A stretch of 64,000 nt of DNA from an uncultured Gammaproteobacteria bacterium (GCA_964504365.1 CAZDDW010000001.1:68293-132292); one strand, 5' to 3'; counted from the stretch's first letter, positions 1-64,000 are shown. Made by a program: numbers and translations. Notes: generated from the letters alone by a model not told the origin.

Positions 1-4
1 AATT

Positions 5-367
5 ATGGATGAGCGCCGAAAGCTGGGAAACAGAGGAGAGGATCTGGCTGCTCGGTTTTTGAAGAAGGTTGGTTATAAAATTTTAGCGCGACAGCATCGA
101 ACAAAATTTGGAGAAATAGATCTCGTGGCCCGTGATGGTCGCGAGATTGTTTTTGTGGAAGTGAAAACGCGACAGACGTTGGAGTTTGGTCATCCAGAAG
201 AGGCAGTGCATTCAATTAAACTAGCTCACATGGCTGCGGCTGGTGAAGCGTATCTTTCTGAGAAGCGACAAGAGGGTGCAGCACATCGTTACGACGTGGT
301 CGCCATCACCTGGCCAGAAGGTCAGGATCCAGAGATTGTGCACCTAAAAGCGGTCGGTCATAGATAG
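5..367 (+). CDS. YraN/UPF0102 family endonuclease
   Basis: 120 aa. The N-terminal KLGNRGEDLAARFLKKVGYKIL...EIDLVARDG...VFVEVKTR signature is typical of the YraN/UPF0102 family. Confidence 0.65.
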   Translation: MDERRKLGNRGEDLAARFLKKVGYKILARQHRTKFGEIDLVARDGREIVFVEVKTRQTLEFGHPEEAVHSIKLAHMAAAGEAYLSEKRQEGAAHRYDVVAITWPEGQDPEIVHLKAVGHR

Positions 368-396
368 TTGACATATTTAGGTTGTTTTGTTAACAT
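368..396 (+). promoter_or_regulatory. sigma70-like promoter upstream of nusA (TTGACA-17-TAACAT)
   Basis: TTGACA at 368-373, a 17-nt spacer, then TAACAT at 391-396. Confidence 0.35.
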
Positions 397-409
397 GTGG
401 CTACTGGAA

Positions 410-436
410 CCTGTCGGAAACGACAGGCCTTTTTAC
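410..436 (+). terminator. intrinsic-terminator-like hairpin in the nusA leader (possible attenuator)
   Basis: CCTGTCG-GAAA-CGACAGG followed by CCTTTTTAC, downstream of the putative promoter and upstream of the nusA ATG at 522. Confidence 0.4.
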
Positions 437-521
437 TAAAATACCCAGGTTTTCCGGTTGTCTAGTTAACTAGTTTCCTAGAAACTAGAGAACCAGATAA
501 CTAGAAAACCAGATAACTTTT

Positions 522-1940
522 ATGGCATCACCAATAGAACAAGCAATACGCCAGATTTGCGAGGAAAAAGGTTTGGCTTATGAAGCTGTGATCGAGACAA
601 TCGAGTCAGCACTAGCCGCGGCCTATCGCAAAGACTTTGGCGAAAAGAATCAAAACATTGAAGCTGAGTTTGACCCGGAAACTGCGGCAACTCGGATTTT
701 TGATGTAAAGACCGTGGTCGAAGATATCGATCTAGAGGTCCTTGAAAAAGCAGAGACTGAGCGACAGGAAAAAGCTGAGGAGCGGATCGCTGAGATCGAG
801 CGTCTTAAAGAGGCTGGTGAAGAAATTCCACCAGAGCTTGAGGAGCCGCTCGAAGATGATGGTCCTACTTTTAATCCAAAAACTGAAATCATGATCACTG
901 AGGCCAAGGCCATTGATTCAGACATTGAACTGGAACAGGTGCTGCGTCAGGAGCTGGAGTTGGCTGGTGAGTTTGGTCGCATGGCTGCCATGACTGCTAA
1001 ACAGGTGATTACTCAGAAGTTGCGCGAGGCTGAGCGCGAAGTGCTTTACAGTGAGTTTAAAGAGCTTGAAGGCGAGGTGCTTACCGGAACTGTTCAGCGA
1101 CGTGAAGGCCGTGTTGTATTGGTTGATCTTGGTCGTACCACTGGTGTGATCCGTCCTGAAGACCAGATTCAGTTTGAGCGTTATAACTCTGGTGATAAAT
1201 TGAAATTCTATGTGCGCCAAGTTTCTTTGACTACTAAGGGTCCTGAGATTCTCTTGTCACGAACAGACGAAGAGTTGGTTCGCCGAATGTTTGAACTAGA
1301 GATTCCTGAGGTTGCTGATGCAGCTGTTGAAATCAAAACTATTGCTCGCGAGGCTGGATCACGATCTAAGATCTCTGTGTCTACTGAAGACGAGAATATT
1401 GATCCAATTGGTGCCTGTATTGGTCAGCGCGGAACTCGTATCCAAACTATTATTGCTGAACTTGGTGGTGAAAAGATTGATATTATTGAATGGAGTGATG
1501 ATATTGAAGAATATATTGCCAATGCTTTGTCACCTGCCAAGATTTTGAATATCGAACTGAACGAGGAGGAGAAGTCAGCTGTCGCTTCTGTTGCTGAAGA
1601 TCAGCTTTCACTGGCCATTGGAAAGAGTGGGCAGAATGTGCGTTTAGCTGCTCGTTTAGTAGGTTGGCGCATTAATGTTGCTGAGGATGGTAAGGAGGGT
1701 GTTGTCGAAGCTGAAGATACTGAAACTGAAGCCGAGTCTGAAGAGGCTGAGAAAGAGGACCAAGTTGAGCCAGTTCCAGAAGCGGTTGAAGGTGAAGACG
1801 TTTCAACCGAAGAGATTGCTGAAGCAGAGGAAGAAGAGCAGGAGGCTAAGGATGATAAAGATGAGAATGATCCATACGCTGAAGGAGTAGAAGAAGGTGC
1901 TGAAAAGGAGCCAAGCGAGGAAACAACTAAGGAGGAATAA
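522..1940 (+). CDS. nusA: transcription termination/antitermination factor NusA with an acidic C-terminal tail
   Basis: 472 aa. S1-like region and tandem KH motifs (IDPIGACIGQRGTRIQTIIAELGGEKIDII; LSLAIGKSGQNVRLAARL). The C-terminus is E/D-rich. Confidence 0.9.
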   Translation: MASPIEQAIRQICEEKGLAYEAVIETIESALAAAYRKDFGEKNQNIEAEFDPETAATRIFDVKTVVEDIDLEVLEKAETERQEKAEERIAEIERLKEAGEEIPPELEEPLEDDGPTFNPKTEIMITEAKAIDSDIELEQVLRQELELAGEFGRMAAMTAKQVITQKLREAEREVLYSEFKELEGEVLTGTVQRREGRVVLVDLGRTTGVIRPEDQIQFERYNSGDKLKFYVRQVSLTTKGPEILLSRTDEELVRRMFELEIPEVADAAVEIKTIAREAGSRSKISVSTEDENIDPIGACIGQRGTRIQTIIAELGGEKIDIIEWSDDIEEYIANALSPAKILNIELNEEEKSAVASVAEDQLSLAIGKSGQNVRLAARLVGWRINVAEDGKEGVVEAEDTETEAESEEAEKEDQVEPVPEAVEGEDVSTEEIAEAEEEEQEAKDDKDENDPYAEGVEEGAEKEPSEETTKEE

Positions 1941-1943
1941 ACT

Positions 1944-2684
1944 ATGATTGAATTATTTAATACGATTTTGGCCGAACCGCTTTATAACTTGCTGGTCGGC
2001 ATCTACGCCATTGTTCCTGGTCAAGACATCGGTGTTGCAATTATTGTTTTGACTATTATCATCAAGGCAATTCTTTGGCCATTACAAGGGAAGTCACTTC
2101 GTTCACAGCGAGCTTTGCAAGAGCTGCAGCCAAAGATCAATCAGTTGAAGAAAGAATACAAGGATGACAAAGAGGGTCTGGCTAAGGCAATGATGGAAAT
2201 GTATTCTAAAGAAAAAGTTAATCCGCTTTCTTCTTGTTTGCCACTATTAGTTCAACTGCCGATCATTATCGCATTGTACCGAGTACTGTTGCGTGGACTA
2301 AATGGTGAGGGTAATTATTACAACCTGTACTCGTTTGTCCCTGATCCAGGTACGATTATTCCAACTTTCATGGGGATTGTTGATCTGTCCACTCCGAACT
2401 TGATCTTGGCAATTCTCGCGGGTATCTTCCAGTTCATCCAAGCCAAGATGATGATCATTAATAAACCTCCAAAGCAGGTGCAAGGGCAGGAAGGTTCAAA
2501 GGACGAAGCCATGATGGCCTCAATGAACAAGTCCATGCTTTACTTTATGCCAGTGATTACAGTTGTTATCGGTGCCTCACTGCCAGGTGGTTTGACCCTG
2601 TATTGGTTAGTTGTTAACATTGTTGCCGTGATTCAGCAGTTGGTTTATCTGCGTCCTAAGAAAAAAGAAGAAAGCGTTGCATGA
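1944..2684 (+). CDS. yidC: membrane protein insertase YidC/Oxa1 (short form)
   Basis: 246 aa with multiple TM segments. Conserved YidC features (LQPKINQLKKEYKDDKE; hydrophobic core PLLVQLPIIIALY). Confidence 0.8.
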   Translation: MIELFNTILAEPLYNLLVGIYAIVPGQDIGVAIIVLTIIIKAILWPLQGKSLRSQRALQELQPKINQLKKEYKDDKEGLAKAMMEMYSKEKVNPLSSCLPLLVQLPIIIALYRVLLRGLNGEGNYYNLYSFVPDPGTIIPTFMGIVDLSTPNLILAILAGIFQFIQAKMMIINKPPKQVQGQEGSKDEAMMASMNKSMLYFMPVITVVIGASLPGGLTLYWLVVNIVAVIQQLVYLRPKKKEESVA

Positions 2685-3583
2685 ATTTAGAACAGGCAAT
2701 TTACAAAACCGTTGCCTACTTCTCATTATTTGATTATCCATTAACCACTTTCGAAATTTGGAAGTGGTTATTTGGTTATGGTGAAAAAGTTTCTTTGGTT
2801 GATTTGCGACGAGAGCTGGCCTCGAATAAGTTTTTGACTGAACGGCTTGATTCACACAATGGTTTTTGGTCGTTGGCTGGCAAGGATATTCCGGTCTTGG
2901 TTCGAACACGTCACGAACGTTTTCTGGATGCGGTGCGCAAGTATAAGCGCTTGCGTCGGGCCACTTGGTATTTGTCGCGCATTCCTTCAGTTCGTGGAGT
3001 TGCTGCCTGTAATACCTTGGCCTGGAATCATACTAAGGCCAGCAGCGATATTGATATTTTTATTATCGTCCGTGAGGGAAGTGTTTGGACTACTCGCTTG
3101 TTGGCTGTTGCCCCATTTAAAATTTTGAAAATGCGTCCAGGCGTGGCTAAGCGCGATCCGCTTTGTTTTACTTTCTTTTTGTCAGACACCAATCTTGATC
3201 TCTCTGTGCTTCGACTTGAAAACAGTGACCCATATTTAACTTACTGGAGCCGATCGATTGTCCCAGTGTTTGATCGCGATGGGGTGTTTGCTGAATTTCA
3301 TCAAGCCAATGGATGGCTTGAACAAGATCTGAGCAATTGTTATCAGCGAGCAATGCACAAAGGTCGTAGCTGTCCAGCCTTTGGTCGTGCCTGCCGCTCA
3401 CCAAGCCTTGTTGAACGGACTTGTGAGAAAATTCAACGTCGCAAGTTTCCGGAGGTGATTCAAAATATGGCTAATCGTGATTCTCGTGTTGTTGTTTCAG
3501 ACGCCATGTTAAAGTTTCATGATAACGATCGTAGAGCAGAATATCGAGATAAGCTAGAAGCCCTAATGATCAATGATCGATAA
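2681..3583 (+). CDS. hypothetical protein, possible nucleotidyltransferase-fold (G-x13-DxD)
   Basis: 300 aa. RGVAACNTLAWNHTKASSDIDIFII resembles the Pol-beta-type NTase motif; otherwise unrecognised. Confidence 0.35.
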   Translation: MNLEQAIYKTVAYFSLFDYPLTTFEIWKWLFGYGEKVSLVDLRRELASNKFLTERLDSHNGFWSLAGKDIPVLVRTRHERFLDAVRKYKRLRRATWYLSRIPSVRGVAACNTLAWNHTKASSDIDIFIIVREGSVWTTRLLAVAPFKILKMRPGVAKRDPLCFTFFLSDTNLDLSVLRLENSDPYLTYWSRSIVPVFDRDGVFAEFHQANGWLEQDLSNCYQRAMHKGRSCPAFGRACRSPSLVERTCEKIQRRKFPEVIQNMANRDSRVVVSDAMLKFHDNDRRAEYRDKLEALMINDR

Positions 3584-3695
3584 TCAATGATCAAGATAAT
3601 AACCAATGATCGAATTTTTGAACATTGGTTTTTTGGTCTTTATCTCGATCATTGGAATTTGGTCATTGGTCATTACGTGATAGAATATTAATACT

Positions 3696-4961
3696 ATGCG
3701 TGCTCGACTAATAAATTTTCTAGTTTACCTGACAGTCTTTCTTCTTCCTTGGCAAACGCGTTGGATTTTTGGGCAAGAGTTTTTGCAAGGTGATTTTTTC
3801 GAGTATGGCGTGCTTAGTATTTTTGCTACTGAGATTTTAGTTGTCTTGGTTGCTGTTTTGCGCCCGCGAATTGTTTCGCATCCAAAGTTTGATTGGCCAC
3901 TGATTTTTGGTGGTCTGTTTTTATTAATTTCTTTGGTCTCAGTACTTTTGGCAGCAAATCCGACCTTGGCTGTGATGGCATGGCTGCACGTACTGGTTGC
4001 TTTCTTTTTCTTTCATAATCTTTTGGACAAGCGAATCAAGATTCAAAAAGTTCTTTATGCTTTTGTTCTTGGGTTAATCATTCCGTCTTTTCTTGGCCTA
4101 TGGCAGTTCTTCACAGGCACCAGTCCTGAGTTGTCTTGGCTTGGTCTGGCTGGGCACGATGCTTTAGTTGCTGGCACTTCCGTTGTCGAAACCATGAGCG
4201 ATAGGCTAATGCGTGCTTACGGATCATTTCAGCATCCGAATTTGTTTGGTGGATATCTAGCCTTTGGTATGGTTTGTTTAATGATGCTACCGCGATGGTA
4301 TCGTAAGCTACGTGATCGACGTTTACTAATGTTGATCTCGATTCTTTTGGCCACTGCTTTCATTTTGACTTTTTCACGATCGGCTTGGCTGGCATTCTTT
4401 GTGGCCATGTTTATTGGTGGTTGGGTGTTGTTGTGGGAACATCGTGTGGCAGTGAAAAAGGCCATGCCGTATTTGACCGTGACTCTGCTAGCAATCGTGA
4501 TTTCTTTACTCGTCTTCTGGGAACCAGTGGCTGCTCGTTTCCACCCGTCCTTCCGACTTGAGGCTCAGTCGATCGCAGAGCGACAGGCTGGATACGAACT
4601 ATATCTGCCAACCATTCAGAACGATCTTTGGTTTGGGGTTGGTATTGGTAACTACACTGTCGAACTTGCTGCAAACCATCTCGGATCTCCGGCTTGGGCT
4701 TACCAGCCAATCCATAACACGATTCTGTTGATTCTTGGTGAGATTGGTATTATTGGTTTGATCTTTTTTATTGCCTGGGTTGCCTCGATTGATCGATTAA
4801 ATTTCAAAGCCTTGCCGCGAGCCACCGCCATCGGCGCGTTAACACTTGGCAACGTTGTCCTGATCATCGCTCTGTTCGATCATTATCTATTCACTCTCTG
4901 GCCCGGCCTAGCCCTAGCCGCTTTGATGTTCGCTTTGACCCTAAGATTGTCAGAACCTTAA
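3696..4961 (+). CDS. O-antigen ligase (Wzy_C/WaaL) family polytopic membrane protein
   Basis: 421 aa, more than 10 TM segments. ILTFSRSAWLAFFVAMFIGG is typical of the O-antigen ligase domain. Confidence 0.55.
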   Translation: MRARLINFLVYLTVFLLPWQTRWIFGQEFLQGDFFEYGVLSIFATEILVVLVAVLRPRIVSHPKFDWPLIFGGLFLLISLVSVLLAANPTLAVMAWLHVLVAFFFFHNLLDKRIKIQKVLYAFVLGLIIPSFLGLWQFFTGTSPELSWLGLAGHDALVAGTSVVETMSDRLMRAYGSFQHPNLFGGYLAFGMVCLMMLPRWYRKLRDRRLLMLISILLATAFILTFSRSAWLAFFVAMFIGGWVLLWEHRVAVKKAMPYLTVTLLAIVISLLVFWEPVAARFHPSFRLEAQSIAERQAGYELYLPTIQNDLWFGVGIGNYTVELAANHLGSPAWAYQPIHNTILLILGEIGIIGLIFFIAWVASIDRLNFKALPRATAIGALTLGNVVLIIALFDHYLFTLWPGLALAALMFALTLRLSEP

Positions 4962-4989
4962 TCTGAAGTTCAGAATTAAATAAAAAAGA

Positions 4990-5020
4990 CCCGGAACGTG
5001 AAGTGTTCCGGGTTTTGGTT
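4990..5020. terminator. bidirectional intrinsic terminator between convergent genes
   Basis: CCCGGAAC-GTGAAGT-GTTCCGGG followed by TTTTGGTTT; A-run on the other side. Confidence 0.6.
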
Positions 5021-5439
5021 TAGGCAACCAGCTTGATTGCCTGGAAGTGGTCAAAGCCGATCATCTCTTCGGTTAGGGACGAAAGTTCCTTGACCTCGAT
5101 CTCGGCCGCATCGCTTCCTGCCTGGCAATCAGCGATCGCCTCATGAGTAGGGAAGTCGATGTGGTAGACCAGGGAGACGTGGCGGCCAGGACGCGGGTCT
5201 CGGTCCTGGGCATCGAGCACGGTCAGCAGCTTGAGCTGATCAGCTCGGATCTGCAGCCCGACCTCTTCTTCGATCTCACGGACGCAAGCGTCGACAAAGC
5301 TTTCACCATCTTCGACATGCCCGCCAGGCAGAACCAAGCGATCCTGGAACGGAGCCTTGGCTCGCTTGATCAAGAGCACGTCACGGCCAGCAATAGTGAT
5401 CAGGGCATCAACAGTCAGTACGATTTGTTCGCTTCTCAT
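5020..5439 (-). CDS. NUDIX hydrolase
   Basis: Nudix box GGHVEDGESFVDACVREIEEEVGL. Start moved to the internal Met (MRSEQIV), which has an AGGAGA RBS. Local GC is about 58%. Confidence 0.75.
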   Translation of the reverse strand: MRSEQIVLTVDALITIAGRDVLLIKRAKAPFQDRLVLPGGHVEDGESFVDACVREIEEEVGLQIRADQLKLLTVLDAQDRDPRPGRHVSLVYHIDFPTHEAIADCQAGSDAAEIEVKELSSLTEEMIGFDHFQAIKLVA

Positions 5440-5449
5440 TTCATTCTCC

Positions 5450-5719
5450 TTAACGGTCGCAACTTCCGTGTTCTCGCTCTCGGATCGAGCTGTAGTCCGG
5501 CCCGTCGTAGTCGATGTCTGTCTGCACGCCACACTCGGCGCAGCGGAAGGTGACGTAGACATCGTGCCCGCCGCCGTAGTCGTAGTTGTGAGTCTTGTAA
5601 AGATCACCTTGTTCAACCAGGAGCACAGCACCACAGCCACCGCCCCCATTACCCTTACCAGAGCAAGTGAATTCCTTTGCCCAACCGCGCTGCGGGCGAC
5701 CCTTTTTGATGACCTGCAT
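5450..5719 (-). CDS. hypothetical small Gly/Cys-containing protein (possible zinc ribbon)
   Basis: 89 aa from the internal Met with a GGAGA RBS. CSGKGNGGGGCG...CAECG motifs. High GC. Immediately upstream of the Nudix gene on the same strand. Confidence 0.35.
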   Translation of the reverse strand: MQVIKKGRPQRGWAKEFTCSGKGNGGGGCGAVLLVEQGDLYKTHNYDYGGGHDVYVTFRCAECGVQTDIDYDGPDYSSIREREHGSCDR

Positions 5720-5919
5720 GGCTATCTCCTTGGTGGTTGTAAGGTTCGTTTGTCGGTTCGATCGGTACTGATCTCCCTGACACAAGCATCATGCCATTAC
5801 TAGAAAAATAACGATATCAAATTTCGTAGTAAAATTGACGATATCGATGAATAGTGCTAATCTTAGAAAAGAAATATAAAAAAAGTACTACGAAAAGTAT
5901 CGTAGTTAAGCTAGATTTT

Positions 5920-6687
5920 ATGGCTACCAAATTACAGCAACAAGAAATTACAGAAGTTTTGACTCGTTTGGGTTTGAATCAAAAAGACCAGGAAGTTTAT
6001 CTGGCTCTGCTTAAATCAGGTCCAGTTACAGTTACTCCGCTAGCAAATGCAATTAATTGTCCAGTAACTACAGCACAATCCGTACTCAATCGTTTGGTTG
6101 ATCGCGGCGTGATTAAAGTTGGTAAACAGAAATCACGACATGTGTTTGAGGCCCATGATCCCGTGGTCTTCCGTCGTTTACTAGAGCGTCAGGTTCAGGA
6201 TGTAGCCAGTGTTATCCCTTTGTTACAAAAAATGCAAACCGGCTCTTCGGTCACGCCAAAGATACGTATCTTCTATCGAGAGCGCATGACAGATATTTTT
6301 CACCAAGCTCTGAAGTGCAAGAGCAAGCTGGTTTACGAGATTGTAGCTGCTCGTGACTTTCAAGATATTATTGGTGAGCGCTTTCACTTCACCCGTCGTC
6401 GAGTCAAAGATGATGTTCGATTAAAAAGCCTGCGTGTTCAAAAACGGGAGATAAAAAAGTATTCCAAGCAATCGCACTTACGTGAATTGCGTGAGGCAAA
6501 GTTTCTTCCACCAGAATTGAATTTTCGTTGCTCAATTATGTTCTGGGATGATACGATCGCTTTTTTCACTACCAAGGAAGAGGGTCTGGCCTGGACTGTG
6601 CAGAGCAAGACCTTGAGAAAAACCATGGAACAGATTTTCGATCTACTCTGGAGCGTCAGCCGGAAAATGGAAACAAAGCAGGAGTGA
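5920..6687 (+). CDS. TrmB-family-like HTH transcriptional regulator
   Basis: N-terminal winged-HTH pattern (EITEVLTRLGLNQKDQEVYLALLKSGPVTVTPLANAINCPVTTAQSVLNRLVDRGVI) resembles the TrmB N-domain. A palindrome lies just upstream. Confidence 0.5.
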   Translation: MATKLQQQEITEVLTRLGLNQKDQEVYLALLKSGPVTVTPLANAINCPVTTAQSVLNRLVDRGVIKVGKQKSRHVFEAHDPVVFRRLLERQVQDVASVIPLLQKMQTGSSVTPKIRIFYRERMTDIFHQALKCKSKLVYEIVAARDFQDIIGERFHFTRRRVKDDVRLKSLRVQKREIKKYSKQSHLRELREAKFLPPELNFRCSIMFWDDTIAFFTTKEEGLAWTVQSKTLRKTMEQIFDLLWSVSRKMETKQE

Positions 6688-6773
6688 GTCCTGTTTGATG
6701 GTTGACATAAGCATAGAATCTGGTCTAAGGTAAGCCCACGCTCTGATAGTGGGGTGGTTCAAAGGACGACAAG

Positions 6774-7376
6774 ATGAGTAAAACTAGTGTTGGTGTTGGA
6801 GAAGCTGCTGTTCAGTTCAGGGATGGACTCAGGAGTGTGACGGCCTACGTCGAACAACGCCTGACCAGCACAGGAGAAACGGAAATACCTCCAGCTGAGA
6901 GTTTCATGGCGCTTTTCTTCACGATGGGCGAGCATGTGTTGAGCCAGGATATGACAGTAGACCTGGTCGCAGCCAAAGCAGCCTACCTACATGCTGCTCT
7001 TGGCAATGTGCCCGACCTGGACGAGACCCACATCGATGAGCATCTCGGAGAAGGTGTGGGCGCCATTTTCCACGCTATCCCCGAAATCGACTTCGGTGAA
7101 GACTTTGGCCAGTATGTGCTACGGTTGTCAGCGCTGGATAGGCCCGCGCTCTGGGCCGCGGCCTGTTGCAACCTGGCCGCCCTGAAAACGATCCTGCAGC
7201 AGATGAGTGAGCAAGGGGCTCTGGCGGTCCTGACCGAGCTGGGGACCGACCTTGGCCACTTCCTTGGTTTTCTTGGTTCGTACAATGGCGTGCTTCAGAG
7301 TCATCTGTGGGACAACACCATCTGCGAAGCGACCGACGAAGTCAGCCAGCAGATCCGAGCTCTCGTGCTTCCGTAG
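6774..7376 (+). CDS. hypothetical protein (high-GC)
   Basis: 200-aa ORF at about 58% GC, atypical for the window. No recognisable motif. Confidence 0.35.
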   Translation: MSKTSVGVGEAAVQFRDGLRSVTAYVEQRLTSTGETEIPPAESFMALFFTMGEHVLSQDMTVDLVAAKAAYLHAALGNVPDLDETHIDEHLGEGVGAIFHAIPEIDFGEDFGQYVLRLSALDRPALWAAACCNLAALKTILQQMSEQGALAVLTELGTDLGHFLGFLGSYNGVLQSHLWDNTICEATDEVSQQIRALVLP

Positions 7377-7466
7377 CACCTCTCAACAACCAGAACTAGA
7401 CCACGCCGTTCAACTCCGAACGGCTTTTTCTTGACAAAAATAAGCTCATCAGGCAATATTATGTTC

Positions 7467-7493
7467 TTAGCAAGCGCTTCTTAAGAGTGCTAA
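7467..7493 (+). promoter_or_regulatory. CIRCE element (HrcA operator) upstream of groES
   Basis: TTAGCAAGC-N9-GAGTGCTAA against the consensus TTAGCACTC-N9-GAGTGCTAA. It lies 16 nt upstream of the groES ATG. Confidence 0.75.
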
Positions 7494-7508
7494 ATATAAG
7501 CTCAAAAT

Positions 7509-7796
7509 ATGATTAAACCATTAAACGATTACATCATTCTTAAACACCTTTCAAAGGAAGAGGTGACTGAGTCTGGGATTATTTTGCCAGACACCGTAGA
7601 TAAGGAGCGGCCTGAACAAGGTGAGGTTGTGGCTGTTGGTCCGGGTAAGATGCTGGAAAACGGTCAGCGCGTTGCCATGGAGGTTGCTGTTGGCAACAAG
7701 GTTATGTTTAAGAAATATGCTCCAGACGAGATCAAGATCGACAAGGTCGAGTACTTGGTAATTCGCATGGATGATGTTGTGGGGATAATAGAATAA
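7509..7796 (+). CDS. groES: co-chaperonin GroES
   Basis: 95 aa. MIKPLNDYIILK...GIILPDT...GEVVAVGPG. Confidence 0.92.
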   Translation: MIKPLNDYIILKHLSKEEVTESGIILPDTVDKERPEQGEVVAVGPGKMLENGQRVAMEVAVGNKVMFKKYAPDEIKIDKVEYLVIRMDDVVGIIE

Positions 7797-7864
7797 AAGT
7801 TATCTAGTTGTCTTGTTGTCTAGTCACCTGGTTTTTGAGAACTAGATAACCAGAAAACTAGTAA

Positions 7865-9514
<1,650 letters not shown>

Positions 9515-9518
9515 AACA

Positions 9519-9546
9519 AAAAAACGGCCACGGCCGTTTTTTTGAA
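9519..9546 (+). terminator. intrinsic terminator after groEL
   Basis: AAAAACGGCCACGGCCGTTTTTTT. Confidence 0.7.
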
Positions 9547-9627
9547 TGATCAAGTTCCAATAATCAATGTTCAAGTACTCAAGAAAATGCTATAATTACC
9601 CTGTTAAACATAAATTAAACATAAAAT

Positions 9628-9975
9628 ATGACTGAAACAAGCACAGCTCCTGACTCAAAGGACATTGAGGACAATAAGGTTATTGCTGCTATTGGCTACC
9701 TTTGGATCCTTTGTCTGATTCCTTTGCTAGCTAAAAAGGATTCCAAGTTTGCTCAGCACCATGGAAAGCAGGGATTGGTTTTGACAGTGGTTTCGATCAT
9801 CATGTGGGTGGTTGGATTCATTCTAGCCTTTATTCCAATCATTGGTTGGTTAATCCTATTTGTGGTTTGGATTGCGATAATCGTTTTGGCAGTAATGGGA
9901 ATCATTAAGGCTTTGAATGGTGAGTATTGGGAAATGCCAATCCTCGGCGAGTACGCGAAGAAGATTAAGTTGTAG
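9628..9975 (+). CDS. small integral membrane protein (DUF4870-like topology)
   Basis: 115 aa, 3 TM segments. The family assignment is tentative. Confidence 0.45.
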   Translation: MTETSTAPDSKDIEDNKVIAAIGYLWILCLIPLLAKKDSKFAQHHGKQGLVLTVVSIIMWVVGFILAFIPIIGWLILFVVWIAIIVLAVMGIIKALNGEYWEMPILGEYAKKIKL

Positions 9976-9988
9976 AAAGTAGTTGAAG

Positions 9989-10020
9989 TAAGGGCACTCC
10001 TTGTGGGTGCCCTTTTGAAT
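9989..10020 (+). terminator. intrinsic terminator
   Basis: GGGCAC-TCCTTGTG-GGTGCCC followed by TTTT. Confidence 0.6.
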
Positions 10021-10082
10021 TTGAAAAAGAAAAAACCACATCTTGCGATGCGGCGCCGCGTTGCGACTTGTCCAGTAGTGGA

Positions 10083-10571
10083 CTAGAAGTTGAGATGGAC
10101 CAGGTAGTCCTTGCGGTCCCCGGACAGTCCGTAGGTAGTCAAGTTGCTGATCAGGTTGTTGACGGCGGGACGAACGGCACTGCCAGCGCCCCAGATTCCG
10201 GGCACATCCCTGATCCGTGCCTTGAATCCCGGACCATGTTCGACCACCTCGATCACCAGCTTGCCGTCGAGTCGTTCGGCGTTGCGCAGTTTGATCTCGG
10301 TCCGGATCGCGTCAGGGATGTCCAGGGTGAGTATTTCCGGGTACTCGAGGCTGAGGAAGTACCCTACGGTGGCGCCGAACTCGGCCCCTTCGTAGGTGAA
10401 GATCAGAAAGCGCGGCCCACCGTTGTGGAACGGATTGTCGGCCAGCCTCAGCTCGTACTGCCCCGGCGGAATCGGAACATGCTCGCCCGGGTCGTCTTCG
10501 TCGTTGCGATCGGCCCGCGGGAACCCCAGTTCCGTGCGCAAGGTCATGGTCATTCGTTCACTGTCACTCAT
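10083..10571 (-). CDS. hypothetical protein, paralog B of the MSD...PxGEYEL...FxYEG...LNF family
   Basis: 163 aa from MSDSERMTMTL with a GGAGA RBS. About 60% GC. Shares N-terminal and C-terminal (YLVHLNF vs YIIMLNF) similarity with the 11341-11832 product. Confidence 0.55.
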   Translation of the reverse strand: MSDSERMTMTLRTELGFPRADRNDEDDPGEHVPIPPGQYELRLADNPFHNGGPRFLIFTYEGAEFGATVGYFLSLEYPEILTLDIPDAIRTEIKLRNAERLDGKLVIEVVEHGPGFKARIRDVPGIWGAGSAVRPAVNNLISNLTTYGLSGDRKDYLVHLNF

Positions 10572-10573
10572 CG

Positions 10574-10870
10574 TCATCTCCACATGTAGATCATGGTCAG
10601 GATGGCAGAAGTTGGGATGGCTGAAAGGATCATTCCCCACATCTGCCATCGGTCTTTGTGCTTGTATCCGTTGGCAGCGTAGATCGTCTGTATGAACAGG
10701 AACATCCACCAGGTGATCGGTTCCATGCTGGACACGTCGTGTTCGAACAATGTCTTCTTGGCCTGAGCAGCAATACCGCCAGCGTTGAGAACGCCAGCAG
10801 TGGCCACGGCCGTGACGAACAGCCAGCTAAGGGCACGCCTCAACCAGTGTTTTTTGGGTTCGGAACCCAT
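10574..10870 (-). CDS. small membrane protein (2-3 TM), co-oriented with paralog B
   Basis: 98 aa, hydrophobic. Its stop abuts the start of the downstream gene. High GC. Confidence 0.45.
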   Translation of the reverse strand: MGSEPKKHWLRRALSWLFVTAVATAGVLNAGGIAAQAKKTLFEHDVSSMEPITWWMFLFIQTIYAANGYKHKDRWQMWGMILSAIPTSAILTMIYMWR

Positions 10871-11009
10871 GTTTGCTCCAATCTGTTGCGAAAGTACTAA
10901 CGTGACAGAATAGCATGAATAAGCTTATCTGTCAAGAGTGTTTGGCTAAAGTTAGCCAAGTTTCTGCTTAAAAGAAAAACCGCATCTGCTGATGCGGATC
11001 CTGAGTAGA

Positions 11010-11309
11010 TCACGCTTGCGAACGCGGCTGAGTTTCAGGCTTTGTGAGCCTGGTAATTTCGGCACGAACCCTTTCCGGGTCGTGTATGGTGTAGAGATCC
11101 GGATCTCCTTCTAATAGGCCGGTGGCAGAGTCACAGTACTTAAGCCCATCGTGGGTGAATACTGCCCAGACAACATCTTTTGTATCCAAGGGACTGGATA
11201 CAATCTCGATTTCATACTCTCCCTTGGGCACATGTCTGCCCTGTAGTGGTCTGCTCATTGGCTCCACGAAGAGAATGAACAGCCACCTCCTAGTGGTCGT
11301 TATCTTCAT
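11010..11309 (-). CDS. hypothetical protein, truncated paralog C (N-terminal domain only)
   Basis: MKITTTRRWLFILF...PKGEYEIEIV...VVWAVFTHDG aligns with the N-terminal ~65 aa of paralogs A and B. Start is uncertain (11309 or 11258). Confidence 0.4.
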   Translation of the reverse strand: MKITTTRRWLFILFVEPMSRPLQGRHVPKGEYEIEIVSSPLDTKDVVWAVFTHDGLKYCDSATGLLEGDPDLYTIHDPERVRAEITRLTKPETQPRSQA

Positions 11310-11340
11310 CGGTGTTTTATCACCCACTGTTCACCCCCCC

Positions 11341-11832
11341 CTAGAAGTTGAGCATGATGATGTAGTTGTTTCGGTCAGCCGGGTGTCCATGTTCTGCCAA
11401 TAGTGCAATCAGTTTGTCGATTGCTCCAAGCAGCTCAGGGTGGCTTACACCTTCAATCTCAGGGGCCTTTGCCAGAGAGGCTGTGTACGTCGCATCCGTA
11501 GCGTCGCCTTCTCGAATCACAACGATCTTGTCTCCAGGGAAGGACATCAGAATCTTCATCCGCAGCACGTCTGGAATTTGCACAACAATGTGGTCGCGTC
11601 CGTCAGTGATCAAGGAGTGACCCTGAGCCCCGTAGATCTTGCCCTCATATCGGAAGCCCAGGAAGGGAGCAGCGTGATTGGGAATTAGTGGATCTGGCAG
11701 TGCTTCCAGTTCATATTCCCCAGCAGGAATCATGTCACCCTTTCCGCCGTACCCCCAATCATCACATTTTTCTGGATACTGCATGAAGGTTTGTTTGTTG
11801 AGAAGGATCAGCCTCATTGTTCTGTCGCTCAT
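11341..11832 (-). CDS. hypothetical protein, paralog A of the same family
   Basis: 164 aa from MSDRTMRLILL. PAGEYELEAL, FLGFRYEG, C-terminal YIIMLNF. Confidence 0.55.
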   Translation of the reverse strand: MSDRTMRLILLNKQTFMQYPEKCDDWGYGGKGDMIPAGEYELEALPDPLIPNHAAPFLGFRYEGKIYGAQGHSLITDGRDHIVVQIPDVLRMKILMSFPGDKIVVIREGDATDATYTASLAKAPEIEGVSHPELLGAIDKLIALLAEHGHPADRNNYIIMLNF

Positions 11833-11936
11833 GTTCAGTCCTCTCTTGTAAGGCGATTGAAAATTAGCACAGGGTCGGTTTGAAGTCAATCAGGAAGGGT
11901 TGAAAATAAAGGTCTATTTTGCTAGTATAAGCCTAC

Positions 11937-13052
11937 ATGAAAGAGCTGATTAAGCAGATAAACGAGCTCAAAGATAAGGCGAGGGAAACCTGGTCGCTTT
12001 TAGATTTAGATACAGTAGAGACGCAGCTGAAAAGTCTGGAAACTGATATGGCAGCTCCAGATTTTTGGTCTGATCAGGAACGGGCTAAACGAGTTGGAAA
12101 GCAGGCCTCGGACTTGCGTGAGGAACTGGATCGATGGCGCGGGTTTTTGAAAGAGGTTGATGATTTGCTGGAACTGGCAAGTTCTGGCGATGATTCGATG
12201 CATGATGACATTGCCTCGAGTCTGGACGAACTGAGCACACGATTTGCTACAATGGAATTTGCCACTTTGTTTTCTGGGGAGCATGACAAGAACGATGCTA
12301 TTTTATCGTTCCATGCTGGGTCTGGTGGAACCGAGGCACAGGACTGGGCAGAGATGTTGATGCGCATGATATTTCGATTTTGTGAAAACAAGGGTTTTGA
12401 AACACAGATTTTATTTGAGTCTCGTGGAACTGAGACTGGGATCAAGTCAGCTACGATCAGAGTGTCCGGGCGTTACGCATTTGGATATTTGAAAAGTGAA
12501 CACGGTGTGCACCGTCTGGTCCGCATCTCTCCGTTCGATGCTGAAAAAATGCGTCACACTTCGTTTGCTTTGATTGAGGTATTGCCAGAGTTGGGCGAGG
12601 AAACAGAAGTCGAGATCGATCCAAAAGATTTACGAATCGATACATTTATGGCAGGTGGTCATGGTGGGCAAGGAGTGAACACGACTTACTCTGCTGTCCG
12701 TATCGTTCATGAGCCAACCAAGATTACGGTATCGTGTCAGAACGAACGATCGCAGCTGCAGAACAAAGAAACAGCAATGAAGATTTTGAAGAGCCGGCTG
12801 CATCAGTTGAAAATGCAAGAGGAAGCGGAAAAGAAAAAAGAGCTACGCGGTGAGTATCAAAGTGCAGAATGGGGAAATCAGATCCGATCCTACGTGTTGC
12901 ATCCATATCACATGGTCAAGGATCATCGCACTGAACACGAGACGCAGGAAACCGATGCGGTTCTTGACGGTGAACTTGAGCCGTTCATGGAATCATATCT
13001 TCGAAAACAACTAGAGTTAAGTGATAGATTCGAGGAAGCGAATAATGAATAA
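11937..13052 (+). CDS. prfB: peptide chain release factor 2, single in-frame ORF (no programmed frameshift)
   Basis: SPF motif (RISPFDA) and GGQ motif (GGHGGQGVN). Full-length N-terminus is present in one frame. Confidence 0.9.
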   Translation: MKELIKQINELKDKARETWSLLDLDTVETQLKSLETDMAAPDFWSDQERAKRVGKQASDLREELDRWRGFLKEVDDLLELASSGDDSMHDDIASSLDELSTRFATMEFATLFSGEHDKNDAILSFHAGSGGTEAQDWAEMLMRMIFRFCENKGFETQILFESRGTETGIKSATIRVSGRYAFGYLKSEHGVHRLVRISPFDAEKMRHTSFALIEVLPELGEETEVEIDPKDLRIDTFMAGGHGGQGVNTTYSAVRIVHEPTKITVSCQNERSQLQNKETAMKILKSRLHQLKMQEEAEKKKELRGEYQSAEWGNQIRSYVLHPYHMVKDHRTEHETQETDAVLDGELEPFMESYLRKQLELSDRFEEANNE

Positions 13053-13118
13053 CGGGACCGACAAGCGTGAGCTTGTCAATTGACAGGCTGACGCCTGTCG
13101 ATCCCGCAAGAAAAAAAT

Positions 13119-14048
13119 ATGCCAAAATACAAAAAAGCCTTAGTCACAGGCGGGGCAGGATTTATTGGATCACACATCGTTGACGCATTGATCAAGCGTC
13201 GGATTCGTGTTTATATCGTTGACGACATGTCTTCTGGTAAGAAAGCCAACATCAATCCGAATGCTCGTTTTTATAAGATGTCCGTTACTAATCCGAATTT
13301 TCCAAAATTAGTTAAGCGATTAAAACCAGATGTTATTTTTCACGTGGCCGCACATCTTGATGTTTCAACTTCCATGAAGAAACCAGAAAAGGATGCCAAG
13401 ATAAATATTATGGGGGCACTTAATGTGATTCGTGGAGCAAGCGAAGCAGGAACAAAAAAGATTATATTTACGTCAACCGGTGGAGCGATGTATCCGGATC
13501 ATGTTCGACCACCTTGGAAAGAAACAGTGCAGCCATATCCGATATGTCCCTACGCTATTGCTAAACGGGCCACAGAATTGTATCTTGAATTTGCTCGCTT
13601 GGAGCACGGAATTTCATATACTGTGTTGCGGTTAGCAAATATTTATGGACCACGTCAGGATTTTTCAAACGAGGGAGGAGTAGTGGCTATTTTTGCTGAC
13701 AAAATGCTGCGCGACCAGCAACCAATGATTTATGGCACTGGGAAGCAGACTCGTGACTATGTATATGTTGGTGACGTGGTCCGAGCAGCAATGGCGGCCA
13801 TGTCGCGATCTGCGGTTGGTGTGTTCAATATCGGAACCGGAAAACAGGTTGATGTGAATACGTTGTTTAAGAAAATCAAAAAGATAACTGGGTCTGATGC
13901 ACTTGAAAAACACAAGCCAGGCAAGCCAGGTGAGGTGGCTGTATCGGCTTTGAGTTATCGATTGGCAGAAAAGAAATTGGGTTGGAAGCCCAAAGTGAAG
14001 TTGGATGAGGGGCTAAAGAAAACTGTAGAGTGGTTTGCAAAAAAGTAA
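13119..14048 (+). CDS. NAD-dependent epimerase/dehydratase (UDP-sugar 4-epimerase-like SDR)
   Basis: VTGGAGFIGSH Rossmann motif, YxxxK (YAIAK), 309 aa. Confidence 0.85.
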   Translation: MPKYKKALVTGGAGFIGSHIVDALIKRRIRVYIVDDMSSGKKANINPNARFYKMSVTNPNFPKLVKRLKPDVIFHVAAHLDVSTSMKKPEKDAKINIMGALNVIRGASEAGTKKIIFTSTGGAMYPDHVRPPWKETVQPYPICPYAIAKRATELYLEFARLEHGISYTVLRLANIYGPRQDFSNEGGVVAIFADKMLRDQQPMIYGTGKQTRDYVYVGDVVRAAMAAMSRSAVGVFNIGTGKQVDVNTLFKKIKKITGSDALEKHKPGKPGEVAVSALSYRLAEKKLGWKPKVKLDEGLKKTVEWFAKK

Positions 14049-14049
14049 T

Positions 14050-14724
14050 ATGAATACCTGGGTTGTTATTCCTGCATACAATGAGGAGACGAAATTAGCT
14101 GAAGTGATTCGTGGGGTTTTTGAGTATGCAGCCAACGTGGTTGTGATCGATGATGGGTCGCGAGATCAGACATATGATGTTGCTCGAGCAACGGGTGCTT
14201 GGGTGCTTCGTCATCGAATTAATCGCGGACAAGGTGCAGCTTTGGCTACGGGGATCGAGTTTGCTCTTCGTCGTGGGGCCGAGGTGATTGTCACCTTTGA
14301 TTCTGATGGGCAAATGAGTGCAGCAGAAATTCCAAAGATGGTAGAACCGATTGAGGCCAGTGAAGCCGAGGTGGTACTAGGATCACGTTTTGTAGAAAAG
14401 ACAGTTCACAACATGCCTTGGTTGCGTCGGTTGGTGGTCAAGGGTGGTATTTGGTTCACACGCGTGTTGTCGCGAATCGATATCACGGATACACACAATG
14501 GTTTTCGTGCGCTGTCTAGATCAGCTGCCTCGCAAATCGAAATTCGACAAGATCGTATGGCCCATGCGTCTGAGATCTTGGATCAGATTTCTAAGAAAAA
14601 AATTAAATTTGTTGAGCGACCAGTGACTGTGACTTACACAGATTATTCGATGTCACGAGATAATAATTCGAACCTGAACGCGATTTATATTGCCGCTCGA
14701 ATGATATTTAGTAAATTATTCTAA
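14050..14724 (+). CDS. family 2 glycosyltransferase (polyprenol-phosphate sugar transferase-like)
   Basis: VVIPAYNEE...VVIDDGSRD...TFDSDGQ motifs. Start set to MNTWVV. Confidence 0.8.
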   Translation: MNTWVVIPAYNEETKLAEVIRGVFEYAANVVVIDDGSRDQTYDVARATGAWVLRHRINRGQGAALATGIEFALRRGAEVIVTFDSDGQMSAAEIPKMVEPIEASEAEVVLGSRFVEKTVHNMPWLRRLVVKGGIWFTRVLSRIDITDTHNGFRALSRSAASQIEIRQDRMAHASEILDQISKKKIKFVERPVTVTYTDYSMSRDNNSNLNAIYIAARMIFSKLF

Positions 14725-14725
14725 T

Positions 14726-15076
14726 ATGACTATTCAAATTCTTGCCACGTTTTTCATTGCTTTCGTTGTTGGGCGCACGGTTGGCCGGTGGAAGCTAAAG
14801 CAGATTAGCACTAGACTTTTTATTTTTTGGGTTTTGTTCTGGGTTGTGGCCCTGCTGTTATTCTGGATGCCGCAGCTTTCAGACCGCGTGGCTAACTTGC
14901 TCCAAGTCGGCCGTGGTGTTGATGCAATTATTTATATCTCACTGGTCGTTATCTTTTATCTGATGTTTAGAATCTTTAATCGTTTTGAACGTATGGAACG
15001 CGAGGTAACAAAATTGGTTCGTGAGATTGCTATTACTAACGCTACAAAAAATGAAGGATCAAAAGAAACAGATTAA
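14726..15076 (+). CDS. small membrane protein (DUF2304-like), GT2-associated
   Basis: 116 aa, 3 TM segments. Position directly after a GT2 gene is typical of DUF2304. Tentative. Confidence 0.4.
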   Translation: MTIQILATFFIAFVVGRTVGRWKLKQISTRLFIFWVLFWVVALLLFWMPQLSDRVANLLQVGRGVDAIIYISLVVIFYLMFRIFNRFERMEREVTKLVREIAITNATKNEGSKETD

Positions 15077-15698
15077 AGAAGCAGTGGCCGTGTTGCGTAA
15101 CAGGGGAGTGGTAGTTTTCCCAACAGAGACTAGTTATGGTTTGGCTGCTGATGCAACTGATCGCCGAGCTGTAGAGCGATTGATCAAGATCAAAGGACGC
15201 GGTTCGAAAACGTTGCCAGTGATTGCTTCGAGTTTGGTCATGGTGAAACAATATGCTCAGATCGAAGGCTTGGCCTTGAGGTTGGCTCGCAAGTTCTGGC
15301 CGGGGCCATTGACTTTGGTGCTAAAGAAAGAAAAAAATAAAAAAATAAAAAAAGAAAAGCTTACACCTCATTGTGTCAAGAATGGCCAAGTGGCCATTCG
15401 TGTCTCCTCGAGTCAGGTCGCGCGCGAGTTATCGCGTCGTTTAGGCAAACCAATCGTGGCCACCTCTGCCAATCGATCTAGACAACCAGACTGTTACAGC
15501 GTCCGGGCGGTACGGCGACAGTACACAGGCTCGAAGCTACAGCCAGATTTCATGCTCGACGTTGGAGCTTTACCAAAACGCAAACCATCAACACTGATTC
15601 GTGTCACTGATAATAATATCGAAGTACTTCGCAAGGGATCAATCAAGATTACCAAGAACCCCCCTTTAATCCCCCCTTGGAAAGGGGGGAGAGCCTGA
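15051..15698 (+). CDS. tsaC: L-threonylcarbamoyladenylate synthase (TsaC/YrdC/Sua5 family)
   Basis: VVVFPTETSYGLAADA...RLIKIKGR...ATSANRS. Unusual Pro-rich C-terminal tail NPPLIPPWKGGRA. Confidence 0.8.
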   Translation: MKDQKKQIKEAVAVLRNRGVVVFPTETSYGLAADATDRRAVERLIKIKGRGSKTLPVIASSLVMVKQYAQIEGLALRLARKFWPGPLTLVLKKEKNKKIKKEKLTPHCVKNGQVAIRVSSSQVARELSRRLGKPIVATSANRSRQPDCYSVRAVRRQYTGSKLQPDFMLDVGALPKRKPSTLIRVTDNNIEVLRKGSIKITKNPPLIPPWKGGRA

Positions 15699-15699
15699 T

Positions 15700-16524
15700 A
15701 TGCCCATATTTCCTAAAAAATCTTTTGGACAGCACTGGCTAAAGAGTCAGGCTATTGTTCGAAAAATTGTTGATGCAGCTGATCTGAAAAAAACAGATTG
15801 TGTTCTTGAGATTGGTCCAGGTAAAGGTGTGCTAACCGAAGCACTACTTGAAAAATCAGACAATGTAACTGCGGTTGAGGCTGATCATGACCTGTATGGT
15901 TTTTTGGAAAAGAAATTTGGTGATCGGATAAAGTTAGTAAAAGGCGACGTAATCAAGAAATCAAATAAAGAACTTGTTGCTTCTTGTTCTTGTTCACTAA
16001 AAAAGACTTGTGAAAAACGATACAAGCTCGTGGCAAATCTGCCATACAACATTACCAGTGCAGTCATGGCCAAGTTTTTGATTGAACAACCAAGGCCAAG
16101 CCGGATGGTGGTAATGATTCAGCGCGAAGTTGCTGATAGGATAACAGCTAAGCCAGGGGATATGGGATTGTTATCGGTCGTGTGCCAATTATTCGCTGAT
16201 ATAAAAAAAGTATGTATTGTAAAACCAGGGTCATTTTCGCCACCACCAAAAGTTCAGTCAACGGTTCTTAGGTTTGATTTAATTCCACCAAGCAAACAAA
16301 AGATCCGTGCTCACGAAGCTGAAGCAATAATCCGTTTAGCCAAGGCTGGTTTTAGTAATCGTCGTAAACAATTACATCGGAACTTAGCTGATGCCCGCGT
16401 GGTCTCATCTGACAAAACTAAGCAGGTTTTAGCCAAATTAAAGCTTTCTGAGATGGCGCGTGCTCAAGAGTTGTCGATAAAAAATTGGGTTCAATTTTAC
16501 AAAGCCATCTCAAACCTGAAATAG
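15700..16524 (+). CDS. rsmA: 16S rRNA (adenine1518/1519-N6)-dimethyltransferase RsmA/KsgA
   Basis: FGQHWLKSQAIVRKIV...VLEIGPGKGVLTEAL...LVANLPYNITS. Confidence 0.88.
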   Translation: MPIFPKKSFGQHWLKSQAIVRKIVDAADLKKTDCVLEIGPGKGVLTEALLEKSDNVTAVEADHDLYGFLEKKFGDRIKLVKGDVIKKSNKELVASCSCSLKKTCEKRYKLVANLPYNITSAVMAKFLIEQPRPSRMVVMIQREVADRITAKPGDMGLLSVVCQLFADIKKVCIVKPGSFSPPPKVQSTVLRFDLIPPSKQKIRAHEAEAIIRLAKAGFSNRRKQLHRNLADARVVSSDKTKQVLAKLKLSEMARAQELSIKNWVQFYKAISNLK

Positions 16525-16572
16525 AGCGCATAAACTTATCCTCAAATAAGCTGGCTGCAGGTCAGTTTTTTT

Positions 16573-16580
16573 GGTATAAT
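16573..16580 (+). promoter_or_regulatory. extended -10 promoter element (TGgTATAAT) immediately 5' of the next gene
   Basis: TGGTATAAT at 16572-16580. Candidate start codons at 16584 and 16599 would give a leaderless or very short-leader mRNA. Confidence 0.35.
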
Positions 16581-16598
16581 TTTATGCGTGTATATATT

Positions 16599-17291
16599 AT
16601 GGTAAGCCCTTCGAAGAACAAGCAGCCAGGGCCAGCCTTCTCGTTAGAGATGAAGGTTGGGATTCTGCTTGTTTTAATTTTGGGAGTCGGAGGCTTGGTC
16701 TTGGGTGTGCGCTACGTTGGGGTACATTTGCAAAAACCTTTTTACAGCGTGCTTTACTATGACGGGCCAGAATATTTGACTTTGAGCGAGCAGGAGCAGC
16801 AAGAGATTGAGTTGCAGAAAAGTAGTGACTCAGATGAGGACGGACTATCAGACTATGACGAGCTGAATATTTATAAGACTAGCCCATATTTGGCTGACTC
16901 AGATTCTGACGGCCAGGATGATATGGCTGAGATTAATTCTGGTCAGAATCCAAATTGTCCAGAAGGTCGAGATTGCGGTTATTATTTTGCGGCTGATAAT
17001 GACACGTCAGATGAATTAGGTGCCGATGATATTATTGATGGTATTCCTGGTTCAACCATTGAAGAACCGGATGCACATTTTCAATCTGAAGAAGATGTGA
17101 TGAGCTATTTGCAAGAAATGAGTGCTGAACAAGTTCGTTTGGCCTTGATCGAAGCTGGGGTGCCAGAAGCAACAGTTAATGCACTTGATGATGAAACGCT
17201 TCTTGAGGTTTTTGGTGAAGCCATTAACGATGCAGGAGAATCAGGACAGCTGTCAGATGTAGTTGATCAATATAACGTTCAATCTGAATAA
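16599..17291 (+). CDS. membrane-anchored acidic protein with thrombospondin-type-3-like Ca-binding repeats
   Basis: N-terminal TM segment (VGILLVLILGVGGLVLGV). DSDEDGLSDYDE and DSDSDGQDDMAE match the DxDxDGxxDxxE motif. Stop is 2 nt before the giant ORF. Confidence 0.5.
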   Translation: MVSPSKNKQPGPAFSLEMKVGILLVLILGVGGLVLGVRYVGVHLQKPFYSVLYYDGPEYLTLSEQEQQEIELQKSSDSDEDGLSDYDELNIYKTSPYLADSDSDGQDDMAEINSGQNPNCPEGRDCGYYFAADNDTSDELGADDIIDGIPGSTIEEPDAHFQSEEDVMSYLQEMSAEQVRLALIEAGVPEATVNALDDETLLEVFGEAINDAGESGQLSDVVDQYNVQSE

Positions 17292-17293
17292 TT

Positions 17294-20200
17294 ATGTTTG
17301 GACTTAGAAAATCAATCAAAAAATTCTTGGTAGCTACAGTTTTATCTTTGTTTTTGTTCCTGAGCACCGCATCAGGATTTTTGCTTTTTGCTGAACAGAC
17401 CAATGCTCAGACAGACGACGCTTTAATTGGGGTTGAGCAAGGTATTCGTGGTGTTGTTTCTCCGCTTTCTGATCCAGCGCAGAACTTAGCCGATATTGTT
17501 AAAACAGTTCGAAAAGAAATAATTAAAACAAAATTAACCATTGCTCTTAAAACAGTTTTGGTAAATTTGTTTAGTTTTGTTTTGAACAGATTGGCTTATG
17601 ACGCGGCCACTTATTTGGCAGCTGGTGCAACAGGACAGGAACCAGGGTTTGAATATAAGAATGCTGGTGAATATTTTGCTGACCTTGGTTTGGACGTTGC
17701 CACCAGTGCTTTCGATTCTTTGGGCGAGGTTTTAGATGAGGCTTTTGAAATCGAGTTTGATATTTGTGATCCAGGAAACCCAATGGTCAAGCTTGGCTTG
17801 CAATTTGGTATTGCTTCAGCATATCAGCGACCTGAACCGCGATGTGACTGGTCAGAGTTTACAAGTAATTGGGAGGCCTCGTTAGCCAGTTTTCAAGATT
17901 ATGCTTTGCTTGGTGAAAACCCAAGCGAATATTTTATAAAAGAATTTAAAAAAGCTTATAGTCCTGGACAGAGTCAGCTTGATGCTTCAATTAAGACAAA
18001 TGTTCGTGTTCATGAAAAAGTTTGGCAAGCAAAAACTAGGGATTTTTCAAAATCATTATCACAAGGCGGATTTAAAGATGTAACTGATTATATTTCCGGA
18101 AATATTAAAACCCCAGGTGTATTATTACAAGAGCAGGTCGAAGAAGAATTGGTTAGGCAAAAGAATGAACCAGACAAAGAAGCTTGGAAAGCCATTATAA
18201 ATGATAAAGAGTGGTTGGCTAATTCCGGTTTATCAATGGGCTCAGTTTTCTTAAATACTTTTCTTTCGAAATTGATGTCAGGAATCTATTCTGGTTTGGT
18301 TGAACCTGATCCAACAGATTTTGATTATTTTGATATGGATGACGTAACTGTTGGTACCGGAGGAAGAGAAGCCGCAGAAGAAGCCTACTCAGATTTGTTA
18401 ACCGCAGAGTTTTTGCCGCTTGATGATTTTAATGCTCTGAATGAATTAGTGGCTTGTCCCGGGTCTGATTCAAGAAATTTGTTTAACTGTGCTGCGGACA
18501 CGTCATTAACAACAGCCTTGAGTCGTGCTGAGTCTGGTGCGCCAATGACAGTGCAAGAAGCACTTGAAGAAGGGTTGTTGCATGGAGAGTGGCCATTGTA
18601 TCCCTCAGATGATTTTGGTAGTAACCAGGATCCGTATTGTTACACATATGGATATTGTTATGGAAACTTGGTTAAGATGAGAAAGTTTAGGATTATTCCT
18701 GTTGGTTGGGAAATTGCTGCAAACTCACCATACAACACAAGCACAAACCCAATTACTTTACAGGAAGTTGTTGATGGGTTTAATGACTGTGGTCCTGATG
18801 GTGCAATCGGTCCAAACTATCCTTGGTGTCACTTGATTGATCCAAACTGGGTTTTGAAAGCACCACAAAGCAGTTGTCCATTTGCTGCTCCGGGTGAACT
18901 TTTGGCCAGCTCAATGACTGGAATTCGTTTACCAAGCTGTGCTGACATGACTACTTGTATTGCTGAAGACCAAGAGGGAAACTGTGTTGGTGGCGAAGCC
19001 TATTGTACGCGCGAGAAAAATACTTGGCGTTTCCGTGGTGATGAGTGCCCTGAAGAGTATGCTAGTTGTTTGAGTTTTACTAACGCCAACACTAACGAGC
19101 TTGGAGATTGGCTCTTGAACACGGTTGATTTTGATTCTTGTACTGCTGATAATGCGGGCTGTCGTTGGTATCGGACCAATAAGTATCTTGATGATGAAAG
19201 TTACGAGTGGTTGCCAGCGGAAACTGAATATATAACATTTGATGAAGATATTGATACAGAAGCCTACCTGGATCGTAGATACTTAAACAATGATGCGCTT
19301 GAGTGTTCTGAAGACAATGCAGGCTGTACTCAGTTGATAGAGAAGGGTGATGATGTGGTGTTGAACGTGGTAGCTAATCCAAGTTTTGAAGATGATGAGA
19401 ATGATGACGGTCTACCAGATGCTTGGAACAACCTGACTGAAGATACTTATCAAGAGGATGAGTCTGGTTCAGTTTACGGATTGGATTATATTACCAGTAC
19501 TGACAACCTGATTTATATTACTCAGGAAAATATTGTTTTATCTGCGAGTCGTTTTTATACATTTAGTTTTTATGCCAACGAGACTGATGCAAGCATTCCT
19601 AATGACACGGTTGTTTGGATCTCGCTTGATGACAAGGATGATCCAACGAACATTGTGAGCCTAGAAGGAACTGCTATACTGGGGGATTGCGAATTAGATC
19701 CAAATGATTTTAGCAATGTTGCTTTAGGGATTGAGGATATTGGCGATGATCCAGAACGATTCGAATGTACCTTTACCACTCCTGCTTTTGATACGTTTGC
19801 CACGATTTGGATTTATACAGCTGAGGGAGAGCACGCCTTTGATGCTTTCCAACTTGAAGAAGGCTCGGTCTTACACGATTATCAAGCTGGTTACGGAGAT
19901 GCAACTTTGGCTTATGAATATTTACTAATGCCACCAGCCTATCTAGGATGCACCGGTGCAGAGACTGATCCGGAAGAGTGTGCGAATTATGCTCAGATGT
20001 GTACTTCACAGGAGGTTGGTTGTGAACTGTATACCCCAGCCGATGGTGATCCATCAGTTCCGGCGATTGTCTCTGAGTTAGATGAGTGTCCTTCTGAATG
20101 TGTTGGTTATGACACCTACAAGCAAGAGGCAACTTTGTACGATGATGAAGATTTTCCACTTTACTTTATTCCTGACACAGCCAATTCATGTACTGAGTCA

Positions 20201-23200
20201 GACGTTGGTTGTGACGAGTTTACAAATTTAGATTCTATAGATCTTGGTGGAGAGGGGTTGGAATACTATACATATTTGCGTGCTTGTACTAGCGCAGATG
20301 ATACAACTGAAGAAGCCACATTCTTTAGCTGGGAAGGCTCAGCTCAAACCGGCTACCAGTTGGTTAGTTGGGATTTGTTGGAATCGGATCTTGGTTCAGC
20401 TACAAAAACATTTGCAGAAAGTGGTGTAGAAGAAGTTAATGTTGGGGCCGCACCATGTATTAATCCAGTTTTATCTGATGAGACAACTTTGGTCTGTGAC
20501 GATGTTAATTATCAGGACGAAGACGGAAATAATGGTTGGACTGCAATTAGTTTGAATTCAGACTGTGATGAGCATGATGATATTTTTGATAATCCTGACT
20601 GCCGTGAATTCTATGACAGTGATGGAAATATCCACTATCGCGAGTTCTCTTTGACAGCCACGATCACTGACCAGTGCCATCCTTACCGAAAGAGCGAGTC
20701 TGCAGAGGAGGACTGTGACGGGTCTGGTGGTTATTGGACTGCTGGTGGCGAGTGTCGTTATCTTGGTTACATTGACGAGAGCACTACTTGTACCGAATCA
20801 GCTAATGGATGCCGATCATATACCGGAGGAGCTGGCCGTAATGCAACCACGATTTTCAGCGATGATGTTGAAGACGATTCTCTTGAAGAATGGTTTGGTA
20901 CAGCTGATGCTGTGATTTCAAACGAATCAGTTGCGGCCGGTGGTCATTCGATTCATGTAACTTCTGGAACCTTGGATCTACTTTACTTGATTGAGGATGA
21001 TGCAACAGATTGTGAAGAAGGCGAGGTTTGTGATCTAGAAGACCCGGCAGGTACTGGGGCCAACTGTGAGATTATTGGATCTGAAGATTTGGATGACTGT
21101 GGTTCATTGGTTGGTGCTTTGGTTCAAGGCAAAACTTACATTTTATCTTTCTGGGCCAAGGGTACAGAAGGAATTGGTGCTCGATTTATTGCTGATGGAG
21201 GTAATGGTGATTTTGAAACTTTTGAAGACGAGCTAGTTGATTTGTCTACTGGCTGGCAGCTTTATGAACTTGGTCCATTAGATACTACAGATTTTGAAGA
21301 TTTTGATGACACGGCCTTGTTGCGTATTCGTGGCACAGGTGAATACTATATTGATAATATTTACCTCAAAGAAGTTGAAGACAGTATCACTTTGATCAAA
21401 GATTCCTGGGTTACTCCATCAACTTGTGACGAAACACCGGAAGGAGTTGAGGCTGAACAGTTCTACCTTGGTTGTGAGGAATATTCTGATGGAGCTGGTG
21501 ATGATTTTTATCTGTACCGTTTCTCAAACATTTGTAGCGAGAGTGCTGTTGGTTGTGAATCATTCTTTACAACTCAGAATTCTGAATCTACTTTTGCTCA
21601 GGCTTATAATGTGACTTGTAGCACTGTTGGAGGAGGAATAGTTAGCACACCAACGGCTTGTGAGATGAGCGGACAGACTGTTTGTACAATTGGTGTTTCA
21701 CAAAGCAGCTGTCAGTTTGACTGGGATGGTGCCTTGCCTAATCCGTTACCGATAGACGGGCATATTTCACTTGGTCCAGAAGCTGTGGTTGTTCCAAATG
21801 ATATTGATGTTTTCTTAATTAACGACAGCTCAGCCACTTGTTCATCAACTTACATGGGTTGTACTGAGTTTGGTCAACCAACGTTTAATCAGGACAAGTC
21901 TGAGGTAACTGAGTTTGAGTCGATTTATTTATACGATTTGCCAGATGAATATGAGACCACGTTGTGTAACCACGAAGCTTTGTTCTGTGAGGCGTGGGAA
22001 ACAACTGCTGATGGAAATTTCTACTTTAAGGATCCGATTGACCAAACGTGTGAATGGAAAGATTCAGCTACTATTAATAATCAAACTTATTATGGTTGGT
22101 TCCGTGCTGGCACAAATGATCCATGTTATTACACAGACGAAAATGACAAGGTTGGTAGTGCATATTTGATTGCTGGGGAAGAGTTTGGTGTTTGGCGCAA
22201 TGGTGATGACGATTTTGCTGGTTGGGCAGCCGAGTGTGGTTCTCAACACGATCGTTGTACTGAATTCCTGGATCCAGTTGATACTTCTGAAGGCGACTTC
22301 CCACAAGGTGTGCCTTACTATTATGTAAATAATGATGAGCTGTCTGAGGAAAGCCTGGCCACATCACAGCAGTGTAGCGGCGAGGTAAGTCAGAACTTTG
22401 GCTGCATTCTATTTGATAACACAACTGACTCAGAGCTGCGTTATAACGCTAGCGCTTCTTACGTCTCCTCGGTCCGGGCTGACTTGCTTTTCGGTGATGC
22501 TCAGTATTCACCACAAACGCCAATCACCTGTGACACTGATTACGGCGGACAGATTGATACACCAGACTTAGGTACAGTTGATCTTTGCTGGAGCCAATGT
22601 CGTTACCCGGATTACACCGGTATCATGAATCGATTTAATCGAGATGATGTCTTTAATTCAAACTATACCTTTACAACTTCTTGTGTTGTTGATTTAGATT
22701 GTCCTCCAACCCAAGATCCTTGGGGCAATGAAGTTTCTGGAGAATGTGTGCTTTTGGATGGTGAACCAACCCCGGCTGCTGATATGCCAACAGATAAGTT
22801 GGTTAATGATACAAATACAATTTTGAAAGTTTACCGCGACCGTGAGTGTGCTGAGTGGTTAGCATGTTCCTCATATTCTTATAACTGGGACGAGAAGTCA
22901 GGAAGTTGGAAAAAGGTTTGTGCGGATTTGCGGTCTTGTAATGATTACAATGGTTATGGTGATAGTGCGACCTGTACAAATTTCCCAGTGCTTGATCCAG
23001 ATCCTTTGACCATGGCTGATTACGCTGCCCGTGACACAACTTGGTTTGGTCATGACTATTCCGGCTTCACTATTCCAGACAGTATTCCGGTTGATTTCTT
23101 GGATCAAGTAAACCTGACCCCGTCTGGGCAGTGTCACAATGGTATTAATTTTACAACACGAACTGGTCACGATGGTGAGCCTTGGCCTAGATCATGTGCG

Positions 23201-26200
23201 GCTGATGACGATTGTTCGACTGGTACTTGTGAGGCAAACTCCGAAAGTGATTATAGATTAGCTTATGTGGCCGGGTCGTGTGATGAAGATAATGGGGAGC
23301 TGTGTACTTTAGGAATTTGTTCTGACACTGGTGAGGCCTGTGCTGAGGATTCTGAGTGTAATAATAACGACTGTGTGGTTGGTTATTGTAAGCGCACATG
23401 GATTGGTTCTAGTTGTCTTGAGAATTCTGATTGTGTTGGCCAAGGTTATGGGCATCTGACTTCTTGTGATAACGGAGTATGTGTAAATGACCCTGATGAC
23501 GAACAGACTGGGACCTGTACAGTTGATGCTAACTGTCAGGGTGAGCTTGATCGTGATGGTGATGGAATAAATGATATTTTTGCCGAGTGTGCTTTGTATG
23601 AAGAGTCACACGTCGGAGCCTGTAGTAATAGTCAGTGTATTATCGATCAATACGGCGATGCCTTTAGTATTAATAATTCTGAAGAGGTTGAGTGCCGTGG
23701 TTACCCAGAAGCTGATGCCCCGTTCCCACATGACTTGGTTACGGAGTGGAAAGGTTTTGTTCGGAACCCGGATCCAGTTGTGAGCTATGACACCTTACAA
23801 AGTTTACTTGAATCGAATAATCATGATCAAAGTAATATTGCTGATGCTGTGCCGTACGATTTAACATATAGCTATTCGAATGTAAACATTTGTGGTCCAA
23901 ACGATGAAGATTGTCTGTGCTCATACAACAAGGCCAGTTTTGGTAACGGTATTTATACACGTTACTTTGAAGCTGGTCGGACATTGAGTGAGGTTCAGGA
24001 TGATGCTGGAGACGGTTTAGGTTTCCAAGGTATTTGTATGGGTGGAACTCAGGAGGGTAAGAAGTGTTCTGATGATTCTGGTTGTGGTGGTGATTTTGCC
24101 ACTTGTCAGATTATTACCAACTATGACACCCACATGGGTTGGGAAGGTTATTGTTTGGAGCGTGATAGTTCGATTAACCGTTGGGGAAATCAAGATGGTC
24201 CAGGGGTATGTCTGACTTGGCTACCAGTTGATCAGCTGGTTGGTTCAACTGATTTGTACGGTAAGTACACTGAAGCCGGCTTCCCGTTGGAGAATGAATA
24301 TTATTGTGTTGAGACCGGGTACTATCGTGACTTCTATACAGCGGGTATTAGTATGGACGAGGATGGTATTCCTCAAACAAGCGTAAATACACAGATTGCT
24401 TGTGCTTCTACGCAATATGGTGAATATCGACGAGATGATGATTGGTGGGATCTTGATCCACAAGATAGGGTTCCAGACAATGCCTTGAATGGCTGTTGGC
24501 AGTATGTCTACTGCCCTGAGGGTTATAAGGGAATTGTTGCTTTTCCAGTAGACCAAGATGATGGTTATCAGGATGGATATAATACCAGGTGTATGGATGA
24601 CGACGATGGTGGTACTAATGACTTCTATGGTGATGATGCTGGAAACGGTTGGCACGATTGTCCATATATTTGTATCCCGAATGACTCTTATACTCCTGCG
24701 GGAGAAAGTTGTGAACAAGAATGGAACACGAGTTTTAACAGAGACTTTGATGCTAGCGGAACTGTGGAAGAAGATGAAGAAGAATCATATTTTGGTACAC
24801 CAGTGAAATGGGCTGTAAAGTTGGGCGATGATGATGGTGTGCTGAATACCTTTAATTGGCATCGTTGTGTGCGCCGAGGTGTGCCAGTTGCTCGAGATGT
24901 AACTGATTATGAAATGGATTGGCATACAGCTTTCTGGGTTGGTGATCCAACTGATCCTGGTGTACAAGTTGGAGGAAAATACGTTGCTGGTCAAACCGAA
25001 GAAGAGTGTTATGATGCTGCCAGTTTGCATGAATTAGATTGTGAGCTTCTGAGTGAAGCGGTTTATCCGGATGATTGGCCAACGCCAGGTATGGGATTAG
25101 ACTTCTCGTGTTTTTACTCAGAGGATGAGTTGGTATGTGATGATAATCGTGAGGGGTTGGCGTTTGGTAGGCTCGCAGCGACAAATCATGTTGGGTTCTG
25201 GGGGCTTGATTACACAAATATAAATGTAAACGCTGGCGATGACACTGGAGCATTCTATGAATATCTTGGTTGTTTTGCCATGGCTCAAGTTGCCACTGAT
25301 GATATGTCATCAAACAACAAGGCTTACACGCAGCGCTTGTTGTATGATGGTGATGACAGTTATGCCACACAAGAACCAGGTGATGGAGTTTATAATAACC
25401 TGTACATTACTAAGGACGATGGTAATCCGTCATATTCACCAGCCGGTGCCCTGCCTTTTGAAGATTATTTTGAACCAAAATCAACTCACCAGGCCGGGAC
25501 CTTATATATCTTTGATAAAGACATGTTCTATAACGACCCTGATTTGGTAGATGATGAAGACGTTGATTCAGGCCCAATTCCTGTTTTGGCCTGTGATGAT
25601 GGAACCGAGGCTCTGGGTGCAATTGGATTGCATACGGTTTATGACGAAGGAACTGATTGTGATGGCGACGACATTGGTTTTTATCCAACGAATTATCAGT
25701 GGTCATTTATTGACAATGATAATCTATTGACTTCACTTGGTTTGTCTTATGAAGTGTTAAGGGGTACAGACGAGGCACAGATTGAAGACCGCGCTCAAGG
25801 AGCGTATGCAAACACTTTTGATGACATCGGGCAAGCTGAGAACATGCAGTCATCGTATGAATTATTGGGGCAGTTCTTCAATAAGGTTTTTGAAATTTTC
25901 TTGTGGGAATGGAAAGTCGAGAATGATAATTTCCAAGACATTGCACCACAGGCTGGCCAAGGAGCATACTTCAGTCTTGATGATTGTGTTGCAGATGATA
26001 ATTGTGAGCTATATTTTCCTGGAAGGCAGCAAGCCTTTGACGGTGAGTTTGACGATGGTACGCCGTTTGATTTTGCTGGAGTGGAAGATCTGATGTTTGG
26101 AAAGAGCTATGCATATGATCAGGATCCGGTGCTAGAAAATCCGCAAGATTATGAAACTGAACCAACTGCGCCGACAACGGTTTCGCTTGGGCAGTGTTGG

Positions 26201-26890
26201 GGAAGTTATTGTCGTGAGGATGAAGAAGACGAGATAACTTTGAATGATCAGGATCATGGAAACTATACGATTGGTGGTGGTGCGGCTCATGTGACCATGG
26301 AATTCTTTATTAAGGCTGATCCAAACCAATTCCCAATCCGTAATATTATTGTTGATTGGGGTGATGAAAGCACTCTGGTTGGAAGCCAAGAGCCTGATAA
26401 TTTCTACAAAGCTTATCGAGGTTTGCAAAGTGGTGAGCAAGAGAACAGTATTTGTAGTGCTGAGGGTGCTTGGGGCGAGACTTCAGAATCATGTATTTCT
26501 GGATACGTGACTTATGTTCATGATTACGTTTGTCCGCAGTGGTGGTTGGATGATGAAGCAAGGGATGAGTGTGAGTATCATGATGCTCCGGATGGTAAAG
26601 AGATTGTTCTGAATGCCCCGTGTAAGGATGCTAGTGGGTCATACTGTGTTTACCAACCACGCGTGCATATTCGTGATAACTGGGGTTATTGTTCTGGTTA
26701 TTGTGAAGGTGGAGATGATTTAGGTGGTGATCTTTGTTATGATGGTCTGAACGCAGGTGCCGGATATAATGAGTGTGATTTAGATTGTCCAAGCGGCAAC
26801 TGTCCTAAGGCGCTATTCTATGGGGATGATGCAGATTATGATAACCCATGGGTCTACTACGATGGTCAAGTAATGGTAAGTCCAAATTAA
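17294..26890 (+). CDS. giant (3198 aa) secreted/surface Cys-rich repeat protein
   Basis: Uninterrupted 9.6-kb ORF with an N-terminal signal/TM segment. Recurring xGC(E/D/R/T)x(F/Y/L)T Cys motif, for example NAGCRWYRT, EVGCELYTP, DVGCDEFTN, ANGCRSYTG, AVGCESFFT, YMGCTEFGQ. Opposite-strand ORFs are short and spurious. Confidence 0.75.
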   Translation: MFGLRKSIKKFLVATVLSLFLFLSTASGFLLFAEQTNAQTDDALIGVEQGIRGVVSPLSDPAQNLADIVKTVRKEIIKTKLTIALKTVLVNLFSFVLNRLAYDAATYLAAGATGQEPGFEYKNAGEYFADLGLDVATSAFDSLGEVLDEAFEIEFDICDPGNPMVKLGLQFGIASAYQRPEPRCDWSEFTSNWEASLASFQDYALLGENPSEYFIKEFKKAYSPGQSQLDASIKTNVRVHEKVWQAKTRDFSKSLSQGGFKDVTDYISGNIKTPGVLLQEQVEEELVRQKNEPDKEAWKAIINDKEWLANSGLSMGSVFLNTFLSKLMSGIYSGLVEPDPTDFDYFDMDDVTVGTGGREAAEEAYSDLLTAEFLPLDDFNALNELVACPGSDSRNLFNCAADTSLTTALSRAESGAPMTVQEALEEGLLHGEWPLYPSDDFGSNQDPYCYTYGYCYGNLVKMRKFRIIPVGWEIAANSPYNTSTNPITLQEVVDGFNDCGPDGAIGPNYPWCHLIDPNWVLKAPQSSCPFAAPGELLASSMTGIRLPSCADMTTCIAEDQEGNCVGGEAYCTREKNTWRFRGDECPEEYASCLSFTNANTNELGDWLLNTVDFDSCTADNAGCRWYRTNKYLDDESYEWLPAETEYITFDEDIDTEAYLDRRYLNNDALECSEDNAGCTQLIEKGDDVVLNVVANPSFEDDENDDGLPDAWNNLTEDTYQEDESGSVYGLDYITSTDNLIYITQENIVLSASRFYTFSFYANETDASIPNDTVVWISLDDKDDPTNIVSLEGTAILGDCELDPNDFSNVALGIEDIGDDPERFECTFTTPAFDTFATIWIYTAEGEHAFDAFQLEEGSVLHDYQAGYGDATLAYEYLLMPPAYLGCTGAETDPEECANYAQMCTSQEVGCELYTPADGDPSVPAIVSELDECPSECVGYDTYKQEATLYDDEDFPLYFIPDTANSCTESDVGCDEFTNLDSIDLGGEGLEYYTYLRACTSADDTTEEATFFSWEGSAQTGYQLVSWDLLESDLGSATKTFAESGVEEVNVGAAPCINPVLSDETTLVCDDVNYQDEDGNNGWTAISLNSDCDEHDDIFDNPDCREFYDSDGNIHYREFSLTATITDQCHPYRKSESAEEDCDGSGGYWTAGGECRYLGYIDESTTCTESANGCRSYTGGAGRNATTIFSDDVEDDSLEEWFGTADAVISNESVAAGGHSIHVTSGTLDLLYLIEDDATDCEEGEVCDLEDPAGTGANCEIIGSEDLDDCGSLVGALVQGKTYILSFWAKGTEGIGARFIADGGNGDFETFEDELVDLSTGWQLYELGPLDTTDFEDFDDTALLRIRGTGEYYIDNIYLKEVEDSITLIKDSWVTPSTCDETPEGVEAEQFYLGCEEYSDGAGDDFYLYRFSNICSESAVGCESFFTTQNSESTFAQAYNVTCSTVGGGIVSTPTACEMSGQTVCTIGVSQSSCQFDWDGALPNPLPIDGHISLGPEAVVVPNDIDVFLINDSSATCSSTYMGCTEFGQPTFNQDKSEVTEFESIYLYDLPDEYETTLCNHEALFCEAWETTADGNFYFKDPIDQTCEWKDSATINNQTYYGWFRAGTNDPCYYTDENDKVGSAYLIAGEEFGVWRNGDDDFAGWAAECGSQHDRCTEFLDPVDTSEGDFPQGVPYYYVNNDELSEESLATSQQCSGEVSQNFGCILFDNTTDSELRYNASASYVSSVRADLLFGDAQYSPQTPITCDTDYGGQIDTPDLGTVDLCWSQCRYPDYTGIMNRFNRDDVFNSNYTFTTSCVVDLDCPPTQDPWGNEVSGECVLLDGEPTPAADMPTDKLVNDTNTILKVYRDRECAEWLACSSYSYNWDEKSGSWKKVCADLRSCNDYNGYGDSATCTNFPVLDPDPLTMADYAARDTTWFGHDYSGFTIPDSIPVDFLDQVNLTPSGQCHNGINFTTRTGHDGEPWPRSCAADDDCSTGTCEANSESDYRLAYVAGSCDEDNGELCTLGICSDTGEACAEDSECNNNDCVVGYCKRTWIGSSCLENSDCVGQGYGHLTSCDNGVCVNDPDDEQTGTCTVDANCQGELDRDGDGINDIFAECALYEESHVGACSNSQCIIDQYGDAFSINNSEEVECRGYPEADAPFPHDLVTEWKGFVRNPDPVVSYDTLQSLLESNNHDQSNIADAVPYDLTYSYSNVNICGPNDEDCLCSYNKASFGNGIYTRYFEAGRTLSEVQDDAGDGLGFQGICMGGTQEGKKCSDDSGCGGDFATCQIITNYDTHMGWEGYCLERDSSINRWGNQDGPGVCLTWLPVDQLVGSTDLYGKYTEAGFPLENEYYCVETGYYRDFYTAGISMDEDGIPQTSVNTQIACASTQYGEYRRDDDWWDLDPQDRVPDNALNGCWQYVYCPEGYKGIVAFPVDQDDGYQDGYNTRCMDDDDGGTNDFYGDDAGNGWHDCPYICIPNDSYTPAGESCEQEWNTSFNRDFDASGTVEEDEEESYFGTPVKWAVKLGDDDGVLNTFNWHRCVRRGVPVARDVTDYEMDWHTAFWVGDPTDPGVQVGGKYVAGQTEEECYDAASLHELDCELLSEAVYPDDWPTPGMGLDFSCFYSEDELVCDDNREGLAFGRLAATNHVGFWGLDYTNINVNAGDDTGAFYEYLGCFAMAQVATDDMSSNNKAYTQRLLYDGDDSYATQEPGDGVYNNLYITKDDGNPSYSPAGALPFEDYFEPKSTHQAGTLYIFDKDMFYNDPDLVDDEDVDSGPIPVLACDDGTEALGAIGLHTVYDEGTDCDGDDIGFYPTNYQWSFIDNDNLLTSLGLSYEVLRGTDEAQIEDRAQGAYANTFDDIGQAENMQSSYELLGQFFNKVFEIFLWEWKVENDNFQDIAPQAGQGAYFSLDDCVADDNCELYFPGRQQAFDGEFDDGTPFDFAGVEDLMFGKSYAYDQDPVLENPQDYETEPTAPTTVSLGQCWGSYCREDEEDEITLNDQDHGNYTIGGGAAHVTMEFFIKADPNQFPIRNIIVDWGDESTLVGSQEPDNFYKAYRGLQSGEQENSICSAEGAWGETSESCISGYVTYVHDYVCPQWWLDDEARDECEYHDAPDGKEIVLNAPCKDASGSYCVYQPRVHIRDNWGYCSGYCEGGDDLGGDLCYDGLNAGAGYNECDLDCPSGNCPKALFYGDDADYDNPWVYYDGQVMVSPN

Positions 26891-26903
26891 AATAAAAAAA
26901 GAA

Positions 26904-26929
26904 GGGGCGACCTTCATGGTCGCCCTTTT
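26904..26929 (+). terminator. intrinsic terminator after the giant gene
   Basis: GGGCGACC-TTCATG-GGTCGCCC followed by TTTT. Confidence 0.7.
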
Positions 26930-26976
26930 ATGTTTGTAATAAACGGGCACCCATGAAGGGTGCCCCTACGTCTATT

Positions 26977-27007
26977 AAAATAAAAAACCCGGCATATTTC
27001 AGCCGGG
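26977..27007 (-). terminator. intrinsic terminator for the minus-strand lipoprotein gene
   Basis: CCCGGC-ATATTTCA-GCCGGG, with a T-run on the minus strand (A-run on the plus strand). Confidence 0.6.
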
Positions 27008-27056
27008 GCCAGGAGGGGCCCATGAGAAGCCCCGCGGAGAATTCGCTCGTTCACCG

Positions 27057-27743
27057 CTACTTGAGGTAGCAATGAGTCACGGTCGGGTAGTCGATCCTGA
27101 ACTCTGACGGGTCGATGTTGATCGTTCCGATGAGCTCGTTGAATGAGGGGCCGAAGTACTCACCGTAGATCGTGTACTCTGCCGAGTCAACAATCGTCAA
27201 GGTGATCTCGTCACCGTTGATGGTGGTCTCGATCTGTTCGGTCGAGACGTAGTCACCAAGCTCGTTGCAGGCGCCGTCGACACCCTCGTACACGTCGTAC
27301 GTGCCGTTCGGGGCCAGACCCCACTCGCCGTCCGGGCCGGACCAGGCAACGGACTCGTACTGTCCGTGCTGGATGATGTTCACGTGCTGATCCAGGAACA
27401 GGGCGTTGTCCGCCTCGAAGGTGATCTCGTGCTCTCCTTGGTGCTCGGTCTGGCAGGTGCAATGGTCCGCGTCGTCACAGGAACCAACCGGCTCACCATT
27501 CTCGAAGGTGAACGCACCCGAGAACCCATCCGGAGCCTCGGCGTAGATGGTGGCCGAGAACGGCGTGGTGTCGTCATCGTCACCGGTGTCGTCGTCGTCC
27601 GTGACGTCGTCGTCATCGTCCGTGTTGGTCACATCGTCGTCATCGTCACCCGGGTTGTCCTCCGGGTCACAGCCGCCGCAGATGATCGTGGTCAGGAACA
27701 GGACCCCCATCAGGAGGGCCAGGATCGTGTGGATCCGAGTCAT
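27057..27743 (-). CDS. lipoprotein with N-terminal poly-Asp linker (high-GC paralog)
   Basis: Signal peptide with Cys (TTIICGGC). DDDDDVTNTDDDDDVTDDDDTGDDDDTT linker. The C-terminal domain is homologous to the 29605-30321 product. About 62% GC. Confidence 0.6.
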   Translation of the reverse strand: MTRIHTILALLMGVLFLTTIICGGCDPEDNPGDDDDDVTNTDDDDDVTDDDDTGDDDDTTPFSATIYAEAPDGFSGAFTFENGEPVGSCDDADHCTCQTEHQGEHEITFEADNALFLDQHVNIIQHGQYESVAWSGPDGEWGLAPNGTYDVYEGVDGACNELGDYVSTEQIETTINGDEITLTIVDSAEYTIYGEYFGPSFNELIGTINIDPSEFRIDYPTVTHCYLK

Positions 27744-27994
27744 GATGTCTTCCTCCGCCCTAGGGGCCGTTTGCCAAAGCGCTCACCATGAGCGAAATGG
27801 AAGGTACTACTTAAAGTTTACCCTAAGTTGACTGAAAATACTAGCATTGATGTTCAATCCTGTCAACCCCTAGCCGCCTTAAATATCCACAGTTTTTCCT
27901 AAGTTAAGCTTAATTTGACACGCGGGATAAATTTATGGTTGACTGGAATAAAGACCTCGCAAGTCCGCGTGGGCTTTTTATTTTGGAGAAAGTC

Positions 27995-28195
27995 ATGAAA
28001 AAGGTAATTTACTTCCTGGTTGTACTGAATTTGGCCCTGTTGGGTTATAGATTGTATCAAGCCCAAGACAGTCGGCAAACGACTGATACCGAAGAAGGTT
28101 TTGGTTACCACGTTGATATAGAGTTGGACGAATTCTCTTTGGCCGGTGCTGCCATGCACACAAGTCTTCTATATGGAGACAACGTATCCGAATAA
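27995..28195 (+). CDS. small hydrophobic/secreted peptide (66 aa) behind a conserved 39-bp leader
   Basis: MKKVIYFLVVLNLALLGYRLY... Preceded by a GGAG RBS inside the repeated leader at 27950-27988. Confidence 0.35.
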   Translation: MKKVIYFLVVLNLALLGYRLYQAQDSRQTTDTEEGFGYHVDIELDEFSLAGAAMHTSLLYGDNVSE

Positions 28196-28265
28196 TTAAT
28201 TTTATTCGGATTTTTATTAAGTACTAAAAATGTGCCACCTGATGGTGACACACAAAAGATCATCG

Positions 28266-28961
28266 TTATTTGATCAGCTCAGTCCATGTGGTAGTGCACG
28301 ATGAATAGATCGGGTTTTGGCTTAGTTTCGTAAACAACTTTCGGTTGAAGGCAGTATCATTTTCTGTGGAAGTACACAGATCACCCAACAAGTAGTCTAC
28401 ATCCAAGGCCAAAGCCAGTTCACATTCGTGGTAATAAGCTTCTCGTTCCGCTTTCCAGTATTCAGTGCAAATAGCTGGATCGACATCTTTCGGCCGGTTA
28501 CCGGCCAAGAAGATACCCCGTTGTTCTTCTGATTCAGCCCGCACCCATTGCTGGTAGTGAGTATATTCGTGAGAAAGCACTAGCCATAACTTGGGATCAG
28601 TAGGCGAGGCATTTGTTAAAGTGACTTGATCAAAGCTGACTACAGGTATTAGTTGATCACGAGTTACTGCAAATACTGCTACTGTCCCGCTGTGATTGCT
28701 GAAATCCAGACCGATTTCACCCATCATGATTTGTTGGTACAAATCTTGACTGATTTCCGGCTCGGGATGACTGGCAATAATTTGACGCAGGTGTTCTGAA
28801 AGGGAAGCGAAGCCCGATCTGCTTTCAGCTACCTGCGATGCGTCAGTGGTTTGTAGCCCGGACCCCCTCGTCATACCGATTAGGAAGATGATCAGAATAA
28901 GCGGCATGGCTAGCGTGAAGAATTTAAAGTTTCTTGCTTTTTGTTTTTGATGGTGTCTCAC
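28266..28961 (-). CDS. secreted protein with an HExxH zincin-like motif (putative metallopeptidase)
   Basis: N-terminal signal peptide. VLSHEYTHYQQW contains HEYTH, with a downstream Glu. The family is unknown. Confidence 0.4.
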   Translation of the reverse strand: MRHHQKQKARNFKFFTLAMPLILIIFLIGMTRGSGLQTTDASQVAESRSGFASLSEHLRQIIASHPEPEISQDLYQQIMMGEIGLDFSNHSGTVAVFAVTRDQLIPVVSFDQVTLTNASPTDPKLWLVLSHEYTHYQQWVRAESEEQRGIFLAGNRPKDVDPAICTEYWKAEREAYYHECELALALDVDYLLGDLCTSTENDTAFNRKLFTKLSQNPIYSSCTTTWTELIK

Positions 28962-29241
28962 CGCATTCTCCTTTTAGATGAGGCTTGCTAAAGACCTAAC
29001 AAGACAAAGTAGTACAAATAAAGGATTCTGTCAAGGTATTTTTAGCTAAGTTTAGTCAAAAAATGTTGTTGGTGGCTGACAGAAATTTTTTCTTCCTCTA
29101 TAAATTAAGCTCATTTTTCTTGTTAAAAAGTTTTGACAAGAAGTAATAAAAAGAATGGTTTCTTGACAGTGCTGTTTATTCATGTTTGAATCAAACAAAG
29201 ACCTCGCAAGTCCGCGTGGGCTTTTTATTTTGGAGTAAGAA

Positions 29242-29505
29242 ATGGCATACAAGATAAGAATGGTTGCAGAGTACTGCAACATTGTCGCAACCCTAGCTCT
29301 GGTGGTCATCATGACCATCTTGCTGGTCAGGGTGCTGCCGCTTTGTGATGTTACAAGCAGCAGCACGGCACTGATCGAACCTGAAGCAAATACAGAGGAA
29401 ATCGACAGCGTGGCATACTTGGCCAATCTGTGCGATTCCGATGGTGACGAGTGTCGGCCGATTCTGTATCATCCAAGCGGTCACGAACCCCTCAGTTTCG
29501 ATTAG
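29242..29505 (+). CDS. small Cys-containing peptide (87 aa) behind the second copy of the 39-bp leader
   Basis: ATG lies 7 nt after the GGAG of the repeat copy at 29197-29235. N-terminal hydrophobic segment. Overlapping minus-strand ORFs are judged spurious. Confidence 0.35.
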   Translation: MAYKIRMVAEYCNIVATLALVVIMTILLVRVLPLCDVTSSSTALIEPEANTEEIDSVAYLANLCDSDGDECRPILYHPSGHEPLSFD

Positions 29506-29604
29506 TGTAAAAAAATTCAGATCAGTCTTGGTCCATAGATACACCTATGGACTTTTTAATTTGTAAATAAAAAAATCCCAAGCTTGGTTCACTTGGGAAA
29601 GTTG

Positions 29605-30321
29605 TCACTCTTGGAGATATCCGCAATTGTCATCCAGATAGTCGCCAATTTCAGTCAGGTCTGTTGAGATCAGCCCCAGAACGTTATCCAGGTCGTCGTC
29701 GTTGTAGTAGCCTGATCCGATGATCGTATACGAAGGTTCTCCGTTCACAGTCATCTTGACCTGATTGTCGATGATCACGGTTCCGACTTCGAATGTGCCA
29801 ATGTAGTTTCCACCCATTCCACACGGCTCGCTGTAAAGGTCAAACAAACCTTCAGGTGCCAGTCCGCATAGGAAGTGGAAGTTCTGGTCCTCGGTGATCC
29901 AGTAATCGTAGTAGGTTGCAATTAGAGCAATCTCGCTATAGGCCTGGAACAGATAATGGCCTTCGATTACATCTGTGGTTATTGGAGAATGTCCAACCTG
30001 TATTTCACCAATGAAAACGATCGGATTATCAATGGACTGGTCTATCCCATCACAATCTGTGGTCAGGTGGACTGAGAATGTGTCGAACTCAGCATCGTTA
30101 TCATCATCGTCCGTGATGTCGTCGTCCGTGACGTCATCATCAGTGGCTGTGATGTCATCATCGTCGCCCTGGGTAACATCATCGTCGTCATCCTGTACAG
30201 CGTCATCATCACTGATCATATCGAGAATAATCGTGCCAGAGCTTGGTTCGCAGCCAGAGAATCCAAAGATGGTAAAGAGCGCTCCTAAGAATAAGTTAGT
30301 CAAAGCATGATGTCGAGCCAT
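29605..30321 (-). CDS. lipoprotein with poly-Asp linker (low-GC paralog of the 27057-27743 product)
   Basis: Lipobox-like FSGC. DDDDDVTQGDDDDITATDDDVTDDDITDDDD linker. Shares CGLAPEGLFDLY and MTVNGEPSYTIIG blocks with the paralog. Confidence 0.6.
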   Translation of the reverse strand: MARHHALTNLFLGALFTIFGFSGCEPSSGTIILDMISDDDAVQDDDDDVTQGDDDDITATDDDVTDDDITDDDDNDAEFDTFSVHLTTDCDGIDQSIDNPIVFIGEIQVGHSPITTDVIEGHYLFQAYSEIALIATYYDYWITEDQNFHFLCGLAPEGLFDLYSEPCGMGGNYIGTFEVGTVIIDNQVKMTVNGEPSYTIIGSGYYNDDDLDNVLGLISTDLTEIGDYLDDNCGYLQE

Positions 30322-30925
30322 GTCATTCTCCTCAAAGTTGTAACTATTTGACCTATGCCAGACTTCAGACTGAGAAAAAACCTTATCATTTTAGTCATGT
30401 CAAGTCAATCCGGATGTTAAAAAACCCTGACATAGAAAATAAACTTGAAATAGGAATTATGATTTTGTTAGTGTCTGGCGTACATGACAAAAATTTGGCT
30501 AAGTTATGCACAATTTCGATTTGACAGTGCTTTTTTGCCATGATGAACTGAGAGTAGGAATTCCAAACACATTCATATTTGAACCTTTCAATCTAGGGTT
30601 AGGCAAAAGACTTGCGAGGTCTTTGCCACGGGCGATTCTTAAAACGAGATCTTGTTTACCCGGGCATTCTGTTCTTGGTAGGAAACTTTTATGACCCTCA
30701 GGTCATGCTAAGACAGGGTAATCGACAAACAGGAAAACGTTTACACACTTGGATTGTTTAATAGTATGCGGGTTGGGGGGAGCCAACTGTAGCTATTAGA
30801 TGATCAACAAGTGGGGCTCCCACGCCCCCGAGACCAGCTGTTCAATTACGGCTCCCATGGTCCCGGAGGCGACCGATCTATTCCAGATCGGCCCGTCTCT
30901 TGTTTTTCCAAACAAGGGATTTGTA

Positions 30926-32920
30926 ATGCGTCTGTTTTACCTGTGTGTTTCTTCTGTCTTGGTGGTGCTGCTTGGTGCACTGGCCTGTAATAACATCGTG
31001 CCCATGGGTGGGTCAGATGATCCGCCGACCAGCGATGGTGGGTTGGGCGGTGATGTCCAGCCACTGCCCGAAGGTGTTTTCCAACTACCTTTTGCGTCTG
31101 GTGAAATCCATCTTTGTACTCAAGGGGTTGGTGGCAGTTACTCTCATGATGCGGCTTCAACCTGGTGTGGTTTGGATCTGGATTCTTCAAACAGTGCTTA
31201 CGAGGAGTTGTACGCTCCAGCAAGCGGCATTGCTTACGTGCACTACGACAACTCGGATACTGGGTTTGGTTACCACATCAACATCGACCTTGGTGATGGG
31301 ACTTACTTTGTTCTTGGGCACATGGCTGAGATTTTTCTTGAGGACGCCAGTGAGGTGGTTGTTGGGATGTTGCTTGGTTACGAGGGGTGCACTGGTAGTT
31401 GCACCGGTGATCATGTGCATTTCGACTTGCATGAGGGCGATGCTACCATGATGGCCCAACACGGCACTTCAATACCAACTAGTTACTACGTGACCGATGC
31501 AACCAGTGGCAGTGAGTACATGCATCTGCCCAGTGATCAGTTTGTCTGCGATCTGTACTCTGGCCATTACTACGAGTCACACCTGACCGTAAATACCTGG
31601 CATCCAGATGGCACGCTTCTAATCTACCCGTCCAGCGGGGAAGTCTTCGTGGTTGACCGTGGTCAGTTGCACTGGATCGAGAACGAGGAAGTGTTTTGGA
31701 GCTATGGCTTTGACTTTGCTGATGCGGTGGCTATTTCTGAGCGTGAGTTGTGGTGTTGGGAAGAGTCTGGTCAGAGTATTTCTGAGCCAACTGAATATCG
31801 CTCTGTTGAAGACGAAGATGGAGTGACTTGGTTGGTTTATGAACTTGCTGACAACCCTGGTCGTTATCGACAGGTTGTTCCTGACGAGGTGTATCCGGAG
31901 ATCTTGAATAGCTGGGGTGTGAGTATCACCACGACTTACGCGCACGAAGATGGAGCGGCCATGCTATCTGACTATCCAGTGGCCACTGGTTGGGCCCGTT
32001 TGCGTGACGGTACCCTGGTTCAGGAGATCGGATCAAGCACGATCTATGTCGTGCACGAGGGCTATGCCTTGCCGATCAAGGATTGGGAAACCTATCTGAT
32101 GCTCGGCTTTGGTGATCGCTTTGTGTTCGAGGTACCAAGTGGCACACTTGGTTATGCTGTTTCTGAGATCGGAAGCTGTGATGCCAATGTTGGCTGTATC
32201 GGAATAGAGACGGTCACTGGTTGTGGTGGGGATCTGTCGATTGACTTTGTTGACGACGATCCGGTGTTCGAAGATGATGACGACGTGGTAGATGATGATG
32301 ATTCTGAATCGTCTGCTGACGATGACGATGACTCAGATACGACCGGGGACGACGATGACACAGTCGATCTCGGGGACGACGATGACATCGTTGATGATGA
32401 CGATGACACAACCGAGCTCAGCGATGACGACGACAGCTTTGGTGATGACGACATCGCCGACGATGATACAACAGAGATCACGGATGATGATGACGACACC
32501 GAGCCCTTGGGGGATGACGATGACACGACTGAGGAAGAGGTGGTCGAACCAGATCCGGATTGGCTGTTGTTAGAGATCGAGGCCACGCTCTCTGGAGCGC
32601 CGGCTGATTACGTCGAACTTTCAGGCGAGCTGCTCGATCAGCACGACACTCCTGCTGGGGGTGGCTTCTGGTGGGCAGCGCTCGAGACCGTGTATGACGA
32701 AAACACAGTTTACTGGTCTGCCTATGTCCAGAATGAGTGGAGCTTTCGCTACTCTGTCGAATACGAACGCTACGGCGTGACTTCATGGAGCTGTTTGGCC
32801 CCGTTCCCTCCAGGTACAATCACCATGACGGTTGATGCCCGGCTTGAAGGTCAGACCATCACGACCGAAGCTATTGATAACCACCTGGGTGGTTGTGAAC
32901 TATATGTTCCAGTGCCATGA
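30926..32920 (+). CDS. M23 (LytM-type) peptidase-domain protein with a long poly-Asp linker and C-terminal domain
   Basis: HxxxD (GYHINID) and HxH (GDHVHFDLH) M23 motifs. Signal peptide with Cys. About 100 aa of D-rich repeats (DDDDTVDLGDDDDIVDDDDDTTE...). Start set to MRLFYL at 30926. Confidence 0.65.
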   Translation: MRLFYLCVSSVLVVLLGALACNNIVPMGGSDDPPTSDGGLGGDVQPLPEGVFQLPFASGEIHLCTQGVGGSYSHDAASTWCGLDLDSSNSAYEELYAPASGIAYVHYDNSDTGFGYHINIDLGDGTYFVLGHMAEIFLEDASEVVVGMLLGYEGCTGSCTGDHVHFDLHEGDATMMAQHGTSIPTSYYVTDATSGSEYMHLPSDQFVCDLYSGHYYESHLTVNTWHPDGTLLIYPSSGEVFVVDRGQLHWIENEEVFWSYGFDFADAVAISERELWCWEESGQSISEPTEYRSVEDEDGVTWLVYELADNPGRYRQVVPDEVYPEILNSWGVSITTTYAHEDGAAMLSDYPVATGWARLRDGTLVQEIGSSTIYVVHEGYALPIKDWETYLMLGFGDRFVFEVPSGTLGYAVSEIGSCDANVGCIGIETVTGCGGDLSIDFVDDDPVFEDDDDVVDDDDSESSADDDDDSDTTGDDDDTVDLGDDDDIVDDDDDTTELSDDDDSFGDDDIADDDTTEITDDDDDTEPLGDDDDTTEEEVVEPDPDWLLLEIEATLSGAPADYVELSGELLDQHDTPAGGGFWWAALETVYDENTVYWSAYVQNEWSFRYSVEYERYGVTSWSCLAPFPPGTITMTVDARLEGQTITTEAIDNHLGGCELYVPVP

Positions 32921-32950
32921 GGTGTGGTTATACGGAAGACAACTCACTTC

Positions 32951-32977
32951 GACCCGATTAACCATCGGGTCTTTTTA
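32951..32977 (+). terminator. intrinsic terminator after the M23 peptidase gene
   Basis: GACCCGAT-TAACC-ATCGGGTC followed by TTTTTAC. Confidence 0.7.
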
Positions 32978-32990
32978 CTCTCTAACCTAC

Positions 32991-33011
32991 AACCAAAAGA
33001 TAACCGATCGG
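32991..33011 (+). repeat. left 21-bp inverted repeat flanking the 33041-33571 gene
   Basis: AACCAAAAGATAACCGATCGG. Its reverse complement matches 33588-33608 at 20 of 21 positions. Confidence 0.8.
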
Positions 33012-33040
33012 ATATATTTTGGTTGTAGTAGTGTAAAGAA

Positions 33041-33571
33041 ATGCAAAATAAATCGTATACAAAAAAAGAATTAGATCGACTTGTAAAAGAAATGCAATTG
33101 CTTGAGCGGCCGCTGTCTCAATGGGACTCCAATGCTTTAAAAGGTCATATTAGTCATCGAGCAAAGGTTGCGGCCCAAAAAAGGCTGAATCGACGGATTG
33201 AACAATATGATCGGTTGCGTGCACAGAAAAATCTGGTTGAACAAGGTTTGTTGAACCTTGAAAGGATAGGTAATCGAGTATATGCATCTCTGACCTTTAA
33301 TGGTCATATTGAGGCCTTAAAGGGGAGAATAATGAGTTCAGATAATAAATTGCCAGATGGTAGAGAATGTCTGGTTAGCTTTGATGTTCCGGAACATGTC
33401 AGGAATGTGCGCTGGCATATTCGTAGATTACTAAAGAATGCTGGATTTGAAATGGTTCATAAAAGCCTTTGGAAAAGCAAAAGTGATGTAGTTAAAGATT
33501 TTGTTGAGCTTATCGGATATCTTGGTATACAAGACTGGATTAAGGTTTACGTGGCAGAGCAAAAAACTTGA
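33041..33571 (+). CDS. hypothetical protein with a C-terminal Cas2/VapD-like fold signature and an N-terminal coiled-coil extension
   Basis: C-terminal ~80 aa (LVSFDVPEHVRNVRWHIRRLLKNAGFEMVHKSLWKS...IQDWIKVYVAE) follows the Cas2 pattern (hhhYDV...RR.R..hh...G.RhQ.SVF...h.hY). No CRISPR array is nearby. Confidence 0.4.
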   Translation: MQNKSYTKKELDRLVKEMQLLERPLSQWDSNALKGHISHRAKVAAQKRLNRRIEQYDRLRAQKNLVEQGLLNLERIGNRVYASLTFNGHIEALKGRIMSSDNKLPDGRECLVSFDVPEHVRNVRWHIRRLLKNAGFEMVHKSLWKSKSDVVKDFVELIGYLGIQDWIKVYVAEQKT

Positions 33572-33587
33572 TGTTACCAAAAAATTG

Positions 33588-33608
33588 CCGGTCGGTTATC
33601 TTTTGGTT
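33588..33608 (+). repeat. right 21-bp inverted repeat
   Basis: CCGGTCGGTTATCTTTTGGTT. Confidence 0.8.
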
Positions 33609-33711
33609 GCACATGTTTTGTGTGAGGTGTTGTAAGGATATAAATTAAGCTTAAAATGATCCACATTTAAGCAAGCAAAGCTGGTAAAATTATGCTATAC
33701 TAAGAACACGT

Positions 33712-36552
33712 ATGAAGCGCTTAATTATAAGGGCAACATCCTTCTTGTTAAGGTTAAAAGAAAGCAAAACAAAACCGTGGTTGGTTTTGGTCGGATTTGG
33801 TGTTGTTTTAACAGCCATTTTTTTGTTGCCTGAAGTTGTGTTTGCAACAGGTGAAGTAGGAGGAGAACCATCCGTAGTTGGTTTCATGGAGATGGCTATT
33901 GCCTGGATTGCGGGGTTCTTGGTTACTGTGGCCAAGATTCTTGGTTTAGGAATCGTTACTTTAATCAGTTTGATCATTGTACCGGTAATGCAGTACAACA
34001 ACTTTGCTAACTCAGCTGTGGTTGGTACAGGTTGGGCTGTTGTTCGTGACACAATGAACATTGGTTTTGTTATCGTGTTGCTCGTGATTGCTTTTGGAAC
34101 AATTATCGCTGGTGAATCAGGGTTTGGCGGACGTTTTAATTGGAAACAGAATTTACCGCGATTATTAATTTTTGCCATCTTGATCAACTTCAGCAGAATG
34201 CTTTGTGGACTAATGATTGATTTTGGTCAGGTGGTCATGCTGACTTTTGTAAATGCTATTCGTGATGTGGCTGGTGGAAACTTTATTCAACTGTTTGGTC
34301 TCCAAGATATAATTTCGATTAGCTCTAGTACGGTTGAGGACATGATTAATCAGGGTGAAGGACTAGACTCTTTTTGGTTGTTAGCATCGGCATTTGCTGC
34401 TGCTTTTATGATGGGTGTTGTTTTCCTAACCCTGATCTTCCTTTGCGTAATCTTGGTAATCCGCATCGTGACTCTTTGGATTTTGGTCGTGCTTTCACCA
34501 ATAGCATTTTTCCTAGGTGGTGCTGAAAAAACTTTAGGTAGTCAAGCTGGGGGAATGTACGCCGAGTGGTGGAAAAATTTTACGTCAATGGTTTTGATCG
34601 GTCCAGTTCTGGTTTTCTTCTTATGGTTAGCTTTGGCTGTGGCCGGAAGCGGGAGCATTGCCGCTTCAGAAGGTTTTACAACAACTAACTCTGGTGAAGC
34701 GGCTGGTTCGGCCGGTATTCCATTAGCAATTTTCGAAATGGATAAACTGATCAGCTTTGTTATTGGTATTGGTTTGCTTTGGGCTGGTTTTGATGCTGCT
34801 GGACGTATTGCTGGTGGCATGCCTGGTCAAGTTAAAGGAATTGTTAGTAGTTTGATTAAACCACAAGACGCTTTGCGCATGACTCAACGTTTGGCCATGA
34901 AAGGAGTTGGTGCTGTTGCCCCTGTGGCTGGTTTAGCTGCCGGGGGAGTTGGTTTGGCTGCTAGGGGAACAGGAAAAGTTGTTGCCGCACCGATCAAAGC
35001 AGGTGTGGCCGTAGGTAAGGCTGGTGTTGGTGTTGCAAAATGGGGTGCAAAAACAGGATACGCCGGTGCCAAGTGGGGTGCAAAAACAGGATACGCCGGT
35101 GCCAAGTGGGGTGCTAAGAAAGCAAAACCGTATGCGACCCAGATTCCAATTGGTAAAGGTAAAAAAGTTCAAGATATTGATAAAGTAGTTTCTGGCGAGG
35201 TGGCTAAGGCTGGAGACTGGTTGAAAACAAAAGGTGTTGCTGGTCGTTTTGCTGGTCGATATGTTAAGTCCAAGGCAACAACTCGAGTGCAGTCTCAGTA
35301 CAAAAAAGAACGTGAAGACGCTCAGGCACAGATGGGAAATTTTGCCGGTATGACCAAGGACGAAGTTTTGGAAGAAGCTCGCCGTGTTGCGGTTACACCT
35401 GAGGGACGAGCCCGTCAGCGCGCTGCTCGTTTGTATGCCAGGACAAATGGAAATATTCGCCGAAAGATGAGCACTGATGAGTATGCAGAGATGGTTGAAA
35501 GGGATAAAAAAGATGGGGCTGATAAGATGTGGAAAGGTGACAAGGCTACTAACAAGGAACTCAAAGATGCAGACTTGGCACGTATTGATGCGATTAAGGA
35601 CCCAGACCGAAGGAAGAAGGTAATGAAAGGGAAAACAGATGCAGAGGTCGTCAAAGGTTTGGACTCAACAGCTATTTCTGACGATGATACAGGGGAAGTA
35701 TGGAAGATGCTTGATGATCCAAAAAAGAAAATACGGCACGCAAACAAGGATTACACCGGAGCTGAATATCTTGAAAAATTTGGTACGTCTGCCCAGAAGG
35801 CAGCCGTTAAGAAGGTGAAAGGTATCGATGCCGATGCACAAGCCAAACTAGTTAGTGATCATGGACACTCAGCAACCACGGCTAGTGGAAAAGTTGCAGG
35901 TGCAAACCATGCCACAAAGCGATACTGGGCTGAAAATAATCCAGAGAAAATGTCATCTTCCGGATTGGCGGCTGATGGTGGTCAGTTAGCAGCTGAAATT
36001 GCCAAAGATACCAATAATCCAAAAAAGGCTGCGTTCTTGCGGGAGATTGAGGGTGATAAACAAAAGAAGGCTGCGTTCTTGGCTGGAACAGCTGGTAAGG
36101 GAACCACAAGTGCTGAGACGGCAAATATCCAGGCCAGCAGCTATGTAGTTAGTGGCGGGAACTTAAGTCAGTTGGGAAGCAACAGTGCAGAACGTCGAGG
36201 AGCGATTGATGCTTTGAAAGGAATTGATGCAGCCGCAATTGGTCAGCTAGCTGCGCAATCAGCAAACAAAACAATGCGGGCTCGCAACCCTGCTGATGGT
36301 GCTGCAGCATCAGCAGTATTTACAGATTTATTCAGTCAGATTGATAGTGCATATGTTTCTGGGCTAGATACCACTCACGGTTCTGCTGGTACATCGGATG
36401 AGGACAAGGCGGCTCTTGAAGGCACGGTCAGACAGTTGCTAACCACAATCACCCAGGCACAGAAAAAACGCATGGCTCCTGCTTCAGCCCCTGCGATGAC
36501 CACGCTTCAGAGTCAGTTACAAACAACCTTGAGCGCAATGAAGGCTCGATAA
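33712..36552 (+). CDS. VirB6/TrbL-like polytopic T4SS channel protein with a long K/A/G-rich C-terminal extension
   Basis: N-terminal ~450 aa with a signal peptide and multiple TM segments in TrbL-like arrangement. C-terminal ~500 aa hydrophilic, with a tandem KWGAKTGYAGA repeat. Confidence 0.55.
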   Translation: MKRLIIRATSFLLRLKESKTKPWLVLVGFGVVLTAIFLLPEVVFATGEVGGEPSVVGFMEMAIAWIAGFLVTVAKILGLGIVTLISLIIVPVMQYNNFANSAVVGTGWAVVRDTMNIGFVIVLLVIAFGTIIAGESGFGGRFNWKQNLPRLLIFAILINFSRMLCGLMIDFGQVVMLTFVNAIRDVAGGNFIQLFGLQDIISISSSTVEDMINQGEGLDSFWLLASAFAAAFMMGVVFLTLIFLCVILVIRIVTLWILVVLSPIAFFLGGAEKTLGSQAGGMYAEWWKNFTSMVLIGPVLVFFLWLALAVAGSGSIAASEGFTTTNSGEAAGSAGIPLAIFEMDKLISFVIGIGLLWAGFDAAGRIAGGMPGQVKGIVSSLIKPQDALRMTQRLAMKGVGAVAPVAGLAAGGVGLAARGTGKVVAAPIKAGVAVGKAGVGVAKWGAKTGYAGAKWGAKTGYAGAKWGAKKAKPYATQIPIGKGKKVQDIDKVVSGEVAKAGDWLKTKGVAGRFAGRYVKSKATTRVQSQYKKEREDAQAQMGNFAGMTKDEVLEEARRVAVTPEGRARQRAARLYARTNGNIRRKMSTDEYAEMVERDKKDGADKMWKGDKATNKELKDADLARIDAIKDPDRRKKVMKGKTDAEVVKGLDSTAISDDDTGEVWKMLDDPKKKIRHANKDYTGAEYLEKFGTSAQKAAVKKVKGIDADAQAKLVSDHGHSATTASGKVAGANHATKRYWAENNPEKMSSSGLAADGGQLAAEIAKDTNNPKKAAFLREIEGDKQKKAAFLAGTAGKGTTSAETANIQASSYVVSGGNLSQLGSNSAERRGAIDALKGIDAAAIGQLAAQSANKTMRARNPADGAAASAVFTDLFSQIDSAYVSGLDTTHGSAGTSDEDKAALEGTVRQLLTTITQAQKKRMAPASAPAMTTLQSQLQTTLSAMKAR

Positions 36553-36562
36553 ACATATTTCT

Positions 36563-38119
36563 ATGGCCCTTAAAAGGGAGGAATTACCAGCCAAAGTACA
36601 AAGCTTTTTGGAAAGCCCAGATTTAACCCAAAAAGCTTTTGATATTATTGAGAAGTATCAGGTGCCAGATGAGCAAAGTGGAGAAGTGGCATATATTATT
36701 GAGTGTGAGAATGAACAGGGTCAAATTCTTGATAAGAATTTACTGGCAAAGATCCCGCAAAGACTGCAAAAACTTACTGGATTAGATCCAGCTAAAGCAC
36801 AACAAATGGCAGTGGATTTGGTTGGAGCTTGGTTGTTGCCAATTGAAGATCAGGTTGGTGGAGTATCAGAGCTATTGAGTCAGTGGGGAGGTAAGCCTGG
36901 AGAGCATTCTGTAAAACAGGTTTCTAGAACAAATGTTACTGCTGATGAATTAGTTCGTGGTGTGGTGGAGGAGATGGGAATAAAATTTGAAGAGCCGGCA
37001 ATGGACAAACGACTGATCTTTATCTTGACTACCATGGCGCGCGGTGTTCGAACTGATTTGGATGTAATCAAGGCCTTGTCACGAAATAAAAAAGTAGGTG
37101 GTTTAGAAATGGAAGAAGGGCAGGCTAAGGAGATAGTTCAAAAGATAAAGTCGCATATTAGTGGATCTAAATTAGAAGAAGATAAGCCGGTGAGTGCTGA
37201 GGTAAAGCTTCCACCAAAGCGTGAAGTGCCCCCACCTCCAAAGTTTGATGCAACTGTAATTTCAAAACAGGACGAACAAGAGGCAGCCGCATTGGTAAAG
37301 AAGGTTACAAAAGTAGCCCAATCAATTTCAATCGAAGATGGGGTTAAGAGAGTAATCGAAGAGGTTGGTGGGCGTTTTAAAGATGAAAAAAGTAAAAAGC
37401 GTTTTGAAAAAATTGTTGATAGTCGATTGCGTGAAGTGCGTGATGCTTTTACAACGCGCACAGCACTTGAAGATCCAGTAGCCAAAGGTGGTTTGAATTT
37501 GAAAGGGAAAGAGCTGGTTGAGATCTTGCAGTCAATCGAAAAAGCCTTTGACGATTCACATCGAGTCATTGCTGAAAAGGCTGTTAAAGAAAAACAGAAG
37601 TTTGAGAAAAAGCAGGTGGAGAAAAAGCAGCAAGCAGAAGCTGATAAAGCAGAGGCCCTTGATCGACGCTATGCCAAGATGACTGGTCGACCAGCCAAGC
37701 AGCCACCAGCTGCAGTGCAGACCGAGATGTCACCGGCCAGTGTTCCGCCAAAGGGAACTAAACCAGCAGTTCAGGACATTGCTCCAGCTAGAAAGTTGGC
37801 TGGTCCAGTGCAAGAACTGGAGAATATGGATTTGGTTGGTTTCCGTCGCTTGGCTCAAGATCCAAACGAAGCCATCTTGAAAATAAAGGATAAGATTGAG
37901 CTGCTAGAATCAGAATCATATGCCAAGCGGATCGCTGGTGTTAAGGGTTGGCAAAGTAGTCCAGTAAATAAAATGTACGTTGATTTAACTCGTCAGGCCT
38001 TGGTCACGGGTAAACCTATTGAACAAGTGGCAGCTGCTAAACAAAAAGGCGGCAGTGACTCATTAAGCAAAGAAGAGATTCAAGCAATCATGAAACTGAA
38101 CAATCAGCTCAGATTCTGA
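36563..38119 (+). CDS. hypothetical hydrophilic K/E-rich protein within the T4SS-like cluster
   Basis: 518 aa, no TM segment. Assigned by operon context only. Confidence 0.4.
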   Translation: MALKREELPAKVQSFLESPDLTQKAFDIIEKYQVPDEQSGEVAYIIECENEQGQILDKNLLAKIPQRLQKLTGLDPAKAQQMAVDLVGAWLLPIEDQVGGVSELLSQWGGKPGEHSVKQVSRTNVTADELVRGVVEEMGIKFEEPAMDKRLIFILTTMARGVRTDLDVIKALSRNKKVGGLEMEEGQAKEIVQKIKSHISGSKLEEDKPVSAEVKLPPKREVPPPPKFDATVISKQDEQEAAALVKKVTKVAQSISIEDGVKRVIEEVGGRFKDEKSKKRFEKIVDSRLREVRDAFTTRTALEDPVAKGGLNLKGKELVEILQSIEKAFDDSHRVIAEKAVKEKQKFEKKQVEKKQQAEADKAEALDRRYAKMTGRPAKQPPAAVQTEMSPASVPPKGTKPAVQDIAPARKLAGPVQELENMDLVGFRRLAQDPNEAILKIKDKIELLESESYAKRIAGVKGWQSSPVNKMYVDLTRQALVTGKPIEQVAAAKQKGGSDSLSKEEIQAIMKLNNQLRF

Positions 38120-38131
38120 TAGTATATAAGT

Positions 38132-38563
38132 ATGGAACGATTTGTAGTACCACAATTTATTGATGTAGAAGACAAGATTATTGGTCCTGTAACAACACGC
38201 CAGTTTGTTTTAATGTTGTTTCCAGCCCTGACCGGAGGACTGTTTTTCAAGATTTTTGATTTCTCCTTGTTCCTTCTGGTTACAATCCCAATGGTAATCG
38301 CTTTTGGCTTACTTGCTTTTTTCAAAGTCAACGGCATGCCTTTACATTTTTTCTTATTAAATTTGTTGCAGAGCTTGCGTAAACCGACTTTAAGAGTGTG
38401 GGACAAAAATTTACAGGACGATGAGATTCGGCTGAGGCTTAAAGTTGAAAAAGTTGCACCTCCACCCTCACCCCCACGCAAAGCCCCAATTTCACGCAGC
38501 CGCTTACACGAGCTGACCTTAGTAGTAAATACTGGTGGCGTTTATCAACCAGAGGAAGAATAG
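38132..38563 (+). CDS. PrgI/VirB3-like small membrane protein
   Basis: 143 aa with two TM segments after TTRQFVLMLFPALTGGLFF. It sits directly upstream of the VirB4 homolog, as in Gram-positive T4SS. Confidence 0.5.
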   Translation: MERFVVPQFIDVEDKIIGPVTTRQFVLMLFPALTGGLFFKIFDFSLFLLVTIPMVIAFGLLAFFKVNGMPLHFFLLNLLQSLRKPTLRVWDKNLQDDEIRLRLKVEKVAPPPSPPRKAPISRSRLHELTLVVNTGGVYQPEEE

Positions 38564-38564
38564 T

Positions 38565-39245
38565 ATGCAATCAAAAAAATTAGCTAAAGCCAAACCAGGA
38601 CCAGCCACGCAGCGCTATCTTGATATTGCTGAGATCCGTGAGGATGTGGTCGTTCTTAAGGATGGGACCATGCGAGCTGTGATTATGGTTTCAAGTCTCA
38701 ACTTTGCCCTAAAGTCGGAAGATGAACAAACGGCCCTTATTCAATCTTACATGTCTTTTCTCAACGGTCTTGAGTTTCCGCTTCAGATAGTTATTCAGTC
38801 ACGTCGGATGAATATTGATTCTTATATAACTTCTTTAAAAACACAGGGTAAGAAAACAGAGAATGATGCTTTGCGAGCTCAGATTGGTGATTATTTAAGC
38901 TTTATTCAGGAGCTGGTTACTTTGGGCGAGATTATGCAAAAACGGTTCTATGTAGTTGTTCCTTATGACCCTAAGAGAAATAAGGCCAAGAGTTTTTGGC
39001 AACGTTTGGCCTCCGCTGTTTCACCAATTGCCAGATTGAAGTTAAAAGGTAAAGAGTTTGACGAGCGAAAAGATGAGTTGGTTAGTCGAGCTCAGCTGAT
39101 ACTTGGTCAGCTGAACAGCATGGGTCTACAAGCGGTTCCTTTGGATACTCAAGGTTTGATTGAATTGTACTATACTGTATACAACCCTGATATTTTTGAC
39201 ACAGAAAAGTTAGAGGATATAAGTAAGATAAGAGTTGACGAGTAA
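38565..39245 (+). CDS. VirB4/TraE-like ATPase, N-terminal domain, encoded as a separate ORF
   Basis: YLDIAEIREDVVVLKDGTMRAVIMVSSLNFALKSEDEQTALIQSYMSFLNGLEFPLQIVIQSRRMNIDSY matches the conserved VirB4 N-terminal domain. The ORF ends at a TAA 1 nt before the next ATG. Confidence 0.6.
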   Translation: MQSKKLAKAKPGPATQRYLDIAEIREDVVVLKDGTMRAVIMVSSLNFALKSEDEQTALIQSYMSFLNGLEFPLQIVIQSRRMNIDSYITSLKTQGKKTENDALRAQIGDYLSFIQELVTLGEIMQKRFYVVVPYDPKRNKAKSFWQRLASAVSPIARLKLKGKEFDERKDELVSRAQLILGQLNSMGLQAVPLDTQGLIELYYTVYNPDIFDTEKLEDISKIRVDE

Positions 39246-39246
39246 T

Positions 39247-41193
39247 ATGGCTATTGAAGTTGGAAAATTATCAAAAGCAACTCCGGCACCACCGGAAAAG
39301 CCAAAAGCTGTTAAACCGGAAAAGGCCAAGGTGGAGGCAGAGCGTGTTGCTCTTTCAGAAGAGCGTGAATATGTTAAAGGTGTGGTTTCTGTTCGCGACC
39401 TGATTGCCCCGGCTTCTTTTCAGGTTTTTCCAAAACATTTGCAGCTTGGTAGTAAGTTGGCCCGAACCTTCTTTATTATCGCTTATCCGCGTTATATTGG
39501 TGTTGGTTGGAGCTCGCCGGTCATTAATTTGAACTATACAATGGATGTGTCCATGTTCTTTTATCCTGTAAAAAGTGCTGTTATTTTGAAACAGATGCGT
39601 AAGAAAGTTGGAGTGCTTGAATCACAGATTGTGGCTGATTCAGAAAAGGGTAAGCCACGTGATCCAATTCGTGAAACAGCGTTACGTGATATTGAAAAGT
39701 TGCGTGATGATTTAACTCAAGGCGTAGAACATTTTTTCCAGTTTGCTTTTTACGTTACTATTTATGCTGATAACGAAGACGAGTTAGATAAAAGGAGTGA
39801 AGAGATTGAATCGATTTTTGGTTCGAAATTGATTTATTCACGCAAAGGTTTGTATCAGGCCGAGCAAGGCTTTAATTCGACCATGCCACTTGGTAATGAC
39901 GAGCTGATGATCACCTTTAACATGAATACTTCTCCGATTGCTTCCAGTTTTCCATTTATTTCTTCTGACCTGACTTCTGATGACGGCATCTTGTACGGCA
40001 TTAATCGACATAACAACAGCTTGATTTTGTTTGATCGTTTCAGTTTGCAAAATGCAAACTATGTTGTTTTTGCGACATCAGGCGCTGGAAAAAGCTACAC
40101 GATTAAATTAGAAATTATCAGGAGCATGATGCTAGGAACAGATATAATAGTTATTGATCCGGAAATGGAATACAAACGTTTATCAGATGCGGTCGGTGGA
40201 ACTTATATCAATATTTCACTCGCCTCAGAATCAAAAGTCAATCCGTTTGATTTGCCACGGCCAACTGGAGCAGCGGTGAAGGTTGATGATATTATTCGTT
40301 CCGCTGTGATTGTTCTTAAGGGTCTGCTACGGATCATGATCGGCCGTCCTGTCGGTGAAAAAGGTTCACTTGGTTTTACTCCAGAAGAAGATTCGTTACT
40401 TGATCGAGCATTGATTGAAACATATGCAAAGAAAGATATCACTCCAGCCACAGTTGATCTGACAGATATTGATCCACCAACCATGCAAGATTTACAAGAT
40501 ATTCTAGAGGGCATGGAAGGGACAGAAAATTTGGTTGCTCGTTTAAAGAAATATACTGAAGGAACATTTTCCGGTTTACTAAATTCACCAACGACTGTTG
40601 AGATGAATAATCAGTTAGTAGTTTTCTCTGTTCGTGATCTTGAAGATGAGCTGCGTCCTATTGCTCTGTACACGATCGTTAATTACATTTGGAACGTGGT
40701 TCGTTCAGAAAGCAAGAAACGAGTTCTGGCTATTGATGAGGCCTGGTGGTTAATGCAGCACGAAGATTCGGCTAAATTTATCTTTGCTTTAGTCAAGCGT
40801 GCTCGAAAGTACTATCTTGGAGTGACAACGATTACTCAGGACGTGAATGACTTCTTGCGCTCACCTTATGGTCAGGCGATCGTTACCAACTCGGCTATTC
40901 AGTTGTTAATGAAACAGTCACCAACCGCAGCTGATTTAGTGCAAAAGACTTTTGCTTTAACAGATTCTGAAAAATATTTATTAATGGAATCTGGGATTGG
41001 TGAAGGAATTTTCTTTGCTGGCAACAAGCACGCTGCAATTAAAGTGGTCGCTTCCTATACTGAGGACCAAATAATTACCACTGATCCAAAGCAACTCTTA
41101 GAGATCGAGCGACAGAAGAAAGAGTTTGCTGAGCAAATGAAAGCAGAAGCAGGAGAAGATGAAACAACAGAAGAAGTAAAAGAACAGAAATAA
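39247..41193 (+). CDS. VirB4/TraE-like T4SS ATPase (C-terminal ATPase domain)
   Basis: Walker A (FATSGAGKSYTIK), Walker B (VLAIDEAWWLM), and a CagE/TrbE-type C-terminal region. Confidence 0.8.
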   Translation: MAIEVGKLSKATPAPPEKPKAVKPEKAKVEAERVALSEEREYVKGVVSVRDLIAPASFQVFPKHLQLGSKLARTFFIIAYPRYIGVGWSSPVINLNYTMDVSMFFYPVKSAVILKQMRKKVGVLESQIVADSEKGKPRDPIRETALRDIEKLRDDLTQGVEHFFQFAFYVTIYADNEDELDKRSEEIESIFGSKLIYSRKGLYQAEQGFNSTMPLGNDELMITFNMNTSPIASSFPFISSDLTSDDGILYGINRHNNSLILFDRFSLQNANYVVFATSGAGKSYTIKLEIIRSMMLGTDIIVIDPEMEYKRLSDAVGGTYINISLASESKVNPFDLPRPTGAAVKVDDIIRSAVIVLKGLLRIMIGRPVGEKGSLGFTPEEDSLLDRALIETYAKKDITPATVDLTDIDPPTMQDLQDILEGMEGTENLVARLKKYTEGTFSGLLNSPTTVEMNNQLVVFSVRDLEDELRPIALYTIVNYIWNVVRSESKKRVLAIDEAWWLMQHEDSAKFIFALVKRARKYYLGVTTITQDVNDFLRSPYGQAIVTNSAIQLLMKQSPTAADLVQKTFALTDSEKYLLMESGIGEGIFFAGNKHAAIKVVASYTEDQIITTDPKQLLEIERQKKEFAEQMKAEAGEDETTEEVKEQK

Positions 41194-41194
41194 T

Positions 41195-41761
41195 ATGAGC
41201 AGACGAAATAAAATTATAATTGTTGTAGTTGCAGTACTGTTAATTCTGTTGGCTTTGTGGTTGCTTTGGTCAAGGTTTTTTAGAGTTGCACCTGAGACAA
41301 TAATAGTAATTCCTGAAGATGAGTTGGTGGCCGATATCGAGGAAACAGGTCCGGTTGAAATGATTGACGCTGAAGAATCATCTCGAGCACCGGTTGAAGT
41401 GTCTGTTGATTCCTTGGCAAGGACATTTGCTGAGCGTTATGCCAGCTATTCAAACGAGAGCGACTTTGCTAATTTGCACGACCTAGAACCACTGATGACT
41501 GAGTCAATGTGGGCTGAAACAGAAGTTTTAATTGATTCATTGGAGGTAGAAGATATATATCATGGTGTTACCTCGCGTGCGATTACGATCACTGTTCCTG
41601 CAATGGATGACAATGATTTAATGGTATCAGTTGAGGTGGTGATGCAGCGTGAAGATGCGCTAGGCAGTCCGCAGAATATTGAGATTAAGTATGAGACCTT
41701 GGTTTTGGATATGGTTAAGGAGTCTGGTACATGGAAGGTTGATGGAGCAACATGGCAATAG
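41195..41761 (+). CDS. membrane-anchored protein (N-terminal TM + periplasmic domain; VirB8-like position)
   Basis: 188 aa with N-terminal TM (IIIVVVAVLLILLALWLLW). Assigned by context only. Confidence 0.35.
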   Translation: MSRRNKIIIVVVAVLLILLALWLLWSRFFRVAPETIIVIPEDELVADIEETGPVEMIDAEESSRAPVEVSVDSLARTFAERYASYSNESDFANLHDLEPLMTESMWAETEVLIDSLEVEDIYHGVTSRAITITVPAMDDNDLMVSVEVVMQREDALGSPQNIEIKYETLVLDMVKESGTWKVDGATWQ

Positions 41762-42462
41762 ATTTTAGTAAAATTAGAAATACTTGGAGGACCGCATTAA
41801 ACGCGGTCTTTCCTGTTTTTTGTACTCGTTGTGGGCTAGAAGGAGAGTTGTTGTGTGTTGATTGCCGTGGGGCGACCCGGATCGAGACCTTGGCACACAA
41901 ATGTCCGTTTTGTGATCGGGAAACTGCTTCTGGGGCAACTTGTCGGCGTTGTGCACGATCGAGCCAGCTTGATGGTTGCATTGCCTTGTCCCACTATGCT
42001 GAACCTGCGGTTAAAGGCGTGGTCAAGTCTTGGAAGTATGATAGTAATAAAAAAAGCGAGGCCATCATCCAGACCTGGCTTCGTCGATCGAATATCGCTA
42101 ATATGTTACAGGATTTGCCTTGGACTTTAGTGCCGATCAGTTTGCATCCAGCACGAGATCGTGAACGTGGATTTGATCAAGCAGTGATTTTGTCGCATCT
42201 TATCGCAGGTGAACTATCGCTACCGGTTGCCTCTGCTCTACGTCGCAGAAAACGAACCACGCCACAAGCTAGCCTTGGAGACCGCCGCCGCAGAGTCGGA
42301 GAAATGCGTGGATCGTTTGTACTCGCTGCAGACCCACCATCGCACGTGCTTCTGGTCGATGATGTGCTTACCTCTGGAACTACTCTCGACGCTGCAGCAC
42401 ACACTTTAAAACAATCTGGCTCCGAATTAGTCTGGGGCCTGGTCCTAGCACGGGGGAAATAA
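41752..42462 (+). CDS. comFC: competence protein ComF (ComFC-type phosphoribosyltransferase with double zinc ribbon)
   Basis: N-terminal CTRCG...CVDC...CPFC...CRRC zinc ribbons. C-terminal PRTase motif LLVDDVLTSGTTL. Confidence 0.8.
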   Translation: MAIDFSKIRNTWRTALNAVFPVFCTRCGLEGELLCVDCRGATRIETLAHKCPFCDRETASGATCRRCARSSQLDGCIALSHYAEPAVKGVVKSWKYDSNKKSEAIIQTWLRRSNIANMLQDLPWTLVPISLHPARDRERGFDQAVILSHLIAGELSLPVASALRRRKRTTPQASLGDRRRRVGEMRGSFVLAADPPSHVLLVDDVLTSGTTLDAAAHTLKQSGSELVWGLVLARGK

Positions 42463-42463
42463 A

Positions 42464-42488
42464 GAACGCGGCCAGTTGGTCGCGTTTT
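42464..42488. terminator. bidirectional terminator between convergent genes
   Basis: ACGCGGCC-AGTT-GGTCGCGT followed by TTTT. Confidence 0.55.
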
Positions 42489-43284
42489 AGAATCCATCTG
42501 CCCGAGCTAATTCGTAGAGCTTAGCCAGGCCCATGAGTAGAGTCAGTAGATGAATGGAAGAGTCAGTATTGTCAGGAACCAGGTGGTAGCCTTCATCTGT
42601 GTCTTCATCGCTGAAAGACTTGGTACCAATTCCAGCCGAATTACCAATAGTATCCAGGAAGATCCACTTTGGTGGCCTGGTCCAACAGCGACACTCGCTG
42701 ATCGAGCTGTCTCCCAGATCTGTCCAGATGTGACGCACGCTGGATTTGATTACCTCTGTAATCTGATCGGTTCTGCTCTGGTCTTCTTGCTGAGCAATCC
42801 AGGCAACCAATTGTTTGGAGACCATGGCAGAGATGGCTTTGGCCCCGATCTCATCGCTGTACACAGCCATGTGGTCAATCACCAAAAGCTGTGATTTGTC
42901 ATTGTCGATTTCCCCATCAAATCCATACAGCGCCAGAAAGAGAGTCCAGAGAGACCCAGTCAAAGCCCGCATGGCTTTCCAAGCATCAGGATCAGGTTTG
43001 CTGGCTTGGGGTAAGGTGCACTGCCAACAGATCCAGTCGTCTTCTGAGTCAACGACCGAGATAATTGGCCCGAACCCCCATCGCTGCTCGGTTGAATCAA
43101 TGAATGCTGGTAACTCTGGTCTAGATTCGAGCAGGTCTGTTACTTCAAGGAAATCAGCTTTTACATACTGCCGGACAAAAGCAGCAGCTAGTGGATGAAC
43201 GCGAATGGTCAGAGTTGGGCCGTCAGCTGATAGTTCATACCAGGCCGGGACATTGCTGTCCAAGATTTCAAAAGGCCGCATCAT
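42487..43284 (-). CDS. hypothetical protein
   Basis: About 265 aa from MMRPFEIL. No recognisable motif. Confidence 0.4.
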   Translation of the reverse strand: MMRPFEILDSNVPAWYELSADGPTLTIRVHPLAAAFVRQYVKADFLEVTDLLESRPELPAFIDSTEQRWGFGPIISVVDSEDDWICWQCTLPQASKPDPDAWKAMRALTGSLWTLFLALYGFDGEIDNDKSQLLVIDHMAVYSDEIGAKAISAMVSKQLVAWIAQQEDQSRTDQITEVIKSSVRHIWTDLGDSSISECRCWTRPPKWIFLDTIGNSAGIGTKSFSDEDTDEGYHLVPDNTDSSIHLLTLLMGLAKLYELARADGF

Positions 43285-43352
43285 TCCTCCGTGAACTGAC
43301 CTTAACAAAAAAACCAACCCTGAGCAAGGTTGGTTTTGTTTGTTCGATTGTA

Positions 43353-43826
43353 TTACGGTCGGTAAATTATCTTGTCGATATAGTTCTGAGCGATCTTGGT
43401 GCTAGGGAAGAACATCTTCTCTGGCAAGGCTTCAAGGTCAAACCATTGCCACTCAGTGATTTCGTCTGGTTCCATAACCTTTACTTCGCCTTCGAACTCA
43501 GTACATAGGAATCCGATAGTAACAAACTGAGCATCTGGAACTTGATCATTGGCCAAGCTAATGAATTCAAGCGAATCTTCATTGATTGTTAGATCTGTTT
43601 CTTCTAGCACTTCACGTGCTGCAGCTCTTTCAAACGATTCACCAAACTCGATCTTGCCCCCAGGCATGGTCCAGGTGCCTTCACCATGTAATTCTGAATC
43701 AGCTTTTTCAGGATCCTCATGTCGACGACCAAGCAGGACCTGCCCGTCTTTGAACATCATCACCCCAAAGCCAACCCCTACTTTATATTGTCCACTCATA
43801 GTTTTTTCAATTAATACTATAAACAA
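43353..43826 (-). CDS. NUDIX hydrolase (MutT-like)
   Basis: Nudix box GGKIEFGESFERAAAREVLEETDL. Confidence 0.8.
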   Translation of the reverse strand: MFIVLIEKTMSGQYKVGVGFGVMMFKDGQVLLGRRHEDPEKADSELHGEGTWTMPGGKIEFGESFERAAAREVLEETDLTINEDSLEFISLANDQVPDAQFVTIGFLCTEFEGEVKVMEPDEITEWQWFDLEALPEKMFFPSTKIAQNYIDKIIYRP

Positions 43827-43903
43827 AATACCACGCTTTCACGTGACATTTCAAATCCTTCTGGCCCTGCCGGCCGAAGCTCTTCTGCTTCGAATGCGAA
43901 GGC

Positions 43904-43980
43904 TGGTGCACCCGGCACGGCTCGAACGTGCGACCTTCGGCTCCGCAAGCCGACGCTCTATCCAACTGAGCTACGGGTGC
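43904..43980 (-). tRNA. tRNA-Arg (anticodon read as GCG)
   Basis: Reverse complement GCACCCGTAGCTCAGTTGGATAGAGCGTCGGCTTGCGGAGCCGAAGGTCGCACGTTCGAGCCGTGCCGGGTGCACCA folds as a cloverleaf with encoded CCA. Closely resembles bacterial tRNA-Arg(ACG). Confidence 0.8.
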
Positions 43981-43998
43981 ATAATTTGTACCTTCTGG

Positions 43999-44508
43999 TT
44001 ACAATTTATACATCCTAGTGAGCATGTCTGTCAAGGTCTCGTCGTTTCGTTTCAAATCTTCGGTCACATATGGCAATAAAGCCTCACGCACCACATTTGG
44101 GTCTGTTTCTTCAAGCGACACAGACATAAACGGTCGCCAACCACTGTGAAAATCAATATATAAAGTCTTAACCTCAGGCGGCTCATAGACAATGGAAAAA
44201 TTTCGCAGGTCTTTGAACGGATAAAAAGTCGGACCAATAAGAGCGCCCATATTAGTGATAACAACTTCAATCCGTTGAGGTTCACGCATTCCAGAAAGAA
44301 AGCTGATTATGCCAAACATGAGAATAATTACCGCAAATAAGAAGTTTGCTGTCATCAATGCATAGATAATTAAACCAACACCGATTATCGTAATCGCGAT
44401 ATACCAAAATACAGATCGCTGGTGGCGGGTGTATTCATCAACCTCCCAGCCAATGATAGTTTGGCCATATGGGTTTATTTCTTGTGTAATAGGCTCGTTC
44501 TCTGGCAT
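43999..44508 (-). CDS. membrane protein (2 TM, bPH/YdbS-like topology)
   Basis: 169 aa from MPENEPI. The longer ORF in the track runs over the tRNA genes and is rejected upstream of this Met. Confidence 0.45.
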   Translation of the reverse strand: MPENEPITQEINPYGQTIIGWEVDEYTRHQRSVFWYIAITIIGVGLIIYALMTANFLFAVIILMFGIISFLSGMREPQRIEVVITNMGALIGPTFYPFKDLRNFSIVYEPPEVKTLYIDFHSGWRPFMSVSLEETDPNVVREALLPYVTEDLKRNDETLTDMLTRMYKL

Positions 44509-44577
44509 ACTAGGTATATTATACTTGATTTTTTTGTTTATATCTAGTATTATATCCGCACTCAACCCGCTGATTGT

Positions 44578-44667
44578 GGAGAGGTGCCTGAGTGGTTGAA
44601 AGGGGCACCCTGCTAAGGTGTTAGCTGCGTAAGTGGCTCGAGGGTTCGAATCCCTCCCTCTCCGCCA
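44578..44667 (+). tRNA. tRNA-Ser (anticodon GCU)
   Basis: GGAGAGG...long variable arm...GGTTCGAATCC...CCTCTCCGCCA. Anticodon loop CTGCTAA. Confidence 0.85.
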
Positions 44668-44694
44668 TGAGCGGGCTGAGTGACAATTTAATAC

Positions 44695-44782
<88 letters not shown>

Positions 44783-44912
44783 CGTAAAAACACCAGCTGG
44801 TCTGGTGTTTTTACGTGCCCCGTGATTGATGACGAAGTCATCGATTTTACGGGGCTTAGTGGTTGGATCCGCTGGTGTTCACGTGGCAAGCCTTTTGATA
44901 TACTAAGATTAT

Positions 44913-45170
44913 ATGTTTTATGTTTATGTGCTTGAAAGTGGACTAACTAAAGAATGGTATATTGGTTTTTCAAGAGATCTGCGAGCTAGAATAAAAAGAC
45001 ACAATCAACAAGGGAACAGATCTACAGCATATAAAGGGCCTTGGAAATTGATATATTACGAGGCTTATCAGAATCAAGGTGATGCATTGGGTCGAGAGAG
45101 GTTTTTGAAAAGTGGCTCAGGAAGGAGATTCTTGAAAAAACAGATGAGGCATTATTTGAAGTTGGTATAA
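44913..45170 (+). CDS. GIY-YIG nuclease family small protein
   Basis: 85 aa. FYVYVLESGLTKEWYIGFSRDLRARIKRH is a GIY-YIG signature, found next to tRNA genes. Confidence 0.7.
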   Translation: MFYVYVLESGLTKEWYIGFSRDLRARIKRHNQQGNRSTAYKGPWKLIYYEAYQNQGDALGRERFLKSGSGRRFLKKQMRHYLKLV

Positions 45171-45448
45171 AGGATCGTCTTGTTTACCCAAGGCGATTTT
45201 TTGTTTGTGGGTTGACAGAACGGCCGATTTAATCTATCCTACCTATCACTATGAATAATAGAAATTACCACAACGGGAAAGTCTTTACGGACGGCATTTA
45301 TATGCCGGAGCTTTTTGCTTCTTTTTCATTCCCGAGTGGTAAGGCGCTGATGTTCTAAATTTAACATCAACTCCTAGTCGGCTCGGGAATATCCCGAGTT
45401 TTTTGATTTACCACGTCGTTCGCGAACGAAGTGGTTTAGGAGACAGAA

Positions 45449-46618
45449 ATGAAACCAGCGACCGTCTACTACATCTTCATTGCTCTTTTACATCTTGGCA
45501 TGGGCGTAATCGTGACTGGTTATGTGCCTTTCTTGCTCTCAATCGGAATCAGTCTTGGTCAGGTAGCCTTAACCAACGCCTTATATTGGACAGGAATAGT
45601 CTTACTTGAATTGCCAACCGGCATGTTGGCTGATGGCCGTAGTAGAGCATGGACACTTAGGGTCGGGGCCTTGGCCCTTGCTGCATCTGCGCTCATATAT
45701 GCCTGTGCTAATGGTTTGCATATGGCAATTTTGGCTGAGTTATTTGGTGCTTTGTCAATTGCTTTTCAGTCCGGTGCTCTACAGGCTTGGATTACAGATG
45801 CCTTGGATCGTAATGGGCAAGGCCAGGAAAGACGAAAGGTCTTTGCAACCGGAGCTATTGTTAGAGGCAGCTCAGCGTTAATTGGTGGTGTTCTTGGAGC
45901 AGGCCTTGCTTGTCTGCATTATCGGCTGATCTGGATACCACTGATCGTTCTGTCCCTTTTTGCTTACGTTTTTGCCAAGTATCAGATGAACGGGCAAGGT
46001 GAGCCGCTGGAGCGAGTGTCCGAGATCAAGGCCCTGAAACAAAGCCTGACGTTGCTTCGAACTAATCGTTCTGTCCGTTGGGTCATCCTTGCCTTCATCT
46101 TGTTCGGCACAATTGTCTGCTTTAACATCTACTGGTCACCCTTTTTCAAGGAATACGTGGGACAGCTCAACCTTGGTTGGGTTTGGTTGGTCATGTATTT
46201 TCCTTGTGTCTTTGGTGGTTGGATAGTTCGGCGATTAACAGTGCCGCAAGGGCAAGAAGGGGGTTACTTGGTTCTGTCTTTGATTGGCACAGGTGCGGGG
46301 ATGATGATTTTGGCTTTTGCTGGACCTTTGTATACTGCCTTAGCTGCGGTGGTGGTTCACGAGATCAGTCGAGGATTGTTTGAGCCCTTGAATGATTCGT
46401 TTGTCCAGCATCGGGTTAGTAGTTCATATCGAGCAACATTTGGTTCCTTGCAATCCTTGATCGGCCGCTTAGGGTTTGCTTTGGTGCCATTGGCGACCTG
46501 GATCTGCTTACCTGACTTTCCTGATTCAACAGCCACAATCAGATTGATTTGGTTGGTAGCCGGATCTGTCTTGGTTATCGGTACCCTGCCCCTTTGGTTA
46601 ATTCGCCCTCGAACTTAG
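45449..46618 (+). CDS. MFS transporter
   Basis: 389 aa with about 12 TM segments. MLADGRSRAW-type loop motif. Confidence 0.65.
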   Translation: MKPATVYYIFIALLHLGMGVIVTGYVPFLLSIGISLGQVALTNALYWTGIVLLELPTGMLADGRSRAWTLRVGALALAASALIYACANGLHMAILAELFGALSIAFQSGALQAWITDALDRNGQGQERRKVFATGAIVRGSSALIGGVLGAGLACLHYRLIWIPLIVLSLFAYVFAKYQMNGQGEPLERVSEIKALKQSLTLLRTNRSVRWVILAFILFGTIVCFNIYWSPFFKEYVGQLNLGWVWLVMYFPCVFGGWIVRRLTVPQGQEGGYLVLSLIGTGAGMMILAFAGPLYTALAAVVVHEISRGLFEPLNDSFVQHRVSSSYRATFGSLQSLIGRLGFALVPLATWICLPDFPDSTATIRLIWLVAGSVLVIGTLPLWLIRPRT

Positions 46619-46659
46619 CCACTTCCATACCACGCCCAGGCGTGGTATTTTATTTAGGT

Positions 46660-48033
46660 ATGGAAACATTGATTATTATCATCGCTATTCTTTTTTGTGT
46701 TTTTTTAGCTATTCGTCCGGTGCGTTGGTTGAATATGGCCACCGGACCTTTGCTGATCCTGGCTTTGCTTTTTATTTTTCAGGTTATTGATCTAGGAACG
46801 ATTTGGCAGGGAATTATTGATAATGGTCAAATGCAACCATGGAAGATTTTAGTTATTTTCTTTTCCGTTGCCTATGTCAGTATTAGTACTGACATGACCG
46901 GAATTTTTGATTATATTGCCTATCGTGTTATTCGGGCAGCCAACGGTAGTGGGTTTAGATTGTTTGTCTTCTTTTACATTTTTGCTTGTCTTTTGACTAC
47001 GGTTACATCGAATGACATAGTTATTCTAACTTTGACACCAATTATTTTTTATCTTGGACGACACGCTAAGTTGAACGTTGTTCCGTTGTTGTTTGCTGAA
47101 TTTTTTGGAGCAAATGCAGCCAGTATGCTGCTTTTTATAAGTAGTCCAACCAATATTATTATTGGGACATCTTTAGGTATTGGTTTCTCTGAGTATTTAA
47201 GCAACATGTGGTTACCAACTCTTGTGGCCATTGTGATCAACTTAGTGTTGCTGGTTGTGGTTTTTCGAAAAAAGATTACTCAGAAATATACTGTTAAAAA
47301 AAGTTCGAATTATCATGTGCGAAATTGGTTTGATGCTTTGATGAGTTCCGGGATGTTGCTTTTGATGTTGGTGTTATTGATTCTGTCCGACAAGTTTGAT
47401 CTAAGTATTTGGATTATTACTCTCACTTTTGCCGCGATCTTCATTGTCCAGGATCTTGTTTTCGGGCTGTACTATCATATTAAAGAATCACGACTTTCTC
47501 CTGCTCAGCTAAAGAAAGGCAAAGATGTTTATGGGATTCCTGAAAATAAGAATGAATTTTGGATGGCCTGGCAACGTGTCCCTTGGAAGATCTTGCCTTT
47601 TATTGCTGTAATTTTTGTTTTGGTTCAGGGGTTAAATGATTATGGGTTTATCGACATCTTGGCCACGGTTTTATCTAATGTGTCGACCACGGTTTTCTCT
47701 GGAATTTTTATTATGGGGTCTGCAGCTTTTGTTTTGGCCAACATGATCATTGATCAGCCCATGACGATTTTAATGAGCAACGTTTTGACCAGTGACAACT
47801 TCTTGGTTAGTGAATCAGTAAGAAATGCTAGTGCCTACGCGATTTTGATCGCCAGCAACCTAGCTACGAATTTGACTATTATTGGAGCCCTGGCTGGATT
47901 AATGTGGAAACAAATATTAAGAACTAAAGGAATTAAGATTAGTTATCGCGACTTTTTGATCAAAGGCCTACAGATTACACCAATCGTTTTTGTGGTAACA
48001 TGTTTGACACTATGGTTCAGCTTTCTGATTTAG
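46660..48033 (+). CDS. ArsB/NhaD-superfamily anion permease (CitMHS-like)
   Basis: Polytopic, with TSNDIVILTLTPI and SSPTNIIIG motifs. Start set to METLIII. Confidence 0.5.
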   Translation: METLIIIIAILFCVFLAIRPVRWLNMATGPLLILALLFIFQVIDLGTIWQGIIDNGQMQPWKILVIFFSVAYVSISTDMTGIFDYIAYRVIRAANGSGFRLFVFFYIFACLLTTVTSNDIVILTLTPIIFYLGRHAKLNVVPLLFAEFFGANAASMLLFISSPTNIIIGTSLGIGFSEYLSNMWLPTLVAIVINLVLLVVVFRKKITQKYTVKKSSNYHVRNWFDALMSSGMLLLMLVLLILSDKFDLSIWIITLTFAAIFIVQDLVFGLYYHIKESRLSPAQLKKGKDVYGIPENKNEFWMAWQRVPWKILPFIAVIFVLVQGLNDYGFIDILATVLSNVSTTVFSGIFIMGSAAFVLANMIIDQPMTILMSNVLTSDNFLVSESVRNASAYAILIASNLATNLTIIGALAGLMWKQILRTKGIKISYRDFLIKGLQITPIVFVVTCLTLWFSFLI

Positions 48034-50087
48034 TAACAACTTTACCTGGTATCGGTGAAGTGGTGGCCAGGGATTTGAAGAAGATGGGGGTCGAGACTAT
48101 TAACGACCTGCTTTTTTATTTCCCTTTTCGATATGATGATTTATCTAAGGTTTGTTTGATCTCGGAATTGGCTCCTGGAGAGGTTGCCACGATACAAGGT
48201 CGGGTGAGCACGATAAAGTCTCGTCGATCTCCTCGCAAGCGAATGATGCTGACTGAAGGCGTGGTTGAGGACGAGACTGGGCGGATTAAAGTGATCTGGT
48301 TTAACCAGCCTTATTTGGCTAAGTCTTTGAAACCAGGGACAGTGGTGTCATTATCTGGTCAGGTTGATGATAAGTATGGTTTGGCTATGGCTAATCCGAT
48401 ATATGAGATTGTTAGCGGTAGCGAGACTAAACACACTGGGCGGATTGTACCGATCTATTCTTTGACCGGATCGTTAACACAGAAGCGGATCAGGGCTGCG
48501 ATCCATTATGCACTTGAGGCTGTGAACCAGATCGAAGATTGGTTACCAGAGCAGGTAGTTGAAGAAGAACAATTTTCAGATATTGCCACAGCGATCATGC
48601 AGATCCATTATCCAGATGATTGGCCGCGTTGTGAACAGGCGATTGATCGGAATAAGTTTGATGAGTTGTTTTTGCACCAGTTGATGTTTGCTCGTTCACG
48701 GGCTGATGTGGTCAAACGTCCGGCGTATTCGATCGAGCGTGACAAAAAAGCTGAAACTGCATTTGCTAGTTCGTTCCCATTTGAACTGACTAAGGCACAG
48801 AAGCGATCGGTTGACGAGATCTTGTCTGGTATGTCCGAGGAGCATCCAATGAACCGTTTGTTAGAGGGAGATGTTGGGTCTGGAAAAAGTGCTGTTGCAG
48901 CCGCGGCGATCAAGGCTTGTCTGCGGTTAGGACATCAGGCTGCGTACCTGGCCCCGACTGAGATATTGGCTCGACAGCAATGGCAAGAGTTAGGTGTTTT
49001 GTTTCCTGATCAAGAGGTCGTCCTTCTGACTCGAAACGTAGCGGAACCCTTTAGGGTTCCAGCGTCGTCAGATGGAAGGCTAAAGCCTTCCGCTACGTTA
49101 CAAAAGAGCGAAGTAAAAAAAGCACTTCGTTCTGGCGAGATTCAGTTCGTGGTCGCAACCCACGCTTTACTTCAAGAAGGGTATGAATTCGACAAGCTTG
49201 GTTTGTTGGTGATTGATGAACAGCATCGTTTTGGTGTTCGGCAGCGGCAAGAGCTGATGAGTCGTGCTGGCAAGATTGCCCCACACTTGTTATCCATGTC
49301 AGCTACACCGATCCCGCGATCCTTGGCGTTAAGCATTTACGGCGATCTAGATATTTCGATCTTGGATGAATTGCCAGTTGGTCGTAAGCCGATTAAGACT
49401 CATTTGGTCAGCGATAAGAATATGAGTAGTGCAATTAATTTGATCGAACGTGAGATCGAGTCTAAACACCAGGTTTACGCGGTCTGTCCACTAATTGATC
49501 CGTCAGATAAACTTGGTGCTAAGTCAGTGACCGAGTTCTCGGACGAGCTGCGATCTGGTCCGTTAGGGAAATATCGAATCGAGATCCTGCACGGAAAGTT
49601 AAAGTCAGCAGATAAGTCTGAAGTGATTAAACGATTCGTTGCCGGTCAGATTGATATTCTTGTTTCGACTACTGTTGTTGAGGTTGGGGTTAATGTTCCG
49701 AACGCAACGGTTATGTTTATTGAAGGGGCAGAGCGGTTTGGTTTGGCTCAGTTGCACCAGTTGCGCGGTCGAGTTGGACGAGCTGATATTGAGTCGTATT
49801 GTGTTTTGCACCCGAATTCTGTGTCAGATATATCGCGAGAGCGACTGGTAGCCATGACTGAATCGAATGATGGTTTTGCTTTGGCTGAGAAAGATTTGGA
49901 ACTTCGCGGGTCAGGCAACTTATTCGGCACAGCTCAGTCTGGTTTTATTGACTTCAAACTAGCCACTCTAGCCGATGTTGATCTAATGAAAAAAGCCCGT
50001 GATTGGGCCGGGAAAATTAATGTTGAAGATTATCCGGATCTAGAAGATAAGGTAGAACAGCAGTACGAGCAAGTACATTTTGAGTAA
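48000..50087 (+). CDS. recG: ATP-dependent DNA helicase RecG
   Basis: Wedge domain, then helicase motifs (GDVGSGKS, DEQHRFG, QLRGRVGR). Confidence 0.92.
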   Translation: MFDTMVQLSDLVTTLPGIGEVVARDLKKMGVETINDLLFYFPFRYDDLSKVCLISELAPGEVATIQGRVSTIKSRRSPRKRMMLTEGVVEDETGRIKVIWFNQPYLAKSLKPGTVVSLSGQVDDKYGLAMANPIYEIVSGSETKHTGRIVPIYSLTGSLTQKRIRAAIHYALEAVNQIEDWLPEQVVEEEQFSDIATAIMQIHYPDDWPRCEQAIDRNKFDELFLHQLMFARSRADVVKRPAYSIERDKKAETAFASSFPFELTKAQKRSVDEILSGMSEEHPMNRLLEGDVGSGKSAVAAAAIKACLRLGHQAAYLAPTEILARQQWQELGVLFPDQEVVLLTRNVAEPFRVPASSDGRLKPSATLQKSEVKKALRSGEIQFVVATHALLQEGYEFDKLGLLVIDEQHRFGVRQRQELMSRAGKIAPHLLSMSATPIPRSLALSIYGDLDISILDELPVGRKPIKTHLVSDKNMSSAINLIEREIESKHQVYAVCPLIDPSDKLGAKSVTEFSDELRSGPLGKYRIEILHGKLKSADKSEVIKRFVAGQIDILVSTTVVEVGVNVPNATVMFIEGAERFGLAQLHQLRGRVGRADIESYCVLHPNSVSDISRERLVAMTESNDGFALAEKDLELRGSGNLFGTAQSGFIDFKLATLADVDLMKKARDWAGKINVEDYPDLEDKVEQQYEQVHFE

Positions 50088-50141
50088 GTTTGCTATAATA
50101 GAAAAGAACATTATTTAACATAAACATAAATCATTATATTT

Positions 50142-51320
50142 ATGCGTGCACTTGCTTCTTTTGTTGCCGCTTCCATGCTGTTTGGTTTAGTCGGATTTGT
50201 TTCGATTCCTCAAGCCAAGGCTGCTGAAGCCGGTGATTTAATCTCATGTCCTGATTTTAGTTCGATCTACTATCTGGCTGATGATAATACCCGCTGGGTG
50301 TTCCCTAATGAAAAAACTTATTTCACTTGGTACGAAGATTTTGACGATGTGGTCGAGATCACTTGTGAAGAATTAGCTTCGTACAGCATTGGTCAGATTG
50401 TGACCTATCGTCCAGGGACCAGGTTGGTAAAAATCCAATCAATTAATAAAGTATATGCTGTTGAGCCTGGAGGTGTTTTGCGTTGGATTGGAAGCGAAAC
50501 ACAGATCGATGATCTTTATGGTTTTGATTGGGCCATGAGAATTGATGATGTGCCTGATGGTTTCTGGTCTAGTTATACTGAGGGAAATGCGTTGGCTCTT
50601 GATGAATATCCAGCAGGTTCAGTATTGCAGAGGAGTACCTCGCTTTTTTATTTAGTCAGAGCTGATGATAGTATATTTTGGCTCAATCCCAATTATGTTA
50701 GCACCCTATTAGACAGCCATGCTGTTTGGACAACAGATGAGTATTTAGAGTTAGCTGAGGCGGATACTAAAAACTCTACATTAAAAAGTGAATTTGATGC
50801 CCTGCATAAGATAGATGCCGAGGTGGTCATCGAGGAGCTGACAGCAGGTGAGGAGGTGCGATTATCTGAAGGAAATCTTGATTGTGGCACTAATTATTTT
50901 TGCCTAGTTGCCGCTGCATCTGGTTGTTATAACAAGTCGCTTGTCTATAATTATATGGTTGATAGTGCTCCGTACACTTATTACGACACGATGTATATGT
51001 TTTTTGAGCCAGGTGGAGATGAGTGTGTATTTCATATAGAACACATAGAGACAACTGCTGAGATGATGGATGAATATTATGACTCGTCGCTTGCTGCTCT
51101 TGGTGGAGATGTGAGTCTATTGGAACAAGGTGTGGAAAGTGCCGCTCAGGGCCGTTCGAATAGTTTGGATGATATCTCTCTTGAATATACTTTTGATGAA
51201 GAAAATGATGGTAATGTCCAGGCCGCTTTGACTGTCTGGTACAACGAAGGTGAAGTGGACTTATCACAGTTCCAGTATATATCAGATTATACGATTGTTG
51301 ATTCTAAATACGATTATTAA
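50142..51320 (+). CDS. secreted hypothetical protein
   Basis: Signal peptide (ASMLFGLVGFVSIPQAKAAEA). 392 aa. Confidence 0.4.
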   Translation: MRALASFVAASMLFGLVGFVSIPQAKAAEAGDLISCPDFSSIYYLADDNTRWVFPNEKTYFTWYEDFDDVVEITCEELASYSIGQIVTYRPGTRLVKIQSINKVYAVEPGGVLRWIGSETQIDDLYGFDWAMRIDDVPDGFWSSYTEGNALALDEYPAGSVLQRSTSLFYLVRADDSIFWLNPNYVSTLLDSHAVWTTDEYLELAEADTKNSTLKSEFDALHKIDAEVVIEELTAGEEVRLSEGNLDCGTNYFCLVAAASGCYNKSLVYNYMVDSAPYTYYDTMYMFFEPGGDECVFHIEHIETTAEMMDEYYDSSLAALGGDVSLLEQGVESAAQGRSNSLDDISLEYTFDEENDGNVQAALTVWYNEGEVDLSQFQYISDYTIVDSKYDY

Positions 51321-51325
51321 AAATT

Positions 51326-52459
51326 ATGTCAGATATATACAAGAAAACAACAACAACTTCTTACGGTGGCCGTCTAAAAAATTCGCTTGTTGCTGTGTTA
51401 ATTGGTATCGCACTTTTTGTAGGTTCGTTCTTTGTTCTTTTTTGGAACGAGGGTCGAGTTGATTTATCAAAAATTGCCAAGACCGCTGTACCAATTGAAT
51501 CATCAGTAGTTAGTGATAATCCTGAGTTGCAAAAAGAACTTGTTGTTACCCAGGGCTTAGTGACTAGTCCAGAACAACTGGGTGATAGTATGTTTTTTAA
51601 GAAAGGAGATTATTTGGTTGTTGAACGAGTGAGTGAGATGTATTCCTGGGTGGAAAAGGAGACTTCAACTAAGAAAAAGAACATGGGTGGATCAGAAACA
51701 AAAGAGACCACTTATGAATATACAAAGGAATGGATTGAAGATGTTCCAGATTCAGAGAGGTTCTATCAATCACAGTCTTACTATAATCCAGTTAAGGAAA
51801 TTGATAGCCAAACAATGACTGTGTCTAAAGCTGGCCTGGGTCAGTATCAACTGGTCCCGTCTCAAGTTGATTTTCCAGAAACAAATCAAATTAGTGTGTC
51901 CGCAATGAATATTGATTTACCATCGGACATGACTTTTATTGGCGATGACTACTTGTACAGAGGCAGTGACTATAACAATCTGGAAGTGGGGGATTTACGA
52001 GTGTCCTACCAAGTGGTCATGGCTGATCAGGAAATGACCGTGTTTGGTGCACTTAACGGACAGAATATTTCAGTTTATACAAATGACAACGGTGATAGTT
52101 TGTATCGCTTGTTCTATCAAGACGCTGAGGGCGCGGTGGCTTTAATGCATCAAGAGTATGCTCGATCAGTTTGGCTGCTTCGATTAATTGGCTTCCTGAT
52201 GATGTGGGTGGGCATGTTAGCTATGTTGCGTCCAATTACGGTTTTCTTGGATGTGGTACCGATCATGGGATCAATTAGTGCTTTTAGTTTCTTGATCCTG
52301 ACTTTGCCAGTAGCTCTAGTCTTGTCCTTGTTGACCATAGTTCTATCAATTTTGTTTCATAACATTGTGGTGGTCATGATTGCCGGTATTGTGGCACTGG
52401 TCATTGCTTTCTGGTTCATGACCAAACGAAACAAAAAAGCAGCCCCAAGTGCTGTATAA
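51326..52459 (+). CDS. membrane protein (N-terminal TM, large extracytoplasmic domain, C-terminal TM cluster; TMEM43/DUF1625-like topology)
   Basis: 377 aa. Hydropathy pattern only. Confidence 0.35.
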   Translation: MSDIYKKTTTTSYGGRLKNSLVAVLIGIALFVGSFFVLFWNEGRVDLSKIAKTAVPIESSVVSDNPELQKELVVTQGLVTSPEQLGDSMFFKKGDYLVVERVSEMYSWVEKETSTKKKNMGGSETKETTYEYTKEWIEDVPDSERFYQSQSYYNPVKEIDSQTMTVSKAGLGQYQLVPSQVDFPETNQISVSAMNIDLPSDMTFIGDDYLYRGSDYNNLEVGDLRVSYQVVMADQEMTVFGALNGQNISVYTNDNGDSLYRLFYQDAEGAVALMHQEYARSVWLLRLIGFLMMWVGMLAMLRPITVFLDVVPIMGSISAFSFLILTLPVALVLSLLTIVLSILFHNIVVVMIAGIVALVIAFWFMTKRNKKAAPSAV

Positions 52460-52472
52460 TTGATGTTCCAGA

Positions 52473-53795
52473 TTATAATTCGGAAACCGATTTGATTCCT
52501 CGTAGAGTCAGATCGGTTTTTGTTTTGCTGGCTCTTGCTGGAACCCAGGCTGTGCTCATACCCAAGCGGGCGATCTCGTTTAGCCGACGCTCGATGAACG
52601 ATATTGATCGAACTTCACCACCAAGTCCAACTTCACCAAATACAACCACTCCTTCTTCGATCGGCTCGTTTTTTACAGCTGAGACTATAGCTGCAGCAAC
52701 AGCAAGATCAGCCGCTGGTTCATTCAGAGACAGGCCGCCGATCACGTTTACAAAAATGTCAGATTCGCCTAGTTTCAAACCAGCACGTTTAGACAAGATC
52801 GCAGCTAGCATTTGTAAGCGATTAGCGTCAAATCCACTAGCCCGTCGGACAGGTGTGCCATAAAAGGATTTATCAACCAGTGCTTGAACCTCGACTAAGA
52901 ATACACGCGAGCCTTCGACGGTTGCTGTGATCGCAGATCCAGGTGATTGGGTTCGTTCAGCCAAGAAGCGTGATGATGGATTTTCAATTGCGACCAAACC
53001 GTTCTCTTTCATCTCAAACACACCAACCTCGTCAGCAGACCCAAAACGATTTTTTGAAGCACGAAGTAGCCGTGTTGCATGTACCGGATCTCCTTCGAGA
53101 TTCAAAACAACGTCGACCAAGTGTTCTAATGTTTTTGGTCCAGCAACAGATCCATCCTTAGTTACTTGTCCTACCAAGATGATTGGCAGATCAGTTCGTT
53201 TAGCAAGTTCAACCAGCATGGCTGTTGCAGCTCGGACTAAGTTGGGAGAACCAGCAGCGCTTTCTATTTGCATTGAACTTAATGTTTGAACGGAATCCAC
53301 AATCAGTAGTGCTGGCTTAGCTTTCTCAACTGTGGCTATGATTGTGCCAATGTCGGTCGCTCCTAGATAGCTAACATTTTTTCCAGCGATGTCGAGTCGT
53401 TTAAATCGACCAGACAACTGACCAGCAGACTCTTCGCCAGATGCATAAATAATTTTTTCAGAACCGATTGATCCAGCGACCTGGGCAACAAGAGTTGATT
53501 TTCCAATCCCAGGTTCGCCAGCAATCAAAACAACTGATCCAGGGACAATCCCTCCACCAAGCACTCGGTCGACTTCAGAAATACCGGTGCCAGAACGCAC
53601 GGCCTCAAAAGATCCAGAACCGAGATTTTCAAGTTCGGTTGGTGCAGAGCGAGCAACCATTTTTTTGCCAGCAGAAACAGGAGGCCCTTCGACCTCCTCC
53701 TTGACCGTGCCCCAGGCACCACACTCAGTACAACGCCCGGTCCACTTAGTATATTGTGAATCACATTTAGAACAATGGAACATAGTAATTAACAA
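52473..53795 (-). CDS. radA: DNA repair protein RadA/Sms
   Basis: N-terminal C4 zinc finger (CSKCDSQ...CTECG), Walker A GEPGIGKST, KNRFG motif, Lon-like C-terminus. Confidence 0.92.
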   Translation of the reverse strand: MLITMFHCSKCDSQYTKWTGRCTECGAWGTVKEEVEGPPVSAGKKMVARSAPTELENLGSGSFEAVRSGTGISEVDRVLGGGIVPGSVVLIAGEPGIGKSTLVAQVAGSIGSEKIIYASGEESAGQLSGRFKRLDIAGKNVSYLGATDIGTIIATVEKAKPALLIVDSVQTLSSMQIESAAGSPNLVRAATAMLVELAKRTDLPIILVGQVTKDGSVAGPKTLEHLVDVVLNLEGDPVHATRLLRASKNRFGSADEVGVFEMKENGLVAIENPSSRFLAERTQSPGSAITATVEGSRVFLVEVQALVDKSFYGTPVRRASGFDANRLQMLAAILSKRAGLKLGESDIFVNVIGGLSLNEPAADLAVAAAIVSAVKNEPIEEGVVVFGEVGLGGEVRSISFIERRLNEIARLGMSTAWVPARASKTKTDLTLRGIKSVSEL

Positions 53796-55207
53796 CTAGA
53801 GGAATATGTTTTAATTGTGTTTGTGGTACAACCCCCTTCATACAGTTGAAAGTGCCAAATTTCTTTTGTATAGCGGTACCATCCTGCAGCATACATGATT
53901 TCAGCTAAGGTGCCAATTTTACTTGAATCAACCGTAGATTGGGATTTGTAGTTGACGTTCCAAGCCTCCTTGCCATCAGACGTCTTATATTTTAGATCAA
54001 CTGCACCACCAGTTCCATGCGGTGAGCTACCTGGCCAAGCCACGGCGCTAGGAATATTAGGAGTACGTCCTTCAGATTTAGCTTCCTTGATTTCATCACA
54101 AGCCAACTCAAGCTGTGTATGTAATGGACGCAGAGCACTTACAATAAACAACGTAAGATTACGCGACTGTGCTTGATCTCCAGCCCGCTTTAAAGCCTCG
54201 ACTGCTCCGGGTCCGATTCTCAAATAAGAATATTTACCTTCGATTGCTGGGTGAGAAGGGAGAGGAACCGCGTCTTCTGGAGCGAGGACACCTAATGTGG
54301 TTGGATCGACTTCATCGTATAGGGCGTCACGATCAGAACCATCGCCGGTTTTTTTACACCAGGCCTCACAATCGGCATGTGTTCCACAAAGCTTACCAAG
54401 AGCTGGGTCAAAAGATGCATCGTATCTATCCTCTGGAACATATGATCGTGTTACATACTTGAGTTGCAGCGGTTCAAACAAAGTCAGATTAGGATTAACA
54501 GTAAACAGAATTATATAACTTCCGATAAGTAATATCATCCCAGTGATTGCACCTCGGATTCGTGTTAGCCCTTTGTCTGGCTGTCCGATCATGTACTGGA
54601 CGCCACCAACCATGACCATTACTGTGGCAACAATTATCGCTGTGCTAAGCATCCATTTATAAAGAGCAATAACATATTCAGCCAAAAAGTTAACTTCCAA
54701 AATATCACCACGTTGTGCTATTGGCGAAAAACTAAGATTAGGAATATCAACGCTTAGATTGGGGATGATTGGATCGCTAGGCTCTTCAGCACCGAATGCG
54801 GCGTGCGTATCTTCGCAAGCATATAAAGAGGTTGCATACTCTGAGTCAGTTGGTTCAAAATATTCATACCGTTCTGAGCATTCGAGTTCGCATTCTGTCT
54901 CATCGTAGATGCCCAAGACTTGACAGTCCTCACCTTCATAACAAAAACAATTTCCACCAGCTGCTCGTCCGGCTTCTGTTAGACAGTCATTTACATAGTC
55001 GGTGTAATTTGGATCACTGGCTTCAACGACTGAACCGTTACCGTTGGTGTAGTCGGCAAGACAAGTATCTTGGCAATCAACCTCATCAACAATACCCAAC
55101 TCGACACACCCGTTATCATCGTTGTAACAAACACAGGTATCCCCAGCTGCCAATAGGGCGGTTGGCCAGAGTAAGATTGTTAGTGCAAGAATAAGAAAGT
55201 ACCGCAT
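53789..55207 (-). CDS. secreted Cys-rich / 2-TM pilin-like / M15 (VanY-type) peptidase fusion protein
   Basis: Signal peptide and two CxCY...GC...C modules. Two adjacent TM helices (STAIIVATVMVMVGGVQYM; GMILLIGSYIILFTV). C-terminal SxHxxGxAxD (SPHGTGGAVD) and ExxH (EIWH) M15 motifs. Confidence 0.6.
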   Translation of the reverse strand: MRYFLILALTILLWPTALLAAGDTCVCYNDDNGCVELGIVDEVDCQDTCLADYTNGNGSVVEASDPNYTDYVNDCLTEAGRAAGGNCFCYEGEDCQVLGIYDETECELECSERYEYFEPTDSEYATSLYACEDTHAAFGAEEPSDPIIPNLSVDIPNLSFSPIAQRGDILEVNFLAEYVIALYKWMLSTAIIVATVMVMVGGVQYMIGQPDKGLTRIRGAITGMILLIGSYIILFTVNPNLTLFEPLQLKYVTRSYVPEDRYDASFDPALGKLCGTHADCEAWCKKTGDGSDRDALYDEVDPTTLGVLAPEDAVPLPSHPAIEGKYSYLRIGPGAVEALKRAGDQAQSRNLTLFIVSALRPLHTQLELACDEIKEAKSEGRTPNIPSAVAWPGSSPHGTGGAVDLKYKTSDGKEAWNVNYKSQSTVDSSKIGTLAEIMYAAGWYRYTKEIWHFQLYEGGCTTNTIKTYSSSC

Positions 55208-55209
55208 AA

Positions 55210-56484
55210 TTATATATAACAAGCGCCACGATAATGGAAATGCATGTAGTCGTAGACCCCTTTCCAACGACCACCCCAATCAAAGTTATTTATTTGGAAA
55301 GCCTCTATAACCTCAGGAGGTAAATCATGCTGCCCGTTACTGATTCTTTCAAGTTCACTTTCACCGTGTAGGCCATTCTGACAAATAGTTACACAGTTTT
55401 CATGGCTACCACCACCGATACAGTACTGACAGCTCCCGCCTTCACGGCAGCTTCGTGGGCAGTTGATGTTTGTGTCTGGATTAACATCAATGGCTACCCC
55501 AAAAGCATGTGGACTGAGCTTGCCAGGTGAGTTTTTATTACAGCGCCAGTTATATGTTCCGCCAGCAGTTGAGCGAGTCGTATCGTAAGTAGTTGTTGTT
55601 GAAATTTGAGTAAAAGCTTTTTCAAAGGACTCAAGGGCCAGTTTATGGACTTTATAGCTTTGGCCGTTATGAGTTATGGTAACCAGATTGCGTTCGACCT
55701 CAGACTTGCTATTGCCATACGTGCTAAGCATGCAATCCTGCCATTTACTAACCCCCCATAAATCAGCCGCACATTCTCCTCCTTCTCCATAAGCCATACC
55801 AGCAATGTCTTCTGGAATTCCACCAATGTATTTAATCCGCAGTGGTTCAAATAAAGTTAGTTGAGGATTTACGGTATATAAAATAACATAGCTACCAAAG
55901 AGCAAAATTAAACCAGTTACCGCACTTCTAATTCTGGCCTTTCCTTTTTCAGGATCTTCGACCATGTATTGCACACCCCCGACCATGATCATTACAGTGG
56001 CAACAATTATTGCTGTGCTAAGCAACCATTTGTACAGTGCAACAACGTATTCACCTAACCAGTTTACTGTTAGGTAATCACCATCTTCTAAGAGTGGTGT
56101 GAAAGTTAGGTTTGGAATTTCAACCGCCAGATAAGGAACAACCGGTTTCCGTTTTTCAATCACAGGAGGACCAACTAATGCAGCTGCATGAGGACCAACT
56201 AATGCAGCTGCATCAAGACAATCATCTAAGGCATCTGTGTAATCTGCATCTGTTGTTTCAGAAAAGACAGCTCGAACAACACCCAGATCTTCTTCCATGT
56301 AGTCCTCATAAATTTGGTCACAATCAATTCGACATTGTTCAAGTGTGGTTGGATCATAAATGCCTGGACGATCACAACCGTCAATCGTGTTATAACAAAA
56401 ACATCGGTCGCCCTCTTCTGCTGCCAAAAGAGTTAGCGGCCATGAAAACAGTATTAATAGCGATATGGCTGCTATTTTTTTCAT
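55210..56484 (-). CDS. paralog of the upstream fusion protein (Cys-rich / 2-TM / M15 peptidase)
   Basis: The same architecture: CFCYNTIDGC, STAIIVATVMIMVGGVQYMV, SPHAFGVAID and DYMHFH. Confidence 0.6.
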   Translation of the reverse strand: MKKIAAISLLILFSWPLTLLAAEEGDRCFCYNTIDGCDRPGIYDPTTLEQCRIDCDQIYEDYMEEDLGVVRAVFSETTDADYTDALDDCLDAAALVGPHAAALVGPPVIEKRKPVVPYLAVEIPNLTFTPLLEDGDYLTVNWLGEYVVALYKWLLSTAIIVATVMIMVGGVQYMVEDPEKGKARIRSAVTGLILLFGSYVILYTVNPQLTLFEPLRIKYIGGIPEDIAGMAYGEGGECAADLWGVSKWQDCMLSTYGNSKSEVERNLVTITHNGQSYKVHKLALESFEKAFTQISTTTTYDTTRSTAGGTYNWRCNKNSPGKLSPHAFGVAIDVNPDTNINCPRSCREGGSCQYCIGGGSHENCVTICQNGLHGESELERISNGQHDLPPEVIEAFQINNFDWGGRWKGVYDYMHFHYRGACYI

Positions 56485-56488
56485 GCGT

Positions 56489-57145
56489 TTATTCTTGTTC
56501 TAGAAGCTTTTCACGTACAGCCTTTTCCAAGGTGTCGTAAGAGACGGCTCCAACGTAACGGTCTTCGCCAATAAATAAAGTAGGTAAGGCAGTTAAGGAC
56601 AGCGCATTTGCTTCTTCAAGGTTTTTTTCAATCTGCGGTAGAGTTTCTTGTTCTTCCCAACATTCAACAAAAGATTCAATATCTAATTCTATATTTGTTG
56701 CAATTGCTAAAATTGTTTGCTCGTTTAAGAGGGCCTGATTAGCTAAAACTGAATCATGAAATTCCCAAAAACGCCCTTGTTCATGAGCACATAGTCCAGC
56801 AACAGCCGAAGTAACAGCCATAATATCTGCCCCTTCGTTTGGGGTTAGTTTGACAACATGTTGAACATCATTAGGTAGCTCATTCTGTAGACGAACAATG
56901 TTGGTGGCCATGTCTGCACAAGCTGTGCAAGTTAAATCACTTAGCTCAACCAAAACAATGCTTGGTTCATCAGTTCCGCGGACCGGATCAATAAAAGTCA
57001 CAGTTGGTTCAGTAATTGTTACAACTGTTTCCGTCGTTTCTGTTTGTGTTCGAGTTGGTGGCTTGCTAGAGATATAAAAAACGATTAGCACCACAGCTGC
57101 CATGAATAGCACGCCAAGCCAAGAAAGAGTTCGGTGATGTTGCAT
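56489..57145 (-). CDS. DsbA-like thiol:disulfide oxidoreductase (thioredoxin fold, CxxC)
   Basis: N-terminal TM anchor, CTAC active-site motif, and a second Cys pair. Confidence 0.6.
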   Translation of the reverse strand: MQHHRTLSWLGVLFMAAVVLIVFYISSKPPTRTQTETTETVVTITEPTVTFIDPVRGTDEPSIVLVELSDLTCTACADMATNIVRLQNELPNDVQHVVKLTPNEGADIMAVTSAVAGLCAHEQGRFWEFHDSVLANQALLNEQTILAIATNIELDIESFVECWEEQETLPQIEKNLEEANALSLTALPTLFIGEDRYVGAVSYDTLEKAVREKLLEQE

Positions 57146-57147
57146 AG

Positions 57148-58359
57148 TTATTGGAGTTTTATCATTTGCAAAATACCAGAGTCAGCATCAGTAAAAAACA
57201 AAGTAGATCCGTCGTCAGAAAGAGTTAAGCTTTCCATGGACACATCGTCATCTGGGATGGCTAGTAAACTAGAAACACCAGAACTTAAGTCCACCTCGTA
57301 AACATAGTCGAAGGTGTCATCAGCCAAAGCTCGTTGTATTCCTGAGTTACTAGGCAGGTTCTGTGGTACTGCACAGAGAATAGAACTAGCACTAGAAAAA
57401 GTGCATTTATCAACCCAAGTTTCTATGCCGAGATTGCGTCGATTGTCGCCCATGTCATCTCCTGATCCATCGACCAACCAAAGTGTTGGTTTATAATCAT
57501 TGGTCTGCCCAGACACAGAGTAGAGGATTTGGTCTCCGCGAGGTGACCATTGAGCCTCAAAACCAAATCCTTCAACAACCAAACCTTTAAAGTTTTCCTC
57601 ACTTTTCCCAATCGGTAAAATCATCTTGCGACCAAAACCAGTTTGGGCTGGGCCGGTGTCAGAAAAAGCAATCACCTGATCGTTTGGCGACCAATTCACT
57701 TGCACCTGGTCTTCATTGTTACCCAAAGCAGCCATTCCTTGTGTTCTGGTACCGTCATCGCTAGTAATCACTAGCCAGCGATTGTTTGGATCAACACCTA
57801 AACTTTTTGTCACAATCTCACTGCCGCTTGGCGAAAAGTCAAAATCCTCCCAGTGACTTGGTAATGTCACCTGTACCTCTGTTTCAAAATTATAAACAAC
57901 GTTTGAGCCATCTGGAAATTCGATTACAGCCTTGTCTCCTTGATTGGCCCAGGCAACACTATCTACATCTGGAAATTTTTGATCTGACAATTGGGTCGCT
58001 GTACCGTCCTCATTGATTCTATAAAAATGATCGTCACTTGGGTCATAGTAGTTCATGCTTGATCCATCAGGGTTGATGCTAGTAGAACCGACACGGCCAG
58101 TAGTAAGGGAGGTGACAGCAGTTAAACCACCTCGGGCTATTTCTGATGCAACAAGTTCGTCAGCTTCTTCGGGAATAATTGTTGTTGGCAGGCCTTCTTC
58201 AGCTGTGGGGAGTCCGGTAACGACTCCATCCTCAATGATAACTTCTTCCTCGACCAATGCGGCTGGTCTAAAGAAAACCAAATATAGGGCAACTGCAATA
58301 CCAACAGTAACAACGATAAAGGCAGTGACTAGCAGTATTTTTTTAACTCGTTCTGACAT
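57148..58359 (-). CDS. membrane-anchored beta-propeller-like (TolB/PD40-like) protein
   Basis: N-terminal TM. Repeated D/W/G-containing blade-like segments. Tentative. Confidence 0.35.
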   Translation of the reverse strand: MSERVKKILLVTAFIVVTVGIAVALYLVFFRPAALVEEEVIIEDGVVTGLPTAEEGLPTTIIPEEADELVASEIARGGLTAVTSLTTGRVGSTSINPDGSSMNYYDPSDDHFYRINEDGTATQLSDQKFPDVDSVAWANQGDKAVIEFPDGSNVVYNFETEVQVTLPSHWEDFDFSPSGSEIVTKSLGVDPNNRWLVITSDDGTRTQGMAALGNNEDQVQVNWSPNDQVIAFSDTGPAQTGFGRKMILPIGKSEENFKGLVVEGFGFEAQWSPRGDQILYSVSGQTNDYKPTLWLVDGSGDDMGDNRRNLGIETWVDKCTFSSASSILCAVPQNLPSNSGIQRALADDTFDYVYEVDLSSGVSSLLAIPDDDVSMESLTLSDDGSTLFFTDADSGILQMIKLQ

Positions 58360-58368
58360 ATTTTTATT

Positions 58369-59511
58369 TTATTTTGAAAAAGCGAATCCTTGAATTACGC
58401 CAATAACAACAGACGGTACCGTTGTTACGGCTTCAACTGGATTCATCATTACGTATCCAATGATAAAGAAAAGTAGCCCAGCAAAACCAAGCAAGGGAAG
58501 GGCTATAACCGCTGTAGCTATTGCTCCCAAGACAACAACATAATCTTCTTTTCGACGACTTGGTTTGTAGCCTGGTGATAATTCGTTCATGAAAGGGACG
58601 GATTTTCCAACACCCTCAAACTTACTGTTAATTCCTCGTACAACTGTTTGTAAGGTGTTGCCCCCAGGGATGGACCCTAAAAGAATTCCAAACCATTGCA
58701 GCACTGTAGCTACCATTTGAACTAGCCACCAAATCCGAGCTGTTTGATCTTCTTTTTTTAGTTTCGCGGTCTTTTGATTTTGTGCCGCTTGCTGTTCAGC
58801 CGCCGCCGCCTGCTGCTGCTGTTCTTGTTCCTGCTGTATTGCAATAAACCCAGCCTGGCTAAGTTGGGCTTGAGCTGTTTGTTGTTGAATGATCATTAAT
58901 CTGTTTTTTCTGGCCAAAGCTTGTCGTTGTATTAAATTGCTTGGCAGGCCACCTGTGTCAGTGGGGGGGGGCAGGCTTGCACCAACAGGGGGAGCCGAGA
59001 CACCTTTACCTGCAATTTGTGTGTCAGGTGCTGTGGTTTGTTCGGCTCTTTCGGCTTGGCGAGAATAAGAGGCGGCTTGGCGAGAAAGATCCCCTGCTTC
59101 TTTTTTAGATTCTTCAGCTTTTTTATCTTCGGTTTTTGCTAAATTTTCTTTTGCCTTCTGCCACTCCCCCAATGTCTGTCCCTTTTCCTGCATTTCTTTT
59201 TCGCGTTCTTTTTGGACTTTTTCCCAGCGCTTTTCACTTACCAGATTTTCCCGCGCTTCACCCTTCTTCATTTTTGATAACCTCACAGCGTCACGAGCTT
59301 TTTTTGACGCCTCTTTGCTCTGGTCGGCTTCTCTTCTTTGGGCTCTGCCTTTGCCGCGAAGATCTTTCGCCTTTTGATCTAATTGGCGACTCTGGGCATT
59401 TGGTCTGTAGGCAACCTGTTTCCCTCCGGGACGATGAATTTGGCCCTGTATTTTTCGGGATCGTGCTAAGTTCTCTGCCCGCCTTTGTTCTTTTAAAGAA
59501 AGAGTAGCCAT
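58369..59511 (-). CDS. charged coiled-coil protein with C-terminal TM segments
   Basis: N-terminal ~230 aa is K/E/R/Q-rich. The C-terminal half contains 3 TM segments. Confidence 0.35.
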   Translation of the reverse strand: MATLSLKEQRRAENLARSRKIQGQIHRPGGKQVAYRPNAQSRQLDQKAKDLRGKGRAQRREADQSKEASKKARDAVRLSKMKKGEARENLVSEKRWEKVQKEREKEMQEKGQTLGEWQKAKENLAKTEDKKAEESKKEAGDLSRQAASYSRQAERAEQTTAPDTQIAGKGVSAPPVGASLPPPTDTGGLPSNLIQRQALARKNRLMIIQQQTAQAQLSQAGFIAIQQEQEQQQQAAAAEQQAAQNQKTAKLKKEDQTARIWWLVQMVATVLQWFGILLGSIPGGNTLQTVVRGINSKFEGVGKSVPFMNELSPGYKPSRRKEDYVVVLGAIATAVIALPLLGFAGLLFFIIGYVMMNPVEAVTTVPSVVIGVIQGFAFSK

Positions 59512-59512
59512 A

Positions 59513-62023
59513 TTAAGTTTTCATCGCCTGAACTGCAATTTTATTTTTTATGACCAAGATTTTCAATGTTTTGGCCTCTGGTCGTTTAAGCAGGCGATCA
59601 GCGATTGCTGCCTCAACGTCCCTGCTAATTATTTGTCGAATTGAGCGAGCGCCAGTTTTACTGTCTTTAATCTGGTATACAATATAATCAACTACTTTAC
59701 TATTATAACTTATTTTAACATTATTTTTATCCAGACGTGCGGTTAGCTCGTTTAATTGTTTTTCAGTGATTGCTTTTAAGGTTGTTTGGTCCAGTGTTTT
59801 AAACAGACACACGTTATCAATTCGGTTTAACATCTCTGGTCTAAAACGTTCTTCGAGTTCACTGCGCACGTCATCAAGTAGTTGTTCTGAACGATCAGAG
59901 TCATTGCCGGCAAAACCAATTCCACCATTCATAAATTTTTCTAAACCAACATTAGACGTCATAACAACAATCGTGTTGCGGAAGTTTATGGGTCGACCAG
60001 TAGCATCACTAAGCTCACCATTTTCAAGTATTTGTAACAGCAGATTCTGAACATCTGAATGTGCTTTTTCTAGTTCATCAAACAATACTACACAGTATGG
60101 TCGCTGCTTTACACGATCAGTTAATTTGGCATTTTCACGATAACCAACATATCCAGCAGGCGCACCTATTAATTTAGAAACAGTGAAACCTTCTGCGTAC
60201 TCGGACATGTCTAAACGAATTAAATCATCTGATCCACCAAAAAGTTCTTTGGCTATTGTGTGTGCCAACTCTGTTTTACCAACTCCTGAGGGTCCGATGA
60301 ACAAGAAGGAAGCCAAAGGTCGTTCTGGATGATTGATCCCTGCCTTGGCTCTGCGCATAGCATCAGCCACGGTCTGAATGGTTGTTTCTTGACCAAGTAC
60401 ATGTTTGGATAGTGTTTTCTCAAGTCCGAGCAGTTTCTTAGAAGCCCCTTGCGAAAGATCGTCCAGTGGCACGCCGGTCATGCGAGAAACCACGCGAGCC
60501 ACATCTGCCTCTTCAACTGTTCCAATTAAACCTTGGGCTCGTTCTTCTTGGTGCAGCTTGGTCAGGAGTTTGGCTTTCTTTTCTTCCACCTCTTTTATTT
60601 TAATAGCGTCTTTGAACCGTTCTTCAACAATTGCCTGGCGTTTGTCTTGTTGAACACGTTTAATTTCACGCTCTAACTCGAGCAGCCGTGATGTAATTTC
60701 TGAACTTGTATCAGCGACTCGATGAGCAGCTGCGGCTTCATCGATTAAGTCGATCGCTTTGTCTGGGAGATATTTATCTGGAATGTATCGGATCGATAAG
60801 TCTACAGCAGCCTGGATAGCCGCTTCACTTATCTCAACATTATGAAAGCGTTCATAGTTTTTACAAATACCTTGAAGGATGGCCTGCGTGTCTTCGGCTG
60901 AAGGCTCTTTGATAATCACTGGCTGAAAGCGACGTTCTAACGCGGCATCAGATTCAATGTTCTTTTTAAATTCTGCAGTAGTTGTAGCTCCGATGCAGCG
61001 GATATCACCGCGAGCCAAAGATGGTTTTAAAATATTGGCTGCATCAAGCGATCCGGCGCTGGCTCCTGTGCCCATGATTGTGTGCAGCTCATCAATAAAT
61101 AAAATAATGTTTGCGTTGCCACGCACCTCTTCGATGACCTGTCGTAATCGTTCTTCGAACTCACCACGATACATTGTTCCAGCAATAACTAATGACATGT
61201 CCAAGGCCATGATTCGTTTACCTTGCAAAATCGGCGGCACATCATCTTCAAGAATCCGCTTGGCCAAACCTTCAGCAATAGCAGTCTTACCGACTCCTGG
61301 TTCGCCAAGTAAAACTGGATTATTCTTTGTTCGACGACATAAAATTTCCATAACTCGCTGGATTTCATCATCACGAGCAATAACAGGATCAATATTTTGT
61401 TGAACCTCTTCAGAAGTCAGGTCACGAGCAAAGTAGTCAAGAGCTGGTGTTTTGTTGCTGGTTTCTTTGAGTACAGAAGGCTCAGGTGTATCTTTGATTG
61501 TTACACCCAGCGGCAGCTCTTCCTCGAGCTCATCAATAGTATCTGTGAACTCTGGAAATTTAGAAGTACTTTTTAAAACAACAGCTATCTGTTCATTTAA
61601 TTGTTTGGTATCAATTTTTTCTTTTGCAAAAAAATCCTTAATAGGACGATTTTTAACCTGAAGCAACCCTGAGAGTAAATGTTCAGTACCCACGTACCTG
61701 TGTTCGTAAATATTAGCTGTGAGCACAGCTTTTTCAATTACTCGCTTAGCATCATCAGATAGCACAGGGACAGTCAGGGTGTCTTGGTCAGGACTTGGTT
61801 TAACACCAGTACTACTTTTTTCAATTAGTGTTCGTAAACGATCTGATTTAATTTTACTCTTACTCATTATCTCAGCTCCGATACAGCCTTTTTGTGTTGC
61901 CAGAGCCCAAAGCAAATGTTCAGGCATGATCTGATCCTGGTTAGTTTCCGCGGCAAAAGACAAAGCCTTTGTCAGTACGTTCTTCAGGTGAGTAGTAAAT
62001 TTTTCTACAATATCTGACTGCAT
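59513..62023 (-). CDS. clpC: ClpC/ClpA-type AAA+ chaperone (Clp protease ATP-binding subunit)
   Basis: Clp_N repeats and two AAA modules (GEPGVGKTAIAEGLA; GPSGVGKTELAHTIA). Confidence 0.9.
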   Translation of the reverse strand: MQSDIVEKFTTHLKNVLTKALSFAAETNQDQIMPEHLLWALATQKGCIGAEIMSKSKIKSDRLRTLIEKSSTGVKPSPDQDTLTVPVLSDDAKRVIEKAVLTANIYEHRYVGTEHLLSGLLQVKNRPIKDFFAKEKIDTKQLNEQIAVVLKSTSKFPEFTDTIDELEEELPLGVTIKDTPEPSVLKETSNKTPALDYFARDLTSEEVQQNIDPVIARDDEIQRVMEILCRRTKNNPVLLGEPGVGKTAIAEGLAKRILEDDVPPILQGKRIMALDMSLVIAGTMYRGEFEERLRQVIEEVRGNANIILFIDELHTIMGTGASAGSLDAANILKPSLARGDIRCIGATTTAEFKKNIESDAALERRFQPVIIKEPSAEDTQAILQGICKNYERFHNVEISEAAIQAAVDLSIRYIPDKYLPDKAIDLIDEAAAAHRVADTSSEITSRLLELEREIKRVQQDKRQAIVEERFKDAIKIKEVEEKKAKLLTKLHQEERAQGLIGTVEEADVARVVSRMTGVPLDDLSQGASKKLLGLEKTLSKHVLGQETTIQTVADAMRRAKAGINHPERPLASFLFIGPSGVGKTELAHTIAKELFGGSDDLIRLDMSEYAEGFTVSKLIGAPAGYVGYRENAKLTDRVKQRPYCVVLFDELEKAHSDVQNLLLQILENGELSDATGRPINFRNTIVVMTSNVGLEKFMNGGIGFAGNDSDRSEQLLDDVRSELEERFRPEMLNRIDNVCLFKTLDQTTLKAITEKQLNELTARLDKNNVKISYNSKVVDYIVYQIKDSKTGARSIRQIISRDVEAAIADRLLKRPEAKTLKILVIKNKIAVQAMKT

Positions 62024-62024
62024 A

Positions 62025-62918
62025 TTAAATCATGTCACGCAGTTTTTTAATTCGTTCTTCAATTGGTGGATGGGTTGAAAATAATTTCGAGAATTTCTTC
62101 TTTTTGTGTGGATCAAACGGATTAGCTATGAATAGGTGTGCTGTGGCATGGTTAGCTTTTTTCAGCGGACGATCAATAGCTGCAATTTTTTCTAATGCCT
62201 TGGCCAGACCTTCTGGATATCGAGTAAGTAGTGCAGCTGAAGCATCGGCCAGGTGTTCACGAGATCGAGACACGGCTAATTTGATCAGCTCAGCAAACAG
62301 TGGTGATAAGATGGCCAGAACAATTCCGACAACCATAAGTACGGCAGCAACTTGACCTCCTCGATCAGATGATGAGTCACGACGGCCAAAGAAAAAACTG
62401 CGCATCATCAAATCTGAAAGCAAAATTATCACTCCAACCAGAACAACAACAAGGGTCATCACTCGAATGTCAAAGTTTTTAATATGTGAAAGCTCGTGAG
62501 CCAGCACGCCTTCGAGTTCAGTTCGTTCAAGTACTTTAAGCAATCCTGTGGTCACGGCGATCGAGGCGTGTTCAGGATCACGTCCAGTAGCAAAAGCGTT
62601 CGGTGATGTATCATCAATGATGTAAACCTTTGGCATTGGAACTCCAGCAGCAATGCTTAGGTTTTCAACGTAAGTGTAAAGCTCAAAATTGTCTTCGCGT
62701 GTGGCTTTCTTAGCCCCAGCAGTGAGTAGGCTAACTTTGTCGCCTTTGTAATATCCAATCAAGACCATTATCGTTGCCACTATCGTTGCTATGACAATCC
62801 CTATATTGGGATCACCCCAATACATACCAAAAGCCCAGCCAAGTAAAATAATCACCACCGCGAAGATGGCGATTAACAAAACAGTCTTGCGTTTGTTTTT
62901 AGTAATTTCGTTATACAT
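62025..62918 (-). CDS. htpX: M48 zinc metalloprotease HtpX
   Basis: HELSHIKN HExxH motif. 4 TM segments. Confidence 0.85.
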   Translation of the reverse strand: MYNEITKNKRKTVLLIAIFAVVIILLGWAFGMYWGDPNIGIVIATIVATIMVLIGYYKGDKVSLLTAGAKKATREDNFELYTYVENLSIAAGVPMPKVYIIDDTSPNAFATGRDPEHASIAVTTGLLKVLERTELEGVLAHELSHIKNFDIRVMTLVVVLVGVIILLSDLMMRSFFFGRRDSSSDRGGQVAAVLMVVGIVLAILSPLFAELIKLAVSRSREHLADASAALLTRYPEGLAKALEKIAAIDRPLKKANHATAHLFIANPFDPHKKKKFSKLFSTHPPIEERIKKLRDMI

Positions 62919-62921
62919 GAT

Positions 62922-63479
62922 CTAGAACTTTACGTTCGGGGTTTCATGTACTTCGTCTGGTGCGTCAAAGAATTCTGCAGCTTTGAATCCAAGCATGCCA
63001 GCAATAACGTTAGTTGGGAAGACTTCGATCTTGGTGTTAAAGTCGCGGACAATACCGTTGTAAAAACGGCGTGAGGCCTGAATTTTGTTTTCTGTATCAG
63101 CCAGCTCCTTTTGTAATTGCAAGAAGTTCTGTGACGCTTTTAGGTCTGGATAGTTCTCAGCAACAGCAAACAATGATTTCAGTGTCTCGGACAACATATT
63201 CTCAGTTTTTGCGTGTTCCGCAGGAGTTTTGGCTTGCATTGCTGCAGCGCGTGCTTCTGTTACTTTAGTAAAAACACCTTCCTCGTGTTTGGTAATACCT
63301 TTAACGGTATTAACCAAGTTTGGAATTAGGTCATAGCGTCGCTTGAGCTGTACTTCGATATCGCTCCAAGCTTCTTTTACGCGATTACGTAAAGTGATCA
63401 GGCCGTTATAAGTTAGAATTAGCCAAAAAACAACAGCAACAATGATCACTATAGGGATCCAAATTAACCACATCGGCAT
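62922..63479 (-). CDS. lemA: LemA family protein
   Basis: N-terminal TM followed by the LemA domain (RRYDLIPNLVNTVKG...ENYPDLKASQNF). Confidence 0.8.
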   Translation of the reverse strand: MPMWLIWIPIVIIVAVVFWLILTYNGLITLRNRVKEAWSDIEVQLKRRYDLIPNLVNTVKGITKHEEGVFTKVTEARAAAMQAKTPAEHAKTENMLSETLKSLFAVAENYPDLKASQNFLQLQKELADTENKIQASRRFYNGIVRDFNTKIEVFPTNVIAGMLGFKAAEFFDAPDEVHETPNVKF

Positions 63480-63551
63480 ATATAAAATTTGTTAATTTTA
63501 AGTTTAAAGTCTATAATAAGAGTACTTTATTTAAGCTTAAGTGTCAAAAAC

Positions 63552-64000
63552 ATGAAAAGTTTTCCTGAGGAGATTTTTAAACCTTATGATATTCGAGGTA
63601 CCAATGATCAATTGTCAGAAGAATTAGCACACAAAGCCGGAGCTAGTCTTGTTCATTTAACTAAAGCCAAAACCGTGTTAGTTGGACACGATATACGTGA
63701 TTCAAGCCCTGGGTTACACAAGGCTGCAATTGAAGGAATTATTAGTCAGGGGGCTGATGTGGTTGATATGGGTTTGGCTAGTACACCAACATTTAAGTTT
63801 GCTGTATCTAATTTTGTTGAACATGAAGCCGGCTTGATGATCACAGCTTCTCATAATCCGGCTGAATATAATGGGATTAAGTTTACAGATAGCACGGGAT
63901 ATCCTGTTACAGGTGAAGACATTAAAGAAACCATACTTAATAAGGATTTACCTCAAGTGGAAAAAAGAGGTCAGGTTACGGAACACGATTTCATTGAAGA
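63552..64000 (+). CDS. phosphohexomutase (phosphoglucosamine/phosphomannomutase family), 5' partial at window edge
   Basis: FGTDGIRG-like N-terminus (KPYDIRGT) and the active-site Ser motif TASHNP. Continues beyond the window. Confidence 0.75.
   Translation, partial: MKSFPEEIFKPYDIRGTNDQLSEELAHKAGASLVHLTKAKTVLVGHDIRDSSPGLHKAAIEGIISQGADVVDMGLASTPTFKFAVSNFVEHEAGLMITASHNPAEYNGIKFTDSTGYPVTGEDIKETILNKDLPQVEKRGQVTEHDFIE

What the first reader, a model, noticed from the sequence alone, without database searches (positions are those of the whole stretch)
53789..56484. Tandem paralogs fusing a Cys-rich secreted module, a VirB2/TrbC-like double-TM segment and an M15 (VanY-type) peptidoglycan peptidase
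Both proteins have a signal peptide, one or two CxCY-x3-GC-x(n)-C-x3-C modules, two closely spaced hydrophobic helices (STAIIVATVM(V/I)MVGGVQYM...LL(I/F)GSY(I/V)IL(F/Y)TVNP) reminiscent of T4SS pilin topology, and a C-terminal domain with exact SxHxxGxAxD and (E/D)xxH LAS-peptidase motifs. Such an architecture is not a standard annotated family. It could be a cell-wall-breaching pilus or anchor component of the T4SS-like DNA-uptake machine or of an episymbiotic attachment structure.
Basis: partly seen in the sequence, partly recalled or inferred. Interest (0 to 1): 0.65.

Follow-up and report, generated by a model that had tools for sequence, protein, structure and literature searches.

The report
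Pilin-anchored cell-wall peptidases of a Patescibacterium
Two neighbouring genes of an ultrasmall (Patescibacteria) bacterium each join a type IV secretion pilin-like membrane hairpin to a cell-wall-cutting enzyme, a widespread fusion for which I found no description and which may supply the wall-breaching activity thought missing from these bacteria's secretion machine.

Summary
Genes A (53789-55207, minus strand) and B (55210-56484, minus strand) each encode four parts in order. These are a signal peptide, one or two six-cysteine modules, a two-helix membrane hairpin and an M15 zinc peptidase (VanY type in A, M15_4 or Ply500 type in B).

The hairpin belongs to Pfam PF18895 (T4SS_pilin). B scores just below threshold and A does not register. 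All 113 close relatives scanned match, and a profile built only from short pilin-like genes of other Patescibacteria, six of them just downstream of virB4, hits B at 1.7e-22 and A at 3.6e-18.

The architecture is common in Patescibacteria, mostly Uhrbacteria-type lineages. The N-terminal scaffold is conserved while the C-terminal enzyme varies (M15, M23, NlpC/P60, SLT, amidase, C39-like, YkuD), often in tandem arrays. A DsbA-like gene sits just upstream in 45 of 67 loci.

In one Komeilibacteria locus and one Saccharibacteria locus the fusions lie inside the T4SS gene string. Here they lie 12.6 kb from virB4.

My best reading is a disulfide-stabilised, pilin-fold-tethered wall hydrolase that does the VirB1 job for the T4SS. 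I found no paper that describes the fusion. Function is inferred, not shown.

The parts
55210..56484 (-). Gene B, 424 aa: signal peptide, one Cys module, pilin-like hairpin, M15_4 peptidase
   Evidence: ORF. Identical to database protein P0001. Pfam PF13539 at 8.7e-15 and PF18895 at 1.6e-4.
56422..56484 (-). B signal peptide (aa 1-21, MKKIAAISLLILFSWPLTLLA)
   Evidence: Hydropathy and sequence. No predictor was run.
56218..56403 (-). B six-cysteine module (aa 28-89)
   Evidence: Cys positions. Family-wide, the part before the hairpin has a median of 6 Cys and a 5.5% Cys density.
56166..56213 (-). Perfect 24-nt tandem duplication in the B linker (AAALVGPH / AAALVGPP)
   Evidence: TRF: 2.0 copies, 100% match.
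55831..56157 (-). B pilin-like module (aa 110-218): PYLAVEIPNLTF motif, helix 142-175, basic loop EDPEKGKARIR, helix 178-205, NPQLT
   Evidence: Module HMM 163 bits. Short-pilin HMM 1.7e-22. AF2 pLDDT 85-96.
55213..55749 (-). B M15_4 (Ply500-like) zinc peptidase domain with a Cys-rich insert at aa 340-387. Zn motifs at nt 55486-55515 and 55237-55251.
   Evidence: Pfam. PDB 2vo9 L-Ala-D-Glu peptidase at 1.4e-3. PHROG endolysin families. Motifs.
53789..55207 (-). Gene A, 472 aa: signal peptide, two Cys modules, pilin-like hairpin, VanY-type peptidase
   Evidence: ORF. Identical to P0007. Pfam PF02557 at 1.6e-8.
54815..55135 (-). A Cys modules 1 (aa 25-75) and 2 (aa 87-131)
54458..54787 (-). A pilin-like module (aa 141-250): PNLSVDIPNLSF, two helices, loop QPDKGLTRIR, NPNLT
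   Evidence: Module HMM 158 bits. Short-pilin HMM 3.6e-18.
53792..54211 (-). A VanY/M15 zinc peptidase domain. Zn motifs at nt 53996-54025 and 53849-53863.
   Evidence: Pfam. PDB YodJ 4ox3 and 4mph at about 1e-3. Motifs.
56489..57145 (-). Membrane-anchored DsbA-like thiol oxidoreductase, the conserved upstream partner
   Evidence: Pfam Thioredoxin_4 at 1.3e-16 and DSBA at 1e-9. Immediately upstream of the fusion gene or array in 45 of 67 loci.
57148..58359 (-). 403-aa protein of unknown function, a conserved partner upstream of DsbA (N-terminal TM segment, weak PD40 hint)
   Evidence: Present in 30 of 67 loci. Also next to the pilin fusions in T4SS strings L038 and L061.
33712..41761 (+). T4SS-like cluster: VirB6-like 946 aa, a 518-aa protein, PrgI/VirB3-like (38132-38563), TraC-like (38535-39245), VirB4 (39235-41193), a 188-aa protein. 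It contains no small pilin gene.
   Evidence: Pfam P-loop_TraG 2.3e-28 and PrgI 3.8e-9. Homologs lie in T4SS strings of other loci. Pilin HMM scans of the window find only genes A and B.

Best explanation
What it is (shown). Each gene encodes a secreted bitopic hairpin protein. Both ends lie outside the cell and are disulfide-rich: an N-terminal six-Cys module and a C-terminal M15 peptidoglycan peptidase. They are joined by a two-helix membrane hairpin homologous to the PF18895 'T4SS pilin' family of Patescibacteria. The short basic loop of the hairpin faces the cytoplasm.

The family is modular. The scaffold of signal peptide, Cys module and pilin hairpin is conserved. The C-terminal enzyme is exchanged among M15, M23, NlpC/P60, SLT, amidase, C39-like and YkuD domains. 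A DsbA-like oxidoreductase gene and a 403-aa partner gene travel with it.

How it most likely works (inferred).
1. After Sec insertion, the co-encoded DsbA-like enzyme oxidises the two ectodomains.
2. The pilin-fold hairpin keeps the enzyme in the membrane and lets it dock with, or be handled by, the VirB3/VirB4/VirB6-type T4SS platform as ordinary pilins are.
3. Stem-peptide cleavage is therefore confined to the site where the T4SS channel or pilus must cross the wall. B is predicted to cut L-Ala-D-Glu (Ply500-like) and A is a VanY-type carboxy- or endopeptidase.

On this reading the proteins are a VirB2-VirB1 fusion supplying the wall-opening function that Patescibacterial T4SS loci are reported to lack. 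Whether the wall cut is the cell's own or the host's is open.
For: Architecture and topology.
- establish the domain order.
- Cys density is 5.5% before the hairpin and 4.0% after it, 0.2% within it, and 0.5% in other window proteins.

Pilin homology.
- 113 of 113 and 62 of 69 relatives match PF18895, with TrbC cross-hits to 6.7e-8.
- An HMM built from short pilin-like genes of other Patescibacteria, six of them 0.8-2.3 kb downstream of virB4, hits B at 1.7e-22 and A at 3.6e-18.

Modularity.
- C-terminal domains among 113 relatives: VanY 14, M23 13, C39_2 12, NlpC/P60 12, SLT 8, M15_4 8, Amidase_2 2, 3D 2.
- Where a domain could be assigned, genes of one array carried different enzymes.
- The same syntenic slot holds VanY in L004 and NlpC/P60 in L006.

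DsbA pairing. A DsbA-like gene lies immediately upstream in 45 of 67 loci, including second loci that share no other synteny.

T4SS linkage.
- L038 (Komeilibacteria) has one co-directional string: PrgI, TraC-like, VirB4, p188, a 293-aa ORF, p403, DsbA, then the pilin fusion P0016, which carries M15-like SGHKKGQALD and EWWH motifs.
- L061 (Saccharibacteria) has VirB6-like, PrgI, TraC-like and VirB4, followed by pilin::YkuD, pilin::SLT and a p403 homolog.
- virB4 lies 7-10 kb away in eight Uhrbacteria-type loci.
- No other pilin-like gene was found in this window or in those loci.

Literature.
- In S. epibionticum the T4SS locus holds separate essential genes: six PF18895 pilins, a protein with a Hedgehog/DD-peptidase (LAS) fold, and a lysozyme/cysteine-peptidase protein (PMC10633639 supplement).
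- Most Patescibacteria with VirB2-like genes lack a recognisable VirB1 (PMC12102498).
- In classical systems virB1, virB2 and virB3 are adjacent.
Against: - In this window the genes are 12.6 kb and about 13 genes from virB4, on the opposite strand, embedded among housekeeping genes (ClpC, RadA).
- A second conserved locus type (DsbA, pilin::X, UvrA) has no T4SS genes nearby.
- Window protein A does not match PF18895 on its own, and B is below the curated threshold.
- Homology to classical VirB2/TrbC was not demonstrated (hhalign probability 0.9%).
- Foldseek finds only generic helical hairpins.
- A pilin::YkuD fusion (an L,D-transpeptidase domain) fits general wall remodelling at least as well as hole punching.
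- No expression, localisation, interaction or activity data exist. All mechanistic steps are inferred.
Confidence: 0.5

Rival explanations
1. General membrane-tethered autolysins. The pilin-derived hairpin is only a reused membrane anchor. The enzymes remodel the cell's own wall during growth and division, independently of the T4SS.
For: - The genes sit in core-genome, housekeeping contexts at two conserved loci, next to RadA and UvrA.
- There are several copies per genome, covering a near-complete autolysin repertoire (amidase, muramidase/SLT, M23, NlpC/P60, M15) and even an L,D-transpeptidase.
- NCBI annotates them as ordinary DD-carboxypeptidases.
Against: - The hairpin and its flanking motifs (PxLxVxIPxLxF, NPxLT, basic loop) are far more conserved than a mere anchor needs: 13 invariant columns, and 66% identity between A and B.
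- Orthologous slots carry different catalytic domains, which is unusual for housekeeping enzymes.
- The fusions and their p403 partner lie inside T4SS gene strings in L038 and L061.
Confidence: 0.25
2. Armed pilus or host-directed weapon. The fusions are polymerised into, or cap, the T4SS pilus, or are released from it. They digest the host bacterium's wall at the epibiont-host contact, in the manner of a polymorphic-toxin family with a constant delivery module and swappable enzymatic heads.
For: - A constant N-terminal scaffold with variable C-terminal hydrolases, in tandem arrays.
- N-out/C-out topology, like that of VirB2-type pilins. From my own knowledge of solved conjugative pili (not tested here), both termini lie on the outer surface of the filament.
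- These are the only pilin-like genes near virB4 in this lineage.
- The T4SS and its pilins are essential for epibiotic growth in S. epibionticum (PMC10633639).
Against: - No immunity-like gene follows the fusions; RadA or UvrA is downstream.
- Ectodomains of about 100 aa and about 200 aa on every subunit would be hard to pack into a VirB2-type helical filament (inference).
- No evidence of cleavage or release.
- The YkuD transpeptidase head does not fit a lytic weapon.
Confidence: 0.2
3. Remnant of a prophage lysis cassette: a holin-like TM hairpin fused to an endolysin.
For: B's catalytic domain resembles phage endolysins. It matches PHROG endolysin families at 2.6e-5 to 1.8e-3, Ply500 and a Bacillus phage L-Ala-D-Glu peptidase.
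Against: - No holin or other phage family matches the hairpin or the neighbouring genes.
- The locus is syntenic core chromosome across many species.
- The signal peptide plus N-out/C-out hairpin and the PF18895 matches do not fit holins.
Confidence: 0.02

Closest known systems
VirB2-like pilins of the Patescibacteria T4SS (Pfam PF18895 T4SS_pilin; Quinonero-Coronel et al. 2025, PMC12102498; essential pilin array of S. epibionticum, Wang et al. 2023, PMC10633639)
   Same: Signal peptide, two hydrophobic helices with a short basic loop, profile-level homology, tandem arrays of divergent copies, and location within about 20 genes of virB4.
   Different: The window proteins are 424-472 aa, against about 100-140 aa for the known pilins. 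They carry a disulfide-rich N-terminal module and a C-terminal peptidoglycan enzyme. They have an extra conserved PxLxVxIPxLxF segment before the first helix. They travel with a DsbA-like gene. I found no paper that describes the fusion.
Classical VirB2/TrbC pilins (PF04956), for example Agrobacterium VirB2
   Same: Topology. The gene neighbourhood logic virB1-virB2-virB3 is here collapsed into one polypeptide. Some family members give weak TrbC profile hits.
   Different: No significant profile-profile match. No evidence of cyclisation or processing. The window proteins have large ectodomains.
VirB1-type wall hydrolases of monoderm T4SS (PrgK of pCF10, TraG of pIP501, CwlT of ICEBs1), as cited in PMC12102498
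   Same: Membrane-anchored, multi-domain peptidoglycan hydrolases dedicated to a T4SS. Enzyme types are interchangeable (SLT, CHAP/NlpC-P60, M23).
   Different: In those proteins the anchor is a plain N-terminal TM segment, not a pilin-fold hairpin. Here the catalytic domains are M15 peptidases. The genes are not inside the T4SS operon in this window.
M15/LAS zinc peptidases: VanY/YodJ-type DD-carboxypeptidases and Ply500-type L-alanyl-D-glutamate endolysins
   Same: Pfam matches above threshold. H-x6-D and [ED]xxH zinc motifs are present.
   Different: Those enzymes are soluble or carry wall-binding domains. None is known with a pilin-like hairpin. B has a roughly 45-aa six-Cys insert inside the catalytic domain.

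Membership tests
PF18895 T4SS_pilin (Patescibacterial VirB2-like pilins) | Profile match at or above Pfam's curated threshold (26.6 bits) | tested here: inconclusive
   B scores 22.1 bits (E 1.6e-4). A has no hit at E <= 1. However, 113 of 113 and 62 of 69 relatives that share the module at 40-77% identity match. A short-pilin HMM hits B at 1.7e-22 and A at 3.6e-18.
PF18895 T4SS_pilin (Patescibacterial VirB2-like pilins) | Signal peptide followed by two hydrophobic helices joined by a short basic loop | tested here: met
   Hydropathy. AF2 helices 142-175 and 178-205 with pLDDT above 90. Loops EDPEKGKARIR and QPDKGLTRIR.
PF18895 T4SS_pilin (Patescibacterial VirB2-like pilins) | Small single-domain protein (about 100-140 aa) | tested here: not met
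   The proteins are 424 and 472 aa, with extra N- and C-terminal domains.
PF18895 T4SS_pilin (Patescibacterial VirB2-like pilins) | Encoded in or next to the T4SS gene cluster | tested here: inconclusive
   In the window the genes are 12.6 kb and about 13 genes from virB4, on the opposite strand. Homologous fusions are contiguous with T4SS genes in L038 and L061, and 7-10 kb away in eight other loci.
PF18895 T4SS_pilin (Patescibacterial VirB2-like pilins) | Polymerises into an extracellular pilus | not testable with these tools
   Needs microscopy or biochemistry. It has not been shown even for the short Patescibacterial pilins.
Classical VirB2/TrbC (PF04956) | Detectable homology to bona fide VirB2/TrbC | tested here: not met
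   TrbC scores E 0.015 for B and 0.91 for A. hhalign against 7 annotated VirB2/TrbC proteins gives probability 0.9% and E 0.06. The PDB sequence search found no pilin. Foldseek returned no pilin hit. Two relatives reach 6.7e-8.
Peptidase M15 (VanY PF02557 / Peptidase_M15_4 PF13539; LAS fold) | Profile match above the curated threshold | tested here: met
   A: VanY 34.9 bits against 25. B: M15_4 55.5 bits against 25.
Peptidase M15 (VanY PF02557 / Peptidase_M15_4 PF13539; LAS fold) | Zinc ligand and catalytic motifs SxHxxGxAxD and [ED]xxH | tested here: met
   A: aa 395-404 and 449-452. B: aa 324-333 and 412-415. The motifs align with those of Ply500 and YodJ.
Peptidase M15 (VanY PF02557 / Peptidase_M15_4 PF13539; LAS fold) | Hydrolysis of peptidoglycan stem peptides, and the bond cut | not testable with these tools
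   Needs an enzyme assay with muropeptide analysis.
VirB1-type T4SS wall hydrolases of monoderms (PrgK/TraG/CwlT) | Membrane-anchored peptidoglycan hydrolase encoded within the T4SS operon and required for its function | tested here: inconclusive
   Anchor and hydrolase are present. Operon membership is not met in this window but is met by homologs in L038 and L061. The requirement for function is untestable here.
Polymorphic toxin systems | Constant N-terminal delivery region with variable C-terminal toxin domains | tested here: met
   plus the swapped domains at the same syntenic slot.
Polymorphic toxin systems | Cognate immunity gene immediately downstream | tested here: not met
   The downstream gene is RadA at the first locus or UvrA at the second. 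There is no small conserved ORF.

The most novel reading that the evidence does not exclude
The Patescibacterial T4SS builds an enzymatically armed filament. Pilin subunits carrying interchangeable peptidoglycan hydrolases are extracted from the membrane by VirB4 and incorporated into, or placed at the tip of, the pilus. The pilus then digests its way through the host bacterium's wall, opening the conduit on which the epibiotic lifestyle depends. The array of different enzyme heads would be a host-range toolkit matched to host wall chemotypes.
Probability: 0.2. Interest if true: 0.9.

Novelty: new variant of a known kind. Interest (0 to 1): 0.62.

Why it matters
The T4SS of Patescibacteria is widespread across the phylum and is essential for epibiotic growth in the one species tested, yet its function is described as 'completely unknown' (PMC11665869). 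It is unusual among monoderm systems in having VirB2-like pilins, and it is reported to lack VirB1 in most genomes (PMC12102498).

A large family in which the pilin fold is covalently joined to swappable wall hydrolases offers three things:
1. A candidate for the missing wall-breaching activity.
2. A Rosetta-stone link between pilins and the essential M15-fold and lysozyme genes of the S. epibionticum T4SS locus.
3. Concrete, testable proteins for asking whether this machine remodels the epibiont's own wall or attacks the host's.

It also means that counts of 'VirB2-like pilins' obtained with PF18895 may include several-hundred-residue enzymes.

Tried and rejected
- Solved structures by sequence. 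A profile search of the hairpin module against PDB sequences found no pilin.
- Classical VirB2. hhalign of the module (154 sequences) against 7 annotated alphaproteobacterial VirB2/TrbC proteins was not significant, although it aligned in register over the first helix.
- Other pilin genes. A search for a small stand-alone pilin gene in the window's T4SS cluster found none. One 57-aa antisense hit at 62752-62922 is judged spurious.
- Prophage lysis cassette. Rejected: no phage genes, no holin match, and a syntenic core locus.
- Polymorphic toxin with immunity gene. There is no immunity candidate.
- Operon signals. Promoter and terminator scans were no better than shuffled sequence.
- Cys modules. 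Pfam, NCBIfam and PHROGs give no family for them.
- Literature. Searches for the fusion found nothing. This included PF18895, T4SS_pilin, combinations of pilin, hydrolase and Patescibacteria, and the supplementary files of PMC12102498 as held (one was cut when stored).

Full report
1. WHAT IS IN THE SEQUENCE

The two ORFs are real and adjacent on the minus strand. Gene B runs 55210-56484 (424 aa). Gene A runs 53789-55207 (472 aa from the ATG). The mechanical ORF list extends A to a TTG at 55279, but the ATG form is the one present in public databases (P0007).

Both proteins begin with a hydrophobic signal-peptide-like segment. B then has one six-cysteine module and A has two. A low-complexity linker follows. 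In B the linker contains a perfect 24-nt tandem duplication at 56166-56213.

Next comes a module of about 110 aa made of:
- a conserved PxLxVxIPxLxF segment;
- two long hydrophobic helices joined by a short basic loop (EDPEKGKARIR in B, QPDKGLTRIR in A);
- an NPxLT motif.

Last is a C-terminal M15 zinc peptidase with exact SxHxxGxAxD and [ED]xxH motifs. Pfam places A's domain in VanY (34.9 bits, cutoff 25) and B's in Peptidase_M15_4 (55.5 bits, cutoff 25). The nearest solved relatives by sequence are YodJ and VanY-like carboxypeptidases for A, and the Listeria phage endolysin Ply500, an L-alanyl-D-glutamate peptidase, for B.

A and B are 49% identical over the Cys module plus hairpin. Their catalytic domains are not detectably similar to each other. 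They are therefore paralogs of a scaffold carrying two different M15 heads, not simple duplicates.

2. IS THE HAIRPIN PILIN-LIKE?

Taken alone, B matches Pfam PF18895 (T4SS_pilin) just below threshold (22.1 bits against 26.6, E 1.6e-4) and TrbC weakly. A shows only a TrbC trace. The family context settles the question.

- The 16 database homologs of B mostly carry PF18895 above threshold.
- A profile of the module (alignment A2) finds 39,038 cluster representatives at E <= 1e-3 and 250 at E <= 1e-30 among 1.84 billion proteins.
- All 113 of the best representatives scanned match PF18895, with a best E of 1e-27.
- So do 62 of 69 proteins from genome loci.
- A few also match classical TrbC/VirB2, down to 6.7e-8.

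The most direct test used an HMM built only from short pilin-like genes of other Patescibacteria. Six of these lie 0.8-2.3 kb downstream of virB4. That HMM hits B at 1.7e-22 and A at 3.6e-18.

Homology to classical alphaproteobacterial VirB2 could not be shown. hhalign gave a probability of 0.9%, although the alignment was in register over the first helix. Structure searches returned only generic hairpins. The correct statement is therefore this: the module is a member, in extended form, of the Patescibacterial T4SS_pilin family. The link of that family to VirB2 rests on Pfam's curation, weak cross-hits and gene neighbourhood.

3. TOPOLOGY

The signal peptide puts the N-terminus outside. The basic loop, which has a conserved K and R across the family, fits a cytoplasmic position. 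The second helix returns the chain to the outside.

The cysteine distribution supports this independently. Across 140 family members the Cys density is 5.5% before the hairpin, 0.2% within it and 4.0% after it. It is 0.5% in 15 other proteins of this window. The N-terminal part has a median of six cysteines, and the count is even in 79% of members. Both ectodomains are therefore very probably disulfide-bonded.

4. THE FAMILY IS MODULAR AND TRAVELS WITH DsbA

Among 113 close representatives the C-terminal domain is:
- VanY in 14;
- M23 in 13;
- C39_2-like in 12;
- NlpC/P60 in 12;
- SLT in 8;
- M15_4 in 8;
- Amidase_2 in 2;
- 3D in 2;
- glucosaminidase in 1;
- a GDSL lipase in 1;
- unassigned in the rest.

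A few members lack a C-terminal domain altogether.

A scan of one genome per species found 67 loci. Where the record titles are informative they name Patescibacteria, mostly Uhrbacteria. The many MAG records labelled 'Gammaproteobacteria' are discussed under item 8.

Tandem arrays of 2-4 long fusion genes occur in 21 of 74 loci. In the three arrays examined, the members that could be assigned carry different heads: 3D plus NlpC/P60, C39_2 plus NlpC/P60, and C39_2 plus VanY. The window's M15_4 plus VanY pair is one instance of this pattern.

A membrane-anchored DsbA-like gene (56489-57145 here) lies immediately upstream of the gene or array in 45 of 67 loci. This includes a second conserved locus type (DsbA, pilin::X, UvrA) that shares nothing else with the first. 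A 403-aa protein of unknown function precedes DsbA in 30 loci.

5. RELATION TO THE T4SS

The window holds a T4SS-like cluster on the plus strand at 33.7-41.8 kb. It comprises a VirB6-like protein, PrgI/VirB3, a TraC-like protein, VirB4 and a 188-aa protein. It has no small pilin gene. Genes A and B are the only pilin-like ORFs in the 64 kb. They lie 12.6 kb and about 13 genes from virB4, on the other strand, in a tight gene string: LemA, M48, ClpC, p380, p403, DsbA, B, A, RadA.

The same string is conserved in distant relatives. There the slot holds a single fusion gene with a different head (VanY in L004, NlpC/P60 in L006), and virB4 lies only 7-10 kb away.

Two loci close the gap.
- L038 (Komeilibacteria) has one co-directional string. 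It runs p518-like, PrgI, TraC-like, VirB4, p188, a 293-aa ORF, p403, a 95-aa ORF, DsbA, pilin fusion, two ORFs, RadA. The pilin fusion is P0016, which has M15-like SGHKKGQALD and EWWH motifs.
- L061 (a Saccharibacteria MAG) has the T4SS genes VirB6-like, PrgI, TraC-like and VirB4. After two short ORFs these are followed by pilin::YkuD, pilin::SLT and a full-length p403 homolog.

In the genetically studied Southlakia epibionticum the T4SS locus contains the same ingredients as separate genes, all essential. They are six small PF18895 pilins (SEML1_0014-0019), a protein with a Hedgehog/DD-peptidase (LAS, the M15 fold) C-terminus (SEML1_0007), and a lysozyme/cysteine-peptidase protein (SEML1_0006) next to virB4 (PMC10633639 supplement). 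This is a Rosetta-stone pattern: components that are separate in one lineage are fused in another.

6. MECHANISM

Shown: the domain composition, the topology indicators, the modularity, the DsbA pairing and the gene-context link to the T4SS.

Inferred: the DsbA-like enzyme oxidises the ectodomains. The pilin-fold hairpin keeps the hydrolase in the membrane and lets the T4SS platform recognise it as it recognises pilins. Wall cleavage is thereby confined to the site where the channel or pilus crosses the wall, which is the VirB1 function. I give this reading 0.5.

This would account for the published observation that most Patescibacteria with VirB2-like genes lack VirB1 (PMC12102498). The window genes would probably have been counted there as pilins, because the authors used PF18895 with i-E < 0.001 within 20 genes of virB4.

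Three rival readings remain.
- T4SS-independent housekeeping autolysins that use a recycled anchor (0.25). This is favoured by the housekeeping contexts, the second UvrA locus, the broad enzyme repertoire and the YkuD transpeptidase head.
- A host-directed armed pilus or effector family (0.2). This is favoured by the constant-scaffold, variable-head pattern and by the absence of other pilins nearby. It is disfavoured by the missing immunity genes and by steric considerations.
- A prophage lysis remnant (0.02). This is rejected on context and by the PHROGs scan.

7. COMPARISON WITH WHAT IS KNOWN, AND NOVELTY

All the building blocks are known. The Patescibacterial VirB2-like pilins, including their arrays, were described in 2023-2025 (PMC10633639, PMC12102498, PMC12857230). 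I found no paper in the searchable library, and nothing in the supplementary files held for PMC12102498, that mentions a pilin-hydrolase fusion, the Cys module or the DsbA pairing. Database names are 'D-alanyl-D-alanine carboxypeptidase family protein' or 'hypothetical'.

I therefore class this as a new variant of a known kind. It is a real, widespread and so far undescribed architecture whose function is still inferred.

8. CAVEATS

- Structure-based confirmation of the pilin fold was not obtained.
- The AF2 model is confident for the hairpin and the core of the peptidase, but not for the Cys module or for the Cys-rich insert in B.
- The genome scan used sequence patterns specific to the long subfamily, so it says nothing about how many short pilins the same genomes hold.
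- Many MAG records in the scan are labelled 'Gammaproteobacteria' but carry the Patescibacteria-type synteny, so I treat those labels as unreliable.

Noticed in passing
window 17294-26890 (+): A single 3198-aa ORF with a signal peptide and very many cysteines and acidic residues. It looks like a giant secreted or surface protein lying upstream of the T4SS-like cluster.
   Followed up: no
window 27057-27743 (-), 29605-30321 (-), 30800-32920 (+): Two lipoprotein-like proteins and a 706-aa M23 peptidase (Pfam 7.1e-10) share long poly-Asp/Thr tracts of the DDDDxT type. The M23 protein sits at the edge of the T4SS cluster and could be another VirB1-type candidate.
   Followed up: partly
window 33712-42462 (+): A T4SS-like cluster: VirB6-like 946 aa, a 518-aa protein, PrgI, a TraC-like protein, VirB4, a 188-aa protein, then a ComF-like gene. 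No coupling protein, relaxase or small pilin gene is present in the window.
   Followed up: partly
window 56166-56213: A perfect 24-nt tandem duplication inside the linker of gene B, encoding AAALVGPH/AAALVGPP. It looks like a recent slippage event in a low-complexity spacer.
   Followed up: yes
window 55324-55467 (gene B aa 340-387): A six-cysteine insert of about 45 aa (CPRSC..C..C..C...C) lies between the two zinc motifs of the M15_4 domain. It is conserved in P0003 and P0004 and has low AF2 confidence. It could be a disulfide knot or an extra metal site; its role is unknown.
   Followed up: no
window 57148-58359 (-); L038 7251-8492; L061 10779-11915: A 403-aa protein with no family assignment (N-terminal TM segment, weak PD40 hint). 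It is a conserved partner of the DsbA and pilin-fusion genes, and it also appears next to the pilin fusions inside T4SS gene strings of Komeilibacteria and Saccharibacteria.
   Followed up: partly
L022, L033-L036, L042, L050, L053, L071: A second conserved locus type in the same genomes: solute-binding protein (-), DsbA-like gene, pilin::X, UvrA. It has no T4SS genes nearby.
   Followed up: partly
P0017, P0018, P0136: Single polypeptides containing 3-6 tandem pilin modules. P0017 also carries an SLT domain. These appear to be fused pilin arrays.
   Followed up: no
L010/L022 (OZ246408.1) and many CAZ*/CAY* records: MAGs titled 'uncultured Gammaproteobacteria bacterium' carry the Patescibacteria-type synteny, and one is a 1.0-Mb chromosome. 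The taxonomic labels look wrong.
   Followed up: no
window 50142-52459 (+): An unknown 392-aa secreted protein and a TMEM43-family protein (Pfam 9.3e-56) sit between RecG and RadA. Relatives have nothing there, so this looks like a lineage-specific insertion into the conserved block.
   Followed up: no
L062, L065, L069 (Gracilibacteria): Short pilin homologs in Gracilibacteria. The L062 reading frame continues through an in-frame TGA, as expected if these genomes use genetic code 25.
   Followed up: no
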